Shown here: positions 1 to 64,000 of the stretch, one piece after another | Numbering within the stretch: the first letter of the stretch is position 1 | How the letters are laid out: each line of letters opens with the position of its first letter | DNA from: an uncultured bacterium | GTDB lineage: Bacteria; Babelota; Babeliae; Babelales; Babelaceae | Assembly (NCBI GenBank): GCA_963819815.1 | Contig: CAWFXL010000001.1 | Coordinates: forward strand, 1,216,001-1,280,000 | Reading direction: 5' to 3' | DNA length: 64,000 nt | The notes under the pieces: model-generated | What the model saw: the letters and a program-made list of their open reading frames with translations, nothing else | Databases searched by the model: none | What the model was told of the DNA's origin: nothing | Translations under genes and position numbers: made by a program

Positions 1-949
<949 letters not shown>

Positions 950-994
950 ATGTCCCTTTTAGCGAGTATGACCTTAAGGTACCCTGTTACAAAA

Positions 995-1022
995 AGTATA
1001 GTCGATTTTCCGATTAGGACAA
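995..1022 (-). promoter_or_regulatory. Putative sigma70 promoter of atpD
   Basis: TTGTCC-N16-TATACT on the minus strand upstream of the ATG at 949. Confidence 0.4.
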
Positions 1023-1072
1023 GTTATTTTAGCTACTGAAGTTATAGTAACTAGATTACAAACTAGTTAGAC

Positions 1073-1113
1073 TATGACCTGGAGATCCGAAAATATTAGG
1101 TTTCCAGGTCATA
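1073..1113 (-). terminator. Hairpin downstream of the AAA/DUF4143 gene (possible terminator)
   Basis: Perfect 11-bp inverted repeat TATGACCTGGA / TCCAGGTCATA; no clear U-tract. Confidence 0.35.
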
Positions 1114-1152
1114 TGTCGAGTTTTCCTTATAGTTCAACGATTTTTGAGACAA

Positions 1153-2328
1153 TTAAATGCCAGGGTTTGGTGTTATTACGGGCTGAGGTTTTAGAAGTTC
1201 TGGAAGCTCTAGTAATGCTTGCTCGAATGGAATAGCAGTGATAGGACCGTAATATTCTTTATGAGTTCCAAAATGAAGCATATATAATTTTGCTTCCGGA
1301 TAATCTTCCGAAAATGACTTTAATGCTCGAAACATTTTGGGAGTCACATTAACCGTTCTTTTAATTTCAAAGGCATGGAGACCATTAGGGCCATAGAGTA
1401 TAAAATCAATCTCTTGACCATTTGCAGTTCGCCAAAAATATATGGTATATCCTAACCCAAGATAATCATTAAGTGCTCTTACTGATTGTAGAAAAAGTGT
1501 TTCAAGGGCGGCTCCATCGACTTCCTCTTGTTTATCAAGTGGAAATACGGGACGTAAGATTCTGTATACTCCCGTATCAAAATAATAGAACTTTTCATGA
1601 GCAATCATTTTTCGCTTTGCACGATGGGTAAAGGGTCCTATGCGTACACTGAGAAGTAAATCTTCAAGAATCGAAAAATAATTGGCAACGGTAAACCTCG
1701 ACAATCCTAACTCTCGGCCTATGTCTGTCATGGTGATGACGTTCCCTTGGGAAAAGCTCGCAGCTTCTAAAAAGCGGGTGAAAGAGCCGATATTTCTCAT
1801 GAGACCTTCTTGCAGAACTTCTTCGCGAAGATATGTCTGGACATAATTTTCCAAATATTGTTGTGGATTCTCATGAGTGACAGCTATTGGCAGCAAGCCA
1901 TACCGTAAGGCGTGGGATAAATTGAAATTCGCCCCGATTTCCTGAGCTGTTAAGGGGTGCATGAAATATTTAAATGCTCGCCCAGCTAGCAAATTAACAC
2001 CTCTGCGTTTGAGGCTTCGAGCGCTTGATCCCGTGAGAATAAAGCGATACTTTTTCTCTTCAATAAGTCGATGTACCTCATTGAGTAGTTCAGGGACTCT
2101 TTGCACTTCATCAATGATTATCCATGAATTATTTGAAGAGGGTATAAGCTATTCTAGCTGTGATGGATTTGATGCAAGACGGTTATAATCCGTAAACTTG
2201 AGTAAATCGATATATTTTGCATCGGGTAGATGGGCTCTAAGCCATGAAGTTTTTCCCGTACCCCGCGGCCCAAAAAGAAAAATGCTTGTTTGAGATTCGA
2301 GTGGTAAGTGTAATAATCTGTGGAACAT
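1153..2328 (-). pseudogene. AAA_14 + DUF4143 family ATPase with an in-frame TAG at 2149..2151
   Basis: From the ATG at 2328: MFHRLL...FLFGPRGTGKT (Walker A)...SQLE*LIPSS...IIDEVQ (Walker B), in frame with ORF 1153..2106 (LTGSS, KFYYFDTG, EIDFI...FEIK). Confidence 0.85.
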
Positions 2329-2406
2329 AGGCTTATCTTTCCCTATTGCACGGTTACTTCAGGGGGCAGAGGAAAATCCATGACTTTCCCGAAAAATGTT
2401 ACATTG

Positions 2407-2450
2407 AAAGCTCATATTACCATGCAATATGAGCTTTGTGGTCTCATATT
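2407..2450. promoter_or_regulatory. Inverted repeat plus partial third copy upstream of the AAA/DUF4143 gene
   Basis: AAAGCTCATATT (2407-2418) / AATATGAGCTTT (2426-2437), then CTCATATT at 2443-2450. Confidence 0.5.
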
Positions 2451-2587
2451 TCCTAAAATAATTTAGATTTTTCGATAAAGTTCTGAAACTTTCCTTTTGA
2501 TTGTATTTCTGATCGCGAAGGTTGATCGAATAAGTCTTTAATTCGAGCTTTAGAGGGCTTTGGTGTTTGGGAAGCCTTTTTTATAGA

Positions 2588-3682
2588 TCAAAGAGCATAA
2601 GTCTGTACTAACTTTGTGCCCATATTCTCGGCCTTTTGTTCTAGTATCTCAAGACTTAAGAGCCCCTGTTTAGCATCAGGATGCTGGATGACTGAAGATG
2701 CGTTGAGAATTCCATATATAAGAGCTTTCTCTAGTGGTACCCCAAGAGAAAGAGCTCCTAAAAAACCGCTATTAAAGGCATCACCTGCTCCCAGGCTATA
2801 CACAGGACTCGTCGGAATACTTGGATGAAAATAGATAGTTTCTGCAGTTACGACATAGACCCCTTCGGCTCCATTGGTAATAACGATAGTTTGTGGGCCA
2901 CTCTTAAGAATAAGTTTTGCGATAGCTCGCAATGAAAAGCTTGTGTCAGTGTTATTAAAGGAAAGGTAGTCCTGTAATAGCGCTGGTTGGTCTAATTGTC
3001 TATAATAAAACACAGGTTGTTTCTTTTGCTGCAAAAGAGCTTGCATAAGATATCCCGACTCAGCAGTATTTACCACGAGGATATCGCAATAGCGTAGAGA
3101 CTCAGTAAGCTCAAGAGTATCGTGGGTGAGTTGAATCATACTTGGATTAAGAGCAACCGTAACTCCTGCAGCATGTGCTCGAGGTGCAAGGTAAGGAAGA
3201 AGCTCCTGAGATTGACCACCTAAAGGTCCAAGATAGAGAAGATCAATCTCTTCAAGTAGTGCAAGAGGAAAGTCTTCTTTTTTTTGATTTCTGTTAGCAG
3301 CTCGATAGCAGAGTGCTACATGGTCATGCTCTTGGGAGGGGATGATAACTGATATTGCCGTGCCATGTTCGTTATCTGTTGTACAATAGGTGGTGCTAAT
3401 ACCATCATGTGCGAGCTTTTCTTTAATAGAACATCCCGTGGCATCGTTGCCGGTCCTGAAGAATGCTTCTACCTCAAATCCCAGCTTTTTAAGACCTACG
3501 CCAACATTGGTAGCTCCGCCTCCTAAGGCATAATGTGCCAAAGGTATATCTATCTTTGCGCCTTGAGGCAAAAGAATATAGGAACACTCGGAGTGCTTTG
3601 TGCGCATGAAAAGTGTATCAGCGCCTTCATAGAGCATGAAGATATCCTGAGTTGCACTGCCGATTGTGCAGACTTTTTTCAT
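2588..3682 (-). CDS. PfkB/ribokinase-family carbohydrate kinase
   Basis: N-terminal GGGATN and C-terminal GAGDAFNSG anion-hole motif. Confidence 0.9.
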   Translation of the reverse strand: MKKVCTIGSATQDIFMLYEGADTLFMRTKHSECSYILLPQGAKIDIPLAHYALGGGATNVGVGLKKLGFEVEAFFRTGNDATGCSIKEKLAHDGISTTYCTTDNEHGTAISVIIPSQEHDHVALCYRAANRNQKKEDFPLALLEEIDLLYLGPLGGQSQELLPYLAPRAHAAGVTVALNPSMIQLTHDTLELTESLRYCDILVVNTAESGYLMQALLQQKKQPVFYYRQLDQPALLQDYLSFNNTDTSFSLRAIAKLILKSGPQTIVITNGAEGVYVVTAETIYFHPSIPTSPVYSLGAGDAFNSGFLGALSLGVPLEKALIYGILNASSVIQHPDAKQGLLSLEILEQKAENMGTKLVQTYAL

Positions 3683-3694
3683 CAGAGATCCCGA

Positions 3695-6061
3695 TTAGTG
3701 GGGCCCAGAGGTTTTTTTAATAACGGGCATAAGCACGTGGGTAAGTACTTCGTCAGCATGTTTCACCCAAATGACTTCAATTCCTTCAGTTAATTCTTCT
3801 GATCCAATCAGATCATTTTTGTTTTGATCAGGCAATATGACATTAGGAACCATATTTCGCTTAGCAGCAAGAATTTTTTCTTTTACTCCGCCTATAGGCA
3901 TCACATTTCCACGTAGGTTCAATTCTCCTGTCATCGCATAGGCGGCATTAATAGCACGTCCGGTCATTGCCGATAGAATTGATGAGAGCAGAGTCACTCC
4001 TGCAGAAGGGCCATCTTTTGGAATGCCTCCTCCTGGGACGTGGATATGGAGATCATACTGCGTAAACATTTTAGTGTCGATATCAAATTCTTTTGCATGA
4101 GCACGGGCATAGCTTAGCGCAGCGCGCGCAGATTCCTGCATGACATTACCAAGAGATCCTGTAAGAATGAGTTTCCCTTTTCCGGGCATGATAACTGCCT
4201 CAACTTTGATAATTTCACCCCCATAGGCAGTCCAGGCGAGTCCATTGCAGATACCTACTTGGCTTTCTGTGTAGCTTTCACTTTGAATAAATTTCCGTGG
4301 CCCGAGGTAGAGTTCTAGATTGTCGATACTGAATACTATAAGTTCATTTTTTTCCACGAGAGAACGTGCAGCTTTTGAGCAGAGTTTTTTAAGAAGTCGT
4401 TCAAGTTCCCTAACTCCTGCTTCTCGTGTGTAGCTTTGGATAATTTCGGAAATGATCTCTTTGCTGATAATTATTTGATGGGCATCTAAACCTGATTCAT
4501 TGATTGCTTTCTTTGTCAGGTAATTGACTGCGATATTAATTTTCTCTTCAAGAGTGTACCCTGCAAGATGAATTACTTCCATACGATCACGAAGTGGTTC
4601 TGATATAGAATCCACATTATTGGCTGTCGCAATGAAAATGACCCGCGATAAGTCAAAGGGAAGCCCTAAATAGTTATCATAGAAAGATACATTCTGGTTA
4701 GGATCGAGCACTTCAAGCATAGCTGCTGATGGATCTCCTCTAAAATCTGAACCGATTTTATCAAGCTCATCTATGATTATCACAGGATTCATAGAGCCTG
4801 CTTTTCTAATGCCTTGTAAAAATCTTCCCGGCATAGCACCTACGTAGGTGCGGCGATGGCCTCTAATCTCAGCCTCATCATTAACCCCACCTAAGGATAT
4901 TCTAAAGAAGTTTCGTCCCAGGCTGCGAGCAATAGATTTGCCAAGCGAAGTTTTACCAGTTCCCGGAGGACCTGCAAGACAGAGGATAGGAGAATACCCA
5001 TCCTGTTTTAGATGACGTATTGATATAAAATCAAGAATTCTCTCTTTTATTTCCTTTAATCCATAATGATCTTCATCGAGAATCTGTTTGGCGTGTTCTA
5101 TCTCTAGATTGTCGACTGTTTCGATCCCCCAGGGAAGTCCCGCGATCCAGTCAAGATAACCACGTATGACTGCTGCTTCCATAGAGTCAGGAGATGTTTT
5201 TTCAAGCCGATTTAACTGGCGGTTTACTTCGGTTCGTACTTCTTCGGTGAGTTCAAGCTTACCTATCTTTGTGCGCAGCTGATCAATTTCATCTGCATCG
5301 TCTTCGCCAAGCTCTTTTTTAATTGCTTTAATTTGCTCACGCAGATAAAACTCTTTTTGCGACTGATTCATCGATTCACGAGCGCGACTTTTAATATTTT
5401 CTTGCATTTCGCTGACTTCAAATTCTTTTGATAAATGTGCAAAAAGTTCTTCCAGAAGGGCCGTATGTGTGCGGCATTCTAAAAGGCGCTGCGCTTGATC
5501 AACTCGTAAATTTAGATGAGATAAAATGAAGTCGGCCATTTTCTCAGGGTCATTCATTTTTGATAAAATGATATGAAAATCAGGGCTGAGCGCATGTCCT
5601 GATGTTGAAATGTGTTCCGCAAGGTCTTTAATATTTTTTTTCTGAGCTAGAGTTTCAGTGTTTGAAAGCTCTTCTTCATAGAATATTTGTTCGATATCAG
5701 CATGAAGAACTCCTTCATCTGCAACTATATCATGGACAAAAGCCCGTGTAATGCCTTGTACTAATATTTTTATGCCCCCCTCGGGCACTTTGATGACGCG
5801 CATGATCGATGCAACGGTACCTACATCATATAAGTCCTTCGTACCAATAATACCCTGGTACGTATCGGATTGCTTTTTTGACGCAAGAAGAAGGACGAGT
5901 TTATGCTCATCTTCAACAGCTTTATTAATTCCTTGGATAATTCGTTCATCAAGAACAAGTAGTGGCACAATTTGATTAGGAAAAACCACTATATCCATTG
6001 TAGGAACAACAGGGAGCATCTCTGGTAGTGCATTATGCACTAGTTGTTCGCTTTGCTTCAT
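3695..6061 (-). CDS. lon: Lon protease (endopeptidase La)
   Basis: LON N-domain, GPPGTGKT, IDELDK, PKDGPSAG catalytic Ser motif, GGVKEK; 788 aa. Confidence 0.97.
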   Translation of the reverse strand: MKQSEQLVHNALPEMLPVVPTMDIVVFPNQIVPLLVLDERIIQGINKAVEDEHKLVLLLASKKQSDTYQGIIGTKDLYDVGTVASIMRVIKVPEGGIKILVQGITRAFVHDIVADEGVLHADIEQIFYEEELSNTETLAQKKNIKDLAEHISTSGHALSPDFHIILSKMNDPEKMADFILSHLNLRVDQAQRLLECRTHTALLEELFAHLSKEFEVSEMQENIKSRARESMNQSQKEFYLREQIKAIKKELGEDDADEIDQLRTKIGKLELTEEVRTEVNRQLNRLEKTSPDSMEAAVIRGYLDWIAGLPWGIETVDNLEIEHAKQILDEDHYGLKEIKERILDFISIRHLKQDGYSPILCLAGPPGTGKTSLGKSIARSLGRNFFRISLGGVNDEAEIRGHRRTYVGAMPGRFLQGIRKAGSMNPVIIIDELDKIGSDFRGDPSAAMLEVLDPNQNVSFYDNYLGLPFDLSRVIFIATANNVDSISEPLRDRMEVIHLAGYTLEEKINIAVNYLTKKAINESGLDAHQIIISKEIISEIIQSYTREAGVRELERLLKKLCSKAARSLVEKNELIVFSIDNLELYLGPRKFIQSESYTESQVGICNGLAWTAYGGEIIKVEAVIMPGKGKLILTGSLGNVMQESARAALSYARAHAKEFDIDTKMFTQYDLHIHVPGGGIPKDGPSAGVTLLSSILSAMTGRAINAAYAMTGELNLRGNVMPIGGVKEKILAAKRNMVPNVILPDQNKNDLIGSEELTEGIEVIWVKHADEVLTHVLMPVIKKTSGPH

Positions 6062-6197
6062 TAACTCCCCTTCAATTTTCTATCTAACCATATCTTGAGT
6101 CTAGCGGAAGTCGGTTGGCGATTACAATACTTTCTCAAGATCTATTTTTGAGGTATTCTAAGAGACACGGAAAAAGAATAACAAAAGGTATTTTGCG

Positions 6198-6923
6198 ATG
6201 TCTAGACTATCGTATCTTCAAGCTCAGGACCTTAGCCTTTCCTTTTTGCAGGGATTGAAGCAGGTAGAGATTTTAAAAGGGATAACCTATCAATTTCAAA
6301 AAGGGTCCTCTTATGGTCTCATGGGAGCTTCTGGTTCGGGTAAGTCTAGCTTGCTCGCACTATTGTCCGGTCTTGAAACCCCTACGTCGGGACAGGTGTC
6401 TATCCAGGGTAAAGACCTCTATGCTGCCCAACCAGATGATAGGTTAGGTATGTGTAGGCAGTTTGGAATTCTTTTCCAGTCTCCTCACCTGATCGATGAG
6501 CTTTCTCTTATTGAAAATATTATGATTAAAGGGCTTATTGAATACCAAGAGTATGATGTTGCCTATCAAAAAGCACAGGATCTGCTTAACCAGATTGGAT
6601 TAGCTGGTAAGGAAGATCAGCGCCCGCGTTCACTATCAGGTGGAGAGCAGCAGAGAGCGTGCATAGCACGTGCTCTTTTTGCAGAACCATCTTTTATTAT
6701 TGCTGATGAACCTACGGCCCATTTGGATGATGCAACTGCACGTGATATTATGTCGGTACTCTGTATGTATCAGAATGAGAAGGGCGCGGGATTGCTTATT
6801 GCTACCCATGATGCCATGGTGCTAGGTATGCTTGATATCACCTTAAAGCTTGAAGCGGGGAGTCTCTGCACTGTTCCCAGTGCCGCACCAAAGCAAGCAA
6901 TGGAGCAGAAAACCTATGGATAA
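6198..6923 (+). CDS. ABC transporter ATP-binding protein, LolD/MacB-like
   Basis: GASGSGKS, LSGGEQQR, IIADEPTAHLD, ATHD. Confidence 0.9.
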   Translation: MSRLSYLQAQDLSLSFLQGLKQVEILKGITYQFQKGSSYGLMGASGSGKSSLLALLSGLETPTSGQVSIQGKDLYAAQPDDRLGMCRQFGILFQSPHLIDELSLIENIMIKGLIEYQEYDVAYQKAQDLLNQIGLAGKEDQRPRSLSGGEQQRACIARALFAEPSFIIADEPTAHLDDATARDIMSVLCMYQNEKGAGLLIATHDAMVLGMLDITLKLEAGSLCTVPSAAPKQAMEQKTYG

Positions 6924-8493
6924 GCTCCATAAGAAATCGATTCTTAAAAAAACGGCGAGCGTTTCAGCGTCTCTACTTTTCAGCAAACTACTTGGGGTAG
7001 TCCGGGAGATCTTCCAGGTAAGTTATCTTGGCGTAGGGGCATTTTCAGATGCCTTTAATACAGCTCTTAAGATACCAAATCTCTTACGAAAAATTTTCGC
7101 AGAAGGGGCATTGAGCGCAGCTTTTGTCCCCACAATCATTAAGGTAACCTCAGAAGATTCGCAGAAGCAGGCAAGCAAGCTGATGACGTTAACCTATGCA
7201 ATTTTTGGAACGATGGTGCTTGCCTTATGTGTGCTTATTTCGTTTTTTCCACACGTAGTTATCAGGTTGATTGCATCAGGTTTTATAAATAAGCCCGTCG
7301 AGATGGAAGTGGCTACCAGTATCATTCGCATTCTCATTTATTTCGTATTCTTTATGTTTACGAGTGCCTTATTACAGAGTGCCTTGCAAGCAAAGATGCA
7401 CTTTACCGTCCCTGCCTGGGGTCCAACGCTCTTAAATGTTTTTTATATTGCAGGACTTGCGGTCTGCCAATGGATGGGTTTTTCCGTAGAAGTGTTTTCA
7501 TACTTTTTGCTGTTTGGAGGACTCGCTCAGGCACTTATTTATGCGTATGTATATGTAGGTTTGCATTTTACGATTGAATGGCCTGATAAGAATACCTATA
7601 AGTACTTTAAAGAGGTGATTGCCAAGTTCATCCCCTGCCTATTGAGTGTAAGCATTGTAGAGATTAACCTTATTATCGATAATAATTTTGCATCAACTTT
7701 ACCTACTGGCTCGGCAACGTTAGTGTCGATTTCATCAAAATTCATGACCATAGCTTTGGGGGCTTTTGCGGTAGCGTTTTCAACAATCTTGTTACCTCAC
7801 TTCTCTCGTATATCCACGTATGCACCGAAGCGCTTGAGCTATTATCTCTTAGAGTCAACAAAGTTTATCTTCTGGATAACTATTCCCGTTGCTTTGCTTA
7901 TGACCTTTTTTTCCTATGACATCTTCTATACGATCTTTTATCAAATTACCGGTGAATTTACCTTAGCCATGGTGAAGGAAGCGGCTTCGCTGCTCGTTGC
8001 TTTTTTGCCCGGTCTCTTTTTCTTCTCCATTAATAAAATGCTTCTGAATATATTTTATGCTCTACATGAGACCCGATATACGGCAATTATTACGGTAATT
8101 GGCGTTATGGTAAACGTTATCCTTAATCGTTTTCTCATGCCTCTCTATGGGGCTCAGGGAATTGCTCTAGCGACCGTTTTTGCAGCGGTAGTTCAGACTC
8201 TTCTGCTTCTTATTGTTTTGCAGCAACGACTCGGTCTTAAAATATACATGAAACAATTTACACGATATATGCTTGCCTATGGGATACAGCTTGCTATCTT
8301 TATGGGCATTTTCTTTCTTCTGTACCATCTTGGGGTTATGGCTATTATCTATGTCGTTCCTGAGCGGTTCGCAGATTTCTTGCTCCATCATATTGGTCTT
8401 TGGATGTGGGTGGGACCAATATGCTTGATTCCCGCAGGCTTTCTCTATTATATGCGTAATAAAGGCGGTGTGAGCCTCTACTTTTTGGAGTGA
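6916..8493 (+). CDS. murJ: Lipid II flippase MurJ (MviN)
   Basis: SKLLGVVRE, DAFNTALKIPNLLRKIFAEGALSAAFVP; many TM helices; likely start is the ATG at 6916. Confidence 0.93.
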   Translation: MDKLHKKSILKKTASVSASLLFSKLLGVVREIFQVSYLGVGAFSDAFNTALKIPNLLRKIFAEGALSAAFVPTIIKVTSEDSQKQASKLMTLTYAIFGTMVLALCVLISFFPHVVIRLIASGFINKPVEMEVATSIIRILIYFVFFMFTSALLQSALQAKMHFTVPAWGPTLLNVFYIAGLAVCQWMGFSVEVFSYFLLFGGLAQALIYAYVYVGLHFTIEWPDKNTYKYFKEVIAKFIPCLLSVSIVEINLIIDNNFASTLPTGSATLVSISSKFMTIALGAFAVAFSTILLPHFSRISTYAPKRLSYYLLESTKFIFWITIPVALLMTFFSYDIFYTIFYQITGEFTLAMVKEAASLLVAFLPGLFFFSINKMLLNIFYALHETRYTAIITVIGVMVNVILNRFLMPLYGAQGIALATVFAAVVQTLLLLIVLQQRLGLKIYMKQFTRYMLAYGIQLAIFMGIFFLLYHLGVMAIIYVVPERFADFLLHHIGLWMWVGPICLIPAGFLYYMRNKGGVSLYFLE

Positions 8494-8924
8494 TGATGAA
8501 AAAAGAGATTTCAGCAGGTATTATAGTTTATACGATGGAGCTCATAAACGATGTTCCTACGCGAGTGTATCTGCTCCTTGCCTATCCCAGGAGGTATTGG
8601 GACCTTGCGAAGGGCAAGCTGGAACCAGGTGAGACTTCAAAAGATGCTGCTATTCGTGAACTAAAGGAAGAGACAGGTCTTGAGGCGAGACTTGATGAAG
8701 GTTTTATGGAAGACCTTTTTTATAAGTTCAAAGACCCTCAAGGTGTTCTTGTGGATAAGAAAGTTACCTTTTTCTTAGGAGAGGCCTTCTCAAAAGATGT
8801 GCACATCTCACACGAGCATAAAGGTTTTTGTTGGCTTCCTTACGATGAGGCTTTCAGGAAATTAACCTACCGTAATGCGCGCAATCTTCTTACAGATGCC
8901 GAAAATTTTCTGAAAAAACAGTAG
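8493..8924 (+). CDS. NUDIX hydrolase, Ap4A hydrolase (NUDT2)-like
   Basis: Nudix box GKLEPGETSKDAAIRELKEETGL, plus SHEH. Confidence 0.9.
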   Translation: MMKKEISAGIIVYTMELINDVPTRVYLLLAYPRRYWDLAKGKLEPGETSKDAAIRELKEETGLEARLDEGFMEDLFYKFKDPQGVLVDKKVTFFLGEAFSKDVHISHEHKGFCWLPYDEAFRKLTYRNARNLLTDAENFLKKQ

Positions 8925-8927
8925 AAT

Positions 8928-9004
<77 letters not shown>

Positions 9005-9046
9005 TCGAATATTTGTTCTAATCGTGGATCTTTAGGATATAACGTA

Positions 9047-9074
9047 AGTATAGTCCCATTTGCTAAATTGTCAA
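9047..9074 (-). promoter_or_regulatory. sigma70 promoter of tRNA-fMet
   Basis: TTGACA-N16-TATACT on the minus strand, ~40 nt upstream of the tRNA. Confidence 0.65.
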
Positions 9075-9267
9075 CAAAGAGGGCAGTTTTTTTAGCTTTT
9101 GCTGACGCATGGGGCTGGTAGGGTGAAAAGTTTGGAAAAATATAATGGTTTGCGCATTCAGATACTACTCGATGTGTTCCTCAATCGTTTCACAGTGGCC
9201 GATAGAGGAAGGATCAGGCTTGAGAGAGTCCCAAGGCAAACCACTTTTATGTCCTTGCTTCTTCAGC

Positions 9268-9645
9268 CTACTTTAAAGATACGAGTACGAGAGCAGTAGC
9301 GGTCGTTCTTGTATGAGTAAGGGTTACTTCAGCGTGGTATTGGATGGCATTAACGCTTTCCCAGGGAAACTTTAGAAGTGGTTCTCCGCGGCCGCTGTAG
9401 GAAATAGAGCAGTGTTTAGCAAGAAAAAGAAACGGTACTGGTTGAGGAAGTAGCGGTGTTAGTGCTTTGTAAAAAGCTTCCTTGGCAGCAAATCTGACAG
9501 CAAGCCGTTCGGCAGTTTTTTGTGGTATTGCAAAGCTATATGAAAGTTCTTCATCGGAAAAAATACGCAAAAGCTTTTTCTGAGAATATGCCATCCAGGG
9601 AATAAAGCGTTCAATTTCGACTGAGTCGATTCCGATTTTGATCAT
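9268..9645 (-). CDS. acpS: Holo-[acyl-carrier-protein] synthase
   Basis: IGIDSVEIERF, RFAAKEAFYKA, TLTHT. Confidence 0.93.
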   Translation of the reverse strand: MIKIGIDSVEIERFIPWMAYSQKKLLRIFSDEELSYSFAIPQKTAERLAVRFAAKEAFYKALTPLLPQPVPFLFLAKHCSISYSGRGEPLLKFPWESVNAIQYHAEVTLTHTRTTATALVLVSLK

Positions 9646-9824
9646 AGGTGCTCCGTTTAGTCTGTCGATGAGTAGTATCGCGCTCTTCGTACGTTTTGTC
9701 TAATGCATGTGACAAAGCCCGGGAAAACAGAATGTTCTTTTTTTGGAAAGAAATAAGTTTTTGCTGTATACTGGACTGCATAGAAAAAATAAGATCCAAT
9801 GCTCATGATGCCAAGGATTCATCA

Positions 9825-12608
9825 ATGATACCGAAAATTTCCCTGTTAAGTGTATTCTGTATTGCTACCTCATTGAGTGCACATCTTGTCCAAAAGTTCC
9901 CCTTTCCTTTGGGGACTCATGCTCTCTATAGACCCTTTGGTCAATTGTATGTGGGAGCAGCTACGAGTGTGCCAAATAATGATCTTGCTGTAGCTGTTGC
10001 AGGGAGAACTGATACGGCATTTCGTGGTATTACTCCCGTAAAAGTTACTTTAAACGAGCAGCCTGACAAAACTAATCCTCTTAATGGTGCACGAATAGAT
10101 CATTTAGCTCTCCTTGATAGACGTCCCGTGGTTATTCCACATACTCTGCCGTCATCGCTTTTTCTTATTGATGATCGGCGTAATCCGATAGCAGTATTTC
10201 AATCGGTACCTATTAATAACGCTCTTGGACAGGCAGCTCAATCGATTCTTTTTTTAACGACGACTGCATCTGAAGTTACTACTTCTTTAGAGCCAGGTGC
10301 CTCCTTAGCAGCAATTGCCGCGGTACCTAATGCTAATGGTGGCTTTGATGGCAATGGGTCAGGAATTGCTCTTGCAGCATTTCGCCAAGTTGTTCAGGAC
10401 AAGCAGAAGTTTTTCGCATGGGATGTTGTAGATGCTACCACCGGAGCTTCATCATTTCCTGATGTCATTACTGCTCAGGCGAGTACCGGTAATAAGGCAG
10501 CACCTTTTGGTAAAGATACGCCCCAGGTTTTTATTTCGGTTCCCGTGAGCGTGCTTTCTTCGGCTGTTGATCTTCATTTTGATAGAGAGTTAGGAAGACT
10601 TTATATTGCCACCCAGGTAACAGCAGGCGGTGCTGCCAAAGCGGGTGCACGTGCTATTATTATTGCTTCTTTAGCTAATGGGCACGTACTGTACCAAGCC
10701 ATCGCTCCTGATGCTGTTTTTGATGGGAGTAACCAGATTGTAGGCCAACTTGGAGCAAACAGTAGTACGAGTATTTTTAAGGTCCGTACGATGCAAACAA
10801 GTACGTATGTGCGATATCTTATTGTAGTAGGTGGTAATGGAAATGATCCTGCTCTTGCGCAAACTGTATTTGCGTTGCCTCTTGTTGATAATATTGCATC
10901 TCCAGCTAGCCATGGCACGTTGGCTAACGTGAAAGCTTCTCCCATCACTCTTTTTGGAGAGAGTAAACCGCATAGATTTAGGGCTCGCGTATTTGCAGTA
11001 CCAGCACAAGCACCACAAGATGTATTTACCATGAGCTCATTGCCGGCAACTGTTGGAGGGCAAGCGACGCTGCCTGGACCGATTACCGATATTCAGATAG
11101 CGGGAGAAGCGGTTTTTGTATCCTGTACCCCAAGTGCTACGCGTAATGAGGATCAGCTTGCGCCAGGTATCTTTTTTTCACAGCCAGTTTTTGATCAATT
11201 GGGTCGCATAAGTGGATGGACAGACTGGCAGCGCGTTGCCGATTCTTCTCATGCAATAGCTGGATTTGCCTATGATGCTCTTGCTGGAATCTTTTGGAAG
11301 CTTCCTGAAAATGAGGGAACTTTTACAGAAGTATTTCGTTCCCAGTGGACCGATGGATCTGATGAGCTGAGTCAATTCATTGCGCCTTTTTTTAACAAAG
11401 AAAACGGTGGCGTACAAGGTTTGACCGACTTTCCTTTTACAACAGATGGATTTACTACCACTATAGCAAATCGAATCTCTGTACAATCCTATGTAGGACT
11501 CAAAAAAGTGCTTTTAAGGCAAACGGGTAAGCAACAGGGCCTCTTTGGTCCTTTTGAGAGTTTTAACAATGTCTTTGTCAGCACCGATGGTTCAATGAAC
11601 GGCTTTAGCGGTGCAGCTTCGAACCTGGTTTTTTCTGGTGGAGAACTTAATTCTTTAGGTCCTATTTCCTCATCGGCAGTACTTACTGATGGCATTACCG
11701 GTTGGTTTGTCGTCGCTGGGGTAGGTGGAATAGCAATTCTGACAGATGCGCAAGGCATAGGTTGGGATGCACAAAGGGGTTTAGGTTCTGGCTTTACTGG
11801 TCTTTCATCTCAAGCTTCCTGGAAGCGTATAAGTAAAACACCTTTTGTCCGGAAACTTATTGTGCAAGACGGGCAGCTATTTGCTCTTTCTCAGAATAAG
11901 CTCGAGCGCATTACTATTTCTGCGGAAAGTTTAGTAAACGGAACTCTATCTAAGACAGTTCTTGCCGAGCTTACTGCAGCGCAGAAAAAATCTGAGGCTA
12001 GCTACTCGGATGTATACCTAAAAGGACCATTAGCGCTTTTGGCCACAAGTTTTGGGCTGCTCAGGTCAGGCACAGGAGCGGATGTTAGAGTAGATACGCA
12101 GGTACCGTGGATTGAAGTTCCTCTTAAAGAGTCTGTGGGCTCTTTAACCAGTGCAGGTCCCGTGACGAGGCTCTTTGGTATTACAACCTCAGATCCTACA
12201 GCTCAGGATAATATCTATCTATTGAATGCATACACGGGATTGAACCAAGCTCTTATCTATAGGTTAACCATCACATTAGCACATGGACAGACTACAGACA
12301 GCTCTGTTCTGCTTTTTCCCGATTTTCTGGTTAGAGACACGAACTCATTTTTCACCGATGTTGGTGAGTACCGCAATTATGTAGTAACAGATGGATCTTT
12401 AATAGCTCTATCAAGAAGTTCTTTCGGGAGTAGTCCACCACTTCTTCAATTACTTTCTCCAACCCTTAAGAGTGGGGAAAGTGCGCGTATGAGAGTACCG
12501 TTCGTCATCGTACCTGAAAATGTAGGTACGATAGGTCTCTTGCTTCGCAACTCTGCTTCAGGAGCCTGGATGGTTCCGGGTGATTTTGGTGTACGTGTTC
12601 AACGATAA
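9825..12608 (+). CDS. Large exported beta-rich hypothetical protein (possible beta-propeller)
   Basis: Signal peptide MIPKISLLSVFCIATSLSA from the ATG at 9825; ~927 aa, Gly/Ala/Thr-rich. Confidence 0.75.
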   Translation: MIPKISLLSVFCIATSLSAHLVQKFPFPLGTHALYRPFGQLYVGAATSVPNNDLAVAVAGRTDTAFRGITPVKVTLNEQPDKTNPLNGARIDHLALLDRRPVVIPHTLPSSLFLIDDRRNPIAVFQSVPINNALGQAAQSILFLTTTASEVTTSLEPGASLAAIAAVPNANGGFDGNGSGIALAAFRQVVQDKQKFFAWDVVDATTGASSFPDVITAQASTGNKAAPFGKDTPQVFISVPVSVLSSAVDLHFDRELGRLYIATQVTAGGAAKAGARAIIIASLANGHVLYQAIAPDAVFDGSNQIVGQLGANSSTSIFKVRTMQTSTYVRYLIVVGGNGNDPALAQTVFALPLVDNIASPASHGTLANVKASPITLFGESKPHRFRARVFAVPAQAPQDVFTMSSLPATVGGQATLPGPITDIQIAGEAVFVSCTPSATRNEDQLAPGIFFSQPVFDQLGRISGWTDWQRVADSSHAIAGFAYDALAGIFWKLPENEGTFTEVFRSQWTDGSDELSQFIAPFFNKENGGVQGLTDFPFTTDGFTTTIANRISVQSYVGLKKVLLRQTGKQQGLFGPFESFNNVFVSTDGSMNGFSGAASNLVFSGGELNSLGPISSSAVLTDGITGWFVVAGVGGIAILTDAQGIGWDAQRGLGSGFTGLSSQASWKRISKTPFVRKLIVQDGQLFALSQNKLERITISAESLVNGTLSKTVLAELTAAQKKSEASYSDVYLKGPLALLATSFGLLRSGTGADVRVDTQVPWIEVPLKESVGSLTSAGPVTRLFGITTSDPTAQDNIYLLNAYTGLNQALIYRLTITLAHGQTTDSSVLLFPDFLVRDTNSFFTDVGEYRNYVVTDGSLIALSRSSFGSSPPLLQLLSPTLKSGESARMRVPFVIVPENVGTIGLLLRNSASGAWMVPGDFGVRVQR

Positions 12609-12620
12609 AGGTGTAACTCC

Positions 12621-13886
12621 ATGAATCTACGTTATCTTATAGGGTTTCTAGTAAGTGTCTCGGCCTGCAGTGCTATGCCACGCATAAATTTATTTAGACC
12701 AAGTGATCGTCCCTTAATGCCCGAACCGGTTGGTTCAAGTCAGCTGAGCATTGGGTATGAGGGAGCATTTCATATTCGTGCATTTCGTGATACTGAAGAG
12801 TATGGAATGCAGATTGATTTAGATAAGATCTGTTCCCATGATAAAAAGACCTGTCTTTTTGGTCTCTTTCAGAATACCCAGAATGCTCTCGCGGCTCTCA
12901 AGGGAACCGATTCTGACACCGCATCTGGAAGTCTTGCTCAGCAGTTTAACATTGATGATGAAGCTCGCAGAAATGGACGATTTCGGCCTACAGGGTCCCT
13001 ACATATACCATTAAACCTTTTGATTGCTCAAAGATTTTATTTTAATCATGGACTCACGTTAGGGTTCTATGTGCCAGTTATCCATGCTGAGCTGAAGGAT
13101 GTTGTATGGCATGCTGTTGAACAGCCGGCGACGAGTGAGCAGATCCTCGGGCAAGATCTGGTTAAAGAAGTTGAGAGGATCGGCGGGCTTAATCTTGGAG
13201 GATGGAAACGCACAGGTGTCGGAGATTTGGTTGTTCAGGTTGACTGGATGCGCGATTTTCCCCAATGCAGATCATTGCTTACTCACGTGAGAACGATAGC
13301 GCGTTTAGGATGTATCGTCCCTACAGGAAAGCGTATGGATGAAGATCGGTTACTTGCATTTCCTTTTGGCAGTGATGGTGCCTGGGGTCTTCAGTTTGCT
13401 GGAGGTATTGACCTGAACTTTGGGTATACCTTACGAGGTGGTGTTGACGTTCAATTCGAATACCTATTTGGAAACACACGATGTCGCCGAGTTAAAACAG
13501 CTCCAGGTCAAACGGATTTTATGTTAGCACAGAACGCACCTATATACCGCGAGTTTGGTCTTGGGCAGCAATACAATATTTATCTTGAATCATGTAATTT
13601 TTGGTGCAATACCTCATTGAAGCTTAACTATCAACTTTTGAAGCAGAATGATGACCGAATCGACCTCGGCAGCGACCGGATCGACTCACGGTTAGCAAAC
13701 TCTGCAGAAAATCTTTATGATTGGACCGCCCACAGTCTTATTTTTATGGTAAAGCACGATCTTTGGAAAGACTATGAATGTTCCCGCATATATCCTTCCC
13801 TTCTTGGATGGATCAAATGGGGCTTTAATGGAAAGCGTGCATTACTTGCAAATACTGTTGGTATACAATTTAATGTAGCTTTCTAG
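12621..13886 (+). CDS. Putative outer-membrane beta-barrel protein
   Basis: Signal peptide; amphipathic strands (WGLQFAGGIDLNF, GGVDVQFEYLF); terminal Phe in GIQFNVAF (BAM-signal-like). Confidence 0.65.
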   Translation: MNLRYLIGFLVSVSACSAMPRINLFRPSDRPLMPEPVGSSQLSIGYEGAFHIRAFRDTEEYGMQIDLDKICSHDKKTCLFGLFQNTQNALAALKGTDSDTASGSLAQQFNIDDEARRNGRFRPTGSLHIPLNLLIAQRFYFNHGLTLGFYVPVIHAELKDVVWHAVEQPATSEQILGQDLVKEVERIGGLNLGGWKRTGVGDLVVQVDWMRDFPQCRSLLTHVRTIARLGCIVPTGKRMDEDRLLAFPFGSDGAWGLQFAGGIDLNFGYTLRGGVDVQFEYLFGNTRCRRVKTAPGQTDFMLAQNAPIYREFGLGQQYNIYLESCNFWCNTSLKLNYQLLKQNDDRIDLGSDRIDSRLANSAENLYDWTAHSLIFMVKHDLWKDYECSRIYPSLLGWIKWGFNGKRALLANTVGIQFNVAF

Positions 13887-13895
13887 GGTAACTTG

Positions 13896-16028
13896 TTAGC
13901 GCGTTGCTTCTCGTAATCCTGGAAAGAGCGTGTACAGTTCCCCATGTGCAAGGGCATTAGTAATCTTTGATGAAGTTCCCCATGATTTTTTTATAGGTAG
14001 ATACCAGGTAGTACCCTGTGAGTCTGAAAAATAGATACTGATGAACGCTTCATGTTTGATTGCTTCAGTAGTCGGAACGTTTCTTGTTATGATGACGTCG
14101 TGAAGAACGGTCTGGGAGCTTTCTCGACCTCGTATAAGTGGCTTAACAAACTCTAAGGGCAGAAAAAAGGGTGGAGGGTTCTCTCTTTTGCAGGTCAGTT
14201 TTTTAATCCAGAAGACTTTTGGAGTACTGAGTGTGGGAAGCCCAAGAAAACTCATGGCAAGTTGGCCAAGCGATTGCGTACCGGCTTCAAGGAAGTCTAT
14301 TACATGGTAGGCAGGCCCTTCGAGTAACGATACGAAGCTTGGTATCTGCTCAGCAAGAGTCAGTTGTCCATAGCGGGGTTGTGTTAAGAGAGCAACATCG
14401 ACCGAAGTTCCTAGTGCTTTCGATGAAGCAGGAGATACAGAGTCTCCTTTACGTACAACAGTAAACGATGTACTACCTGCTGGGCGCTCTAGAGCAATAT
14501 TTTCAAGACTGTCAGGTACCATTTTACCCTGCTCTGTATAGGGGTGTAGGCAATGAATTAACGTAAATGCATCACGCTTTGGATCACGAGCTTTCATAAA
14601 AAACTCGTCAAAATGAATGGAGGTAAGAGGAGCTAATCTTTTGTTCTTAAGATCGATGGAATCATGGTTGATCCCTTCAATAATTGTTTTTGATGAAGTA
14701 CGACTACTGCGATAAGGAGGAAGCAAAAGCATAGGGGTCGTTTGAAAGGAGACCGTATCACTTAATGAGCCCGCAATACAGTCATACTTTAAGATCTTAG
14801 TATTCCCTTGGTAAGGTGATATTAGATGCTCGCCTCCACCGTAGCAGCTTGTATAGAGAAGAAGTGAGGTTTCAACCTCCAGCTGTAAAAATAGAAGTAC
14901 CTTCTTGAATTCATCTACGGTGAGTGAGCAGATAATCTTCTCATAGCTTTTTGGTAACTGAGCAAGCTTGAGTTCTGTTTTTGTGAGTTCCTCTTGCATA
15001 AGTCGGTGACGTTGAGATACGGTTCTTTTTTCTTCAGGCCGTTGAGGAATGGTGAGTTGCTCTGCGTAGAAGTTCTTAAGAAGGGTAAGATGCTCGATTT
15101 TTCTCCGCTCTGGATAGGAAGGGAGCCCATGCCCCGTAAAATAAATCGCCCAAACGTGAGTGCCCCCTTCTTTTTTAGTTACAAAAATGTTTCTAAAGCT
15201 TTCAACGAGCTGCATTCCATGGGTTATGGGGGTAGGATGAAGTAGCCGCTTGGTATCAATAACATCTTTAAGATGGTTAACTTTTAGGCCAAGCTGTTTC
15301 TCTAAGGGAGTTATAGGAGTTCCAGCATTATAGGTAACGATGTCTGGTGTATTTAAGCGGGGTAATAAAAGGATAAGCTCTTCCGATACTTCTTTTATAA
15401 CGTAGTTTTCTAAGGTGAGAGGTGCGTAGTAACAGAGGGCGTAGGCTTGGAGCTCTTTATGTAAGGTATCTTTTAGTGAGCGTTTTTCTCCACTATACAC
15501 CTGAAGAGTTCTTGGTGCAGATGCTTCTAAGCATGAATGCTTAGCCGCAAGAGTTCTCATTGCCGTGTGTGTATCAGATTGTTGTTTGGAGAGTTCAGTC
15601 AATTCTTTGTGTATCTCGGCATACATTTTTTGAGCGTAGAGACAGTGCTGTTTAAACAAGGAGAGTGAGGGTGCCTGGGTGACGGACTGACGATCATAGA
15701 GGCGCGATAGTTGGGTAAGATCCTTGGTAAGAAAGTCTTCAAATATCTGTTTTCGAGTAAGAAGTGAAAATAGAAGAGACCTGCTCACGAGGATAGGGGC
15801 AACTTTTTGGTATAAAGCAGGAATAAGGGTACTTGTCATAGCTCCAAGCTTGGCGAGGCCCTCAATAACATGGCCTTGGCTTGATCTTTCTGAGCTCCCG
15901 GTTCTAAGGAGCTCTTCTGATTGTCCGTAATCCAAAATAATGATGAGATCATCTGTGGGCTTTTGTGGGATGCCAAAAAGCGTTGTTGTAAAGCCAATAA
16001 GAGCGCCAATAAGAAGTATTTTTTTCAT
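13896..16028 (-). CDS. Secreted hypothetical protein with a clan CD (caspase-like) peptidase dyad
   Basis: Signal peptide; WAIYFTGHG (His300) and LLLYTSCYGG (Cys395). Confidence 0.6.
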   Translation of the reverse strand: MKKILLIGALIGFTTTLFGIPQKPTDDLIIILDYGQSEELLRTGSSERSSQGHVIEGLAKLGAMTSTLIPALYQKVAPILVSRSLLFSLLTRKQIFEDFLTKDLTQLSRLYDRQSVTQAPSLSLFKQHCLYAQKMYAEIHKELTELSKQQSDTHTAMRTLAAKHSCLEASAPRTLQVYSGEKRSLKDTLHKELQAYALCYYAPLTLENYVIKEVSEELILLLPRLNTPDIVTYNAGTPITPLEKQLGLKVNHLKDVIDTKRLLHPTPITHGMQLVESFRNIFVTKKEGGTHVWAIYFTGHGLPSYPERRKIEHLTLLKNFYAEQLTIPQRPEEKRTVSQRHRLMQEELTKTELKLAQLPKSYEKIICSLTVDEFKKVLLFLQLEVETSLLLYTSCYGGGEHLISPYQGNTKILKYDCIAGSLSDTVSFQTTPMLLLPPYRSSRTSSKTIIEGINHDSIDLKNKRLAPLTSIHFDEFFMKARDPKRDAFTLIHCLHPYTEQGKMVPDSLENIALERPAGSTSFTVVRKGDSVSPASSKALGTSVDVALLTQPRYGQLTLAEQIPSFVSLLEGPAYHVIDFLEAGTQSLGQLAMSFLGLPTLSTPKVFWIKKLTCKRENPPPFFLPLEFVKPLIRGRESSQTVLHDVIITRNVPTTEAIKHEAFISIYFSDSQGTTWYLPIKKSWGTSSKITNALAHGELYTLFPGLREATR

Positions 16029-16190
16029 AGTGCCCTATTTTTATTTCATTTTTTATTTCTATATGCATCTATAGAGTAAAGGATTTTTGAGGATTCAGCA
16101 AAAGCCTGCCTTTAAAAAATTATAAGAAATTCTTGCATTTCGGTTCGCTGGTAAGGTAGGGTGATGAGTATGTTAAAAAAGGAAAAAACT

Positions 16191-16301
16191 ATGAAGCTTG
16201 TGTATAAGCTTATCTTCTTTGGGATTCTTATTGCGTGTGATTCAGCCCTTACGTTGCTCGTTGCTCGTTCTGGTTATTCAGGTAAACAAGAGAAAAACTA
16301 A
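16191..16301 (+). CDS. Possible 36-aa ORF or gene remnant with a signal-peptide-like start
   Basis: MKLVYKLIFFGILIACDSALTLLVARSGYSGKQEKN*, preceded by AAGGA; contains a GTTGCTC tandem repeat. Confidence 0.25.
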   Translation: MKLVYKLIFFGILIACDSALTLLVARSGYSGKQEKN

Positions 16302-16435
16302 ACTATTTCAGGAGTTTCTTGTCTGCACGAAAGCAGATAGGATAAATTTCTCTTGATATTTTCATGGCTACTGGTGTATGATTCTACTTAAGGACCAGCA
16401 GTGTGCTAGTCTATGTCTGTAGTGGAGGGTGTAGC

Positions 16436-16789
16436 ATGAAAAATATGCTTATTGTCGGTGGATTTCTTCTACTGATCTTACCTGTATATGGCGCCGATGA
16501 AGAGAAGGTGGTACCTGAAGATCATCGTTCGTCCCTGACTCTTACCGCTGATATTCCTCATAAGAGGAGCTTTTTGGAGAAATGTATCTTGGCAGGCAAA
16601 AGCTTGGGTGCTGTAGCTGCCGGTACTATTTTTGGGACTTTCTGTTATACGATACAAGATGTGGGTAATTCAAAGCCTCAGTTAGTAGATAGATTAAGCA
16701 CGTTGTGTACAGCAGGAGTTGCTTTAGTGTGTGCTGCCAAATTGGGTTCATACAGCATTGAATGTGCAAAAGAATTACTTGAAGAGTGA
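16436..16789 (+). CDS. Hypothetical exported/membrane protein
   Basis: GGAGG RBS; signal peptide MKNMLIVGGFLLLILPVYG; two internal hydrophobic segments. Confidence 0.65.
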   Translation: MKNMLIVGGFLLLILPVYGADEEKVVPEDHRSSLTLTADIPHKRSFLEKCILAGKSLGAVAAGTIFGTFCYTIQDVGNSKPQLVDRLSTLCTAGVALVCAAKLGSYSIECAKELLEE

Positions 16790-16796
16790 GTGAGAT

Positions 16797-17381
16797 ATGA
16801 AAAAGAGTATAGGATTACTTTTTTGTATCATTTCATGTTCATCCATCTGGGCTGAAGAGAAAGAAATTGTCCCAGGGTCTTTGAGAAAGACCGTCAAAAC
16901 TGGCATGGCGGCAGCTATCGGTATCTGCTTAGCTTATGAAGGGTATAAGTGGTACACAAGCCCTTCTGAAGAAGTGTCGCAAGAACAAGTATCTGATGGT
17001 CAAAACACTATTAAAGAAAAAAAGCCTATTACTCTGAATGATCGCATCGAATATTTTGGTATTGGTGCCGGGTATAGTTTGCTCACTGTTGCATCAATAC
17101 TTGCAACCTATAAGTGTGCTATGCTTTCGCTTGATAAAATGTATAGGTTTAATGCTGATCCCGTAAAGCAATTGCATAATTTCTATGATAGAATGGGGTA
17201 TCCTAAATCTGGTGATGAATGGGAAGAAGATTTAGCGGAGGAACGTGATAGAAAAAGGGGTTTTTTATTGGGAAGTCCCTTTATAGGCTCATTAGCAATT
17301 GCCATTCCCTATCTAGCCTATTATAGATATAAGTTTCCGCATGCCGCAGTTGAAAACTTAAAAAAAGCATTTCAGAGATAA
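16797..17381 (+). CDS. Hypothetical exported/membrane protein
   Basis: Signal peptide MKKSIGLLFCIISCSSIWA; three hydrophobic segments. Confidence 0.7.
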   Translation: MKKSIGLLFCIISCSSIWAEEKEIVPGSLRKTVKTGMAAAIGICLAYEGYKWYTSPSEEVSQEQVSDGQNTIKEKKPITLNDRIEYFGIGAGYSLLTVASILATYKCAMLSLDKMYRFNADPVKQLHNFYDRMGYPKSGDEWEEDLAEERDRKRGFLLGSPFIGSLAIAIPYLAYYRYKFPHAAVENLKKAFQR

Positions 17382-17391
17382 GGATCTATTC

Positions 17392-19776
17392 ATGAATTCG
17401 CTCATGATGTTGGCTGCATTGGGTGGTCAGCTTTTATCAGAAACTGATCCTCAAAGCTTGCTAGATGCTCAAGCTTTGGTAAAAGATACCCTACAGCAAC
17501 ACATTGCCGATCCTAAGCTCTTTAAGAAGGCCGCTGTTACACTTTTTAAGTTTGGACAATCTGGAAGCTTCGAGCGAGCATGTTGTGATCAACTTATTGA
17601 AGATCTTGTTAAGGCACATTATCTTGATGCTTCCTCTACGCGCGTTCCTTTTTCTGATGGCGTTTCAAGCATGCAATATGGCTATGTGATTGCCTCAGAT
17701 GCGCTGCGCATTTTTAATCTTGGTCATGGCAATTGTCACCAAGTTGGATGGTCAGGGGCTCGAGCCGTTTTTAATGCGGCGGCGCTTCAACAGCAGCTTC
17801 AATCGGGATTGTTGTCAAGTCGAGCTCTTGATGCTACTTGTCATGATATATATACAACAAACCCAGGGATTAAGAGAAGCATAGAGTATAGCATTTTCCG
17901 ATCTAAGGTTAATGCGGTATGTTCTCTGCTAAGACGGGACCAAAGCAAATTAGATGAAGCTTGGGCGCTGTTAAACAAAGATAAACCTGATACTCTTAAA
18001 GTTCTTTGGCATATGCAACCTGATTATTTCATTAGAAGGACAGGCTTAGATTTTTTAAGGTCATATCATGTTACTAATGCAATTTCATTGTTAGGAAAAG
18101 CCTCTCATGTAGCTCTCAGGGAGGTGAGTGCCGAATTAGTTAAAGTTTGTATAGGGATACTTGATGCAGCCTCTCTTGAGAAAATCGATAAGATGCTCCA
18201 CGATATGTATACCGCAATTGGTGTGCAAAGGAATGTCAGCGATCCAGATTTGAAGAGATTCTTTTTATGGAAAGATGATATCAAAAAGTATAGATCTCAG
18301 ATTATATCACTGGTGCTTACCGGTCGACCTTCCTCTGTTGGAAAACAACTAGCAGCCCTTTGTAAGGCAGATCATGTAAAAGTATGTGGTGAAAAGCTAC
18401 GCAGAGAATTGGCACATCTTGACGCGTCCCCATCTCGCTTTAAGTCGAAAATAAGTGATTGCATCCTTCTTGTACATAAAGCCGTCGCTGAAAATATAGT
18501 ACAGGCGCAAGATGCTTGCTGTACTAAAGACGATCGACTGTGTGTTATTAGTGGAACTATTAATGGTTGTGATTGCCCTTGGGCAAAGACTGCGCTTGCT
18601 CTATTTAATTCCCCCGATTGTGAAATCGATGATGTTATTGATCTATTAAAGAAATCGAGCAAGAGGGGCATTCTAGAGGCTCTCAGCATGATAAACGAAA
18701 GTGAGCATGAAAGGATTCAAATGAGTAGTGAGAAACTTAGAAAGGATCTGGAGGCTTGTAGAAGAGAGAACCTTGCGGGGATGTTCAGAGAGTTGGAACC
18801 GCTAACCACCCCCCAGGTACAAAAGGCTAAAAAGAAGTTGCGTGAAAAGCAACGTGATGGTTTACAGCTCGAAACGACTTTGCGTGAAGAGTTACAACTT
18901 TTGCAGGATATTGAACGTGATAGAATGAGTGCTGTATTTGCTAAGCTTGATTTGGAATGCCCTAAAGCAGGACAATCTTGGTATAAAGAGGAGGGGCTTT
19001 TCCTTGAGCCAGCTGAATTGCAGGAGGCTTTAGCGAAGTTTAAAGATCCAGCAATCGATGAAGCGATAAAAGTTCTTGAAGATGCTGTGACTCAGGAGGA
19101 TGCCCTCAAAGCTCTTGATGCAATACGGAGAATAAAAATAGATACCAAAGATGCGCGAGCTCTTTTAGAATCTGATCATACTAACTTTGAATCTTGGAGT
19201 GTAGCGGATGATTGTATTCTAGCAGGTGAAGCAATACAAGGCATTCGTAAGAACCTACCGGAAGAAAACAGGATAGCTAATCCTGAACATCTGCTTAGTC
19301 TTGTTAGGTTGCCAAATTTAGGCCTACCTCGAGAGAATGTTCATATTCTTGGAGATTTCAAGAACGCGGGACAACTGTTATTTGATCCTACTGATGCTAT
19401 CCTTCCACAACAAGCGGATCTGCTTGGTGAAGGTTGCGAGTCTGATGAGCAAAAAAGTGAACGTGTAGCGAATGCGATAAAAAAGCATTTTGAAGAGCAA
19501 TATCTCGATAAAGATAGCGCAGGGGCACATCACTTTATATGCAAAGTTCAGCGCCCCTTTGAACATTGGGTTCTGGTGTCCTTAGTTAAGTTTGCTGGTA
19601 AAAAACCTATATTGGTACTGCGTGAGACACAAAATTGTCCAGTTGAGTCCCATAGCCAATCATTTCTTGTCGGGTCTGATACTGTACTTGCCTTTCTGTA
19701 TAATACATTTATGCGCCAAGAGGGACAAATTCATGGAAGTTCTAGTACTAGTGGCATGAGTGCGAGCAGATTCTAG
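17392..19776 (+). CDS. Paralogue A of a split papain-like peptidase family; catalytic Cys absent
   Basis: Colinear with 19863..22196 (NPGI..IEY..FR, QPDYFIRR, AGAHHFIC, HWVLVSLVKFA); has WS-GAR where the paralogue has WSCGYR. Confidence 0.7.
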   Translation: MNSLMMLAALGGQLLSETDPQSLLDAQALVKDTLQQHIADPKLFKKAAVTLFKFGQSGSFERACCDQLIEDLVKAHYLDASSTRVPFSDGVSSMQYGYVIASDALRIFNLGHGNCHQVGWSGARAVFNAAALQQQLQSGLLSSRALDATCHDIYTTNPGIKRSIEYSIFRSKVNAVCSLLRRDQSKLDEAWALLNKDKPDTLKVLWHMQPDYFIRRTGLDFLRSYHVTNAISLLGKASHVALREVSAELVKVCIGILDAASLEKIDKMLHDMYTAIGVQRNVSDPDLKRFFLWKDDIKKYRSQIISLVLTGRPSSVGKQLAALCKADHVKVCGEKLRRELAHLDASPSRFKSKISDCILLVHKAVAENIVQAQDACCTKDDRLCVISGTINGCDCPWAKTALALFNSPDCEIDDVIDLLKKSSKRGILEALSMINESEHERIQMSSEKLRKDLEACRRENLAGMFRELEPLTTPQVQKAKKKLREKQRDGLQLETTLREELQLLQDIERDRMSAVFAKLDLECPKAGQSWYKEEGLFLEPAELQEALAKFKDPAIDEAIKVLEDAVTQEDALKALDAIRRIKIDTKDARALLESDHTNFESWSVADDCILAGEAIQGIRKNLPEENRIANPEHLLSLVRLPNLGLPRENVHILGDFKNAGQLLFDPTDAILPQQADLLGEGCESDEQKSERVANAIKKHFEEQYLDKDSAGAHHFICKVQRPFEHWVLVSLVKFAGKKPILVLRETQNCPVESHSQSFLVGSDTVLAFLYNTFMRQEGQIHGSSSTSGMSASRF

Positions 19777-19870
19777 CGATCGACATTCCCCATGTAGCCT
19801 GCCATACTAGAGATGCCGGTTGAAAACCTCAAAAAAGCGTTTCAGCGATAAGGATCTTATTTATGAATTC
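19777..19870 (+). repeat. Diverged duplicate of the 3' end of gene 16797..17381 plus RBS and start
   Basis: GTTGAAAACCTCAAAAAAGCGTTTCAGCGATAAGGATCT..ATGAATTC matches GTTGAAAACTTAAAAAAAGCATTTCAGAGATAAGGATCT..ATGAATTC at ~17349-17399. Confidence 0.85.
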
Positions 19871-22196
19871 CATGATGTTGGCTGCCTTGGGAGGGCAGCT
19901 TTTGTCCGCAACTCTTTCCCTTGAAGAGGCTCAAGTTTTCGTAAAAGATACCCTGCGACTATTTATTACTGATGAAGAAATCTCTAAGAAAGAGATTTTT
20001 AAGAAGGCATCACGTACGCTTTTTAAACTAAAACAATCTGCAAGTCTCGACCGAGAAAAGTGTTGCTTGCTTTTTGATGAGCTTATAAAGGACCACTCTT
20101 CTTGCAAATTGCTTCCTCTTCCCAGAATCATCGATAGTGCAAGATATGGAAATGCAAGTGTTTTAGCATCACAACGAGTTTTCTATCTTCAGCATGATGA
20201 TCAACAAGATGATTCTTGGTCGTGTGGATACCGGTCAATTTTGAGTGCAGCATGGCTCCAAAGTCATCTTAAACCTGGATCGGTTATGTCAAGTACAGAT
20301 TTAGGAAGTATGTGTCGTGATCTGCGTCTGCGTAACCCCGGTATTAGGGGATGTATAGAGTATATTGCTTTTCGGACTAAGATTGAGGAGGTACGCTCTC
20401 TTATAAGAGAAGACCAAAATAATGTGGAAGAAGCTTTAGCTCTGTTGAGTGAACAGGAACCGGATACTCTGAAGGTTCTTTTACAACTTCAACCTGATTA
20501 TTTTATCAGACGGGTTGTTTTGAAATTTTTGAAGGCAAATCTTAAAGATGGTCGTATTGTTGATTCGATTGCATTAATGGGAAAAGCCTCTCATAACGCT
20601 ATTAAGGCTGCGGGTACCCAGTTAGTTAAACTCGTGATGAGAAAGATTACCGTATCGAAAGTTGATGCTCTCCTCAAAGCCATACAAGATGCGCTTAAGC
20701 GCGAGAAGGATTCGGAACTTAAGCGCATTGTTTCAGGAACTCATCTAGAGGCCAGAGTAGAAATGGTTGAACTTATGCTTACTAGCCGACCGCTAAGCTT
20801 GAAGAACCAGATAGCTGCTCTTTGCGAACGAGACAGCGCTGTAAAAGAAAGATATAAACAGCTACGTCAAGAATTGGAACGAGTAAAGTCTCTTAATTTC
20901 TCTGAGTTTTCTGCTGAAATAGAGGCATGCCGTAATAAGGTAAAAGCCGTTATTGAGGCAAATACTCAGGAGATACAAGATGTCCTTTGTGCTAATGATC
21001 CTCGATTGAGGGAAATTAACCAAGTTATTGATCGTTGTGGTGACCCTAAGATACGAGCTGCTCTTGCACTTTTCCACTCTGCTGACTTTGCGCATGATGA
21101 AGTTATTGACCTTTTAAAAAGTTCTGAAATAAATGGTATTCAAGGCGCCCTCCAGCTTATCGATGAAAGTCAATGTACCTTGATTCAAAAGTATATTGCA
21201 GATGTTACAGAGCGCTTGGCTAAAAATGAGCCTGAAGGCCCCGCAAGCATAGGTGGTTCATCTTCTGATTCGGCAGTTGAAAGGGTTTTAGGGCTTCTTC
21301 AAATGGCTGTAGATCTTCTTAATGAGAAGAGGGTGGATGCTGAAAAGAATATACGGGAGGCTCGAAACGTTTGGCGGGAAGCGGTTAATGAAAGGTTTCT
21401 TAATGCTTTTTCTAGGCTTGGGTTTGGGTGTCCTAAAGCCGGTGTGCTTACTGTTCCTACCGAACAATTGCGTGGTTATGTAGAGAAGCTTAGGGATCCC
21501 CTCATAGATCGAGCTAAAAGGGCTCTTGATAATTTACAACCTGGGGATGATATGCGCAATGCTGTTGCAGCAATAAGGGCTATTAGGGATATAACCACGA
21601 AAGAAGATGCAATAGCTCTTTTACAATCTGATCATACAAAGGGAAATGCCTGGACAGTGAGTCCTGTGTATAAACTTGCTTGTCAAAGGTTAGTGGATAT
21701 TAAGAGCGCTTTACCTGAATATGAAGATGAAGCTTATGTGGACCACCTCATTAAGCTAGCCAGAATGCCAATGCTTGGGCTGCCTCAAGACCATGTCCAT
21801 ATGCTTGGGGATTTTGCTAATCGTGGTGATGTTGCTAATCGTGGTCAGCTGTTGTTTGATTTTTTAGACCCCTTTCTTTCTCGTATTTTAGATTCTCTTG
21901 TTGACGCTTGCGAGACACAAGATCAAAAAAGTGACCGTGCTGTGGATGCGATTAGAGAGCATTTTAAGGTCAAATATCTAGATACTAATACAGCAGGTGC
22001 ACATCATTTTATATGCCGCATTAATGGGAATCACTGGATTCTCGTATCTTTGGTTAAATTTGCTGATAGAAAGCCTATATTGGTAGTGCTTGATTCGTTC
22101 AATAAGCAAATTGAGTCTAATAGTGGATCCGGCAGTGTTGGTGCTGATACGGTGCTTGCCTTTCTCTATAATAAATTACTAGTCCCTCTTGGGTAA
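19863..22196 (+). CDS. Paralogue B: putative papain-fold cysteine peptidase (deubiquitinase-like) with a large helical insertion
   Basis: QQDDSWSCGYR (Cys121) ... NHWILV (His724) ... VVLDS (Asp744). Confidence 0.65.
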   Translation: MNSMMLAALGGQLLSATLSLEEAQVFVKDTLRLFITDEEISKKEIFKKASRTLFKLKQSASLDREKCCLLFDELIKDHSSCKLLPLPRIIDSARYGNASVLASQRVFYLQHDDQQDDSWSCGYRSILSAAWLQSHLKPGSVMSSTDLGSMCRDLRLRNPGIRGCIEYIAFRTKIEEVRSLIREDQNNVEEALALLSEQEPDTLKVLLQLQPDYFIRRVVLKFLKANLKDGRIVDSIALMGKASHNAIKAAGTQLVKLVMRKITVSKVDALLKAIQDALKREKDSELKRIVSGTHLEARVEMVELMLTSRPLSLKNQIAALCERDSAVKERYKQLRQELERVKSLNFSEFSAEIEACRNKVKAVIEANTQEIQDVLCANDPRLREINQVIDRCGDPKIRAALALFHSADFAHDEVIDLLKSSEINGIQGALQLIDESQCTLIQKYIADVTERLAKNEPEGPASIGGSSSDSAVERVLGLLQMAVDLLNEKRVDAEKNIREARNVWREAVNERFLNAFSRLGFGCPKAGVLTVPTEQLRGYVEKLRDPLIDRAKRALDNLQPGDDMRNAVAAIRAIRDITTKEDAIALLQSDHTKGNAWTVSPVYKLACQRLVDIKSALPEYEDEAYVDHLIKLARMPMLGLPQDHVHMLGDFANRGDVANRGQLLFDFLDPFLSRILDSLVDACETQDQKSDRAVDAIREHFKVKYLDTNTAGAHHFICRINGNHWILVSLVKFADRKPILVVLDSFNKQIESNSGSGSVGADTVLAFLYNKLLVPLG

Positions 22197-22412
22197 CTGC
22201 TCTGTGGAGCGATTGTGTGCACCGCTCTATGCTGCTTGGTTGCAGATAAGTCCGTATGGCTGCTGGTATGGCATTTTCCTCCATCTATACTAAGTGTGTA
22301 TGCACTAATTCAACCGACACGTACTCCTTTATTACGATTTATAGGACCTGTTGCTCGCAGGGAGGGGCGTGCTATACTAACGATAATTAACTCTAGTAAC
22401 CTAGGAGAAATT

Positions 22413-23738
22413 ATGAAAAAGATAGTACTATTAGTAAGTATTTTTGGTACAGCATCTATGTATGCAGCCGCACCAGTAGTGAACAATGCGGATGAGTTTA
22501 CTGAAGAATTAAAGAGACAGTTACGTAGCCAGGGGCATAGGGACTGGGAGCAAATTTTTGGTGCGGATTGGAACAAAGCATCAAAAGAAGAAAAAATTGC
22601 TATGATGGAAGGTGCTTTCGCAAATAATAGAGTGCGATGGGACCTTTTAAAGGTTACTGAATCTATCAGAATGTTGGCAAAGCCAAAGACATTAGCATCC
22701 CTTAGTTTAGCATCATTGGGTATCTTTGCAGCGTGGCATGCAACGTCCTTAGTAAAGGATGTGGCGAAACACTACCTTCTTATACCACCGCTTTGCAATC
22801 CTTCTGAGTCTTCGATTCGAGGATGGGATAGCACGGTGAAAGACTTTTTTGTGTATGAGGAAAAAAAGTTCCCTGTACGAAGTGACGTGGTACTTACAGA
22901 GCATCTTAAAGAACGCTTTGCAAAGCTGAGTCACGCGATTACGAATGCAGCCAAGAATGATGTAAACTTTAGACATTATCTTCTGTATGGTCCTCCAGGA
23001 ACGGGTAAAACCATGATGGCAAAAGCAATTGCGCAGGAAGCAGGCCTCGAGCATATGTATTTCTCTGCGGCTAACCTTGAGCAGTATAGTCTTGAAGAGG
23101 GCGTTCAACAGATTCGGCATCTTTTTGAGTATGCAAAATCCTATCCTAAAAAGCTTATGGTTATTATGGATGAAGCAGATAGTATCTTTGCTCATCGTGA
23201 TACTTGTTCTGATAAGGTCCGTACCTTCTTGAACTTAATATTAACGTATACAGGTACTGAACAGAGCAACTATGTGGTAATAGCTATTACCAATAGACCG
23301 CAGGACTTTGATGAGGCTGCGTTGAGCCGTTTTGGGGTGAAGATCAAGCTTGATGCCCCAGGGTTTGAAGAGCGTAAAATGATGTTTGCGAATTATGCCC
23401 AAAAATACTTTGTGGATTCACATACGGTTAATCGTGATAAACGTTCAATCTTCCAATGGTTATTCAGTAGAAAGCCTGCTGAAAGAATGCCATTGAAGAT
23501 CGCAGAAGACGTATTTACTGATGAAACATTCTTTGATCGACTTGCAAAAAGAAGCGAGGGGCTAGCAGGACGTGAGATCGCTGACGTTATATCGAATGTG
23601 CAGCATGATGCGTATGGAACCCCAGATCATACGGTCACCCAAGAAATGCTCTTGAATGCTCTTGAAGATAAGTTTCAAGATATAGCGACGATGAAAGACT
23701 TTACGAAGGGACGTGGCAGAGCAACAGCTGCAGCCTAA
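22413..23738 (+). CDS. AAA+ ATPase, ATAD3-like, with an N-terminal signal peptide
   Basis: AGGAG RBS, ATG 22413, MKKIVLLVSIFGTASMYA; TM segment; FRHYLLYGPPGTGKTM, MDEADSIF, TNRPQDFDEA. Confidence 0.85.
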   Translation: MKKIVLLVSIFGTASMYAAAPVVNNADEFTEELKRQLRSQGHRDWEQIFGADWNKASKEEKIAMMEGAFANNRVRWDLLKVTESIRMLAKPKTLASLSLASLGIFAAWHATSLVKDVAKHYLLIPPLCNPSESSIRGWDSTVKDFFVYEEKKFPVRSDVVLTEHLKERFAKLSHAITNAAKNDVNFRHYLLYGPPGTGKTMMAKAIAQEAGLEHMYFSAANLEQYSLEEGVQQIRHLFEYAKSYPKKLMVIMDEADSIFAHRDTCSDKVRTFLNLILTYTGTEQSNYVVIAITNRPQDFDEAALSRFGVKIKLDAPGFEERKMMFANYAQKYFVDSHTVNRDKRSIFQWLFSRKPAERMPLKIAEDVFTDETFFDRLAKRSEGLAGREIADVISNVQHDAYGTPDHTVTQEMLLNALEDKFQDIATMKDFTKGRGRATAAA

Positions 23739-23758
23739 TTCCTTTACCTTAACTATAC

Positions 23759-23798
23759 AAGACTCCGTATGTGCAACCACATACGGAGTCTTCTTTTT
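23759..23798 (+). terminator. Rho-independent terminator
   Basis: AAGACTCCGTATGTG-CAAC-CACATACGGAGTCTT (15-bp stem) followed by CTTTTT. Confidence 0.85.
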
Positions 23799-23876
23799 GC
23801 TCTAAAAAAATACTCGATCTCTTGACAGTGCCCTAGGCAGTTTTCTAGGCTTGGCTCACATGAAAGAGAGGTCTGT

Positions 23877-24245
23877 ATGCAAAGATTATTTATGCGATGG
23901 TCTGTCGTGCTCAGTGTCGCACTATTTTGTGTAGGTAACGCAGGTCATCTGCACGCCAAAGTTATCACGTTGGTTAATGATGTGGTACATAATGGAGTGG
24001 GGAGTCCTTTTGAGATACCTGAAAGAGTTCACGGTGATAAGCTCGTTATAACATCAACCTCTCATAAAGCGGTAATTATAAGAAAGGGTAGCACGTGGGA
24101 CCTTTCGGATCTATCTTCGACCTATAAGACTATAGAATTTGCGGGAAATGCTCGCTTAGTATGTGAACCAGGCTCTCGACTGCATGGCACCGGTGGGGTG
24201 TTACGCTTTGTAGATGAGGCTCGTTTTATTGTGGGGAAGGAGTAG
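23877..24245 (+). CDS. Small secreted beta-rich hypothetical protein
   Basis: GAGG RBS; signal peptide; TTGACA at 23822 upstream. Confidence 0.7.
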   Translation: MQRLFMRWSVVLSVALFCVGNAGHLHAKVITLVNDVVHNGVGSPFEIPERVHGDKLVITSTSHKAVIIRKGSTWDLSDLSSTYKTIEFAGNARLVCEPGSRLHGTGGVLRFVDEARFIVGKE

Positions 24246-24246
24246 T

Positions 24247-26601
24247 ATGAGCTTGAGCAAGGGAATCATACTGCTTGTCTCCACGGTGTCTTTGTGTAGT
24301 GCGGGAAGAACGGTTACTGATGGGTTTCAAAGTAAATTTGTGCGACCTTCAGTTGATAGACCCACTCCTGATCCTAATCCCTGCTTTCGATTTTTTGATG
24401 TCTATCTGCCTGATGAGTTTGATACGAATCCTGAGATGACCTTTCCTATTGTGTATCATCTTACTGGTTTGGGCGGTACCAATACTCAGTATTCGATGTG
24501 CGATCAGATGGTGATGGATGAGATGCTTGCAAATAAAGAAGTCGTTCCGATGATTATTGTTGCACCAGATCCTAGTACTCTTAATTATAGCAGCAGTTTT
24601 TGGACCGACTCTAATCTCGTGCAAGATCCTACTGAGTCATTTAATAATATGTTTGAAAAATACATAATTGATGAACTCATTCCGTTTGTAGATGCAAAGT
24701 ATCGTCAAAAGACAACTGCTGACGGTGATGCAGGTCCCTTTCGTGCCGTAATGGGTCAATCTATGGGAGGGTATGGTTCTCTATTCTTTGGTATCAAACA
24801 TCCGGAGATGTTTTGTGGGTATGCAGGAGATAGCGCAACAGCTTTTTGGTTGCTCAATACAAACTTAGCCAGTCCCCCAGAGCCCGGGTTTCCTGATGGC
24901 AATCCTATGTTTAGCTTTAGCAAACTTCTTATTCCAGAACTTTCCCAATCAGTGCCTCCGGGAAGACTTGAGTTTGGCAATGGTGATCTTACGGCCGGCT
25001 TTTTTTCTCAGGCAGGAGCATTTAGTCCGATTGTGGAAGGTATTGGGCCATCCAATTGTACCGATGAGACGAATGCCTGTCTTGCTTCAGCACCATTTTG
25101 TTTAGCCTATCCTTTTCTTATGGCTGACCCCGCTACTAATGTTCCTCAGATTGTGAATGGTAGTTTTGTAGTGAACCAACCGATTCTAGATGTCTGGCAG
25201 ACTTTTGATCCCTTTGTATTTCTTGATACTGCTGATCCTGCAACTCTTAATTCTAAGGCAATTTACCTTGATGCGGGTGATGACCTTGTAAATGAGATCG
25301 TTGATAATGTCGGAGCACATTATTTTTCCGCTAAGTTGAGCTCTATGGATGTAAATAATGAATTTCTTTTATTTTGCGGGGGACATACATCATGCACTGC
25401 ACCTCCTATGCTCTACTGTTACCGTTTTACGACGAACCTAAAATTATTCTCAGGTAAGTTTTCAGATGCGGGAATGCCACCAGCTAAAACGGTTATCACG
25501 GGTGACATGACGATTGAACTTGCCGATAGCTCAGTCATGAGCATAACTGATAAAGCGTTGCTTGCTATTGAGACAGTGGATGTATTTAAAGTTTCTAGTA
25601 CGTCAAACGTAACATTTAACATTACTGACTCTGCGCGTCTTGAAATTGGAACTGATGACATACTTGGTGGTGGTCTGCAGGTGGGTAATGCATTTGGTAA
25701 AGCAAACTTGATCTTTGATCATGCTCGTGTTGATGATAGCATAACATGTACTTTGAATATTAATGGGCCAGGTGCGGTCCTTCAGATAGGTAAGCAAGGG
25801 TATCTTGGCTTTGGCATTGGTGTTATTGGTAATAATACCGATGTTGCTAACTACTGGGGACTAACCTCTTTAACTAATGTTGATAGTGTAGTACTTTCAT
25901 TTAACGAAGGACGATTTGAACATAACCAAATAGCTTCAGCATTGGCTGATCGGGGTTCCCTATTAGCACTTGGGGTGAGTAACGCGTATGAGATGATGCT
26001 AAATCCTGAGACCTTCGTCATATCAGGGGGAGCCAATCTTGCAATGATCACCGAAGCAAATCGTATTCATCCTCTTGTACAGGATACTGCTGGTGTTGTC
26101 GACCCAGGTGGAATTCGTAACTGCATTGTGCCAGTACCGGCTCAAGAATTTGATGACTTTTATGGTCCTCCGAAGGGTTTATATAACTCCGAGACCTTCT
26201 CCCAAAACTTACTAACCGTCGGTATCTTATCGTCATCACTGATGCTGTTCGATACTGACAAAGAGCCTCTTGCTAACCCTGCAACGCAGGACCAACTCTA
26301 TACCTTCCTTGCTGTTCAAAATTACTTTGATCAAGGAAGAAAGCGTGCACCTATCAATGAGCTTGATGGGCAGTTAGTTGTTGGCTATATTACGCCTGAG
26401 ACCGTTACCACGGGTGGTGTAACCACAACGACCATGCACATTAATCGCTTTGTGGTGAACCAAGATGATCCCTGTAATGCGTTAACGAACCCCTTTCCCA
26501 CCGATAAAATTCTTGAAGAGGGTGCTGTAGGTATTGCGCTAGCAACTATCGATGGTGAGCTGCAGGTGGTGAGGCTCTTCGATCTTAATCCAGTGGTCTG
26601 A
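24247..26601 (+). CDS. Secreted esterase (alpha/beta hydrolase, Fes/antigen-85-like) fused to a beta-rich C-terminal domain
   Basis: VYLP...PIVYHLTG, nucleophile motif GQSMGGYG, YLDAGD, GGH; C-terminal ~390 aa Gly/Asn/Thr-rich. Confidence 0.8.
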   Translation: MSLSKGIILLVSTVSLCSAGRTVTDGFQSKFVRPSVDRPTPDPNPCFRFFDVYLPDEFDTNPEMTFPIVYHLTGLGGTNTQYSMCDQMVMDEMLANKEVVPMIIVAPDPSTLNYSSSFWTDSNLVQDPTESFNNMFEKYIIDELIPFVDAKYRQKTTADGDAGPFRAVMGQSMGGYGSLFFGIKHPEMFCGYAGDSATAFWLLNTNLASPPEPGFPDGNPMFSFSKLLIPELSQSVPPGRLEFGNGDLTAGFFSQAGAFSPIVEGIGPSNCTDETNACLASAPFCLAYPFLMADPATNVPQIVNGSFVVNQPILDVWQTFDPFVFLDTADPATLNSKAIYLDAGDDLVNEIVDNVGAHYFSAKLSSMDVNNEFLLFCGGHTSCTAPPMLYCYRFTTNLKLFSGKFSDAGMPPAKTVITGDMTIELADSSVMSITDKALLAIETVDVFKVSSTSNVTFNITDSARLEIGTDDILGGGLQVGNAFGKANLIFDHARVDDSITCTLNINGPGAVLQIGKQGYLGFGIGVIGNNTDVANYWGLTSLTNVDSVVLSFNEGRFEHNQIASALADRGSLLALGVSNAYEMMLNPETFVISGGANLAMITEANRIHPLVQDTAGVVDPGGIRNCIVPVPAQEFDDFYGPPKGLYNSETFSQNLLTVGILSSSLMLFDTDKEPLANPATQDQLYTFLAVQNYFDQGRKRAPINELDGQLVVGYITPETVTTGGVTTTTMHINRFVVNQDDPCNALTNPFPTDKILEEGAVGIALATIDGELQVVRLFDLNPVV

Positions 26602-27964
26602 TTACCTAAGTGTGGTAATCGTTCCATCAGTATCTAAAAAACCCTTATAATAATAGGAGATATAAAGTATAGGGCGCTGCCATTCGATAGCTTTAAAGCG
26701 GGCAGCAAGATACATAAGATGCCGAATGTAGGCCGATTTTGCCCAGAAATCATTTGAGAGTTCTGCGATGACCGCATCTGGATACTGATCATCAGGGCTA
26801 TCGCTGAAGAAAAGTTCAGAGCATACGTAGGGTACCAATGCTACGCCCGGTAAGACGGCAAAGGGAACGCGGGGATTTGTGGACGGTTGTACGATAGGAC
26901 CGACTCCATGAAATAGGGTGCGTATAAAGCTTACGTTATACCAACTTATTGATTCAGTAACTGCCATCGTATGCCGTTTATTGAAGCTTTCTTTAATCTG
27001 CCCATCAGAGATCCAGTACACCGTATTACGGTATTGATCATCTTCCCATTTAAAAGCTCCCACTAAGATCTGTATTGGCTTGCCAAGAGATTCAGTATCC
27101 CAATAGGTAGCAAGTTCGCGAGCGGTATCAAGATTCAGCTTAAATAATGAAGATTCGGGAAGGATGACGACCTCGAGGTCCGGGTACTTCGCTATGAGTG
27201 ATCTGATATCATCTTTGATTGCCTCTATCGATGCCATAGGTTGAGGTACCGGCAGGAATTTTTTTTGAAGTGTGGCTACTTTGTGAAGCCATTGAGGGGG
27301 AGTTTGGGGAGGCTTTGCAGACATACACTGTAAAACCCAGGGAAGCATTCCGATAAGAGGGCATATGCATCTTAGGAGAGTACTCTTTGTGAGTAACGGG
27401 ATCGTGAAGGCAGCATTGGTAAGTAACAGAAACCACATGAGAATACCTTTACCCAGTACAGGCATCCATGAAAGAAGTGCTGGCTGTTCTGCCAGGGGAA
27501 GCAGTGGATACAGAAGAAAGTATCCTTCCCAATAATTAAACATGCTTAAACTTAAATGTATAACCCAATAAAAGTAGAAGCCGGTGGTGAGTATCCACAC
27601 GCCAAGTCGTGCATAGGGAGAAACAATCTGTGCTCGCGTAAGGAAGCGTTGAGGTGAGATAAAACCATACCCCTCCAAAGAATCCTTGAATAATGAGAAT
27701 AACTATTGAAGGAATGATACGGGCCCAAACAGGGCCTATTCCTAATAAAAAGAGCGTCTGAAGTATTCCGGCTCCTCCTAGGGCCCAGAGAAGGGCGCTG
27801 TAGAAAAAGCCATCTTTAAAAGTGAGATTCTGGCGTGAGCCAAGATAGAATAATGGCACGAAGCAGATGAAAGAGCCCCACCATAAGGAAGGGCTCATGA
27901 TAAGGGCAAGCCCATACACGAGTGCTGAGCTTGCGAGTATCATCCATCTGTTTACGGTCTTCAT
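26602..27964 (-). CDS. lnt: Apolipoprotein N-acyltransferase (Lnt)-like; one +1 frameshift at ~27652
   Basis: N-terminal TM region (27536..27964) plus nitrilase triad ILPES / FNKRH / YVCSE; removing one base gives a 453-aa ORF. Confidence 0.7.
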
Positions 27965-28560
27965 GCAGCTTCCGCATTTTCTGCTTTCTCTGCAGCCGCT
28001 GCTCCTGTTAGGTCTTTGGTTCCTGCAAGGAAAAGAACTGGCTTATTCTTTACCGGATCCATATAGACGCCAGTACCGTCAGTTTTTAGGGTGATATCCG
28101 CTTTGAAATCACCAGCAAGTTCTTTATGGAGTAATCCAGCATAGGTCATTTTACCGATTTCAACCCACGTTCCTGCGGGATCACTCGCAAAACGGCGATA
28201 GATTCTCATAAGTGTTTTACCAGCAAGTCGAGTACCGGGCCTTTGTCGTTTGTTGTCAAAGGCGATAGTTACCAGCTGACCTTTAGATTCACCCGTTGTT
28301 GGGGTGAAGCTATAGGCAGTTTGAGTACCAGGCTCTTTTGGAAGAGTGAGGGTGACCTTTTTTTCTTGAGTGATCAAACCCAATGAGGTAATTTGATTGC
28401 TCGGTATAGTAAGGGTCATCGTTTCACCAATCGCATTCAAAACCACTGTTTGTTCGCATTGAGAATTTTGCCCACAGGGTTGAAGTACTGTTTTACTATT
28501 GTCTGAATTTGCAAGTAACCCACAGGGGACCGCAAGTAAAGTTATAAGTAATTTCTTCAT
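27961..28560 (-). CDS. Secreted protein, 'NAIG/RPGT' paralogue family
   Basis: Signal peptide; C-x5-C-EQTVVLNAIG; RPGT; overlaps the lnt-like start (ATGA). Confidence 0.75.
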   Translation of the reverse strand: MKKLLITLLAVPCGLLANSDNSKTVLQPCGQNSQCEQTVVLNAIGETMTLTIPSNQITSLGLITQEKKVTLTLPKEPGTQTAYSFTPTTGESKGQLVTIAFDNKRQRPGTRLAGKTLMRIYRRFASDPAGTWVEIGKMTYAGLLHKELAGDFKADITLKTDGTGVYMDPVKNKPVLFLAGTKDLTGAAAAEKAENAEAA

Positions 28561-28581
28561 TATAGTTTCCTTTAATATATG

Positions 28582-29139
28582 TTAGATGTTTACAGTAAAT
28601 GAACCATCTGGTGATAGCGTTACAGAAACTGGTTCAAGAACCTGATTAGTTTCTACGTAGAGGATATTATTTCGTAACCACTCATTTTTCGCATCATTAT
28701 AACGGTAGAGTTCAACGATATTAAAGTCTTTCCCTGCAGTTAACTTCCTTCCTTCTGCTGTTTGATACGTAAAGTATCGAGTACCAGGACGGGGTGTGCG
28801 CTTCATTTCAAGACCTAAGTATACTGTTTTGCCACCTTGGGTAGTAAACTTATATAAAGTCTTAGCGCCCACTTTTGATGGGATCTGCAGCTTCTCATTG
28901 GTTGCTGAGGTTACCGTGCCAAGATCTATAAAAGATGCTGCACCAGGATCCACATCAAATGTTGATCCTATTGCATTGAGAGTTTGAGTTTGGCTACAGC
29001 TACCGCCACCTAGGCAGGTTTGAACACCGATAAGTGCCTTAATGTCAACTTTTGTGCTATCCATTGCTCGCATATCTCTGACGTTATACGCCAGTGCTGC
29101 GAAGGTAAGTGCGGTGATGATTTTGAATTGGTTCTTCAT
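28582..29139 (-). CDS. Secreted protein, 'NAIG/RPGT' paralogue family
   Basis: CLGGGSCSQTQTLNAIG; RPGT; close duplicate of 29735..30307. Confidence 0.8.
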   Translation of the reverse strand: MKNQFKIITALTFAALAYNVRDMRAMDSTKVDIKALIGVQTCLGGGSCSQTQTLNAIGSTFDVDPGAASFIDLGTVTSATNEKLQIPSKVGAKTLYKFTTQGGKTVYLGLEMKRTPRPGTRYFTYQTAEGRKLTAGKDFNIVELYRYNDAKNEWLRNNILYVETNQVLEPVSVTLSPDGSFTVNI

Positions 29140-29157
29140 GGTTATTCCTTTTTGTGA

Positions 29158-29712
29158 TTATGGGTTAATAGTTATAGGAAATGAAACTGGGTCGACGCCC
29201 GTTTTTACGAAGATTATGCCTTCGCGTGACCAGTCATTTTTGGCGTCATTATACCGGTAGATTTCAATGATATGATAATCCTTTCCTGCAGTTAACTTCT
29301 TACCGCCTTTAGTATGTAAGATGGGGAAGTCAGCGCCCGGAGCTGGGACGGGCTTCATTTCAAGTCCCATATGCACCGTTTTACCGTCTTTGCGGGTAAA
29401 TTTAAAGAGTGATTGTGCGCCCACTTTTGCGGGAAGCGTAACTATCTCGACCTGTGTTGAGGTTACTTTCCCTAGATCTTTATACACGGCAGTTTTTGGG
29501 TCAATCGTAAAGATTGACCCAAGTGTATTAACTGACTGATCTGGACTACAGCTGCACATGCGGTTATAAAGGACAGTTGTATTTCCAACTTTCTTAGTGA
29601 AGTACGTGTATATCCTTTCTGCAAATGAGATAACTGATGGTAAGCATAGAAGGATGATCGCTATCCTTTGCCACCATATTACCTTTTCTAATTGCTGAGT
29701 ATCCATGTTCAT
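29158..29712 (-). CDS. 'NAIG/RPGT' family paralogue with a replaced, membrane-anchor-like N-terminus
   Basis: C-terminal two-thirds align with its neighbours (GLEMK, LTAGKD, YRYNDAKN.W); N-terminus is unrelated. Confidence 0.75.
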   Translation of the reverse strand: MNMDTQQLEKVIWWQRIAIILLCLPSVISFAERIYTYFTKKVGNTTVLYNRMCSCSPDQSVNTLGSIFTIDPKTAVYKDLGKVTSTQVEIVTLPAKVGAQSLFKFTRKDGKTVHMGLEMKPVPAPGADFPILHTKGGKKLTAGKDYHIIEIYRYNDAKNDWSREGIIFVKTGVDPVSFPITINP

Positions 29713-29734
29713 TCCTAGCTTGCTGGTGTGTTAT

Positions 29735-30307
29735 TTATATCGTTCCGTGTTCTCTTACGGTAAAAGCACCATCAGGCGATAACGTTACAGGAAGTCGCTC
29801 TAAAACCTGATTGGTTTCTACATAGATGATATTATTTCGTAACCACTCATTTTTCGCATCACTATAACGATAGAGTTCAACGATATTAAAGTCTTTCCCT
29901 GCGGTTAACTTCTTTCCTTGTGCTGTTTGATAGGTATAGTATCGTGTGCCAGGACGGGGTGTAGGCTTCATTTCAAGACCTATGTACACCATCTTTCCAT
30001 CTTGTGTAGCAAACTTATACAAAGTCTTAGCTTTAACTTTTGATGGGATCTGGAGCATCGCACTCGTTGGCGAGGTTATGGTACCAAGATCTATAAAAGA
30101 TGCTGTCATAGGATCTACATTAAATGTTGACCCTATTGCATTAAGAGTTTGTGTTTGGGTACAGCTACCGCCACCTAGGCAGGTTTGAACACCGATGATT
30201 GCTTTAATATCAACTTTTACACCGCCACCCAATGCTTGGGCATCCTTGACGTGACAAGCCAAAGCAGCGAATGTAAGTGCTGTGAGGATTTTGAATTGAT
30301 TCTTCAT
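29735..30307 (-). CDS. Secreted protein, 'NAIG/RPGT' paralogue family
   Basis: MKNQFKILTALTFAALA; CLGGGSCTQTQTLNAIG; RPGT. Confidence 0.8.
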   Translation of the reverse strand: MKNQFKILTALTFAALACHVKDAQALGGGVKVDIKAIIGVQTCLGGGSCTQTQTLNAIGSTFNVDPMTASFIDLGTITSPTSAMLQIPSKVKAKTLYKFATQDGKMVYIGLEMKPTPRPGTRYYTYQTAQGKKLTAGKDFNIVELYRYSDAKNEWLRNNIIYVETNQVLERLPVTLSPDGAFTVREHGTI

Positions 30308-30398
30308 GATTAATTCCTTTTTGTTAGATCTGTGTTTATGATGTTATTTGCGCTACTGTTCTCTATCTCAGGATGATCTTCAAATAGATCATCTTCTC

Positions 30399-30947
30399 TT
30401 ATGTGTTTATCACTGTCTGCCCAAGAAGAAACTGAGTGTCCTGTGCAGTGAAGGTTCCATCTGGCTTTACGCTAAATGGCATGTTCAGATTTCCAAAGTT
30501 GAGATTTCCAACCTCGGTCCAGGAGCCTTCTTGATCAACATTTTTTACATTCCTATACATTTTAATAACCATCTTGCCGAAGTCTTTGGTGCCGGGTCGC
30601 TGTGCTACATTATCAAAAACGAGATACACCGTTTTACCTGCAAGGTCATAACCTTGCGAAGGAACAAAGCTATAGGCCGTTCGTGTTCCAGCGGTTACCG
30701 GCAGCACAAGATCTTGATCGGGTTGTGAGAGATCAAGAGGCTGAATTTTAAGCTGACTAAGTGGTATGTTTACCTTGTCTCCAATAGCATTGACTACCTG
30801 CCTACATTTTGTTTTTGGACCACCTTTAACACCAGTACAGGACTGTATCGCTACCCGTATGTTTAATTTAAGATCAAAAAGGGCAGCTTGTATGGAGGAT
30901 ACTCCCAGTGCTGAGCCGGTTAAGATTAAGAGCATATATCTAGTCAT
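30399..30947 (-). CDS. Secreted protein, 'NAIG/RPGT' paralogue family
   Basis: Signal peptide; C...CRQVVNAIG; QRPGT; WTEVG; KPDGTF. Confidence 0.75.
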   Translation of the reverse strand: MTRYMLLILTGSALGVSSIQAALFDLKLNIRVAIQSCTGVKGGPKTKCRQVVNAIGDKVNIPLSQLKIQPLDLSQPDQDLVLPVTAGTRTAYSFVPSQGYDLAGKTVYLVFDNVAQRPGTKDFGKMVIKMYRNVKNVDQEGSWTEVGNLNFGNLNMPFSVKPDGTFTAQDTQFLLGQTVINT

Positions 30948-31003
30948 CTTAATTCCTTTTATTGATTAGGCTTGTATTCATTCTTTCACTTTTCTGCTAT
31001 CCC

Positions 31004-31456
31004 TTAGGGTAATTTCATGCGTATATTAGAATTACATGTAGCTCCCGGAGCACCATTACAGATTACATGCTTATCTCCGATTGTAAGGTTTGTCTGACAG
31101 GTACCATCGGCTGGAGCCTTACATCCTTGATTCATAGATCCCCATCGAATGCATTTTCCTGATTCATCATTGGTAATGCAGGGAATGTTTGCATGTGTCG
31201 TACCTTGACTTGTGGCTGACGGAAGTATCGCATTGCATGACTTGCCCGCTTGAGCGCTACATGATGCTGAACCCAAAAAAGGAACCGAAACGTTTATTGA
31301 ACAGGGACCCTGGCATCCTTGGACCAAGCCGCCCCAAGAGGTACATTCGCCTTTACTATTTCTTTGATGACAGGGAACCTCAACGGTTACTGAGTTTTCA
31401 GCGGCTTCAAGATAGCCGAGTGTCATACTGAGTACGAACAAAACTTTCATCTTCAT
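31004..31456 (-). CDS. Secreted Cys-rich protein with two 6-Cys repeats
   Basis: PC...G.C..WG...QGC...C...C...G..CN occurs twice. Confidence 0.75.
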   Translation of the reverse strand: MKMKVLFVLSMTLGYLEAAENSVTVEVPCHQRNSKGECTSWGGLVQGCQGPCSINVSVPFLGSASCSAQAGKSCNAILPSATSQGTTHANIPCITNDESGKCIRWGSMNQGCKAPADGTCQTNLTIGDKHVICNGAPGATCNSNIRMKLP

Positions 31457-31480
31457 AGGAATCTCCTTCTAATTTGTTAT

Positions 31481-31720
31481 TTATTCTTGCTCTTGTATCT
31501 TACATTCTGTAGGGGTTCCCCAGGTGCCGCAGGCATCTTTTTGGGCCTCCGGGCTACAATCGCGAGCAGGAATATGGTGCACGATTTTAAATATTGGCAC
31601 ATTCTTAAGTTTGCAGGATACAGATCCGGTCATATGAATTGCCTCACCGGCTACTGATTTTTCAACAGCTTCAAGATAGCCGAGTGTCATACCGAGTATG
31701 AACAAAATTTTCATCTTCAT
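31481..31720 (-). CDS. 79-aa secreted 4-Cys protein (chimera of its neighbours)
   Basis: Signal peptide like that of 31004..31456; body like the last repeat of 31733..32606 (HIPARDCS.EAQ.DACG.WGTPTECKI). Confidence 0.75.
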   Translation of the reverse strand: MKMKILFILGMTLGYLEAVEKSVAGEAIHMTGSVSCKLKNVPIFKIVHHIPARDCSPEAQKDACGTWGTPTECKIQEQE

Positions 31721-31732
31721 AGTTACTTATCC

Positions 31733-32606
31733 TTATTGTTGTTGGTTTTTGCGCAACTGTTCTTGTCGTATTTTTTCAATGTCGAGTATCTTACATTCAG
31801 TGGGAGTTCCCCAGACGCCACAAGCATCTCTTTGCGCCTCTTGGCTACAATCTCGAGCCGGAATATGTCCCACAATTTTTTGGGGTAAAATATTAACTCT
31901 GCAGGATACGGATCCGGTCATAGGTATGACTTCCGCCCATGCCTTGAGTGCATTAGGATCGCCCCACGTTTGGCAAGAAAGAACTTTGCCTGCACTAGGA
32001 TCACAGAGTGAGTTTTTAAGGTTTGTACTACAGTCTGGCACAGCAAGACGGAAGGGTACTCCAGACCCGGCTATCTGGCATTCGATGCCAGAGGTAAGGG
32101 GATTCTTTTTAACCTCATTTTCAAGCCAGTCTTGGGAAGTGTAGATTGCACAAGAAGTAGGTGTTGCAATATCTTTACCAAAACTATCACAGTTTTTCTT
32201 TTGTTCGGCAACATCACAGGTATCACCAGCTACGGCAAAGGTTTTGCCTTCGGCTTTTGTTTTACATAAGGTAATCGAGCTTGGCGTTCCGGGAAAGCGG
32301 CGTCCAAATACGAATTCTTTTTTTAAGGTGCCTTGTAACTTCGCTAAGTTATTCGGATTTGCTAAGTCATATTGAGGTGTGCAAAAGGCAGGTTTTGCTG
32401 GTCCATAAAAAGGATCATCTTTATATTGGTCACAGATGGCCTGTAATTTATTTTGGTCACAAGATGCGCCAAGGGCAAGGTAATCAGTTCTTTTTGCTCC
32501 GGGCTTTGTCGTCTTGCAGGTTACAAGACCTGCAATTGTCCTCTGCCTGTGCTGCAGTTCCTGACATAAGAATGAATAGGCTGCTTAGCAGTGTGAGAAA
32601 TTTCAT
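31733..32606 (-). CDS. Secreted protein with four 4-Cys repeats; one +1 frameshift at ~32543 (mostly missed by the ORF track)
   Basis: ATG 32606 MKFLTLLSSLFILMSGTAAQA; dropping one base gives an open frame to the TAA at 31733 (290 aa, 16 Cys). Confidence 0.75.
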
Positions 32607-33253
32607 GAGGTGACTCCTTCTTTTTGTGTTGTCGCTTTTGTACGCTCTAATAGTTCCTTCTGTACTTTCCCGTTAAGTACTTTTCCAGTGAATGTTGCAT
32701 TATCTGAAAGGATAATTGTTCCTGATTGGCCAATAAACTGTATAGGGCCCGCTACTAACGTTTTTTTTCCTTTCAATACTACTTGTGGACCCTTGGGGAG
32801 GTCTTTTTTCGTGCTGATAGTATAAGAAGCGGTAAATCCAGAATTAGTTTGTTGCACTTCTGATGCTGATGTAGCTATAGTAATGCCACCTGCAGAGCTG
32901 TTTTCGAGTGTTACGAGGGTTGAATCATCCCCATCAATCGTAAGATCATCTTTAAAATCTGAGTCGCTAGCCTGTATATTGCCATACACTTCAACTGGAC
33001 CGTTAAACGAGGTATTGTTTGCCACAAGTGGTCCTCTGATCGTGGCTGTACCTATTTCGCTTCCTTTATACAGATAGGTTGGACCATAGACGTCTATAGT
33101 TGCGGCCGTAAGCCCAGTGCCCGTTAAAGGGCCCATAGTAGTAAGGGTATCAAAGACTTTATCAGTATATGAGGCAGGCCCCATAACCTTTTGAGATTCT
33201 ACAGCTCCTAAACTAGCTACAGCAAATACTATAAGACTTATGACTTTCTTCAT
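32603..33253 (-). CDS. Secreted beta-helix/bactofilin-like hypothetical protein
   Basis: Signal peptide; repeated IDVYGP / TIRGPL / VEVYGNI / LTIDGD; ends GKVLNGKV. Confidence 0.6.
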   Translation of the reverse strand: MKKVISLIVFAVASLGAVESQKVMGPASYTDKVFDTLTTMGPLTGTGLTAATIDVYGPTYLYKGSEIGTATIRGPLVANNTSFNGPVEVYGNIQASDSDFKDDLTIDGDDSTLVTLENSSAGGITIATSASEVQQTNSGFTASYTISTKKDLPKGPQVVLKGKKTLVAGPIQFIGQSGTIILSDNATFTGKVLNGKVQKELLERTKATTQKEGVTS

Positions 33254-33314
33254 AGGGTTACTTTCTCTGTATTATTTGAATTATTCTATCTAGTACCAGA
33301 TTAAATAAATGCCA

Positions 33315-33329
33315 TTCTATTTGTCAATG
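33315..33329 (-). promoter_or_regulatory. -35 element (CATTGACAAATAGAA) upstream of the secreted array
   Basis: Contains TTGACA; identical 15-mer at 63277-63291. Confidence 0.5.
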
Positions 33330-33443
33330 ATTTTCCCGATTAATATAAAATTAAATTCTCTTCGGGGGGGCTGAGCTGAGACTAGTCATGAATTCTAGCA
33401 CTATATTCTATCTATGATTCGAGCAGAAAGGCTAATAAGTACC

Positions 33444-33472
33444 TTGACGGCACGGTCATTTTTTTGTAAACT
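33444..33472 (+). promoter_or_regulatory. sigma70 promoter of the DUF4143 ATPase
   Basis: TTGACG-N17-TAAACT. Confidence 0.6.
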
Positions 33473-33558
33473 TTCAAATGGTATAGCTTTTTTGCAAGTC
33501 TATTTTCAAAAAAGCTATACCATTTGAAGATGGGCTTGCAGCCGGTATAGCTTTTTTG
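33473..33558. repeat. 22-bp perfect inverted repeat plus a third copy in the leader
   Basis: TTCAAATGGTATAGCTTTTTTG (33473-33494) / CAAAAAAGCTATACCATTTGAA (33507-33528); GGTATAGCTTTTTTG again at 33544-33558. Confidence 0.9.
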
Positions 33559-33571
33559 AAGGCAGACTTAT

Positions 33572-34723
33572 ATGATAAAAAGAAAATTCTGGATAGACAA
33601 AATTGAAAAAGCCTGGAAGGTACGGTCAATCGTGTGGCTGGCAGGAGTTCGTCGTGTTGGTAAAACATCACTTTGTCAGACACTTGACGATATTATATAT
33701 TTCGATTGCGAGAGGCTTCAGGTGCGGGAGCAGATTGAGAGAGATTATGAGCTCTTCCTACGGGAACATAGTGGCCGGAGAGTTGTGCTTGACGAAGTTC
33801 ATAAGCTTCAAAATCCATCAGAAATATTAAAAGTCGCAGCAGATCATTATCCTGAAACAAAGATAATTGCTACTGGATCTTCTACCATAGAAGCTTCAAA
33901 AAAATTTAGTGATGCTCTAACGGGTAGGAAAGTTTTGGTTCATCTGACCCCTATGCTTCTCTCTGAGGGGGGGCTTTTTGGAAACACAAGTATGGCGCAT
34001 AGAATGCTTTACGGGGGTTTGCCCTTTTTTTTCCTCAGTGAACAGCTCCTTACTAGCGAGTATAAAGAATGGTTTAACTCTTTCTGGGCAAAGGATGTTC
34101 ACGAACTTTTTCAGATCGAGAAGAGAGCGTCATTCCTAAAATTCACTGAGCTGATGTTTGCACAAAGTGGGAGTATGTTCGTTGCATCAAAGTTTGCTGT
34201 TCCCTGTCAAATTAGCCATCCGACAGTATCGAACTATTTAGCGATAGCCAGGGAAACTCTTACTGCAGTGGTCGTGCGACCATATAGCACTCATGTGATA
34301 ACTGAAATTAGGTCTGCACCCAAAGTGTATAGTTTTGACACCGGATTTGCCTGCTATACGCGCGGTTGGACTTCCTTAAGAGAAAGTGACTACGGAGTTC
34401 TCTGGGAGCATCTCATACTTAATGAGTTAATTGGCTACTTTTCGCAAGAGGACATTCATTACTGGCGGGATAAAAGTGATCATGAAATAGACTTTATATT
34501 CATTAAAAATCGTAAAGAAGAGCCGGTTGCTATTGAGTGTAAGTGGAATTCGCGCTTTTTTAATCCTCTCAATATGAAGGCATTTCGTAAGCATTACCCA
34601 AAAGGTGAAAATTATCTTGTATCTGCTGACCTTACCTCATCGTATAAACGGGTTTTTGAGGGCATATCAGTCACTTTTGTTACCCCTGAAGATCTGATTA
34701 AAGAGCTTTCCAAGAGCGACTAG
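33572..34723 (+). CDS. AAA_14 + DUF4143 family ATPase
   Basis: GVRRVGKT, LDEVH, ATGSS, PKVYSFDTG, EIDFI...IECKW. Confidence 0.9.
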   Translation: MIKRKFWIDKIEKAWKVRSIVWLAGVRRVGKTSLCQTLDDIIYFDCERLQVREQIERDYELFLREHSGRRVVLDEVHKLQNPSEILKVAADHYPETKIIATGSSTIEASKKFSDALTGRKVLVHLTPMLLSEGGLFGNTSMAHRMLYGGLPFFFLSEQLLTSEYKEWFNSFWAKDVHELFQIEKRASFLKFTELMFAQSGSMFVASKFAVPCQISHPTVSNYLAIARETLTAVVVRPYSTHVITEIRSAPKVYSFDTGFACYTRGWTSLRESDYGVLWEHLILNELIGYFSQEDIHYWRDKSDHEIDFIFIKNRKEEPVAIECKWNSRFFNPLNMKAFRKHYPKGENYLVSADLTSSYKRVFEGISVTFVTPEDLIKELSKSD

Positions 34724-34814
34724 GCTTTTCTAAGCGTGGCTGCTACTATGTTGTTGGAGTTTATCATGATTTTAAGTATACTTTTTGAAGTGTTGATTAA
34801 CCATTAAGGATTGT

Positions 34815-35942
34815 ATGGCAGCTTCTTCCTTTATCCTTCCTCCCTTTAAAATTGAACGCTATTTTGCACGCTATGAATTTTCTGCTCCCTATTTATTGTG
34901 CTGCTCAGATTGTGAGCCACTTCTGCTGCCAGAGCTTTTAAGCTTGGCAAAACCTGATGATCGGTTAATGTGGGATGAGCAACGGTTAGGATATACTGAT
35001 TCGCAAGGTGAGCCCCTACTTCGCAATGAAATTGTTACTCTATATAGGACACTTATGCCAGATAACTGTCTGGTCGTAACTCCTGTTGAAGGAATATTTA
35101 TTGCTCTCAATGTGCTTCTTAAAAAAGGTGACCACTGTATAGTTACATTTCCCGGCTATCAATCATTATACGAGGTCGCACGATCCATAGGGTGTGATGT
35201 TTCCTATTGGGAACCGGTTGAAGATAAAGGGTGGTATTTTGATGTAGATCATCTTGCATCACTTATTACTCCACACACAAAAGCTCTTATTATTAATTTC
35301 CCCCATAATCCAACTGGGGCAACTATCACCAAAGAACAACTTGAGGCTATCGTCGCACTGGCGCGGGCTCACTCACTTACTATTTTCTCCGATGAGATGT
35401 ATCGCGGTCTAGAAAAAGATGATAACCAGACCCTTCCTTCGGTTGCTGATCTGTATGAGAATGGACTTATTTTAAGTGGCATGTCCAAGAGCTTTGGGTT
35501 GCCGGGATTGCGCATCGGATGGTTGGCCTCGCGCAATAAAGAGTTTCTTGAAGCATGTCTTATCTTCAAGGATTATATCACTATTTGTGCTAGTGGACCA
35601 AGTCAGATTCTCGCACTGATAGGTCTTAAGGCTCAGAAGAAGATTTTAGCCAGAAACCGAGACATCATAACCCATACGAGCGCTGCTTTTGCTGAATTTG
35701 TCTCACATCATAGCGACCGCTTTTCATGGCACCCGCCAAAGGCGGGATCTATTGCTTTTGTCAGATACCATGGTTCAGATGGGGTAACCGCATTGGCTAA
35801 AAAGCTTTTAGATGCCGAAGGGATTATGATACTTCCCTCAACAGTTTTTGATTATGGTGATGCGCATTGGCGTTTGGGGCTTGGAAGAAAGAATGTCCCC
35901 GAGATCTTGGATCGATTAGATCGATTTATGAGGAAGCTTTAG
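34815..35942 (+). CDS. PLP-dependent aminotransferase class I/II
   Basis: NFPHNPTG, SDEMY, MSKSFGLPGLRIGW. Confidence 0.93.
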   Translation: MAASSFILPPFKIERYFARYEFSAPYLLCCSDCEPLLLPELLSLAKPDDRLMWDEQRLGYTDSQGEPLLRNEIVTLYRTLMPDNCLVVTPVEGIFIALNVLLKKGDHCIVTFPGYQSLYEVARSIGCDVSYWEPVEDKGWYFDVDHLASLITPHTKALIINFPHNPTGATITKEQLEAIVALARAHSLTIFSDEMYRGLEKDDNQTLPSVADLYENGLILSGMSKSFGLPGLRIGWLASRNKEFLEACLIFKDYITICASGPSQILALIGLKAQKKILARNRDIITHTSAAFAEFVSHHSDRFSWHPPKAGSIAFVRYHGSDGVTALAKKLLDAEGIMILPSTVFDYGDAHWRLGLGRKNVPEILDRLDRFMRKL

Positions 35943-36010
35943 AAGAGGCTATTCTTATAGTGCTTCTCTTTGCATATCGGTAGTGGCACATTAGTTCAGT
36001 ACTATCCAAA
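35873..36010 (+). repeat. Direct repeat copy 1 (aminotransferase 3' end plus downstream DNA)
   Basis: TTTGGGGCTTGGAAGAAAGAAT..GGATCGATTAGATCGATTT..TGAGGAAGCTTTA..GTACTATC is repeated at 37305-37443. Confidence 0.9.
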
Positions 36011-36044
36011 AATTAAGCCTGTACTTTCGTGGACAATTCATCTC

Positions 36045-37067
36045 TTACTCTTTCGCATCGAAGAAACGAACGAGGAGTTCTGCAAGTTTATTCGGTTCAT
36101 CTGAGAACCAAGCGTGACTTGCCCCTTCGAGTTCATATATAGGAATTCCCATCAATTCAATTCGATGCCAATCTTCTCCGGAAATTTTAATAGGATCTTT
36201 CGCGCCTTGCAAAACTACGAATTTGTCGCTGTAACGCGATGCCGTTTTTTCTTGATTCTCATAGTTTCCTAGTTGACTTTGATTATGTAAAGCTTCGAAC
36301 CCAAACTTGATCATAAAATACCGTGCTTCTGGATCTGTTCTCGTACCAGCCCTTCTAGTTAATTCAGAAGGAGCCAGACCGCCAAGACTGTGAAAAGTTT
36401 CAGCTTGTTGTTCAGTGAATGTTTCACGGAACGACAATAAGTCAAATACCGTCTTGCCTGCAGGAAAGGGATCAGTTGTAGGAAAGGTTTTCAAGGCAGC
36501 GAAACCTCGAGCTGCTTTCTCGAAGTCATTGATGGGTGTTCCGGTTAGTGTAACTTTTTTGATTGATGGCTCCTCAGCAACCATGTCAATTGCTACATGC
36601 CCTCCTAAGCTCCAGCCGCAGATTTCCAATTCTTTAGGATTTACTTTTACGACTTTTAAGAAATGGACGAGAGAATGGGCATATCCTGGAAAAGTGTAGT
36701 ATGATTTGTGAGCCCGGAAAATATCATTTTCATGGTCTTTGAAATAGTGACGTACATTTTCTGGAAAATTGCTACTTTTTCCATGTCCAGGTAGATCCAC
36801 AGCAAGTACACGAAAGTCTTCCAAGGCTGGATTCTTAATAATTTCGCCGAATGCTTCTTTAGAAGCTGAATTTCCATGGATAAGCAGGATGACTTTCTGT
36901 TTATCCGGATGAGCTTCTAAATAAGAAAGCTTCAAATCGTAGGACGAAACTCCCGGGACGTTTCCATCATCCAAATGAACAGTGTCAGTCTTTTCAATGA
37001 CACAGGCTGACGATGACGATGCTTTTGATAGTAATAGGAGTAACGCGAATGCTGACTTCTTGATCAT
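36045..37067 (-). CDS. Secreted alpha/beta hydrolase
   Basis: IHGNS, DLPGHG, GWSLGG, GAKD, ASHA. Confidence 0.88.
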   Translation of the reverse strand: MIKKSAFALLLLLSKASSSSACVIEKTDTVHLDDGNVPGVSSYDLKLSYLEAHPDKQKVILLIHGNSASKEAFGEIIKNPALEDFRVLAVDLPGHGKSSNFPENVRHYFKDHENDIFRAHKSYYTFPGYAHSLVHFLKVVKVNPKELEICGWSLGGHVAIDMVAEEPSIKKVTLTGTPINDFEKAARGFAALKTFPTTDPFPAGKTVFDLLSFRETFTEQQAETFHSLGGLAPSELTRRAGTRTDPEARYFMIKFGFEALHNQSQLGNYENQEKTASRYSDKFVVLQGAKDPIKISGEDWHRIELMGIPIYELEGASHAWFSDEPNKLAELLVRFFDAKE

Positions 37068-37304
37068 GTGAATTATCCTTCAATAGATTACATTATAATA
37101 ACATATTTTGCTGTGCCTTATAATGCCTTTGTGATATCGATACAAAGTAGCCTGAATGAGTCAGGGTTGTGACGAACTTTAGTGCTCATGAGGAACCCTG
37201 TGCTAAGATGATAGATTCATGACATTTACAAATTTCAATATCAATTGTAACAAAAGTTGACAGGGTCGTCAAACTTATTTTATAAATGAATAAACGATGT
37301 ATCT

Positions 37305-37443
37305 TTTGGGGCTTGGAAGAAAGAATATCCCTGAGATCCTGGATCGATTAGATCGATTTGTGAGGAAGCTTTAAAAAAAGCTATACTTAGTAGTGCTTTT
37401 CATTGTACACGGTTAGTAGCATACTACTTCTGTACTATCAAAA
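37305..37443 (+). repeat. Direct repeat copy 2
   Basis: Still reads LGLGRKNIPEILDRLDRFVRKL*, a copy of the aminotransferase C-terminus. Confidence 0.9.
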
Positions 37444-37460
37444 ACATTGAGGACACGTAT

Positions 37461-38027
37461 ATGAACTACTTATATCTTACTCTTTGCTTATTTTTTGCAG
37501 CAGGAACTGGGTGGTGTTCAGGATCGAAAAAAGACCTTTTTAAAGCTGGTACTGTGTATGACAAAGATGGGAGTACTATTTCTATTGCATGGCCAAATCC
37601 AAAAGAGATAGTTATAGATAAAAAGTTTGCGATACCCCAATTCAAAACAGAGTGTTGTTTGTTTGCAGCACTCATGTCAGCCTTCATGTCAGGATCTATA
37701 GCATTCATGACACTTCAGGGCAAAAGAATTTGGGGGGTAAAAGCTACCTATACCGAGCTCATTTCCCAGATAGGCGCAGTTATTGGCTTTGGATTAGCCA
37801 CAAGATGGCTTACCCATAAAGCATTCTCTTTGAATCGGGTTGAGAGAGAGGGTATTGAACCGGCAAGAAAATTTGCAGACGATCTCTATGGAAAAGTCTA
37901 CCACGAACTCTACTACGAAATATCACGTATAACATGTATTACATCAGAAGGTCGAAATTTTAGTACGTTTCCAGGATTACGTTTCCTTGCATTCCTTGCA
38001 GGCGTCAAAAGTGACGAAGCAAAATAG
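37461..38027 (+). CDS. Hypothetical exported/membrane protein
   Basis: GAGG RBS; signal-like N-terminus; two hydrophobic helices. Confidence 0.7.
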   Translation: MNYLYLTLCLFFAAGTGWCSGSKKDLFKAGTVYDKDGSTISIAWPNPKEIVIDKKFAIPQFKTECCLFAALMSAFMSGSIAFMTLQGKRIWGVKATYTELISQIGAVIGFGLATRWLTHKAFSLNRVEREGIEPARKFADDLYGKVYHELYYEISRITCITSEGRNFSTFPGLRFLAFLAGVKSDEAK

Positions 38028-38062
38028 TTTCCCGAGGCAGCCCCTTTTGTTATTCGCGTAAT

Positions 38063-39388
38063 CTATTCGCTAAAAAGCGTAACAAGCTCGTAGACATGAC
38101 TGAACTTAAGCGTCGTGCAAGAGGTATCGACTTTCTGGTTCTGCGCAAGTATGAGGCGCTGTATACCAAATTTCTCTGCTTCAGCGGCATGGATGGTCAT
38201 CTGGTTGATCGGCTTTATTTGCCCGGTAAGGCTAACTTCCCCTAAGATAAGAGATTTTTCTGGTAATGGCTTTTGGAAATAACTGGAGAGTAATGCAAGA
38301 GCGATACCAAGATCGGCGCTTGCGCTTTTTATCTTAAAACTACCGCTAATTTTGAAGAAGATGTCATGAGTACCGAATTTTATATGCAGGTACTTCTCAA
38401 GAATAGCTGCGATAAGAACCACTTGGGTATGATCAATGCCTGAAACTACCCGTTGCGGAATGCCATACTTTGATTGTAAGACAAGTGCCTGTAATTCAAT
38501 AAGAAGGGGTCGTGAGCCTTCAATAAAGCTAATGAGCACCGATCCTGGATTGTGGGACAGCTCTTCAAGAAGATGCTCATTAATATTAGGCATCTCTTTC
38601 AAACCTTGCTCTTCCATCGAAAAGAAGCCCAGTTCGCAGACCGTTCCAAATCTATTTTTCACTGAGCGGAGCACCCGCATTTGCCAGCGATCTTCGCCTT
38701 GCAGATAAAAGACTGCATCTACCAAATGCTCCAAGGTCTTAGGGCCTGCCATAACCCCCTCCTTGGTGATATGGCCGCTCGCAATAATGGCTATTCTGTT
38801 CTCTTTTGCCATACGCATTAATTTAAAGGCAGCTTCCTTAAGTTGGCCAATACTTCCTGACAAAGCGGGACTGTCGGTGATGTAACAGTTTTGTATAGAG
38901 TCGATAATAACCACAGCAGGTTTTTCTTGGATGCAGGTGGCAAGGAGCGATTCTAAATTTGGATCATCAGAAAAGAGAAGTTTCTGAGCTTGTATATGAA
39001 GACGCTCTGCACGAGATTTTACTTGTTCAAGAGATTCTTCAGAAGAGAAATAGAAGACCTTGTATGTATTGGCTAATTGCTGAGCAATATGGAGGAGCAG
39101 CGTAGACTTGCCAATGCCAGGATCTCCGGTAAGAATACTGAAACTGCCAGGAACAATTCCGCCACCCGTTACCCGGTCCCACTCTTTTATACCGGTGAGC
39201 ATTCGCTTGGTTGGTTCGAGCGTAATTGTACTTAAGTCAGAGAGTGCAACAGGAATGGCTTGACCGACAGCCTTTGCCGGGATCAACTTAATGGTGTCGA
39301 ACCTTTGACAATCAGGACAGCAGCCAAGCCATTTTATAGTTTGGTATGAGCAATTGTTGCAAGAATAGATGGAGCTTTTTTTTGACAT
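38063..39388 (-). CDS. radA: DNA repair protein RadA/Sms
   Basis: C4 zinc finger, GDPGIGKSTL, KNRFG motif, Lon-like C-terminal domain. Confidence 0.96.
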   Translation of the reverse strand: MSKKSSIYSCNNCSYQTIKWLGCCPDCQRFDTIKLIPAKAVGQAIPVALSDLSTITLEPTKRMLTGIKEWDRVTGGGIVPGSFSILTGDPGIGKSTLLLHIAQQLANTYKVFYFSSEESLEQVKSRAERLHIQAQKLLFSDDPNLESLLATCIQEKPAVVIIDSIQNCYITDSPALSGSIGQLKEAAFKLMRMAKENRIAIIASGHITKEGVMAGPKTLEHLVDAVFYLQGEDRWQMRVLRSVKNRFGTVCELGFFSMEEQGLKEMPNINEHLLEELSHNPGSVLISFIEGSRPLLIELQALVLQSKYGIPQRVVSGIDHTQVVLIAAILEKYLHIKFGTHDIFFKISGSFKIKSASADLGIALALLSSYFQKPLPEKSLILGEVSLTGQIKPINQMTIHAAEAEKFGIQRLILAQNQKVDTSCTTLKFSHVYELVTLFSE

Positions 39389-39394
39389 GACCCC

Positions 39395-40003
39395 TTACGC
39401 GATGCTCGTTATCATCGGTTTCCAGCCTACTTTATCAATAATAAAGCAGTCTCTGCAACGCGCTTGATATACATCTTGCGCTCCGATTAATACAATCGGG
39501 TCATCAAACTTAGCGGCGCGTCCATCGATAAGTCTCTGGCTATAGTGAGCATCATTGCCACAGGTCATACAGACTGCATACAATTTGGTGATGCGGTCGG
39601 CAATCGCTAGAAGTGGAGGAATAGGCCCAAAGGGTACCCCTCTAAAATCTAAATCGAGTCCAGCTGCAATAACCTTTTTTCCCTCTTCGACAAGATCAAG
39701 AATGGTGCGTACGATTTCAGGAGAGAAGAATTGTGCTTCATCGATTGCGATGATCTGCGTTTCTTCATTAATAAATTGTTTGATGTCCTCAGGATTATCT
39801 ATGGCGATCGCCTTAAGCTTGTCACCATTATGCGTGCTAATAAAATCTATTGACACGCGGTCATCAAATCGATGCTTGAAGACAGTAATTTTAAGATTAG
39901 CTAGCTCTGCACGCCGAATGCGTCGGATAAGTTCTTCTGATTTGCCAGAAAACATTGATCCAGAGATTACTTCTAATCTCCCTTTTATAGAGCGTTTTGT
40001 CAT
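39395..40003 (-). CDS. tdk: Thymidine kinase
   Basis: GSMFSGKSEEL, IDEAQFF, AGLDLDFRG, C-terminal Zn-binding Cys pairs. Confidence 0.96.
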   Translation of the reverse strand: MTKRSIKGRLEVISGSMFSGKSEELIRRIRRAELANLKITVFKHRFDDRVSIDFISTHNGDKLKAIAIDNPEDIKQFINEETQIIAIDEAQFFSPEIVRTILDLVEEGKKVIAAGLDLDFRGVPFGPIPPLLAIADRITKLYAVCMTCGNDAHYSQRLIDGRAAKFDDPIVLIGAQDVYQARCRDCFIIDKVGWKPMITSIA

Positions 40004-40124
40004 GATGCATTCCCCCGTCCCCCTTCAGCCCTGTATTATTTCTTGTAGGATAGCATGAAACAGATGCTCTGAGAATAGGATTTTGCTAATTATGAATATT
40101 GTTTGCTGTGAAGATCTAGAATGG

Positions 40125-41078
40125 CTATTGGATGTAACCAGCTGCGATGAGGCGAGAAACGGCATCTTCTTGAATGAGAGCTTTCTGAAGGTACTCATAC
40201 TTCGTGGTAATATAGAGTTCACGTTCGTCGGTATACCAGAAAGCATTTTTCATATCCTGAAGAGCTGTTGAGGCAAGATCAAAGAATGAAGGTTCGAGCT
40301 CAGGTCCTGCAAGTGAAAGGAAATAGGCATAACGATGAAGAAGGATCCAATAAAGATCATCAAGCATCTCTCGATCAACAATCGCATGTTGTGCACAGAG
40401 ATCAAGGCGATGACCGATTGCTATCATACAGTGCCAGGTATCTTCTTGATTGTAGGGACTCCAAACGAGTAACTGTAATGCTTGTGATAAGAAATAATGC
40501 ATGACATGTTGCAGTTCCCGAACCGATATATCCTGTTTTTCAAAAGGATCTATGAGAGTATATAATTGAGCTGATAATTCCGTAAGGGCTTCATCAGGTT
40601 CACTCCGAAGCAAATCGAACCTATCTGCCAGGTAGGCACCAATAGTTCTTTTAAATGCTTCTATGATAGTGTTTCTATCTGCTTCTGCATCGGTATAAGG
40701 TGCCGCATAGGTTATAAGATCATCTAAAAAGCTGCAAAAAGCATATGAATTAATATAGCTAATGTCTTGGAGCTTAAGCGAGAATAGACCAACCCCTTTG
40801 CGGATGAAGCGGCGTGGGTGGGGATGCTTTGGCGCTAGGCTAATAATTTGGCTAACGTGAGCAAAGTTTAAAGCCAAAAAATCTTGTCCGTAATGAGGGT
40901 GATTGAAAATGTTCTTGAGAAAATAGCTGATGCTTTCTCGTGAATAGGTAAGAGGTCGTGAAAAATCTCCCTGCATGGTAATAGATGGATTAGCATAACT
41001 TTTTTTGCTATCTTCTGAGAGAATAGTAGAAAAATACAGTGTGCTTACTAAGGCGCATGTGATTAAGCTACGGTTCAT
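40125..41078 (-). CDS. Hypothetical protein (helical, signal-like N-terminus)
   Basis: Long ORF; GGAG RBS before the ATG at 41078. Confidence 0.7.
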   Translation of the reverse strand: MNRSLITCALVSTLYFSTILSEDSKKSYANPSITMQGDFSRPLTYSRESISYFLKNIFNHPHYGQDFLALNFAHVSQIISLAPKHPHPRRFIRKGVGLFSLKLQDISYINSYAFCSFLDDLITYAAPYTDAEADRNTIIEAFKRTIGAYLADRFDLLRSEPDEALTELSAQLYTLIDPFEKQDISVRELQHVMHYFLSQALQLLVWSPYNQEDTWHCMIAIGHRLDLCAQHAIVDREMLDDLYWILLHRYAYFLSLAGPELEPSFFDLASTALQDMKNAFWYTDERELYITTKYEYLQKALIQEDAVSRLIAAGYIQ

Positions 41079-41214
41079 AAAATAAGCTCCAAAGATACTC
41101 AAAAAGCTGTGTATTCACTATACTGCTCGTTTATAGTACCATTAAGGGAACGACAGATCAAGCAGCAAATAATGGTCTTGGTGGTGAGCAATTTTGATCA
41201 ACTAAAAGGAAGAG

Positions 41215-42438
41215 ATGGCGATATACAATTATCAGGCGGTATCGCGCGAGGGGAAAAAAGTATCAGGGCAGATTGATGCTTCAACCACTCAAGGTGCGCG
41301 AGAGCTTTTGGTAAAACAGGGCTTATTTCCTACTCGTGTCATATTAGCAGCTGATGAGAGAGCTGAAGAGCCATGGTATCGTAAACTTTTTAGACGTGAA
41401 ATTAGTTTAAAAGACAAAATATTCTTTTCAAAACAACTTGCCGTTCTTTTGCGTTCGGGAATCCCTTTAGTACAAGCTCTTGAATTATTGGTGGAGCAAT
41501 CGACGGGTCCTCTTAATAGAGTTGTCATAACGTTACGTGATGGAATTAAAGAAGGTCGCTCATTAGCAGATGGGCTCGCGCGGTACCCTGCAACCTTTGA
41601 TTCGATTTATGTACAGCTTGTTCGAGCAGGTGAAGCAACGGGGAACTTAGAAACAATTTTAGATCGCTTGACCGAATTTCTTGAGCGCCGAGAAGAGCTC
41701 AGGAAAAAAGTTATTAGCGCATTGAGATATCCCCTATTTCAGTTGGGAGTCGTTGTACTCGTTGTATTGGTACTGCTGAGCTTTGTTGTGCCACAAATTG
41801 CCTCGGTATTTCAAGGTCAAAATATTGCCTTACCACTACCTACAAGGATTCTGATTGGTATGTCTAATTTTATTCTGAACCATTATATTATCTTAGGTCT
41901 GATTATTGGCACTTTGGTAGGATTATTTTTATTTTGGAAGTCGACACCAAATGGTGCCTATACGATTGACGTGTGGAAATTGAAACTGCCTTTAGTGGGC
42001 TATTTTTCTCGTACGAATGCTATCGTGCAGTTTACTCGCACGCTTGGGATGCTTGTTGAGGGAGGAGTTAATTTGGCTGAAGCTCTTAACATTGTCGTAA
42101 AAATAGTTGATAATAAGGTGCTCAGCAATGCACTTGAAAAGGCACGTGAGAATATTATCAAGCAAGGAAAGATCGCCCAGTATTTGAATGAGACGCGTTT
42201 GTTTCCACCTGTGGCGATACATCTTATTAATACAGGAGAGCAGAGTGGTGAACTTGGGCCTATGCTTAATACTGTAGCTCGGTATTATGAAGATGACTTA
42301 CGTGAGCGCTCTGATGCATTATCAGAGCTCCTTGGCCCTGCAATGCTTATAGTAATGTTTGTAGTAGTAGGATTTGTGATAGCATCGGTTATGTTACCGA
42401 TTCAGCAAATGCAAAGTGTGGCAGAAAATCTGCGCTAA
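41215..42438 (+). CDS. gspF: Type II secretion / type IV pilus platform protein GspF/PilC
   Basis: QLAVLLRSGIPL, AGEATGNLE, ALRYP, GEQSGEL. Confidence 0.93.
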   Translation: MAIYNYQAVSREGKKVSGQIDASTTQGARELLVKQGLFPTRVILAADERAEEPWYRKLFRREISLKDKIFFSKQLAVLLRSGIPLVQALELLVEQSTGPLNRVVITLRDGIKEGRSLADGLARYPATFDSIYVQLVRAGEATGNLETILDRLTEFLERREELRKKVISALRYPLFQLGVVVLVVLVLLSFVVPQIASVFQGQNIALPLPTRILIGMSNFILNHYIILGLIIGTLVGLFLFWKSTPNGAYTIDVWKLKLPLVGYFSRTNAIVQFTRTLGMLVEGGVNLAEALNIVVKIVDNKVLSNALEKARENIIKQGKIAQYLNETRLFPPVAIHLINTGEQSGELGPMLNTVARYYEDDLRERSDALSELLGPAMLIVMFVVVGFVIASVMLPIQQMQSVAENLR

Positions 42439-42456
42439 TTAACGAAAGGAATTTGT

Positions 42457-42897
42457 ATGACTCATTCATCCTCTCCTATGAGAAAGCGAAAGCTCTCAAA
42501 TCGTTCAGGATTCACCATCATTGAGATTATGATTGTGTTTATGATCATAGGTATTATTGCAGCGGGTGCCTTCGGTGGTATGCGCTATTTGCAACGCGTA
42601 AAAGAATCTACCACCCGTACAAGACTTGCTGCGGTTGATACTATGATTGAACAGTACCATACTACGGTAGGAGCCTATCCTGCGGAACTCCAAGAGCTTG
42701 TAGATGGCCCTTCTCAGCCCCAATTGCAAAAACGTTGGGGTGAACCAATTGCAACACAAGATGAGCTCAAGGATGCTTGGCAGCAAGAATTTGTATATGC
42801 AGCGGCGCCAAAAGGATCGAGACCTCCTTATGAGTTATACTCAATAGGTTCAAAAGGCGATGCTCATATTTACTCGCCTCGTTCTCAGGAAGCTTAG
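42457..42897 (+). CDS. gspG: Major pseudopilin GspG-like
   Basis: Prepilin site G|FTIIEI; YP..LQELV; DAWQQEFVY; YELYSIG. Confidence 0.85.
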   Translation: MTHSSSPMRKRKLSNRSGFTIIEIMIVFMIIGIIAAGAFGGMRYLQRVKESTTRTRLAAVDTMIEQYHTTVGAYPAELQELVDGPSQPQLQKRWGEPIATQDELKDAWQQEFVYAAAPKGSRPPYELYSIGSKGDAHIYSPRSQEA

Positions 42898-42904
42898 AGC
42901 TCCT

Positions 42905-43375
42905 ATGCAGCGCAGTGGGTTTACGATTATAGAGATCATGGTTGTTATTATCCTTATCGGGATAATAACAACCATTGGCTTACCTCGGTTTTTGCATTCC
43001 CGTGTTCCGATTGCGCAAAGTTTTATGCATCAAGTTAATCTCCTGGTGACCGACGCCGTTGCTTACGCTCAAAAAGAGGGAGAGCCATGCCGTATTTTTT
43101 TTAATCTGGGTGCACAAGAAGTAGAACTTCAAACAGCTCAGGGCAAGCGAGTAGGGGGTTCCCTTGAGATACCTTCTGTGCTCCAAGTTACCGATGTAGT
43201 TATTAATGGGGAAAGTCAATTCCAAGCCGGTAGTGGTAAAACATTTTATTTCTTAGTCAATCCAGAGGGAATGAGTCAGGAAGTACACCTTACTCTTGAA
43301 GAAAAAAAAGGTTCAACGACGAGGTCCTATACGTTTTATTTGAACCCTTTTTTGACGAGCTTTAGAGTGGCTTGA
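42905..43375 (+). CDS. Minor pseudopilin GspH-like
   Basis: G|FTIIEIMVV. Confidence 0.8.
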   Translation: MQRSGFTIIEIMVVIILIGIITTIGLPRFLHSRVPIAQSFMHQVNLLVTDAVAYAQKEGEPCRIFFNLGAQEVELQTAQGKRVGGSLEIPSVLQVTDVVINGESQFQAGSGKTFYFLVNPEGMSQEVHLTLEEKKGSTTRSYTFYLNPFLTSFRVA

Positions 43376-43476
43376 GTACGGTTGTCTTATTGTTGTCTGC
43401 AGCTATCGACGGTTGACGTTATACTGCGATGGGATAAGCTATTGTAATCTCCTGTTTGTTGTATGAAAGAGTTGCT

Positions 43477-43875
43477 ATGAAATCAGCAAAATCCGGTTTA
43501 AGTTTTGTAGAGGTCATTATTGCAGTACTTATGTTGGGTATTGCAACAACGTCACTCGTTGGTTTGCAGGGAGTGCTTATACGCGGAGTGTTTTCTGCAC
43601 ATGCACTTATTGATCGCCTCGGTTTTATACGGAGTTATTTTGTTGAAATTGATAGAGATCGTCTTTTCGCAACAGCAACTTCTCCTCAAAAAGTGATCGA
43701 TGATCCTTCTTTAGTCATGAACTATTCTCAAAAAAAACCGGTTTCAAAAGCATTAGCATCTCAGACCCATTTGATTGTTGAGCATATAGAGGCTCAGTGG
43801 CCAACACCGTTTGGTACACGCAAAGATTCATTTGCGCGAGTCTCATTTAGGCCTCAAAAAGAGAAGAAACCATGA
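43477..43875 (+). CDS. Minor pseudopilin GspI-like
   Basis: G|LSFVEVIIA. Confidence 0.75.
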   Translation: MKSAKSGLSFVEVIIAVLMLGIATTSLVGLQGVLIRGVFSAHALIDRLGFIRSYFVEIDRDRLFATATSPQKVIDDPSLVMNYSQKKPVSKALASQTHLIVEHIEAQWPTPFGTRKDSFARVSFRPQKEKKP

Positions 43876-44795
43876 GAAAAGGGTTTACGGTTATAGAGGT
43901 AGTTCTCGCACTGTTTTTTGCGTCACTTATCTCATTAAGTCTCTTTCAACTTCTTAATCAAGTGCGCCGAGGAGTAAAAAGAATCGTGAATGTTATTGAA
44001 GTAGATGCGCCTCTCATGAGCTTTTATAATCAGGTGGAAAAAGATGTGACAGGAATGTTTGCTCCTTTTAGCTCGATTGAAGTCTACTCACAAAAAGATA
44101 AAGCCGCATCGAAGGAAAAAGATCGTAAAAAAGTACCTTTTGTTCCACAAAAAGATGAAGCGGGACGTACCTCAAAACCTATTGAGCATGTTTTTGAGCT
44201 TGATGTTGCGACTCAAACTTTTTTCTGGTCCTTTATTACAACCGGGGGTATTCAAGTACTTGATGCGAGTGGCAATGTCACTCCCGTGCCCTTTGTACGG
44301 CGCGTTGCCTATGTATTAGAGCAGGATCCAGACAGACAAGGACAGTTCAGGCTACTATACCGTTTTAGCGGTACCCAACTAGAACTCTCTGCTTTTAAAG
44401 ATTCAAATTTTAAGCCCACCTATGAACTGATCTCAGGCATTAAATCTTTCAATATAGAGCTGAGCCTACTCGAAGTTGCTGAAAAAGAGGCTAAAAAATC
44501 TGAGCCTTCCAAAGGTAAAGAACAGGAAGATGAAGGGAAAAAAGCTGGTCAGACTGTTGTTGCTTCACACACAATTACGGTTAAAGAGTGGCGACGTGAT
44601 GAGATTTGGAGTAAATATAAGACGCTTATTCCTGCCTATGTTAAATTATCAGGCGTGCGCGCTGATCTTACGGGGATAGAGTATCCTTTTGTTATCGTAA
44701 ATAAAGTATATGCGTATAGTCCTTATGTAGAAAAAGAAAAGTCGCTCTTTGAAGCGCTTGAAGATATTGCGAAAAATATATGGAAGAAAAAGTAA
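43872..44795 (+). CDS. Minor pseudopilin GspJ-like
   Basis: G|FTVIEVVLAL; RRVAY; IPAYVKL. Confidence 0.78.
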   Translation: MRKGFTVIEVVLALFFASLISLSLFQLLNQVRRGVKRIVNVIEVDAPLMSFYNQVEKDVTGMFAPFSSIEVYSQKDKAASKEKDRKKVPFVPQKDEAGRTSKPIEHVFELDVATQTFFWSFITTGGIQVLDASGNVTPVPFVRRVAYVLEQDPDRQGQFRLLYRFSGTQLELSAFKDSNFKPTYELISGIKSFNIELSLLEVAEKEAKKSEPSKGKEQEDEGKKAGQTVVASHTITVKEWRRDEIWSKYKTLIPAYVKLSGVRADLTGIEYPFVIVNKVYAYSPYVEKEKSLFEALEDIAKNIWKKK

Positions 44796-45898
44796 CTCAT
44801 TCAGCCAGACCGGGCTATATTATTCTTTTAACGCTCATGGTTATAGCAGCGATTGTCGCACTTTTAACAACGGTGGTGCAACAGTCATTTAGCTATCAAC
44901 GCCAAGCGCGCATCTCAATTGAGAAGGCTCGTGCTCGTATGCTTGCATTAAGCTCGCTTGAAATTGCGATGAGCCAACTTTCTACGGTAGTGATTGAGGA
45001 TGAAGCTCAAAAGAAAGAGCCTAAGAAAGAGCAAAAGTCTGAAAAAAATGAGACCAAGGACGTACTCGAGCCGGTGCAAAAGTGGCTCTTAAAAGTTCTT
45101 CCGTCTATTAATCATTGGCAGACAGTCACTCTTGAGGAAGAAGGGCTTGAGGGTACCGTACAATTATACCTTGCATGCGAGGATGGTAAGTTTAATTTAG
45201 CTGCATTTAAGCAGCAAAGTATGCCTGAAAAAGAGGCTCCTAAGGAACCTCAGGAAGATGAGGAACCGAAGAATGAGCAGAAAAAGAAACCTGAGAAGAG
45301 CAAAGAAAAAGGGGCATTAGAGGCCCTTGATGAACTCTTTAAGAAGGTTGGCGACGTAAGCATGTATGAAGCCTTTAAAAGATTTATGACCGATTATAAT
45401 AGGTTACCTGAAGATCCTACAGAGCTTCTACGTATTTCGTATTTTGCTCAATTAAAAGATCGACTATTTACGCCACTTAAACAAGATCAGCGGGGATTAT
45501 ATATCATGGATCTTTTTACTTTTAGGCCACAAGCTACTGAAAAAGTAAATCCTTGGTTGCTTACTGCCTCAGCTAAAACGTTACTCGGGATTCAGGAAAA
45601 AAAAGGTGCTACAGACAATGCAGAATTGGTAAAAAAGATTAAGCCTGAGATGAATTGGGAGACTGATTGGGATGAGATTTTAGGACCACGGTATGGTAAG
45701 AATTTTGCTGCTTTTGATCCTGCAATTCAAAAGGTCTTTGCTTCTGCATTTGAAGCAACGGCATTTTCTGTGGTATCTTATTGCACGGTAGGTACAGTTA
45801 CACAACGCCTTTATGCAGTACTTGAGGTAACACAGCCGAATAAGGAACTCTCGCCAAAGAGTGTGATATTTAAAGTAACAAAACTCTATTGGTTGTGA
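44780..45898 (+). CDS. Pseudopilin GspK-like
   Basis: G|YIILLTL without E+5; EDGKFNL; KVNP; last pilin-like gene of the cluster. Confidence 0.72.
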   Translation: MEEKVTHSARPGYIILLTLMVIAAIVALLTTVVQQSFSYQRQARISIEKARARMLALSSLEIAMSQLSTVVIEDEAQKKEPKKEQKSEKNETKDVLEPVQKWLLKVLPSINHWQTVTLEEEGLEGTVQLYLACEDGKFNLAAFKQQSMPEKEAPKEPQEDEEPKNEQKKKPEKSKEKGALEALDELFKKVGDVSMYEAFKRFMTDYNRLPEDPTELLRISYFAQLKDRLFTPLKQDQRGLYIMDLFTFRPQATEKVNPWLLTASAKTLLGIQEKKGATDNAELVKKIKPEMNWETDWDEILGPRYGKNFAAFDPAIQKVFASAFEATAFSVVSYCTVGTVTQRLYAVLEVTQPNKELSPKSVIFKVTKLYWL

Positions 45899-45914
45899 AC
45901 AAAGGAAGGCCCAC

Positions 45915-47264
45915 GTGTATTTTAAAACAGAAACCTTAGTTGGTGCATTTATACTTCTTGCGCTGAGCCTGTTTATGTATATGAGTTTTCAATTGGGCAG
46001 TGTGCGCCTTAATTTAGCACGATATGCAACCTATACGGTTGCCTTTAAGGATGTTGCTTCCTTACTCCCTAAAGCCGATATCAAAATTTCAGGTGTCAAA
46101 GTTGGGTGGGTTGAGTCGGTATATCTTGATCCTGAGGATATGCGGGTAAAAGTTATCGTTAAGGTATTAAAAGACTATAAGCTCTATAGGGATGCTACTG
46201 CTATTATTCGGCAAGAAGGTCTTCTTGGTGTCAAATATCTTGAAATGATGCCGGGTACCGCTGAAGCTGGACGAATTCCCGCAGGTGGTATGTTGCAGTA
46301 CCAAGAACACCCTACGGGCGGCATGGACGAGCTCTTTACCAGTGTTACGGCGTTAGCAAAACAGATTGAACGACTTGGTACCTCATTGGAGGAATCTACG
46401 CATGAAGCTCGAGAGCTTCTGCAAGAGATTCGATCTCGTCTTTCATTAATCGATACCGTATTTACTGATATAGGTAAAGCGAGTGATGTCTTTCAAGAGA
46501 CAGCTGAGATAGTTAAGCAAGCGAGTAAGCAAGTGGCTGAACTTTTAGATATTGGAGAAGTCTCGAAAAAGGATGCGAGTACTTTGGTTAAGAAACTTAC
46601 CCAAGGGCAAGGGAGCCTCACGAAACTGCTTGCCGATGACCAACTCTATACTGATATTAAATGTACTTCAGATTATGCACGAAACTGCATCGAACGTGTA
46701 AGAAACATAGGGGTAGGAATTGATAGTCACCTCGAAATATTGCCCCATGCCTATCGTGAGCATGAGGGGAGAAAGACCGATGTTAAATGGTATGGTGAAG
46801 GATACGTTGCCTCTTGTTCTGGGGTATTTGGTAAGTTAGGATTAACGTATTCAAGTAGGGGGTATGCCAAATATGATGGAATTGCTTTCTTCGATGATCA
46901 GGTACTGATCCATGGCCATCGCAATGGGATTCGGTTAAATCTACAAGTTGGTAAATATTGGCATCCCTATGGCGCGGTGCGTGCGGGAATTTTTGAGGGG
47001 ACTGCAGGTCTGGGAGCTGATTGGTGGATTTGGTATGATCGTGTTAAGTGGCTCACCACGTTTGAGATATTCGATTTTAGAGGCTATAACCGATTTGACC
47101 AGGATCGGCGACCACATCTTAAATGGCTCAATAGGGTATTCTTTTCAGATAATCTGTATCTGACCTTTGGTGCAGATGATTTTATAAGTCGCTGCAATAA
47201 GAGCGGCTTTATTGGCTTTGGTGCTTATTTCACCGTGCCAGATCTTTTTAGAAGTTGTGCGTAA
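45915..47264 (+). CDS. MCE/MlaD-family protein with a helical linker and a beta-strand-rich C-terminus
   Basis: ETLVGAF TM; IKISGVKVGWV; GLLGVKYLE. Confidence 0.85.
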   Translation: MYFKTETLVGAFILLALSLFMYMSFQLGSVRLNLARYATYTVAFKDVASLLPKADIKISGVKVGWVESVYLDPEDMRVKVIVKVLKDYKLYRDATAIIRQEGLLGVKYLEMMPGTAEAGRIPAGGMLQYQEHPTGGMDELFTSVTALAKQIERLGTSLEESTHEARELLQEIRSRLSLIDTVFTDIGKASDVFQETAEIVKQASKQVAELLDIGEVSKKDASTLVKKLTQGQGSLTKLLADDQLYTDIKCTSDYARNCIERVRNIGVGIDSHLEILPHAYREHEGRKTDVKWYGEGYVASCSGVFGKLGLTYSSRGYAKYDGIAFFDDQVLIHGHRNGIRLNLQVGKYWHPYGAVRAGIFEGTAGLGADWWIWYDRVKWLTTFEIFDFRGYNRFDQDRRPHLKWLNRVFFSDNLYLTFGADDFISRCNKSGFIGFGAYFTVPDLFRSCA

Positions 47265-47420
47265 CGAGCTCCATGAACTAGATAAAAATGTATCCTCAGG
47301 ATCCTCATGGTTGGCGTTTTGCTCACTAACAATTTTTTTGTGCACTACCCTTGAACTAGGTTAATCTGACATGCTATGCTATACTACCAGTTGAAGATGC
47401 AGCTGTTTTGAAGGGGCAGT

Positions 47421-47696
47421 ATGATGTTTTTTTCTTTGTTTTCATATTTCATTATTTCTTGTCTGTTCTTATTGGGACTAATATTTGTAGATGGCTATGT
47501 GCAAGGGCCTGTCCAAATTGCACTTCGTTTAGGCATCCATATCGTATCGGTTGCTCTTTTTTTTGCTTTCTTATGGTACTTAACAACATACCTTATTCGT
47601 CCCTGCGAAATGACTCAGACTCTTGCTGGGGCAATTTCCCTTTTTGTACTCTTGGGAAGCGGGCTCTTTTATTATATCGGGCGCAAAAATATTTAA
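47421..47696 (+). CDS. Small membrane protein (3 TM)
   Basis: Hydrophobic 91-aa ORF with AAGGGG RBS. Confidence 0.5.
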   Translation: MMFFSLFSYFIISCLFLLGLIFVDGYVQGPVQIALRLGIHIVSVALFFAFLWYLTTYLIRPCEMTQTLAGAISLFVLLGSGLFYYIGRKNI

Positions 47697-47712
47697 GCAC
47701 AAGGAGGCAATT

Positions 47713-48294
47713 GTGCAAGAACGTAAAGCAGCATATCCCATTCTTGAACTTCTTAAAGATCGATGGTCGCCTAGGGCAATGGCTGGAGAGTCTTTGACTC
47801 ACAAAGAACTGTATACTCTTTTTGAAGCAGCTCGCTGGGCTCCTTCATCATTTAACAATCAGCCATGGAGCTTTGTTTACGCAGATCGTGACTCTGAGGA
47901 TTGGAATACATTTTTAGATCTACTAACTCCTCAAAATCGTAGATGGGCAGATAAGGCTGGCGTGCTTATAGTAGTTCTGTCTCGCAGTTTGTTTTTTTAT
48001 GATGACAGACCTTCTCGTACTCATAGCTTTGATACGGGAGCTGCATTAGAGAATTTGGCACTTCAGGGCTATTCAATGGGTTTTGTAGTGCATGGAATGG
48101 AAGGGTTTGATTATGAACGGGCACACCAAACACTAAAGGCTCCAAAAGAATACACCGTTGAAGCGATCTTCGCTGTTGGTAAGCGAGGCCCTCTTTCGGT
48201 ATTGCCTGAGGAACTTCAGGCGCGCGAGAAGCCATCTGATCGTAAGCCTATAGAGCAGTTTGTATTCAAAGGGATATTTGGAAAGTCGAACTAG
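47713..48294 (+). CDS. Nitroreductase family protein
   Basis: AAGGAGG then GTG 47713; RWSPRA, ARWAPSSFNNQPW, FDTGAA. Confidence 0.92.
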   Translation: MQERKAAYPILELLKDRWSPRAMAGESLTHKELYTLFEAARWAPSSFNNQPWSFVYADRDSEDWNTFLDLLTPQNRRWADKAGVLIVVLSRSLFFYDDRPSRTHSFDTGAALENLALQGYSMGFVVHGMEGFDYERAHQTLKAPKEYTVEAIFAVGKRGPLSVLPEELQAREKPSDRKPIEQFVFKGIFGKSN

Positions 48295-48382
48295 CTTTTT
48301 GAATGCATGAGAGGGGGGGACCCATTGCTTTTGAAAAAGGAATGAGGTAAGGTGAGACTAGCTAACGAACATGGGGTGAATC

Positions 48383-48991
48383 ATGAAAATAAGATACATT
48401 ATACTCATTGGACTTCTGTCGTCACGTATATATGCAATAGAAGATAAGATGATCGATTCATTAAAACGAATAGATACAGACAGAGTTAGGAAATTGCTCA
48501 TTCCAGGTTTTTTTACCGGGCCTGAAGAGAAAGAGCGCTATTTGCAAGTTGCTAAGGAGATGACCAATAGAACCCACCAAGAGCTACAGTCGCTTAGTGG
48601 ATGGGATATTATTCGTTTAGGTAAAGGTTTAAGTCAGCTTGCATTAGGTGGTGCTGCCGCTGCTGCAGCCTATTTCTATTATAAGCGGCAGTGGGACATT
48701 TCATTGTGGAGTATAGAGCCAGATAAGACGCGCAAAATTAAGGCACAAGACCTTACTGATGTGCACCATCGGTATGGTGTATATGCTGTTTTGGGATGTA
48801 TGTCTTGGTATATGCTTAGCGAGGCTATGGGACAGTTCTCTGCGATCATTGATAAGAAGGATCGTCTTGATAATCATAGATGTGCTCTTCAAAATGAAGC
48901 AGTTATTCAACGTATTCCAGTAATCGATCAGACTCCTTGTGATCAACGACCTTCTGATCATATGATCGGTGGGCGGCGAGGCGGGGGCTAG
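48383..48991 (+). CDS. Hypothetical exported/membrane protein
   Basis: Signal peptide; two hydrophobic helices. Confidence 0.7.
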   Translation: MKIRYIILIGLLSSRIYAIEDKMIDSLKRIDTDRVRKLLIPGFFTGPEEKERYLQVAKEMTNRTHQELQSLSGWDIIRLGKGLSQLALGGAAAAAAYFYYKRQWDISLWSIEPDKTRKIKAQDLTDVHHRYGVYAVLGCMSWYMLSEAMGQFSAIIDKKDRLDNHRCALQNEAVIQRIPVIDQTPCDQRPSDHMIGGRRGGG

Positions 48992-48998
48992 GTGATGC

Positions 48999-50876
48999 AT
49001 GGGATGGGAGAGTTTTAAGAAATTTAATGAAGCCTATTATCCCCTGAAAATTCTGTACGCTCTAGTCGTCCTTGCGCTCTGGTTTGCTCCACATGTTTTT
49101 GTACTTCCCTCCTATTGGGTATATATTCCCGTCTCTCTGCTCTTTATTCCTGTTCTCTATGAAGCTCTTGAAGGGCTTGCACATAAGCAGATCAGCTCTG
49201 AACTTTTTATCAGTATTGCCACTATTATTGCTCTCCTAGGAGGAGAAAGATCGGCAATATTCGTGGTACTTATGATTATGGCTGCTGCACATTATTTTGA
49301 TGCGCTTATAAAGCAGCGTACTGAAGATGCCTTAAGTTCATTAATAGAATTAATGCCGAGCGAGGTTCTTATTAAGCAAGACTCTCAGGACGTTTTAGTT
49401 CCCCTCAGTTACGTTAAGCCCGGAATGAAAGTTATTATTAAGACGGGAGGCAGGATCCCCATAGATGGGACCATTATTGAAGGTGAAGCAAGTATACAAG
49501 AAGCGGTTCTTACCGGTGAATATCTACCACTACAAAAGGTTCCTGGAGACCTCGTTTTTGCAGGAACGTATGTTGAAGCGGGGAGTGTAGTGGTCCAAGT
49601 AGAGCGTATTGGTGAAGAGACCCTTTTTGGCAAGATTCGTGCTCTGATTGATCAAGCTGGTAAAAATAAAGCTCAGATTGTGAGCCTTGCAGATCGTATC
49701 ACTCGCATCTTTACCCCAGTGTTTTTATTGTTTATTGCAGTAGTTTGGTTCCTGACCGGTAATACCCGTATGGTTATTACGTTACTTATTTTTGGATCTC
49801 CTTTAGAGCTCACGTTAGTGACACCGCTAACTATGTTGGCTGCTATTGTTGCCGCTTTCAAGCGAGGGATTTTAGTTAAAAGTGGTGCAGCTCTTGAATC
49901 CCTTGCAAGCATGGACACGCTTATTTTTGATAAGACCGGAACGCTTACTATGGGATCTCCTGAGGTCGTTTCTTTAACGAGTTTGGATTCTGCCTATGGA
50001 AAAAACGAAATACTTCTCTTGGCTGCTATCGCAGAAAAGAAATCGGGGCATGTTCTTGCAAAAGCTATTATGCATGAGGCAGAGAAAGCACATCTTGAAG
50101 TACCAGATCCAGAAAAATATGTTTCACTGACCGGTCATGGAATTACCATAGTATATCAAGGGAAGACTTACTTTGTGGGGAATCGCCATTTTATCGAGGC
50201 TTCGGAACATGCAAATATACGAATCCCTCCAGGATGCTCTCCTGAGCAGAAGCTAACAACTTTTTATGTGGCTACAGAGGAAAAGGTTCTGGGTGAGATT
50301 TGCCTTGCTGATAGGATTAGACCTGATGCTCGTCAGACCATAGACGCACTCAAGGAGCGTGGTATGAGTTCATTAATTCTCTTAAGTGGTGATAAGCAAT
50401 CAGTTGCCCAAAATGTTGCCTATCAGTTGGGCATTGCCCAGTCATACGGCGAGGTGATGCCTGATGAAAAGCTTGCTTTGCTTAAAAAACTCCAAGCAAA
50501 AGGCTATCAGGTAACTATGGTAGGAGATGGCATTAATGATGCTCCTGCTTTAAAGGCAGCCCATGTAGGTATTGCTATTGGGAGTATGGGAATGGAGCCC
50601 GCAATTCAAGCGGCAGATATTGTGCTCATGTCTGATAAGCTTGATCAGATAGTATTCCTATACGATTTGTCGCGTGAAGCGATGAGAACGATTAAGCAGA
50701 ATCTTCTCTTAGGTTTCGCTTTGACTCATACGGTAGGTATAGTACTCGCATTACTCTCCTTTATTAGTCCCATTCAGGCAGCTCTGTTTCATGCAGTTCC
50801 TGATCTCCTTATTCTCCTTCGAGGGGTACGGCTCATTCATTTTCAAGAGAAACGACCAAAAGATAGAACTAAATAG
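48999..50876 (+). CDS. P1B-type (heavy-metal) P-type ATPase with a non-canonical SPLE motif
   Basis: LTGE, DKTGT, SGD, MVGDGINDAPAL; TM motif IFGSPLELTLVTP. Confidence 0.92.
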   Translation: MGWESFKKFNEAYYPLKILYALVVLALWFAPHVFVLPSYWVYIPVSLLFIPVLYEALEGLAHKQISSELFISIATIIALLGGERSAIFVVLMIMAAAHYFDALIKQRTEDALSSLIELMPSEVLIKQDSQDVLVPLSYVKPGMKVIIKTGGRIPIDGTIIEGEASIQEAVLTGEYLPLQKVPGDLVFAGTYVEAGSVVVQVERIGEETLFGKIRALIDQAGKNKAQIVSLADRITRIFTPVFLLFIAVVWFLTGNTRMVITLLIFGSPLELTLVTPLTMLAAIVAAFKRGILVKSGAALESLASMDTLIFDKTGTLTMGSPEVVSLTSLDSAYGKNEILLLAAIAEKKSGHVLAKAIMHEAEKAHLEVPDPEKYVSLTGHGITIVYQGKTYFVGNRHFIEASEHANIRIPPGCSPEQKLTTFYVATEEKVLGEICLADRIRPDARQTIDALKERGMSSLILLSGDKQSVAQNVAYQLGIAQSYGEVMPDEKLALLKKLQAKGYQVTMVGDGINDAPALKAAHVGIAIGSMGMEPAIQAADIVLMSDKLDQIVFLYDLSREAMRTIKQNLLLGFALTHTVGIVLALLSFISPIQAALFHAVPDLLILLRGVRLIHFQEKRPKDRTK

Positions 50877-51146
50877 TGGTCCGACTAGATGTTGGTCTGA
50901 TCGGCACAGCTAGGTCATTTTCTACAATGCTCTAGTGAAAACCCCTTGCTAAAATCCAGAACATTCTATTTTTTGTGGTGCATCTGATTTGCTCTTTTAT
51001 TCAATATAAATCGAGAGATTATTGTGAACTGGGCTTCAAATAAAGCTTGGTGGGCAATCATCCGGCAAGCTCATCGAGAGAGTTCTCCGGTAACAAGAGA
51101 ACTTCAGTTAGGATCTTTGCTGCTTATGAGCCTCATCAATGCTGAG

Positions 51147-52130
51147 TTACGAAGGAGCTTCACATCTTTGAAGGGCTCGTTTTGTCTTATAATATGAAGA
51201 GCGAGGAATGTACTTCCCTTTAAGTTCTCTGTCATGTATAAACTCTGGAGGAAGGCCGCAAGGGGGGATATTGATCGTATATAAATTACGACAGGTCTCA
51301 TAGCCCCCATGAAGTGCTCTTTCATATATCATCTGTACAAGGCACGGAATATTCTTAATGAATCGAGAAAGCATGATGCCAAGATGCCCAGGGCTTTGGC
51401 GATCTTGGAGTACACGAGTTTGCATAATATTAGGGGCTGGATCAAAAGTTCTCGCTGACAAAAACGGTATCTTGGTGTCTGCAGGTGAGTACGCATAAGA
51501 TTCCCAATAGAGGCCTTGAGGATCTCCGATCTGAAGGAAATCTGAAGTTGAGTAGAAGGTGTATACCTCTTTGAAAATCGGTGCATGTATTAAATGTTTG
51601 GTAACAATCTGTACCGGCGGTGCCAGCATAATTAACCTATCAACCTTGAATGAACTATTTTGGTCTTGTTCTGCAAGGGATGCTAAATAGAGAGCAACGC
51701 TGCAGCCATGGCTGTGAGCCATAATAGTAAGGTGCCCCTTATGGTTTTTAATAACGTTATAAAGCCGCTCGGCCGCGTGTGTTCTTGAAGGGAAGTTGAG
51801 CCTTCCATGCCATCCATAAAAATAGAAGGTATCCAATGCAAATTCTTCGGGACACGCTATTGCGAGGGTATGCGCGATACGTGAGAGTACCGAGCTAACA
51901 TTAATTGTCGATGCCTGTACGACACCATACGGGTAATCAAGTTTATGTACTAATTTCGATATGATAGATTCTTTTGTTCCATGAATAAAAATTGTAGCCC
52001 GACCATCGGGAACTGGCCCTGCAAGAAATACCTTTCGTTGGTATAGTTTGCGTTTATTGTAGTAGTTGCTTTGCTTGCAACTAGGAATCAATAACGTGAT
52101 GATGCAAACAGTAAGAAGACGGGCATACAT
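51147..52130 (-). CDS. Alpha/beta-hydrolase-like lipoprotein or exported protein
   Basis: IFIHGT, AHSHGC, QIGDPQG, GH; paralogue of 52140..53093. Confidence 0.75.
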   Translation of the reverse strand: MYARLLTVCIITLLIPSCKQSNYYNKRKLYQRKVFLAGPVPDGRATIFIHGTKESIISKLVHKLDYPYGVVQASTINVSSVLSRIAHTLAIACPEEFALDTFYFYGWHGRLNFPSRTHAAERLYNVIKNHKGHLTIMAHSHGCSVALYLASLAEQDQNSSFKVDRLIMLAPPVQIVTKHLIHAPIFKEVYTFYSTSDFLQIGDPQGLYWESYAYSPADTKIPFLSARTFDPAPNIMQTRVLQDRQSPGHLGIMLSRFIKNIPCLVQMIYERALHGGYETCRNLYTINIPPCGLPPEFIHDRELKGKYIPRSSYYKTKRALQRCEAPS

Positions 52131-52139
52131 GGTGTAAGG

Positions 52140-53093
52140 CTACTGCTTTCGTCGTTGCTTAGTACTCGGTTTGTGAGCTTTCATAATACGCCTTTCCTGT
52201 TTTTTTTCAATCAGATGAGGTAAGTGTCCTTGAAAGGGCACCTCAATGATAACGTGCTCACTGTTCCGAGCTTGAGGCGTATCGAGCAGTTTAAGAATAT
52301 GCGGTAACTGTCCAAAAAATGGTGGCAATATAAAATCTCTATGGCTTGGATTACGTTCTCCGAAGGTAATCTGTGCTTGGGTAAGGCGCGGCCCTGGCGC
52401 GTAGGCGCGCTTTGAAAAAAGTGGTAGCTTCTCCTTTCCCTTTCTCATTTCCTTGTTTATCCCTTGAGGATCTGCAACCTGTATGACATCTGCGATAGAA
52501 TAGCAGGAATATACTCTCTTAAAGTTGGGTGCATGCACGAGATGAGTGGTAGCTTCTTGGACCGGCGGTGCAAGGAGGATGAGCCGTTCTAGGGTAAGGG
52601 GTGAGACATTGCCAAGAGCATCTTTTTGTTCCGCACATTCAGCAAGATGCAAGGCAACATTGCATCCATGACTATGTGCAATAAGAGTGCAGGGACCTTT
52701 ATGATCCTTCAGGAGATTAAAAAGCTCTTGAGCGGCCTTTTTTCGTGCTGACAGGGTAAGCTCTCCGGACCAGTAAAACTTATAGTAACTTTCAAGGGGA
52801 AATTCGTTGGGAGCAGAGTTGTACAGTGCTCTTCCGAGCCGTTGTCGCGTAGTTAATCTTCGGGGATTTGCTGAATAGTGGTACAAACCGCGCCGCTTTT
52901 CATGGTGGCCCAAGAGGCGTGAGACGCCAGGGAAAACAGTTCCATGTATAAAGATTGTTATGCTGCCCTCTTTGAGTTGTGTACAGGGAGTATGGCAGGT
53001 ATCTAGAGGGGTTGTTTGCTTAGGGGCGCAATTGATCTTATGAGAGAGAGAAAAAAGGGTCGCATAGATAAAGATTCTGAATAGTTTTTGCAT
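52140..53093 (-). CDS. Alpha/beta-hydrolase-like exported protein
   Basis: IFIHGT, AHSHGC, LAPPVQ, QVADPQG, PSH. Confidence 0.75.
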   Translation of the reverse strand: MQKLFRIFIYATLFSLSHKINCAPKQTTPLDTCHTPCTQLKEGSITIFIHGTVFPGVSRLLGHHEKRRGLYHYSANPRRLTTRQRLGRALYNSAPNEFPLESYYKFYWSGELTLSARKKAAQELFNLLKDHKGPCTLIAHSHGCNVALHLAECAEQKDALGNVSPLTLERLILLAPPVQEATTHLVHAPNFKRVYSCYSIADVIQVADPQGINKEMRKGKEKLPLFSKRAYAPGPRLTQAQITFGERNPSHRDFILPPFFGQLPHILKLLDTPQARNSEHVIIEVPFQGHLPHLIEKKQERRIMKAHKPSTKQRRKQ

Positions 53094-53223
53094 GATAGTA
53101 TAAAGTATTAATTTGTGTTTATAGAGCTATTACCTAGATTAGTTTAAGCTAGAACACAAGAAAGCTCAAATCCCCGAGCATAGATCATCACGTATTGTTC
53201 TGTTATGAAAAGGAACTATTTCT

Positions 53224-53922
53224 ATGGAAAATGACGACACTACTTCTAGACAGTCAACAAAGGAGAGGCTCTTACAAGAGTATAAGCAACTAATAACTCC
53301 TGAGAGACGCGTTTTACTAGAATCGCGTATACAAGAGAGGACCCGCTATATTACGGTGGTGCTTGAAGATCTGTATCAAGCACATAATTTGAGCGCAATA
53401 GTTCGCACGTGTGATTGTTTTGGTATCCAGGATGTCCATATTATTGAAGAAAGACATCAATTTAGTCTTTCTAAAGGCATCGTAAAAGGGGCGGAGCAAT
53501 GGCTTTCTCTTAAGCGCTATAGAGTGCGACAATCTCAGGATATCGGTGAGAATTTTGCACAGCTGCGCAACAATGGCTATACGATTGTTGCAACAACTCC
53601 CCACAAGAATGATACCCTCATTAGTGAATTGCCTCTTGATAAAAAAGTAGCGTTGGTTTTTGGTACTGAACGAGAAGGACTTAGCGCCTATGCCCTTGAG
53701 CATGCAGATGCCTTTGTAAAAGTCCCACTTTATGGGTTTACTGAGAGTTTTAATGTTTCAGTGTGTGCTGGCATTGTCCTGTACGAGCTTACTCGAAGGC
53801 TGCGGCAGTCGGAAATCGACTGGCATCTAAGCGATGAAGAACGTATCGATGTGCAGCTCCAATGGTTGATACGGACGACTCCATTTGGAGATATCCTTAA
53901 GAAAAAGCTTGAGTTGCTTTAA
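53224..53922 (+). CDS. trmH: TrmH/SpoU tRNA 2'-O-methyltransferase
   Basis: HNLSAIVRTCDCFG, FGTEREGLS, ESFNVSV. Confidence 0.9.
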   Translation: MENDDTTSRQSTKERLLQEYKQLITPERRVLLESRIQERTRYITVVLEDLYQAHNLSAIVRTCDCFGIQDVHIIEERHQFSLSKGIVKGAEQWLSLKRYRVRQSQDIGENFAQLRNNGYTIVATTPHKNDTLISELPLDKKVALVFGTEREGLSAYALEHADAFVKVPLYGFTESFNVSVCAGIVLYELTRRLRQSEIDWHLSDEERIDVQLQWLIRTTPFGDILKKKLELL

Positions 53923-54026
53923 CGGCCAAACCTTGGAGGATTGTTTTTCTAGGGCACTTTCTACAAAGACCGGTCTCAATTCTAAGCACTCAGCTCATCT
54001 ATGGAATATTTTTATAGATTATATGT

Positions 54027-54192
54027 ATGAGAAAACACGTTCAGGAGTGCGTTGGCCAATTTGTACCTCTTTTTTTGAAACCTATTCTGAAGTAAGGGTG
54101 GCAAAGAGTTTAAGAAAGGCGCTTGGATTAACTACCAAAAGAGTAGGGTCCAGTCTATAAAGCAGAAACTGTAGCCATTGTAAGTTGCATAT
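54027..54192 (+). pseudogene. Degraded relic of a mobile mystery protein A gene
   Basis: Reads MRKHVQECVGQFVPLFLKPILK*GWQRV/RKALGLTT----KRVGSS versus MRNQVQDTIDQFGSLALQPVPKVGWLRIVRKALGLTTLQLAKRVGSS in 55934..56410. Confidence 0.8.
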
Positions 54193-54260
54193 TCTACCCT
54201 TTTTTGATGAAGGAGTGGTTAATATGACTTTGTCCATATCCTATGCATTTTCTAATTCTT

Positions 54261-55496
54261 CTATTTCTTTGACAATTCGAGCTCTTTATTTTTCTTTGCT
54301 TCGCGCCGCAATTCTTTCATTTTTTCATTTTCTCTCTCGAGACGTTGAATTTCTTTTCGCAACTTCATTTTTTTAATTTCTGGTGCGAGATCAAGAACTG
54401 TTTCTAATTCTTCTCGAGAAAGGGGTAGTTTAGCCAGATCATTCACTTTATCATTCACCTTCATCGACATAAAATTGATCGTACCATCATCATCAGACAA
54501 TTCTGCTTGGATTTGCTGCATAAATTTAACTATTGCTCGTACGTGCCAATGTCCAGCGTAAAAAACTCCTAGCTTAGCAGAACGCGGAGTCATAAAAGCA
54601 TTCAGGCTATCGATTATCCAGGGCAAATTAACTATCGCATAGTACTGTTCGGAAAAAGCGTCAATTGTATGAGCAAAACTTCTGGTGACCATATCAATTA
54701 TTTTTTTCTGTTCAGCTGCAGGTAAGGTTGAAAAACTTTCTACCAAACCGGGATACTGACTGCGAGCATAGTTGTAAATAATTTTCAGGATTGATGTATT
54801 ATTAAGAGGATTGCCAGAAGCATAACGGTTAAAAAACTCTGTAAGAGCTTTTTTTGCAATCAATGCGCTTTCTATTTTTTCATTCAGTATCTTCTTAGCT
54901 GCTTGGTATAATGTATCAGGCAGTTCTCGTGAAGCTCTTTCAAGAAATCTCGCGTATCGATCAAGTATGGTTTGATTGTCTTTTTCAAACGAAGAAAGCA
55001 GATCTCTTTTATAAAGAAATTCCCCATTGCTTTCTAACGATCTACGTACCGAATCTTGCAAGAGGCTTTTTAAAAAAATATCCCACACGTAACTGTTGCG
55101 AGGATCGCTCGTTTCAAAATGTATCGCACCCTTAAGACCTTCTTCTTCTTTGAGATTATCCATAAGAATACGTAACTTTGTGATTACCTTTGTAGCTTCC
55201 TGCCGTTCTTTTAGAGTGTCTTCATCTAGCCTATGATAGAATGCTTGAGTCTCGGCTACAGTTTCGAGGTTTAAAAGAGCCCTACCCGGTTGTTGGGCGA
55301 CCACTTTTAGAAAGGAGCGTAGAGTATCGTACTGATCTAAATCATTGATTGTACGTTCATGACGATCGCCAAGGAGTATAAGCGTTCCAAGGCCATCAAT
55401 CTTAATCCTGTATCCTGAAATAATAGCTGCATTTAGCTGGTGTAGGGGAAGGACCACTATAATGAATCTAAATATAAGTCTGGTGAAGGTTATCAT
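54261..55496 (-). CDS. Secreted hypothetical protein, possible EreA/ChaN/TIKI-fold hydrolase
   Basis: Signal peptide; LILLGDRH ... YAGHWH; charged coiled-coil C-terminus. Confidence 0.55.
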   Translation of the reverse strand: MITFTRLIFRFIIVVLPLHQLNAAIISGYRIKIDGLGTLILLGDRHERTINDLDQYDTLRSFLKVVAQQPGRALLNLETVAETQAFYHRLDEDTLKERQEATKVITKLRILMDNLKEEEGLKGAIHFETSDPRNSYVWDIFLKSLLQDSVRRSLESNGEFLYKRDLLSSFEKDNQTILDRYARFLERASRELPDTLYQAAKKILNEKIESALIAKKALTEFFNRYASGNPLNNTSILKIIYNYARSQYPGLVESFSTLPAAEQKKIIDMVTRSFAHTIDAFSEQYYAIVNLPWIIDSLNAFMTPRSAKLGVFYAGHWHVRAIVKFMQQIQAELSDDDGTINFMSMKVNDKVNDLAKLPLSREELETVLDLAPEIKKMKLRKEIQRLERENEKMKELRREAKKNKELELSKK

Positions 55497-55806
55497 AACT
55501 AGTATTTCCTTTCAAAATCCCATTAGTGCCTGCTATTGCTATAGTCTGGGTTAAGTTTTCAGAGCCAATTATATTTTCTTATTATACAAACTCTAAACTG
55601 TCTTCTTTTAACAAAGAAAGAGGATGGTAGATCTAGAGTGTCACACATGGTATTAAAAGTCAAATATTTATCAATCAACATTTTCAAATAGTGCAACTTG
55701 TGGACGCATGCTTTTCGTTTTGCTGGAGTGAAGGAATTGCGCAGATTACATGGGAACTTCAAGGGCTGTACGAACGACTCCCGTTAAGAAAAGCTTGATG
55801 TAAATT

Positions 55807-55931
55807 TATAACCTATAGGTTATATTTGTGAACTATTTTATAACTTATGGGTTATAAATATTGACATTTTGCTGCAATAAATATAACTTATAGGTTATAT
55901 TTATGAACCATTTTATAACTTATAGGTTGTT
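55807..55931. promoter_or_regulatory. Four 18-bp palindromic operators around a TTGACA promoter
   Basis: TATAAC-N6-GTTATA at 55807, 55839 and 55882, with a degenerate copy at 55914; TTGACA at 55861. Confidence 0.85.
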
Positions 55932-55933
55932 TT

Positions 55934-56410
55934 ATGAAAAAGTCTTTTAAAAAATTAATGCGTAATCAAGTTCAGGATACCATTGATCAATTTGGGTCAC
56001 TTGCTTTACAGCCTGTTCCAAAGGTAGGCTGGCTACGTATTGTGAGAAAGGCTCTAGGTTTAACTACGCTGCAACTGGCGAAGAGGGTAGGGTCAAGCCA
56101 AGCAAATATCACAAAGGCAGAAAAAAATGAATCGGAAGGTAGTATTAGTTTAAAGACGCTAGCACGTATTGCCGAGGCTATGAATTGTAAGTTTGTATAT
56201 TGCATTGTGCCTATTAAGCCTATAGAAACTATATTAGAAGAGCGGGCAAAGCGCATTGCTAAAAAACGTATTCAAGTTATAAATCATTCGATGAGCCTGG
56301 AATTGCAAGGTCTTACACCTGAGCAGTTGAAAGCTCAAGAGGAAAATCTGGTGGACGAGTTGCTTGCGGGGAATCTTAAAAAACTATGGGAAGATGATTA
56401 TGAGGTTTAA
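55934..56410 (+). CDS. Mobile mystery protein A (XRE-family HTH)
   Basis: GWLRIVRKALGLT..QLAKR, ISLKTL..AEAMNCKFVY, HSMSLELQ, KLWE; followed by a Fic gene. Confidence 0.9.
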   Translation: MKKSFKKLMRNQVQDTIDQFGSLALQPVPKVGWLRIVRKALGLTTLQLAKRVGSSQANITKAEKNESEGSISLKTLARIAEAMNCKFVYCIVPIKPIETILEERAKRIAKKRIQVINHSMSLELQGLTPEQLKAQEENLVDELLAGNLKKLWEDDYEV

Positions 56411-56897
56411 GAATTACAACGGAGCAACTCCACTTGATCCTGTTGAGTTACATGAGCTCATTCCAGAGCACCTTGTTACGCAAGAGGAGCTAAATGCCTG
56501 GGAAGAAAAAAATATTCTAAAGGCGAGGCAATGGGCTGGAAGATTTCGAATATCAGAAAGGAATCTTGGTATAAATTGGCACGCAATTGCCGCTGAAGTA
56601 AAAAAGCTCTGTGATGACACACATTTTCAGCTAGCCCACGCTACTTTTAATGATGATGAGGTAGCTGTAAGGTTTCACCACCGGTTAGTTTGGATTCATC
56701 CATTTCCCAATGGTAACGGTCGGCATGCGCGTTTAATGGCAGACCTGCTTATTGTGCAGCTCGGACATCTACCATTTAGCTGGGGATTGTATCAGAAACT
56801 GTCAAGTCCTACTCCAATTAGAAAGCATTATATTGAGGCATTGCAGTTAGCTGATCGAGGTGACTTTTCGAAAATACTTGCTTTTGCCCGATCTTAG
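56400..56897 (+). CDS. Mobile mystery protein B (Fic domain), apparently internally shortened
   Basis: GATPLD, ELNAWEEKNI, FHHRLVWIHPFPNGNGRHARL. Confidence 0.88.
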   Translation: MRFKNYNGATPLDPVELHELIPEHLVTQEELNAWEEKNILKARQWAGRFRISERNLGINWHAIAAEVKKLCDDTHFQLAHATFNDDEVAVRFHHRLVWIHPFPNGNGRHARLMADLLIVQLGHLPFSWGLYQKLSSPTPIRKHYIEALQLADRGDFSKILAFARS

Positions 56898-56963
56898 CAA
56901 TAACTTCAGCTGCTGGTACAAATTTCCATATGGGGATTCAATTAAGAAAAAGCTTGAATTGCT

Positions 56964-57428
56964 TTAGCGTTGCAATCTTCCGGGCAGCTTTTTCAAAATA
57001 GAATCTTCTCGGGCTTGCATAACAGCGTATTGTTCATCGGTTTCATGGTCATAGCCAAGTAAGTGACAAATCCCATGAATAGTAAGAATCATCAGACGAT
57101 GTTCATAGGTAACTCCCAAGTTCTTTGCTGAATGCACGATATATTCTGGGGAAAGGATAAGATCGCCGAGATTTTTTTCATCCTCGTGAGTAGTCGCTAT
57201 TTTCGTGCCGGGGGTGGTGTGTGGGTGATAGGCGAATGATAATATATCAGTAGGACCTTTTTTATATCGGTACGTTTCATTATACCGTTGTATTGTTCTA
57301 TTCGTGGTTATGAGAATTCCAATGTCAAAATCTTGATAGGTAAGTATCGTGAGTATCTCTGTGATAAGCTCAGTAAGCCACTGTTCATCAAGAGGAACTT
57401 TTCGTTGGCGATTGATAAGTGTAATCAT
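56964..57428 (-). CDS. ybeY: rRNA maturation RNase YbeY
   Basis: PTDILSF, LGDL, HGICHLLGYDH. Confidence 0.95.
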   Translation of the reverse strand: MITLINRQRKVPLDEQWLTELITEILTILTYQDFDIGILITTNRTIQRYNETYRYKKGPTDILSFAYHPHTTPGTKIATTHEDEKNLGDLILSPEYIVHSAKNLGVTYEHRLMILTIHGICHLLGYDHETDEQYAVMQAREDSILKKLPGRLQR

Positions 57429-59882
57429 ATGCTCAAGGTAGCTTTCCAGGTACCATTCTCTTCTGAAAGCTGAGGTGCTAGAGTATCAGGTACAAACGTT
57501 ATGCTCGCAGCTTTGCTAATACCTTTAATAAGGGCACCATTCTTTTGTAGCTGCTGTCGTAATGCAGCATCTTGGCATCCGATTGTAAGCGTCGTTAAAT
57601 CTGTTTTTAAGGACAGCTGCTGTTCAGATTTGAGCTTTCTAACCATCGCTATAACGTCAATAATATGACCCATGATCTGAGCTGACTCAGGATAGTCAAA
57701 TGCTTTCTGATACGCAGCAAACTTGGTCATATGAAGAGAAGGGCTTGCAACTTCTTTTTGGTAGAGCTCTCCGTAGAGTGCTTCGGTAACATGCGGTACG
57801 AAAGGAGCATAAAGCTGCAAGATACGTAATCCTATATGAGAGAGTGTCCAACGGGTTGCTTGCACTTCCTCTTGGGGATAGGTATCAGGATTGAGTAGTT
57901 GATCCTTACTAATTTCTACGAAGTTATCACAAAAATCATGCCAGAAAAACTGTTCAATAGTTGCAAGTGCTAAGCTAAATTCATATTCCTCAAAGTACTG
58001 CTCATACTTTCTTTGGCAGGTACTCATACTGTTGAGTAACCATTCATTCGAGACACCAAGACTTTTGGGTGCTGGAGCCTTCAGAGAAACGCCTTGGATA
58101 TGAGGTTCAATAAATCTAAAAGCATTCCAGAGCTTAACGAGGAGTTTGAGTCCGATCTTTATCTGATTTTCTGAAAATGAGATATCATGGCCAAGCCCGC
58201 CTGATGCAGTCCAATAGCGTAGAGCATCTGCAGGATAGTGCTTTAAGAGCTGTTCGGGAGTTAAGGGGGTATTCCCTTGTGATTTTGAGATTTTCTCTTT
58301 TTGCGGAGATAGTACATGTCCTGATATAACAATAGTTTTCCAGGGGATCGACTCATTGTGAAGCCATGATTTAACGATAGTATCGAATGCCCAGGTTCGA
58401 ATAATATCATGAGCTTGTGGGCGCATAGTCATGGGAATAAAGCTTTGTGCCGATTCTTCAAAGATGCTGGGCGTTAAAGGCATACGCAAGCTTGCACAAA
58501 TGTAGGGTGTTAGGCTTGACGTATTCCAAGTATCCATAACATCTGTATCGGGCGCAAATGAGGTTCCTCCACACGAACAGGTACCCTGGAATGGAATTTC
58601 CTGGGGATCTATGGGCAGTTGGTCTTCTTGTGCAAGGACTACTTCTTTACACTGGGTACAATGCCATACGGGAAATGCTATCCCATAAAATCTTTGGCGC
58701 GAGAGGCACCAATCCCAGCTGATGTTTTCTACCCAATTTACGTATCGTGCTTTCATGAATGATGGGTACCACTCAACTTTTTCTCCTACCTGAATAAATG
58801 TTTCTTTGTGGGGCAATAGGGCGAGAAACCATTGTGGTAATACCAGATATTCGATCTCTTTTTTGCAGCGTTCATGAACATTGACCGTTTGCTTATGTGG
58901 CTGTTGTCTTCTAAGTGAGCCTTCTTTTTCAAGAAGTTCAAGAATAGCAGCTCGTGCTGCGGGAACGCGCATTCCTTCAAGAGGACCAGCTGCAGCACTA
59001 AGTTTACCATCAAGGCCGATGATCGGCTTATATTTAAAGTGATGTGTCTTAAACCAGATCACATCAGTCTTATCACCAAAAGTTGAGCACATTACGAGCC
59101 CCGTTCCCTTTTCAGGATTTACCAAAGGGTCAGCTATAAGGGGAACTTCGAACTTATAGTAAGGAACCGTCGCCTTCCTTCCTGCAAGATGCTGAAAGCG
59201 TGGATCGTCTGGATGATATAAAACGGCAGTTACGCGCAGCAAGTAATTCGGGTCTCGTCGTAGCAATGATAAGCTCATCACCATCTGCCGTGAAAACAAG
59301 GTCATTGAATGTTGTCTCTTTTTCAAGATCATCCAGTTCTGCTTGTGCAACCGTCGTGCGACAGGTGGTGCAATAGAGTGCCGGCTCATCCTTTCGATAG
59401 ATATGGCCTTTTTTGTAGAGCTTGATAAATGAAAGCTGTGAAATATAGCGCGACCGCTCATCAATTGTTGAGTAGCATGCTTTCCAGTCTACTGAGAGTC
59501 CGATGGAGCGCCATAAGGTTTCAAACTGTTTTTCTACCTCGGTTGTTTCCTTAAGACATAAAGCAATAAACTCTGAGCGCTTCAAGGAATATGCTTGTAC
59601 ATCAAGTTTTTTTTCAACGTATTTCTCGGTGGGAAGACCATTGTCGTCAAAACCAAAAGGATAGAAAACGCTATTGCCCTTCATCCGAGCATACCGTGCG
59701 ATTATATCGGTCTGTGTATAGGAAAACAGATGTCCAATATGTAAAGAACCAGAGACTGTAGGTGGGGGAGTATCGATCGAATATAAAGGCCCTGGATTAT
59801 TTTCAGTACTATATACCTTATGGGCTTCCCATAACTTTTGTGCTTCGGGTTCTGCTTTCAAATGATCGTAATTTTTTTCCAT
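57425..59882 (-). CDS. valS: Valine-tRNA ligase (short archaeal/Rickettsia type); one +1 frameshift at ~59234
   Basis: IDTPPPTVSGSLHIGH, DWCLSRQR, RPQAHDIIRTW, KISKS; removing one base gives 818 aa. Confidence 0.93.
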
Positions 59883-60052
59883 AGTATCTCAGATAGGGTA
59901 GGCGTTTTCGTATTCTTACTAAGGATATCGTACTGGGAGAATTTGACTAGCCATTCCAATTTCATTGCACAATTTGACAATAAAATTAGCAATGTTACAT
60001 TTATAAAAGTATTATGCGAAATAATAACCGTACCTAACAGAAAGATCGGACC

Positions 60053-60646
60053 ATGAATGCTAAACTATGTGCCTTGCTTTTAACTGTAGCAGCTGTTTCT
60101 TCGACATATTCGATGAATGACGTAAAGGCAATACCTGTTCCACCAACAAGCACCCATCCAAGCGAAAAATCAAATTTTATACTTGAGGATGAAGTAAAAA
60201 AGTTATTCTACCAACCTGCGGCCCTGCGAGAGTTGGCCGAGCCAAATAAGAGAGAGCTCTATAGAGCATGTCTGCAGCAAATTATTGAGAACCCTCAAAT
60301 GGTACATCAAGATATGCCCGACGCAATCAAGAAATTTCCTCTTTATGTGGCCATTCTTCACCTAGCTCAAGAACACGTATCCTGGGCTATGATCAGGGCT
60401 TTTGGCCTTGAAAGAGAGAAGAATGCTTTGGTACAAAAAGAAGCGGATCGTAATGTAGAGCGCAGTGTTGTATCGGAGCTAGAAAATGCTTACCAGGCCA
60501 AGTTCGACAAAAAATTGGCGGACTTTCCTAAAGATGCAGAGAATGAGCTCATTATTAGAGCTAGCACTGAAGCTGCTAAGGTGATGCTCAACTTTCTTGT
60601 GTCTATGCCACCGCTGACTTTATTTACAATTCGTGGATCTCATTGA
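60053..60646 (+). CDS. Secreted hypothetical protein, tandem paralogue 1
   Basis: Signal peptide; 197 aa; highly similar to 60823..61416. Confidence 0.8.
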   Translation: MNAKLCALLLTVAAVSSTYSMNDVKAIPVPPTSTHPSEKSNFILEDEVKKLFYQPAALRELAEPNKRELYRACLQQIIENPQMVHQDMPDAIKKFPLYVAILHLAQEHVSWAMIRAFGLEREKNALVQKEADRNVERSVVSELENAYQAKFDKKLADFPKDAENELIIRASTEAAKVMLNFLVSMPPLTLFTIRGSH

Positions 60647-60822
60647 TGGGTTAACGGGGAAACGATTTTTCGAAAGTTTGACTATCATGGGTTTGATTAG
60701 ATCTTTGCTTTGCCCTTTCCAATCCCATTGTACAATTTGACAATAAAGTTACTAGTGATACATCTATAGAAGTATTATGTGAATAATAATGGCTTTTACC
60801 TCAATACCGGAAAGAACGGTCT

Positions 60823-61416
60823 ATGAATACTAACATATGCGCATTGTTTTTAAGTATAGCAGTTGCTTCTTCGACATACTCGATGAATGACTTGAAAACG
60901 ATGCCTGTTCCACCAACGAGCACTCATCCAGCTGAACAATCCAATTTTACACTGGAGAACGAAGTAAGACAATTATTCTGCCAACATGCGGCGCTTGAAG
61001 AGTTGGCGAAGCCAAAGATGAGAGAGCTTTATAAAGCATGTCTGCAGCAAATTATCGAGAACCCTGCAATGGTTCATCAAGATATGCCCGACGCAATCAA
61101 GAAGTTTCCTCTTTATGTCGCCATTCTTCGCCTAGCTCAAGAACATGTAAGCTGGGCTATGATCAGGGCTTTTGGTCTTGAAAGAGAGAAGAATGAGTTG
61201 AGGCAAAAAGAAGCGGATCCTAGTGTAGAACGCAGTGTTGTAAGGGAACTAGAAAATGCTTACCAGGCCAAGTTCTCACAAAAATTGGAAGAGTTTCCTG
61301 AAGATGCAAAGAGTGAACTCGCTATTAGAGCTAGTACTGAAGCTGCGAAGAAGATGCTCGACTTTCTTGTGTCTATGCCTCCTCTAACGTTGGTACGAGT
61401 TCCTAGCTCTAACTAA
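60823..61416 (+). CDS. Secreted hypothetical protein, tandem paralogue 2
   Basis: Same length with long identical blocks (ACLQQIIENP, MVHQDMPDAIKKFPLYVAIL, AQEHVSWAMIRAFGLEREKN). Confidence 0.8.
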   Translation: MNTNICALFLSIAVASSTYSMNDLKTMPVPPTSTHPAEQSNFTLENEVRQLFCQHAALEELAKPKMRELYKACLQQIIENPAMVHQDMPDAIKKFPLYVAILRLAQEHVSWAMIRAFGLEREKNELRQKEADPSVERSVVRELENAYQAKFSQKLEEFPEDAKSELAIRASTEAAKKMLDFLVSMPPLTLVRVPSSN

Positions 61417-61687
61417 TGTAGAATTGCAGAGACATTTTAGAGTTTTGATCTAACTTATTTGATAAAGAAGAACAGAGAGGGGGTCCACCAAACCTCCTCT
61501 TTGATCTACTCTATAACGGAGTGATACAAAGGGCCGGCCCCCCTAGTCTGTATCTTGCTGTGTATAAGGTGATAAGAGCCTTTTTTAGACAATTTCTTGA
61601 CGATATAGTTGGTACTGTGCAGGCCTTATCTTGCCAAAATTTACTCTGAAAAATCAGCATGTGGCGCACTATTTGACTGTGATTTTT

Positions 61688-63217
61688 TCAGCATGGTTGC
61701 CCGGAGAAAAATTCAGTATACCCTGGATCTTGGTCACTCGGGATACGTATACTTGCGATAACTTGTGCTCTATCAGATAGTCCAGGCTCTGGAGTTCCCG
61801 ACCGTTTAAGTGAAACTAAAGGCGAATCTGAGGTAAGCTGAGAGCTTCTTTGGATTTTCCCAAGACTCATATGGGGCGGTTCTTCAGATGGATAGGTTCT
61901 TTTTGTTCCTTTAGGAAGGATAGCAATTACCGAATTATAGACCTCATCTATGAAACTATCATAGCCAGCTGGCTCTTCATACACAACAGTGACATATTTG
62001 CCGAAGATTTTAAGCTTATCCCATCTAAAAGGATGATCTTGAGAAAGGCTTGCTAATTTCGCCGTAACCATATCCAGACCGTTATGCTCAATCGCTTTTA
62101 AAGCAGTGCAAGCTTTCTGTTCATAACTTCGCTGATCACCACTTCCAAGAGGTATAGATACATAGGCAAGCGAAATATGCATATCCTTTTGGTCAACTAC
62201 CGAATCTAATGTTTCAGGTATCGATTGTGATATGGTATTCTGCAGAAGGGTATCGGCTAAGGCGCGTTGGGCTGCTCGATATGATGCTTTAGGCACGAGC
62301 TTAAGCACTACATGACCATAGACTATTCCGCCCTGATCCTTCAGAAACTGTATAATTTTTGGATGATCCTTCTTTTGTACCTTAGCTTGAATAGCTGAGG
62401 CTAGTGGTGTTATCATTTTTCGATCAGTTTTATTAATATCTGCTCCATTTCTTACGAGTAAATCAACCATCTCATAAAAACCGTCGCGCGCTGCAAATGA
62501 TAAAGGGGTGTTGCCATGAACATCAGCCTTATCGACATCGCAGCCTTTCTTGATGAGTAGTCTCATTAGGTAAGGGTAATCTGTACGTACTGCTTTGAGT
62601 AAGAGGCTGCTTCCAAACGTATCAAGTGCTCCAATCAACTCAGGGTGAGCAGCAAGAAGGGTTGCCACTGAACCAACATCTTGCCCCTCAATTGCTTTTA
62701 TAATGTTATTATACGGGGTCTTAAGCTGACCAAGATCTTTATACTCGATGAAGCGTATTTGCTGCGCACTGCTTGAGCTGCTCGTTGCTGATTGAGCCAC
62801 AGGAGCTTTTACTGGTGCTTGCCCTAACAGGAGGTTCACCATCTCCTCATTATTGCTACCTAACGCAAGAGACAAGGGTGTTTCATCCTTACTATTTTCC
62901 TGATCCGGATCTGCACCAAGCCCGATTAAAGTTTGAGCAACTTTTCTAATGTTCTTACTGACTGCATAGTGAAGAAGCGTATTATTACCAGAATCCATAA
63001 GACGAATCAGCTGTTTATGTGCAGCCAAGATCGGCTCTACAGCACTATTCTTCTGCGCAGGCGTAAGAGAGGCGTCATTCAATATTTCTCTAATCTTATT
63101 AAAACTATCTTTTGTAGGCCTTTGCGCAGACGACCAGGCTTGCATCGCCAGACTTTGCCCCACAAAGCTCCCCGTTGCTAAAACTGTAACAAGCAGGACC
63201 TTCAATTTCCATTTCAT
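61688..63217 (-). CDS. Secreted ankyrin-repeat protein with a C-terminal 2H phosphoesterase-like domain
   Basis: Signal peptide; NTLLHYAV, ETPLSLA, GNTPLSFAA, ITPLASA; HISL (H347) and HMSL (H449). Confidence 0.8.
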   Translation of the reverse strand: MKWKLKVLLVTVLATGSFVGQSLAMQAWSSAQRPTKDSFNKIREILNDASLTPAQKNSAVEPILAAHKQLIRLMDSGNNTLLHYAVSKNIRKVAQTLIGLGADPDQENSKDETPLSLALGSNNEEMVNLLLGQAPVKAPVAQSATSSSSSAQQIRFIEYKDLGQLKTPYNNIIKAIEGQDVGSVATLLAAHPELIGALDTFGSSLLLKAVRTDYPYLMRLLIKKGCDVDKADVHGNTPLSFAARDGFYEMVDLLVRNGADINKTDRKMITPLASAIQAKVQKKDHPKIIQFLKDQGGIVYGHVVLKLVPKASYRAAQRALADTLLQNTISQSIPETLDSVVDQKDMHISLAYVSIPLGSGDQRSYEQKACTALKAIEHNGLDMVTAKLASLSQDHPFRWDKLKIFGKYVTVVYEEPAGYDSFIDEVYNSVIAILPKGTKRTYPSEEPPHMSLGKIQRSSQLTSDSPLVSLKRSGTPEPGLSDRAQVIASIRIPSDQDPGYTEFFSGQPC

Positions 63218-63259
63218 ACAACAACTCCTCTATATTTAATTATGTCAGCCATTATAATT

Positions 63260-63289
63260 ATTATATAAAAATATGTTTCTATTTGTCAA
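63260..63289 (-). promoter_or_regulatory. Consensus sigma70 promoter of the ankyrin gene
   Basis: TTGACA-N18-TATAAT. Confidence 0.65.
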
Positions 63290-63668
63290 TGGATGCGGTG
63301 AGTTTCAGCCCCTCAGCTACATGCTTGTTGGGCGAAAAAGCAATTTAGGGGGAAGAGCTTGCGGGATTAGGGATGCATGAGCTTCTATTCACCTGCGTGA
63401 GATCCGGCATGAGGAATCTTCCCTCACTAAATCCTTGTTTTTAGGCTACCCGCTGCTCCTTGTGGTGTCTCTCCTGCAGGGAATTCCAGAGACAACACTT
63501 ACATCGTAACCGGTTACCGTTCAAACTCGTCGGAGTGACTAGATGCTTCTTTCTGCTACTGTGCAAGGAAGGAATTTCCTTTTCTAAGAAGTATGCTATA
63601 CTTTCCTCATAGACGAGCCAGATGCAGTTTTCTATGTTTTGCATCGTAGGATGTAACTGAATATCTTC

Positions 63669-64000
63669 ATGAAAAAAACTCTGTACACCTTCCTTTTTTT
63701 CGGTCTGATGATTGTTTCGCTTGATGGGCGCCATCCTTTTCGTCGTGACGCACGGACTACGTCAGGTCAAATTGAGGGACATGTGAAGCGTCCTGGAGAA
63801 CGAAAAGGGTACGCACGTCCACTAAATTCTCAAAAAAAGAATATCCTTATATTCTCATGTGCGGGTGGTGGTGGCCATATGTCGGTGGCCAATGGTTTAT
63901 GTACGTACTTAAAAGAGCATGATATAACCGTTTTAGATACTATGAGAACTATCTATGCACCAGTAGATACTCTTGGCACTATGACATTTGGTAAAGTTGA
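63669..64000 (+). CDS. MGDG synthase / GT28-like glycosyltransferase, 5' part (runs off the window)
   Basis: MKKTLYTFLFFGLMIVS...KKNILIFSCAGGGGHMSVANGL; frame open to the window end. Confidence 0.75.
   Translation, partial: MKKTLYTFLFFGLMIVSLDGRHPFRRDARTTSGQIEGHVKRPGERKGYARPLNSQKKNILIFSCAGGGGHMSVANGLCTYLKEHDITVLDTMRTIYAPVDTLGTMTFGKV

Follow-up and report, generated by a model that had tools for sequence, protein, structure and literature searches.

ATAD3 is an essential ATPase of the mitochondrial inner membrane that is linked to human disease and whose mechanism is still unclear. Its N-terminus is described as lying in the intermembrane space and its ATPase domain as facing the matrix (PMC10419812). 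Human CLPB/SKD3 is an AAA+ disaggregase of the mitochondrial intermembrane space (PMC9934407); it comes from another AAA+ clade and carries an ankyrin domain, and its relevance here is only as a precedent for an AAA+ protein in a compartment that corresponds to the periplasm. We found no description of bacterial ATAD3 homologues in the literature searched, which also held nothing relevant on Dependentiae in connection with AAA proteins, signal peptides, or mitochondria.

Here we analyze a gene from an uncultured member of the Babelaceae, within a window of 64,000 nucleotides (positions 1,216,001 to 1,280,000 of contig CAWFXL010000001.1, assembly GCA_963819815.1). Sequence comparison places its product in a large family of bacterial single-ring AAA+ proteins; of the relatives known for eukaryotic ATAD3, this family is the closest. 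This diverse bacterial sister family has the same anchor, motif, and motor in small, intron-free proteins that would be amenable to structural and biochemical work. It would offer a way to test the role of the conserved motif that follows the membrane helix and a concrete dataset on where ATAD3 came from.

The layout that we propose for the window protein, in which a membrane signal at the N-terminus is followed by a short domain in the periplasm, a second helix, and a cytoplasmic classical AAA domain, is shared with FtsH, whose ATPase domains are among its generic structural matches. Unlike FtsH, however, the protein has no M41 protease domain in its Pfam scan and scores 71 bits against the NCBIfam FtsH model, for which the cut-off is 600; the genome's own FtsH matches it only at 1.1e-12 and falls in the tree outgroup. 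With Msp1/ATAD1 and Bcs1 it shares a single AAA ring and a membrane tether made of one N-terminal helix, and an Msp1 structure is a generic Foldseek match at rank 42. It differs from them in that no sequence affinity was seen beyond the AAA core and the Pfam scan shows no BCS1_N domain; neither family is included in our tree.

The gene and its flanking signals

The longest open frame at the locus spans 22215-23738 on the forward strand. An internal ATG at 22413 yields a 441-aa product (P0001) whose coding sequence, stop codon included, occupies 22413-23738 (+). A Shine-Dalgarno-like AGGAG, read from the sequence at 22403-22407 (+), is separated from this ATG by a 5-nt spacer. In the database, the identical protein (P0002) is called from a start further upstream and has 480 aa; we prefer the start at 22413 because of the AGGAG and because close homologues are 424-456 aa long.

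A sigma-70-like promoter match (CTGATA, 17 nt, TATAAT; 10 of 12 positions matching) lies at 22144-22172 (+), inside the 3′ end of the upstream gene, and is weak evidence for a promoter because the region contains 3 such sites where 4.3 are expected from shuffled sequences. On the 3′ side, a hairpin that resembles a terminator, with a stem of 15 bp and a T run behind it, is found at 23759-23802 (+), 21 nt past the stop codon. Terminator-like sites are likewise no more frequent than in shuffles (1 observed, 1.6 expected); the 15-bp stem is unusually long. Among the listed sequencing runs that contain this DNA there is no RNA run. Four soil-metagenome DNA runs contain at most 0.29 of the sampled words.

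Domain organization of the protein

The translation contains MKKIVLLVSIFGTASMYAAAP at its N-terminus, and residues 1-20 (22413-22472, +) resemble a signal peptide, with MKK, an uncharged hydrophobic run (Kyte-Doolittle 1.87 over residues 4-22), and an Ala-rich end. The assignment was made by this shape, including the two Lys residues, and by its recurrence in the family. A crude hydrophobicity rule finds a signal-like N-terminus in 83 of the 94 bacterial members with a length of 400 aa or more, a rule of low specificity that is also positive for 10 of 30 eukaryotic ATAD3 rows. The cleavage site probably lies between A18 and A20, where the -3/-1 pattern is imperfect in the window protein.

Next comes a short helical domain, putatively periplasmic (residues 21-93; 22473-22691, +), for which AlphaFold2 predicts helices at 26-39, 45-49, and 58-89 with pLDDT of 64-88. 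It is followed by the hydrophobic stretch LASLSLASLGIFAAWHATSLV, a Gly/Ala-rich helix at residues 94-114 (22692-22754, +) that aligns with the ATAD3 transmembrane segment and is presumed to be the membrane anchor. The helix is moderately hydrophobic (Kyte-Doolittle 1.34 over 19 residues and 1.48 over 21) and falls within a continuous helix, 91-121, of the AlphaFold2 model. The sequence then runs into IPPL and the post-helix motif IPPLCNPSESSIR (residues 124-136; 22782-22820, +), which follows the family signature P-x-L-[A/V]-x-E-[T/S]-S with a 2-residue insertion in the window protein (IPPLCNPSESS). Across 99 aligned rows, 8 of them eukaryotic ATAD3, P125 is invariant, position 127 is Leu or Ile, and positions 133 and 134 are dominated by Thr and Ser (Thr/Ser at 133, mostly Ser at 134).

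Downstream of IPPL the translation has DVVLTEHL, FRHYLLYGPPGTGKTMMAK, EGVQQIRHLFEYA, MDEADSIF, LTYTG, and TNRPQDFD. The AAA ATPase core covers residues 189-313 (22977-23351, +; Pfam PF00004, E 7.2e-28) and includes the Walker A sequence GPPGTGKT (193-200), Walker B D253-E254, sensor-1 N294, and a single arginine in the second region, R306. A helical lid and C-terminal helix follow at residues 318-438 (23364-23726, +), with pLDDT mostly 89-98 and sensor-2 residues G386-R387, and align with ATAD3 throughout. The AlphaFold2 model as a whole has a mean pLDDT of 90.5 and a classical AAA fold. Ten residues are invariant in the 99 rows: G193, G196, G198, K199, E254, N294, D300, R306, G386, and R387. 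The alignment thus shows the residues for ATP binding and hydrolysis to be intact and invariant across the family, from which enzyme activity is predicted.

Relationship to ATAD3

BLASTP of the window protein against an insect ATAD3 (P0065) gave E 3e-40, aligning query residues 94-412 with target residues 252-554. In the opposite direction, the insect protein found three paralogues in the window's own genome at 1.7e-46, 1.9e-33, and 2.4e-33; the next match was at 4.1e-12, and FtsH scored 1.4e-10. By sequence, ATAD3 is therefore the nearest AAA family in both search directions among the AAA proteins sampled. A search of 5.8 billion proteins ranked ATAD3 (PF12037 plus PF00004) directly after the bacterial family, with about 73% query coverage compared with 31-38% for Cdc48-type matches. 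Alignment of 33 bacterial long forms to 22 ATAD3 sequences with hhalign (E 1.1e-79, 341 columns) begins about 15 residues before the membrane helix and not earlier. These alignments show a single continuous block of sequence homology with ATAD3, from just before the helix through the motif, the AAA core, and the lid to the C-terminal helix. Two close homologues carry the automatic JGI annotation "ATPase family AAA domain-containing protein 3A/B".

The likeness extends to the order of parts (N-domain, one anchor helix, AAA domain), to the P-x-L-[A/V]-x-E-[T/S]-S signature after the helix, to the single second-region arginine, and to a G-R-[D/E]-I sensor-2. The two proteins are about 28% identical. 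The window protein has a putative bacterial-type signal peptide at its N-terminus and an N-domain of only ~70 residues with three short helices, whereas ATAD3 has a long coiled-coil N-region that serves oligomerization and reaching the outer membrane. A pore-loop position is Leu or Met in ATAD3 and Tyr or Phe in most bacterial members, the flanks of the helix show the opposite charge bias, and the window protein ends in Ala-Ala-Ala. The ATAD3_N domain (PF12037) had no match in the window protein at E ≤ 0.01 in the Pfam scan and none in two paralogues at E ≤ 1, and it was absent at 1e-6 from 76 of 87 cluster representatives scanned. Long-form paralogues (550-551 aa) do have long N-domains, yet these do not align to ATAD3_N. 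On this sequence evidence, the window gene is not an ATAD3 orthologue.

An earlier note on this DNA had described the gene as a signal-peptide-bearing bacterial relative of ATAD3. The searches, the profile alignment, and the tree bear this out, the signal peptide being assigned by shape and recurrence, and the sequence strings that the note quoted are all present in the translation. Structural comparison was less informative. Foldseek and sequence searches of the PDB returned only generic matches to AAA proteins, among them proteasome Rpt, FtsH, p97, spastin, and Msp1, which cannot tell AAA families apart. The PDB copy searched contained no solved ATAD3 structure that we could find, and the best match of a true ATAD3 in it was Cdc48 (6.6e-28). 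A pattern search with the Walker A and B stretches returned only generic AAA genes from unrelated phyla and was uninformative for the family.

Distribution of the bacterial family

Of the 261 genomes of the phylum searched with a family profile, 129 had a match at E ≤ 1e-35; at 1e-50 the number was at least 114. We give the stricter count because a match confined to the AAA core (7.1e-38) occurred in an unrelated genome at the looser cut-off. Genomes in the phylum carry up to five copies. The window's own genome has at least four paralogues, of which the window gene is a short form; it falls in the branch of the family that is more distant from ATAD3, and a paralogue located elsewhere in the genome is nearer to ATAD3. 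Since the window gene lies in this more distant branch and lacks ATAD3_N, it would be a poor mimic of ATAD3. For Dependentiae-like parasites, the family would represent a multi-copy ATPase that is either associated with the envelope or host-facing.

The genome is 1.64 Mb in size and encodes TLC-type nucleotide transporters and an ankyrin-repeat protein, features that suggest an obligately intracellular bacterium. Relatives of one paralogue (A) are named "Candidatus Dependentiae bacterium" at NCBI, and the bacterium probably belongs to the candidate phylum Dependentiae. Tentative labels on other carriers of the family include an "Epsilonproteobacteria" metagenome-assembled genome, Chlamydiota, and Bdellovibrionota. 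The nearest atlas cluster carries the label "commonest Chlamydiota" for 8 members; a Chlamydia-like origin was rejected on the presence of FtsZ in the genome and on the failure to find an FHIPEP/SctV-type protein in it (88% completeness).

Phylogeny and the origin of ATAD3

We built the main tree with IQ-TREE from 62 rows and 275 columns under LG+C20+F+G4. Its outgroups are AAA proteins that came up in the searches (Cdc48-type, FtsH, and multi-AAA); Bcs1, spastin, katanin, and Msp1 are not among the rows. The bacterial proteins and ATAD3 form one clade against eight other AAA domains with support of 100/100, and the same split was obtained in trees of 100 and 204 rows. Comparison with the AAA domains sampled places the family with ATAD3 and not with FtsH, Cdc48-type, or multi-AAA proteins, and the view that it clusters with ordinary bacterial AAA families fails because it groups with ATAD3 among the AAA domains sampled.

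Within this clade, eukaryotic ATAD3 is itself supported at 100/99 and joins a single bacterial subgroup at 95/88, inside the bacterial diversity, which hints at a bacterial source for ATAD3. An AU test on the 62-row set did not reject a topology with all bacterial rows in one clade (p 0.237 under LG+C20 PMSF and 0.774 under LG+G4), and these values favor neither descent of ATAD3 from the bacterial family nor the reverse. We also searched a sample of 401 genomes from the class to which a Paracoccaceae genome belongs and found no family member at E ≤ 1e-45 with three candidates scored per genome; a source in the mitochondrial ancestor is without support because there was no match in those genomes. 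The earlier suggestion that the gene could be a clue to the origin of ATAD3 is a reasonable one, since nothing found here is more closely related to ATAD3 than the bacterial family, in trees that give no direction of donation.

A possible, if not favored, account is that the bacterial family descends from one or more ancient captures of host ATAD3 by intracellular bacteria. Such captures would fit the apparent host dependence of the carrier bacteria, the unrejected monophyly of the bacterial rows, and the lack of a match in the genomes sampled from the class of Paracoccaceae. However, the grouping of eukaryotes with one bacterial subgroup favors a bacterial source if the root is right, and the bacterial proteins have putative signal peptides of bacterial type and no ATAD3_N. 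If the source was bacterial, the donor-type family is found today in intracellular parasites and not in the Alphaproteobacteria sampled. We give a low probability to two bolder readings, namely that the ATPase is truly extracytoplasmic (in the periplasm or on host membranes) and works on host ATP, and that early eukaryotes acquired ATAD3 from such a bacterial family.

Membrane topology and mechanism

Our preferred reading, to which we assign a probability of roughly 60%, is that the window protein is an inner-membrane, ATAD3-related AAA ATPase whose motor faces the cytoplasm and which has an ATAD3-like role at the membrane. The N-terminal signal would send the first ~90 residues across the cytoplasmic membrane, and helix 94-114 would then stop transfer and hold the protein in the inner membrane, leaving the short helical domain on the periplasmic side and the ATPase ring facing the cytoplasm. 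This layout would mirror that of ATAD3, the periplasm corresponding to the intermembrane space and the cytoplasm to the matrix. The ring would use cytoplasmic ATP to organize or remodel something at the membrane, a function proposed from the parallel with ATAD3, for which the mechanism is itself unclear. The long-form paralogues, with helical N-domains of 150-200 residues, may reach towards the outer membrane.

The cytoplasmic placement would follow from the number of crossings, because a signal, whether cleaved or uncleaved, plus one helix makes two. The earlier note had instead taken the ATPase to be exported, which this count does not bear out: the AAA domain would lie in the cytoplasm, the equivalent of the matrix-facing ATPase of ATAD3. 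The hydrophobic segment and the post-helix motif are, moreover, conserved in position with the ATAD3 anchor in 99 rows. The C-terminal Ala-Ala-Ala tail (residues 439-441; 23727-23735, +) was also considered. An AA-ending C-terminus occurs in 23 of 104 bacterial family rows but in none of 35 eukaryotic ATAD3 rows, and an Ala-Ala tail is common to other signal-peptide-like proteins of the same genome. At least 12 of the 28 Ala-Ala-ending ORFs of the genome contain a hydrophobic segment located 30-40 residues from the C-terminus, which resembles membrane proteins with a short cytoplasmic tail and which, by that analogy, we counted for the cytoplasmic topology.

Other features run the opposite way. 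Since helix 94-114 is only moderately hydrophobic, it may not stop transfer. Lys and Arg are more numerous in the flank on the N-side of the helix than in that on its C-side in 14 of 17 short forms (0 opposite) and in 49 of 74 long forms (10 opposite), whereas the C-side flank is the richer one in 7 of 8 eukaryotic ATAD3 rows. The flanking charges argue against an orientation with the C-terminus inside. The flanking-charge rule is weaker for long Sec-translocated domains. Given the weakly hydrophobic helix and the opposed flank charges, we put the cytoplasmic topology forward only as a proposal.

These same features, the weak hydrophobicity and a flank charge bias opposite to that of ATAD3, would fit a reading in which the whole protein is exported and the AAA ring is periplasmic, fueled by host ATP that enters through outer-membrane pores. 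The earlier objection that the periplasm is poor in ATP is weak, since the genome has TLC-type nucleotide transporters of the kind used by energy parasites, which would imply nucleotides in the periplasm. CLPB/SKD3 provides a precedent for an AAA+ protein in an equivalent compartment (PMC9934407). Against export stand the conserved anchor and the unfolded passage through Sec that a folded, hexamer-forming ATPase would need, and we consider it improbable. An extracytoplasmic ATPase would be the first such bacterial AAA+ motor, enabled by an energy-parasite lifestyle; to our knowledge there is no bacterial periplasmic AAA+ unfoldase.

Neighboring genes

The upstream neighbor (19863-22196, +) encodes a protein of 777 aa that is a paralogue of 17392-19776 and whose position beside the ATPase is kept within the genus (synteny in two other genomes, partial in a third). 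A Peptidase_C78 match (E 0.056) is below the cut-off, and the nearest atlas clusters are SseL/ElaD (score 0.87, a lead only), which together are a weak lead that the protein may be cysteine-protease or deubiquitinase-like. A genus-conserved cluster next to a possible host-directed deubiquitinase-like protein would suit a host-facing role for the ATPase at least as well.

The earlier note had suggested a host-directed mimic acting on mitochondria. We nonetheless regard it as improbable that the window protein is a host-directed effector that passes through Sec and then, for example, T2SS-like release to insert in host membranes, possibly mitochondria, as a mimic of ATAD3. Several observations would fit such a role: an obligately intracellular-looking bacterium, a cluster kept within the genus that also encodes a possible deubiquitinase-like protein and an esterase whose N-terminus is signal-peptide-like, a T2SS F-type (GspF-type) gene at 41215-42438 of the window, and a patchy, multi-copy family that is not universal in the phylum. 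Against it, there is no direct evidence of secretion, a membrane-anchored protein would be an unlikely type II substrate, the family is old and diverse in bacteria and mostly without PF12037 (76 of the 87 representatives), the invariant catalytic residues and conserved anchor suit a role in the cell envelope, and the window protein would mimic ATAD3 poorly.

The inner-membrane reading with a cytoplasmic motor remains the one we prefer. Of the downstream genes, the esterase-domain protein has 795 aa (24214-26601, +; PF00756, E 7.1e-20) and is conserved within the genus, as is a 122-aa protein with a signal-peptide-like N-terminus (23877-24245, +).

The gene and its product

For the ATAD3-like ATPase, the longest open frame spans 22215-23738 (+) and stays open from GTG 22215 across the 216-nt non-coding gap (22197-22412) that follows the upstream gene, which accounts for the public gene call of a 480-aa product. 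A Shine-Dalgarno-like AGGAG (22403-22407, +) precedes the internal ATG at 22413, from which translation yields P0001, a 441-aa protein encoded at 22413-23738 (+); its close homologues are 424-456 aa long. The site scan gave a weak promoter-like match 5′ of the gene (22144-22172, +), and a hairpin with a 15-bp stem followed by a T run (23759-23802, +) lies 3′ of the stop codon. Every sequence string quoted in the earlier note was found in the translation.

The sole Pfam domain above cut-off in P0001 is AAA (PF00004, residues 189-313, E 7.2e-28); the same scan detected no ATAD3_N (PF12037), M41 protease or BCS1_N domain above cut-off, and no NCBIfam model reached its own cut-off. A Kyte-Doolittle scan identified two hydrophobic stretches, residues 4-22 (1.87) and 96-114 (1.34). 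AlphaFold2, given 99 aligned rows, modelled the protein confidently (mean pLDDT 90.5, pTM 0.77). The model starts with a helix at the N-terminus; three short helices (26-89) and a continuous helix (91-121) come next, then an extended segment (122-137) carrying IPPLCNPSESSIR, and finally a classical AAA fold with a lid and a long C-terminal helix. The Foldseek matches of this model in the PDB, at ~1e-15, are all of a generic AAA kind (proteasome Rpt subunits, FtsH, p97, spastin, Msp1).

A bacterial sister family of ATAD3

Searched against 5.8 billion proteins, P0001 matched best to 27 proteins of the bacterial type that lack ATAD3_N and are 26-73% identical to it; two close homologues are annotated by JGI as 'ATPase family AAA domain-containing protein 3A/B'. 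Next came eukaryotic ATAD3 proteins with PF12037 and PF00004, at E 1e-38 and weaker and with ~73% query coverage; Cdc48-type matches cover 31-38% of P0001, and their summed scores come close to those of ATAD3 only because each protein matches twice. In BLASTP, P0001 aligns with P0065, an insect ATAD3, over residues 94-412 (E 3e-40, 28% identity), a stretch that begins at the hydrophobic helix and ends in the lid. Conversely, the insect protein retrieved three paralogues from the window's own genome, at 1.7e-46, 1.9e-33 and 2.4e-33, the last being the P0001 gene; the best of the remaining matches reached no more than 4.1e-12, and FtsH scored 1.4e-10. When profiles of 33 bacterial forms with long N-domains and of 22 ATAD3 proteins were compared, 341 columns aligned (E 1.1e-79), from ~15 residues before the helix to the C-terminus, whereas their N-terminal regions did not. 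The 99 aligned rows share P125, Leu or Ile at position 127 (L127), Thr or Ser at both 133 and 134, D300 and A302 alongside only one second-region arginine (R306), and the sensor-2 pair G386-R387. At the pore-loop position most bacterial members have Tyr or Phe, which would be compatible with substrate threading, whereas ATAD3 has Leu or Met.

Trees were calculated from the AAA-plus-lid region, excised with the family HMM. The only outgroups were AAA proteins that the searches had brought up: Cdc48-type and multi-AAA proteins, together with FtsH and three further AAA proteins from the window's own genome. Both FastTree (204 rows) and a quick IQ-TREE run (100 rows) united the bacterial-type and ATAD3 rows against other AAA domains; for the smaller sets, near-duplicates and fragments were removed by hand after inspection of the 204-row tree. 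A careful IQ-TREE analysis (62 rows, 275 columns, LG+C20+F+G4 by PMSF; ultrafast bootstrap/SH-aLRT) supported this union at 100/100, eukaryotic ATAD3 at 100/99, the main bacterial branch containing P0001 at 94/77, and a grouping of the eukaryotes with a 10-row bacterial subgroup, including a 551-aa paralogue from the same genome, at 95/88. Constraining all bacterial rows to group together cost only 6.33 log-likelihood units in the 62-row set (AU p 0.237), and under LG+G4 the same constraint beat the quick free tree (AU p 0.774). Since the split from the outgroups is fully supported and the AU test allows bacterial monophyly, the sister relation to ATAD3 is well founded, and descent may have run either way.

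Altogether, the BLASTP match, the clean reverse search, the profile comparison and the 100/100 node confirm that the ATAD3 likeness is real. The proposal of a bacterial ATAD3 homologue thus holds as kinship and fails as membership: the bacterial proteins form a sister family of ATAD3. In the full-text literature outside subscription journals, we found no paper describing bacterial homologues of ATAD3.

Predicted membrane topology

A putative N-terminal signal, cleaved or not, and one further putative membrane helix would give P0001 an even number of crossings. Most likely, then, the AAA domain is cytoplasmic and residues ~21-93 are periplasmic. This layout mirrors that of ATAD3, which according to a review has its coiled coils in the intermembrane space and its ATPase on the matrix side (PMC10419812). 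Against it, the helix is just moderately hydrophobic, and Lys/Arg are richer on its N-side in 14 versus 0 of 17 short forms and in 49 versus 10 of 74 long forms; ATAD3 has the opposite bias (N-side richer in 1, C-side richer in 7 of 8). Because the catalytic residues are invariant, the AAA domain must be located where ATP is. Candidate alternatives are a periplasmic domain fed by host ATP, or one in the host cell; the cytoplasm is favoured, and the exported ATPase of the earlier note is probably wrong.

Family members and their spread

A full HMMER run over 1.84 billion cluster representatives yielded 202 proteins at E <= 1e-30. PF12037 was absent from 76 of the 87 single-stretch matches scanned and present in 11; most of the 76 have a signal-peptide-like N-terminus and many carry N-P-T-L-A-Q-E-T-S-L-type motifs. 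Some ATAD3_N-positive eukaryotic proteins (P0035, P0039, P0058, P0255, P0256 and P0264, one named from the oomycete Pythium oligandrum) have strongly hydrophobic, signal-peptide-like N-termini; they mostly cluster together in trees and may be ATAD3 paralogues directed to the secretory pathway or to plastids.

The window's own genome (1.64 Mb, 2 contigs) encodes four members: the short-form P0001 at 22413-23738 (+), a 550-aa paralogue ending in AVAAA, the 551-aa paralogue (39% identity to ATAD3 across the aligned part), and a 479-aa paralogue with a degenerate Walker A (G000:C1:1150433-1151872, −; locus L098 1384-2823). The Walker A of the last reads GPSGCGKR and its tree branch is very long; this copy may be a partner subunit without activity of its own.

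Across the phylum, sampled as 261 species genomes of 0.5-2.4 Mb (those listed all labelled 'same order' or closer), 129 have a match at E <= 1e-35 (92/189 among high-quality genomes) and at least 114 at 1e-50, with up to five matches per genome. The spread across taxonomic families is very uneven (e.g. 34/35, 11/12, 19/40, 2/16). In NCBI, two relatives of the 551-aa paralogue are named 'AAA family ATPase [Candidatus Dependentiae bacterium]' and another match 'Epsilonproteobacteria bacterium'. With only three candidates scored in each, 401 genomes of the class to which a Paracoccaceae genome belongs gave no match at 1e-45.

Gene neighbourhood and Ala-Ala C-termini

Two genomes of the genus (G001, G003) share, and a third (G005) partly shares, a gene order in which the large paralogous protein is followed by the ATPase, a 122-aa protein whose N-terminus is signal-peptide-like, and the esterase-domain protein; more distant family members lack this arrangement. 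The large neighbours, two paralogues of 794 and 777 aa (17392-19776 and 19863-22196, +), have neither a Pfam domain nor a signal peptide. A weak Peptidase_C78 match (E 0.056, residues 101-133) and nearest atlas clusters of SseL/ElaD (score 0.87) give a weak lead that the large neighbour may resemble cysteine proteases or deubiquitinases. The window also encodes MurJ, MlaD, a GspF-type gene and an ankyrin-repeat gene, and the genome TLC-type nucleotide transporters and FtsZ; no FHIPEP protein was found in this genome. Two AAA_14/DUF4143 ATPase genes lie at 1153-2106 (−) and 33572-34723 (+), the former matching from profile position 72, its domain front apparently missing.

Six tandem ORFs of 150-199 aa without Pfam match occupy 27961-31456 (−), the first of which (27961-28560, −) has a signal-peptide-like N-terminus and an Ala-Ala C-terminus. 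P0001 itself ends this way (tail codons 23727-23735). Counting ORFs of 150 aa or longer, the genome has 1259, of which 28 in all end in Ala-Ala and 14 of these in Ala-Ala-Ala. A signal-peptide-like N-terminus is present in 24 of the 28, by a lenient rule that flags 531/1259 overall. In at least 12 of the 28, a hydrophobic segment lies 30-40 residues from the C-terminus; these include a nine-gene tandem family (C1:982391-998379) whose products end in ...PQ.LPAAA. A tmRNA (G000:C1:1058578-1058946, −), labelled 'Tag not identified' by aragorn, has the predicted tag AEMPGLNAHVACA. In other organisms, the Ala-Ala tail occurs in 23/104 bacterial ATAD3-like proteins versus 0/35 eukaryotic ones; it may mark proteins for degradation or sorting.

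Follow-up and report, generated by a model that had tools for sequence, protein, structure and literature searches.

Introduction

The 2H phosphoesterases are defined as a superfamily by the possession of two H-x-(S/T)-x motifs (PMC5283653, PMC4201822), and mutagenesis of one of them, ThpR, identified H43, H125 and R130 as essential and F48 as the residue that stacks on the base (PMC4201822). Another 2H enzyme, CNP, converts RNA>p to 2'-phosphate, a conversion that lowers RtcB ligation according to a review (PMC10630183). The 2',5'-phosphodiesterases form a defined 2H subfamily which antagonises RNase L and is used by intracellular parasites against the host (PMC8406329). More generally, 2H phosphodiesterases are known as antagonists of host defence in RNA viruses, poxviruses and phages. 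A different body of work concerns the ankyrin proteins of Dependentiae. The cultured representative Chromulinavorax destructans encodes 98 ankyrin proteins, 78% of them with signal peptides, and that report regards the signal-peptide ankyrin proteins as secreted host-modulating effectors (PMC6561590).

The protein described here is encoded in a 64-kb window (the whole stretch of DNA that was analysed), and joins features of these two groups. ThpR stands alone, as a cytosolic protein of ~176 aa, whereas here a domain of ~215 aa, predicted to be of the 2H type, is preceded by a signal peptide and two ankyrin blocks. The 2',5'-phosphodiesterases MHV NS2, MERS NS4b, rotavirus VP3 and AKAP7 are alike in fold, but no sequence relationship is detectable beyond the motifs, and in none of them is the domain joined to ankyrin repeats or headed by a signal peptide. 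Acb1 and the poxvirus 2H cGAMP phosphodiesterase also share the fold, but are smaller, single-domain, cytosolic viral proteins. The export format and the presumed host-modulating role are those of the signal-peptide ankyrin proteins of Dependentiae; for these, however, the Chromulinavorax report, in its passages on them, gives the function as unknown and names no enzymatic domain (PMC6561590), while the present protein carries a defined, predicted catalytic domain. Our literature search found no secreted, ankyrin-fused bacterial version of a 2H protein.

Gene and domain architecture

The gene lies on the minus strand, with the following features (window coordinates):

61688..63217, minus strand: whole open reading frame P0001, 509 aa plus stop, ATG start
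63260..63289, minus strand: predicted sigma-70-type promoter, TTGACA-18 nt-TATAAT, 12/12 consensus positions
63225..63230, minus strand: Shine-Dalgarno GAGGAG, read from the sequence, 7 nt before the ATG
63146..63217, minus strand: Sec-type signal peptide, residues 1-24, MKWKLK / hydrophobic core / SLA-M cleavage, predicted by rule
62828..63112, minus strand: ankyrin block 1, residues ~36-130, from Pfam; helical repeat pairs, pLDDT 84-95
62732..62827, minus strand: flexible linker rich in Ser/Ala/Pro/Gln, residues ~131-162, from sequence and pLDDT
62336..62731, minus strand: ankyrin block 2, residues ~163-294, best Pfam Ank_2 stretch 179-265; pLDDT 90-96
61691..62335, minus strand: predicted 2H phosphoesterase domain, residues 295-509 (215 aa), from AF2, Foldseek, VIA-align and hhalign
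62162..62179, minus strand: proximal motif H347-I-S-L-A-Y352, predicted catalytic, aligning to ThpR H43-x-T-x-x-F48
61856..61873, minus strand: distal motif H449-M-S-L-G-K454, predicted catalytic, aligning to ThpR H125-x-T-x-x-R130

The promoter is situated 43 nt upstream of the ATG and is the sole 12/12 match in the region, which has 4 promoter-like sites where shuffles average 4.5. A search of the minus strand downstream of the stop codon found no terminator-like site. At the 11 homologue loci compared for synteny, the two 197-aa neighbours and the upstream gene never recur.

The first-pass annotation of this DNA had described an exported protein with two ankyrin blocks joined by a Ser-rich linker, and each of these elements was recovered. 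Rule, hydrophobicity and visual inspection were the basis for calling the signal peptide. The N-terminus, MKWKLKVLLVTVLATGSFVGQSLA with MQ following the predicted cleavage point, runs from basic residues to a hydrophobic core (Kyte-Doolittle mean 2.17 for the 12-residue window from residue 7) and ends in S-L-A at positions -3 to -1, so that by rule and hydrophobicity the n-region, the h-region and the small -3/-1 residues of a Sec (SPase I) signal are all present. A basic-then-hydrophobic N-terminus is found in 11/11 full-length family members, and the A-M-type junction recurs among relatives. A Sec signal by itself guarantees passage no further than the periplasm. The genome does contain genes related to type II secretion (4 secretin matches and 2 matches to the T2SS ATPase), and gspF and gspG-like genes are present within the window itself; secretion beyond the periplasm and delivery to a host would be consistent with these genes and with the export format.

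The ankyrin assignment rests on Pfam matches in the whole protein to Ank_2 (E 3.8e-23; 82.3 bits, the cut-off being 27.3, which places the protein in the ankyrin family) and to Ank (E 1.2e-22, in stretches at residues ~80-137 and ~179-293), and is matched by the full-length AF2 model (pLDDT 84.9), in which residues 36-130 and 163-294 form confident helical repeats. The pLDDT of that model falls below 50 only in the signal peptide region (low at residues 1-4 and 15-32), at residues 133-151 within the linker LGQAPVKAPVAQSATSSSSSAQQ, and in a loop of three residues, 329-331, inside the C-terminal domain. Ankyrin repeats are detected by Pfam in 11/11 full-length family members, and block 2 abuts the C-terminal domain without a linker, its columns being invariant across the 11 members. 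This constant junction argues for a protein target.

Motifs and predicted fold of the C-terminal domain

The protein contains exactly two HxS/T motifs, HISL at H347 and HMSL at H449, separated by 102 residues, in agreement with the earlier description of a MHISL/PHMSL pair about 100 aa apart. Two or more such motifs arise by chance in ~43% of 20,000 shuffles of the protein and the bare count is therefore not significant, so that the weight of the pair comes from conservation and fold. As to conservation, the first-pass annotation had named variable histidines as a point that would speak against its proposal, and both were found to be kept in every covering relative: H347 in 13/13 covering members (the window protein and 12 relatives), H449 in 14/14. 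In the proximal motif H, S/T and Y (HxS/TxxY) are likewise present in 13/13 members. The distal motif is somewhat more variable, with Ser in 13/14 members (one having HxA in place of HxS) and, at the +5 position, K in 8, R in 2, E in 2, Q in 1 and H in 1 of the 14. Short paralogues carry the two motifs in 7/7 cases, 91-115 residues apart. Invariance of both His residues and the proximal S/T among proteins only 20-34% identical is what an active enzyme would be expected to show, and on this sequence pattern the domain is probably catalytically intact.

The 2H fold proposed in the earlier annotation, with Foldseek as the suggested check, is borne out by structure prediction. The AF2 model of the domain alone has a pLDDT of 89.9 and a pTM of 0.85, obtained from a shallow 15-row alignment, and has strands 54-64 and 155-161 beginning at H53 and H155 (domain numbering), respectively. 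All PDB matches listed by Foldseek at E <= 1e-3 are named 2H enzymes, the best being LigT (5ldm, E 2.4e-6), and matches of the domain among BFVD structures are 2H proteins as well. In VIA-align the RNA 2',3'-cyclic phosphodiesterases (ThpR/LigT, TT0787, PH0099 and drCPDase) superpose with Z 11.3-12.3: drCPDase gives 12.3 (167 aligned residues, rmsd 3.8), TT0787 12.0, ThpR (4qak) 11.8 and LigT 11.5. The 2',5'-phosphodiesterases follow with Z 10.5-11.1 and rmsd 2.9, among them MHV ns2 at Z 11.1 (146/148 residues, rmsd 2.9), AKAP18 at 10.5-10.9 and VP3 at 10.5; Usb1 reaches 11.0, Acb1 10.2 and the penguinpox cGAMP phosphodiesterase 7.7. Values of 12.3 versus 10.2-11.1 are a near tie, and structural scores of this kind do not separate the 2H subfamilies. 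For many 2H structures the superpositions cover model residues ~4-212. Prediction thus assigns the two-lobed 2H fold to the C-terminal domain with high confidence, and the superposition on ThpR together with the in-register alignment suggests that H347 and H449 would lie close to each other across the cleft. A helix of 33 residues (domain residues 68-100) distinguishes the model from ThpR.

At the level of sequence the domain is remote from described proteins, identity to LigT-type chains being only 10-12%. When the family profile was aligned by hhalign with a 13-row LigT profile of the same lineage, a match of 83.4% probability (E 8.5e-6, 92 columns) was obtained which spans both motifs in register, H347..Y352 falling on H43..F48 and H449..K454 on H125..R130; at the +5 positions Y352 accordingly takes the place of F48 and K454 that of R130. 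Against the single ThpR sequence the probability was only 21.8%. Pfam gave no match above threshold for the C-terminal domain, which when searched alone returned only a match at chance level; the window protein has no match to PF13563 (2_5_RNA_ligase2) or PF02834 (LigT_PEase), and PF13563 is seen below threshold in 6/15 family members (best E 0.0062). A search of PDB sequences with the domain alone returned only E >= 0.76. With the family profile trimmed of its ankyrin columns the same database gave only a chance-level match to beta-2-microglobulin (E 0.24), the untrimmed profile being swamped by those columns.

Family distribution and genome context

The family is very rare: an exhaustive search of 1.84 billion cluster representatives found 13 relatives. 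Three very long proteins, P0015-P0017 (2070-4051 aa), matched in only 3-6 short stretches (E 4e-4 to 6e-4); they are probably spurious and were left out of the counts. A word-indexed protein search with residues 295-509 returned the protein itself as its sole match, and a related-locus search with a 4-row alignment found one locus, on a MAG contig of an uncultured bacterium. All 11 full-length members combine signal peptide, ankyrin repeats and 2H domain, so that the fusion of export signal and ankyrin repeats noticed at first reading is common to the family, and the only source name found for it is 'ankyrin repeat protein'. Ankyrin-free short members, in which a signal peptide accompanies the 2H domain, occur at 7 loci in 6 genomes.

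The secreted family is accessory and patchy, being present in 8/261 genomes of the order and in 4/9 other genomes of the genus. A separate cytosolic LigT of 178 aa, adjoining RtcB, is also encoded in the genome, and cytosolic LigT is present in 9/9 other genomes of the genus. The ankyrin-2H protein is not the housekeeping LigT copy. Dependence of the bacterium on a host is indicated by 3 genome matches to the ATP/ADP translocase (TLC) and 167 to Ank_2, and genome features agree with an assignment to Dependentiae. Signature primers for Chlamydiales 16S had no match at up to 2 mismatches, whereas universal 16S primers did match, which is a weak pointer.

Discussion

The LigT/ThpR branch of the superfamily, rather than that of NS2 or Acb1, is indicated by the extended motifs HxSxxY and HxSxxK and by the best-scoring structures, the Z-scores themselves being nearly tied. 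We consider it about an even chance that the protein is a Sec-exported, host-directed protein of the effector type, in which ankyrin blocks are fused to a catalytically intact 2H phosphodiesterase of the LigT/ThpR kind. On such a model the signal peptide would carry the protein across the inner membrane, and a type II secretion or pilus-type apparatus, or vesicles, would release it from what is probably an obligate intracellular Dependentiae cell into the protist host, where the ankyrin repeats may tether it to a protein or complex of that host. With H347 as the putative general acid and H449 as the putative general base, a 2',3'-cyclic phosphate would be hydrolysed to a 2'-phosphate in a metal-free reaction, possibly helped by base stacking on Y352 and by contact of K454 with the phosphate. 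Candidate substrates are RNA>p ends and free 2',3'-cNMPs. The outcome would be the removal of host RNA>p ends, on which RtcB-type ligation acts in tRNA and XBP1/HAC1 splicing, or alternatively the removal of 2',3'-cNMP signals.

A bolder version, which we put forward only tentatively and regard as rather doubtful, is that a bacterial effector here belongs, for the first time, to the 2H class: a cyclic phosphodiesterase guided by its ankyrin repeats would be delivered into a protist host, where it would either rewrite RNA or nucleotide ends or destroy 2',3'-cNMP or 2'-5'-linked immune messengers. If true, the viral strategy represented by NS2, VP3 and Acb1 would have its counterpart in a bacterium. 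The narrower proposal that the domain cleaves host 2'-5' oligoadenylates, cGAMP-type or other cyclic oligonucleotides, and so blunts a protist defence of the OAS/CD-NTase type as NS2, VP3, AKAP7 and Acb1 would, appears unlikely. Secretion and the ankyrin fusion would suit a role in conflict, antagonism of RNase L is described for the 2',5'-phosphodiesterases (PMC8406329), and the fold is shared with MHV ns2, VP3, Acb1 and the penguinpox cGAMP phosphodiesterase. Weak Pfam matches to Acb1 (PF23474, E >= 0.045) in 2/15 family members and to AKAP7_NLS in 1/15, as well as protein language-model neighbours which are mostly viral 2H clusters (score 0.88, below 0.9 and hence a lead only), lean the same way. 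The best matches in the structure and profile comparisons, however, belong to the ThpR/LigT branch, as do the motifs resembling HxTxxF and HxTxxR; AKAP18 is described as lacking the HxTxxF motif (PMC4201822); and a tblastn search of 50,697 phage records gave no match.

That the enzyme instead works as a scavenger in the periplasm or the host vacuole, taking 2',3'-cNMPs released by secreted RNases to feed uptake in a bacterium unable to make its own nucleotides, with the ankyrin repeats merely anchoring or protecting it, we hold to be quite improbable. A Sec signal, taken alone, would place the protein in the periplasm, short members of the family with a signal peptide lack ankyrin repeats, and the need of the genome for imported nucleotides is apparent from 3 matches to the ATP/ADP translocase (TLC). 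TLC carriers, however, import nucleoside triphosphates and diphosphates and not the 2'-/3'-NMP products. Secreted nucleases are reported for Chromulinavorax (PMC6561590), but the junction of ankyrin repeats and 2H domain in all full-length members speaks for a protein target, and a patchy occurrence, seen even among genomes of the genus, is not what a core nutritional function would lead one to expect. Least probable by far is a non-catalytic scaffold in which the 2H domain would only bind a nucleotide such as AMP and the protein would be an adaptor only: the central domain of AKAP18, for which a crystal structure with AMP exists, superposes closely, one member has lost the distal Ser and 4/14 have no basic residue at +5, but both His residues and the proximal S/T are invariant despite the low identity. 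A host-directed phosphodiesterase of the LigT/ThpR kind is the reading which we prefer.

If host RNA>p ends or nucleotide messengers are indeed what the protein acts on, 2H-based counter-defence would extend to bacterial parasites of protists, and this would hint at nucleotide- or RNA-end-based defences in their hosts. Signal-peptide ankyrin proteins make up a large share of the small genomes of Dependentiae (PMC6561590). An ankyrin protein with a recognisable and easily assayed catalytic domain thus offers a direct handle on how such effectors act, in a family which has gone un-annotated with a 2H domain that no Pfam model reaches at threshold.

Gene and domain architecture

The gene on the minus strand at the right-hand end of the window looks expressed and, with domain limits taken from predicted structures, is shown to encode a putative signal peptide, two ankyrin blocks and an intact 2H domain of the LigT/ThpR type (residues 295-509). 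Its features are as follows.

61688..63217, minus strand: ORF of 509 aa, read from the window
63289-63260, minus strand: sigma-70-type promoter, TTGACA-18-TATAAT, 12/12 consensus, from sequence
7 nt 5' of the ATG, minus strand: Shine-Dalgarno GAGGAG, from sequence

Judged by their sequence, these are credible expression signals. Judged by rule, the N-terminus (MKWKLKVLLVTVLATGSFVGQSLA followed by MQ) is built like a Sec signal peptide: basic residues come first, then a hydrophobic stretch, with small residues at -3 and -1. The only Pfam family found in the whole protein is the ankyrin repeat (Ank_2, E 3.8e-23; stretches ~80-137 and 179-293). AlphaFold2, run on the full-length protein with an 11-row alignment (mean pLDDT 84.9, pTM 0.66), predicts confident helical-repeat blocks at residues 36-130 and 163-294, a low-confidence segment at 133-151 within a Ser-rich linker (..QSATSSSSSAQQ..), and a confident alpha+beta domain from residue 299 on. 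The signal peptide, the two ankyrin blocks and the Ser-rich linker described in the first-pass annotation are thus all borne out.

Identity of the C-terminal domain

As a single query, residues 295-509 matched nothing in Pfam or among PDB sequences. When 1.84 billion cluster representatives were scanned exhaustively with HMMER, 17 proteins, the query included, came up at E <= 1e-3; 13 relatives (P0002-P0014) were used, and three giant proteins with short-stretch matches only were omitted. The relatives share just 20-34% identity with the window domain. The domain, modelled from a shallow alignment of these relatives and an in-genome paralogue, reached pLDDT 89.9 and pTM 0.85, and the PDB entries listed by Foldseek at E <= 1e-3 were all named 2H enzymes, headed by LigT (5ldm, E 2.4e-6). 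Superposition with VIA-align gave the Z-scores below, which do not discriminate among 2H subfamilies, and Foldseek against BFVD again returned 2H proteins, from giant viruses, phages and nidoviruses.

VIA-align matches of the 2H domain model
drCPDase: Z 12.3, rmsd 3.8 over 167 residues
TT0787: Z 12.0
ThpR (4qak): Z 11.8
LigT: Z 11.5
MHV ns2: Z 11.1, 146/148 residues, rmsd 2.9
Usb1: Z 11.0
AKAP18: Z 10.9
Rotavirus VP3: Z 10.5
Acb1: Z 10.2

The domain reaches the threshold of no Pfam family, and sub-threshold matches were to PF13563 in 6/15 family members (best E 0.0062), Acb1 in 2/15 and AKAP7_NLS in 1/15.

The paired motifs reported at H347 (HISL) and H449 (HMSL) are indeed present and are the only two HxS/T motifs in the protein. 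At least two such motifs arise in ~43% of 20,000 shuffles of its sequence, and their significance must therefore rest on other evidence. Both histidines turned out to be invariant in the family, as tabulated.

Conservation of the motif residues
H347: 13/13 members covering the position
Proximal S/T: 13/13
Y at +5 of motif 1: 13/13
H449: 14/14
Distal Ser: 13/14 (HIAI in one member)
+5 of motif 2: K or R in 10/14, E in 2, Q in 1, H in 1
Motif spacing: 101-105 residues

Profile-profile comparison with hhalign, using a canonical LigT profile of 13 rows (E. coli ThpR and LigT genes of the window's lineage), gave a probability of 83.4% and an E of 8.5e-6 over 92 columns, and placed H347-I-S-L-A-Y352 on ThpR H43-x-T-x-x-F48 and H449-M-S-L-G-K454 on H125-x-T-x-x-R130. 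The ThpR study (PMC4201822) proposes H43 as general acid and H125 as general base, and finds R130 to be essential and F48 to stack on the base. The superposition and this in-register alignment suggest that H347 and H449 lie close in space. With both motifs, the predicted fold and the conserved histidines of the superfamily in place, the C-terminal domain is, on the model, a 2H phosphoesterase, as had been proposed, and the checks on fold and on histidine conservation that the first-pass annotation set were both passed. In contrast to ThpR/LigT, the window protein is ankyrin-fused and predicted to be secreted, and its 2H domain is larger, contains a long helix and carries Lys where ThpR/LigT has the catalytic Arg.

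Family and distribution

The full-length members number 11 with the window protein, and all have a basic-then-hydrophobic N-terminus and Pfam ankyrin repeats. In each, the last repeat leads without a break into the conserved first strand (GG-x-VYAK) of the 2H domain; the other three family sequences (161, 185 and 218 aa) are fragments. Nine relatives and the window protein itself were checked against clusters at 90% identity; each of the ten falls in a cluster of one or two sequences, and the sole source name is 'ankyrin repeat protein'. P0003 and P0008, distinct ankyrin-2H relatives, are each listed from a contig of 12,086 bases and may be neighbouring paralogues on a single contig.

A profile scan found the 2H domain in 8/261 genomes of the order (4/189 of high quality), five of the eight, the window's genome included, being from the window's genus. 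Ankyrin-fused forms occur in three genomes of the order (frames of 513, 690 and 378 aa), and short 2H proteins of 211-340 aa lacking ankyrin repeats at seven loci in six genomes; each of these short proteins begins with a hydrophobic segment and has its two HxS/T motifs separated by 91-115 residues. From sequence, then, the window protein is shown to belong to a small lineage-specific family of putatively exported 2H proteins. This 2H family is new and un-annotated, its architecture is new, and its deployment is probably new too; full-text searches of a literature that largely leaves out subscription journals turned up no ankyrin-fused or secreted bacterial 2H effector.

A further short paralogue lies in the window's own genome (G000:C1:328270-329022, L002 1243..1995, minus strand; 250 aa, signal peptide and 2H domain without ankyrin, motifs WHLSV and PHISV). 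It adjoins an ABC-transporter ATPase gene, a 489-aa ankyrin-protein frame starts within ~1 kb, and a near-identical copy is found in another genome, G001.

Possible function

The window's genome (1.64 Mb, 2 contigs) gives three ATP/ADP-translocase, 167 Ank_2, four secretin and two T2SS-ATPase matches, features in keeping with the Dependentiae. For Chromulinavorax, a cultured member of the Dependentiae, PMC6561590 reports signal peptides on 44% of proteins and 98 ankyrin proteins, 78% with signal peptides, regarded as secreted host-modulating effectors. The most likely course is that the window protein, after Sec export, would leave the bacterium through T2SS/pilus-type machinery or vesicles, that its ankyrin repeats would dock it on a host protein, and that a two-histidine acid/base mechanism would open a 2',3'-cyclic phosphate, on an RNA>p end or in 2',3'-cNMP, by hydrolysis to give a 2'-phosphate. 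The 2H enzyme CNP, which makes this conversion on RNA>p, lowers RtcB ligation according to a review (PMC10630183). Since the conversion deprives RtcB-type ligases of substrate, such an effector could damp host tRNA or stress-response splicing.

We regard this reading, a host-docked, exported ThpR-like 2',3'-cyclic phosphodiesterase, as evenly poised between right and wrong. The headline of the first-pass annotation, an eraser of immune messengers such as 2-5A or cGAMP, draws on a predicted fold that is also found in NS2, VP3 and Acb1. The extended motifs and the strongest matches point more towards ThpR, however, and we consider this headline unlikely. Nucleotide scavenging in the periplasm or vacuole fits poorly with the conserved ankyrin fusion and the patchy distribution and appears rather improbable, while an inactive nucleotide-binding scaffold, set against invariant histidines, is very improbable indeed.

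The genome also encodes a canonical cytosolic LigT (G000:C1:1414498-1415031, L008 1441..1977, minus strand; 178 aa, HCTLLF and HCTIAR) immediately 3' of a 458-aa RtcB RNA ligase gene, in what looks like an RNA-repair pair, and cytosolic LigT is found in 9/9 other genomes of the genus. Its retention there and beside RtcB indicates that the putatively secreted 2H protein is an accessory addition and not the housekeeping enzyme.

Neighbouring genes

Convergent with the ankyrin-2H gene are tandem 197-aa paralogues (60053-60646 and 60823-61416, plus strand), 76% identical and each with a signal-peptide-like N-terminus; they have no Pfam family, no further copy in the genome and none beside homologues in other genomes. 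A run of large ORFs at 9696-23738 (970, 421, 710, 794 and 777 aa), followed by a 507-aa AAA+ ATPase, gave no NCBIfam match at E <= 1e-10. A type II secretion/type IV pilus-like cluster at 41215-43375 (plus strand) consists of GspF (E 5.5e-107) together with a T2SS protein G pseudopilin and another protein bearing an N-methyl motif. The valyl-tRNA-synthetase-like gene at 57425-59882 (minus strand; class I tRNA-synt_1 and anticodon-binding domain) is split across two overlapping frames, 59154..59882 spanning profile positions 3-184 and 57425..59464 spanning 184-414 and the anticodon domain. The gene is an essential one, and its frameshift is either genuine or an artefact of assembly. Candidates for a toxin-antitoxin-like pair, or for a pair of AMPylating effector type, are an HTH_3 (Cro/C1-type) protein and the Fic/DOC-domain protein that it overlaps at 55934-56897 (plus strand).
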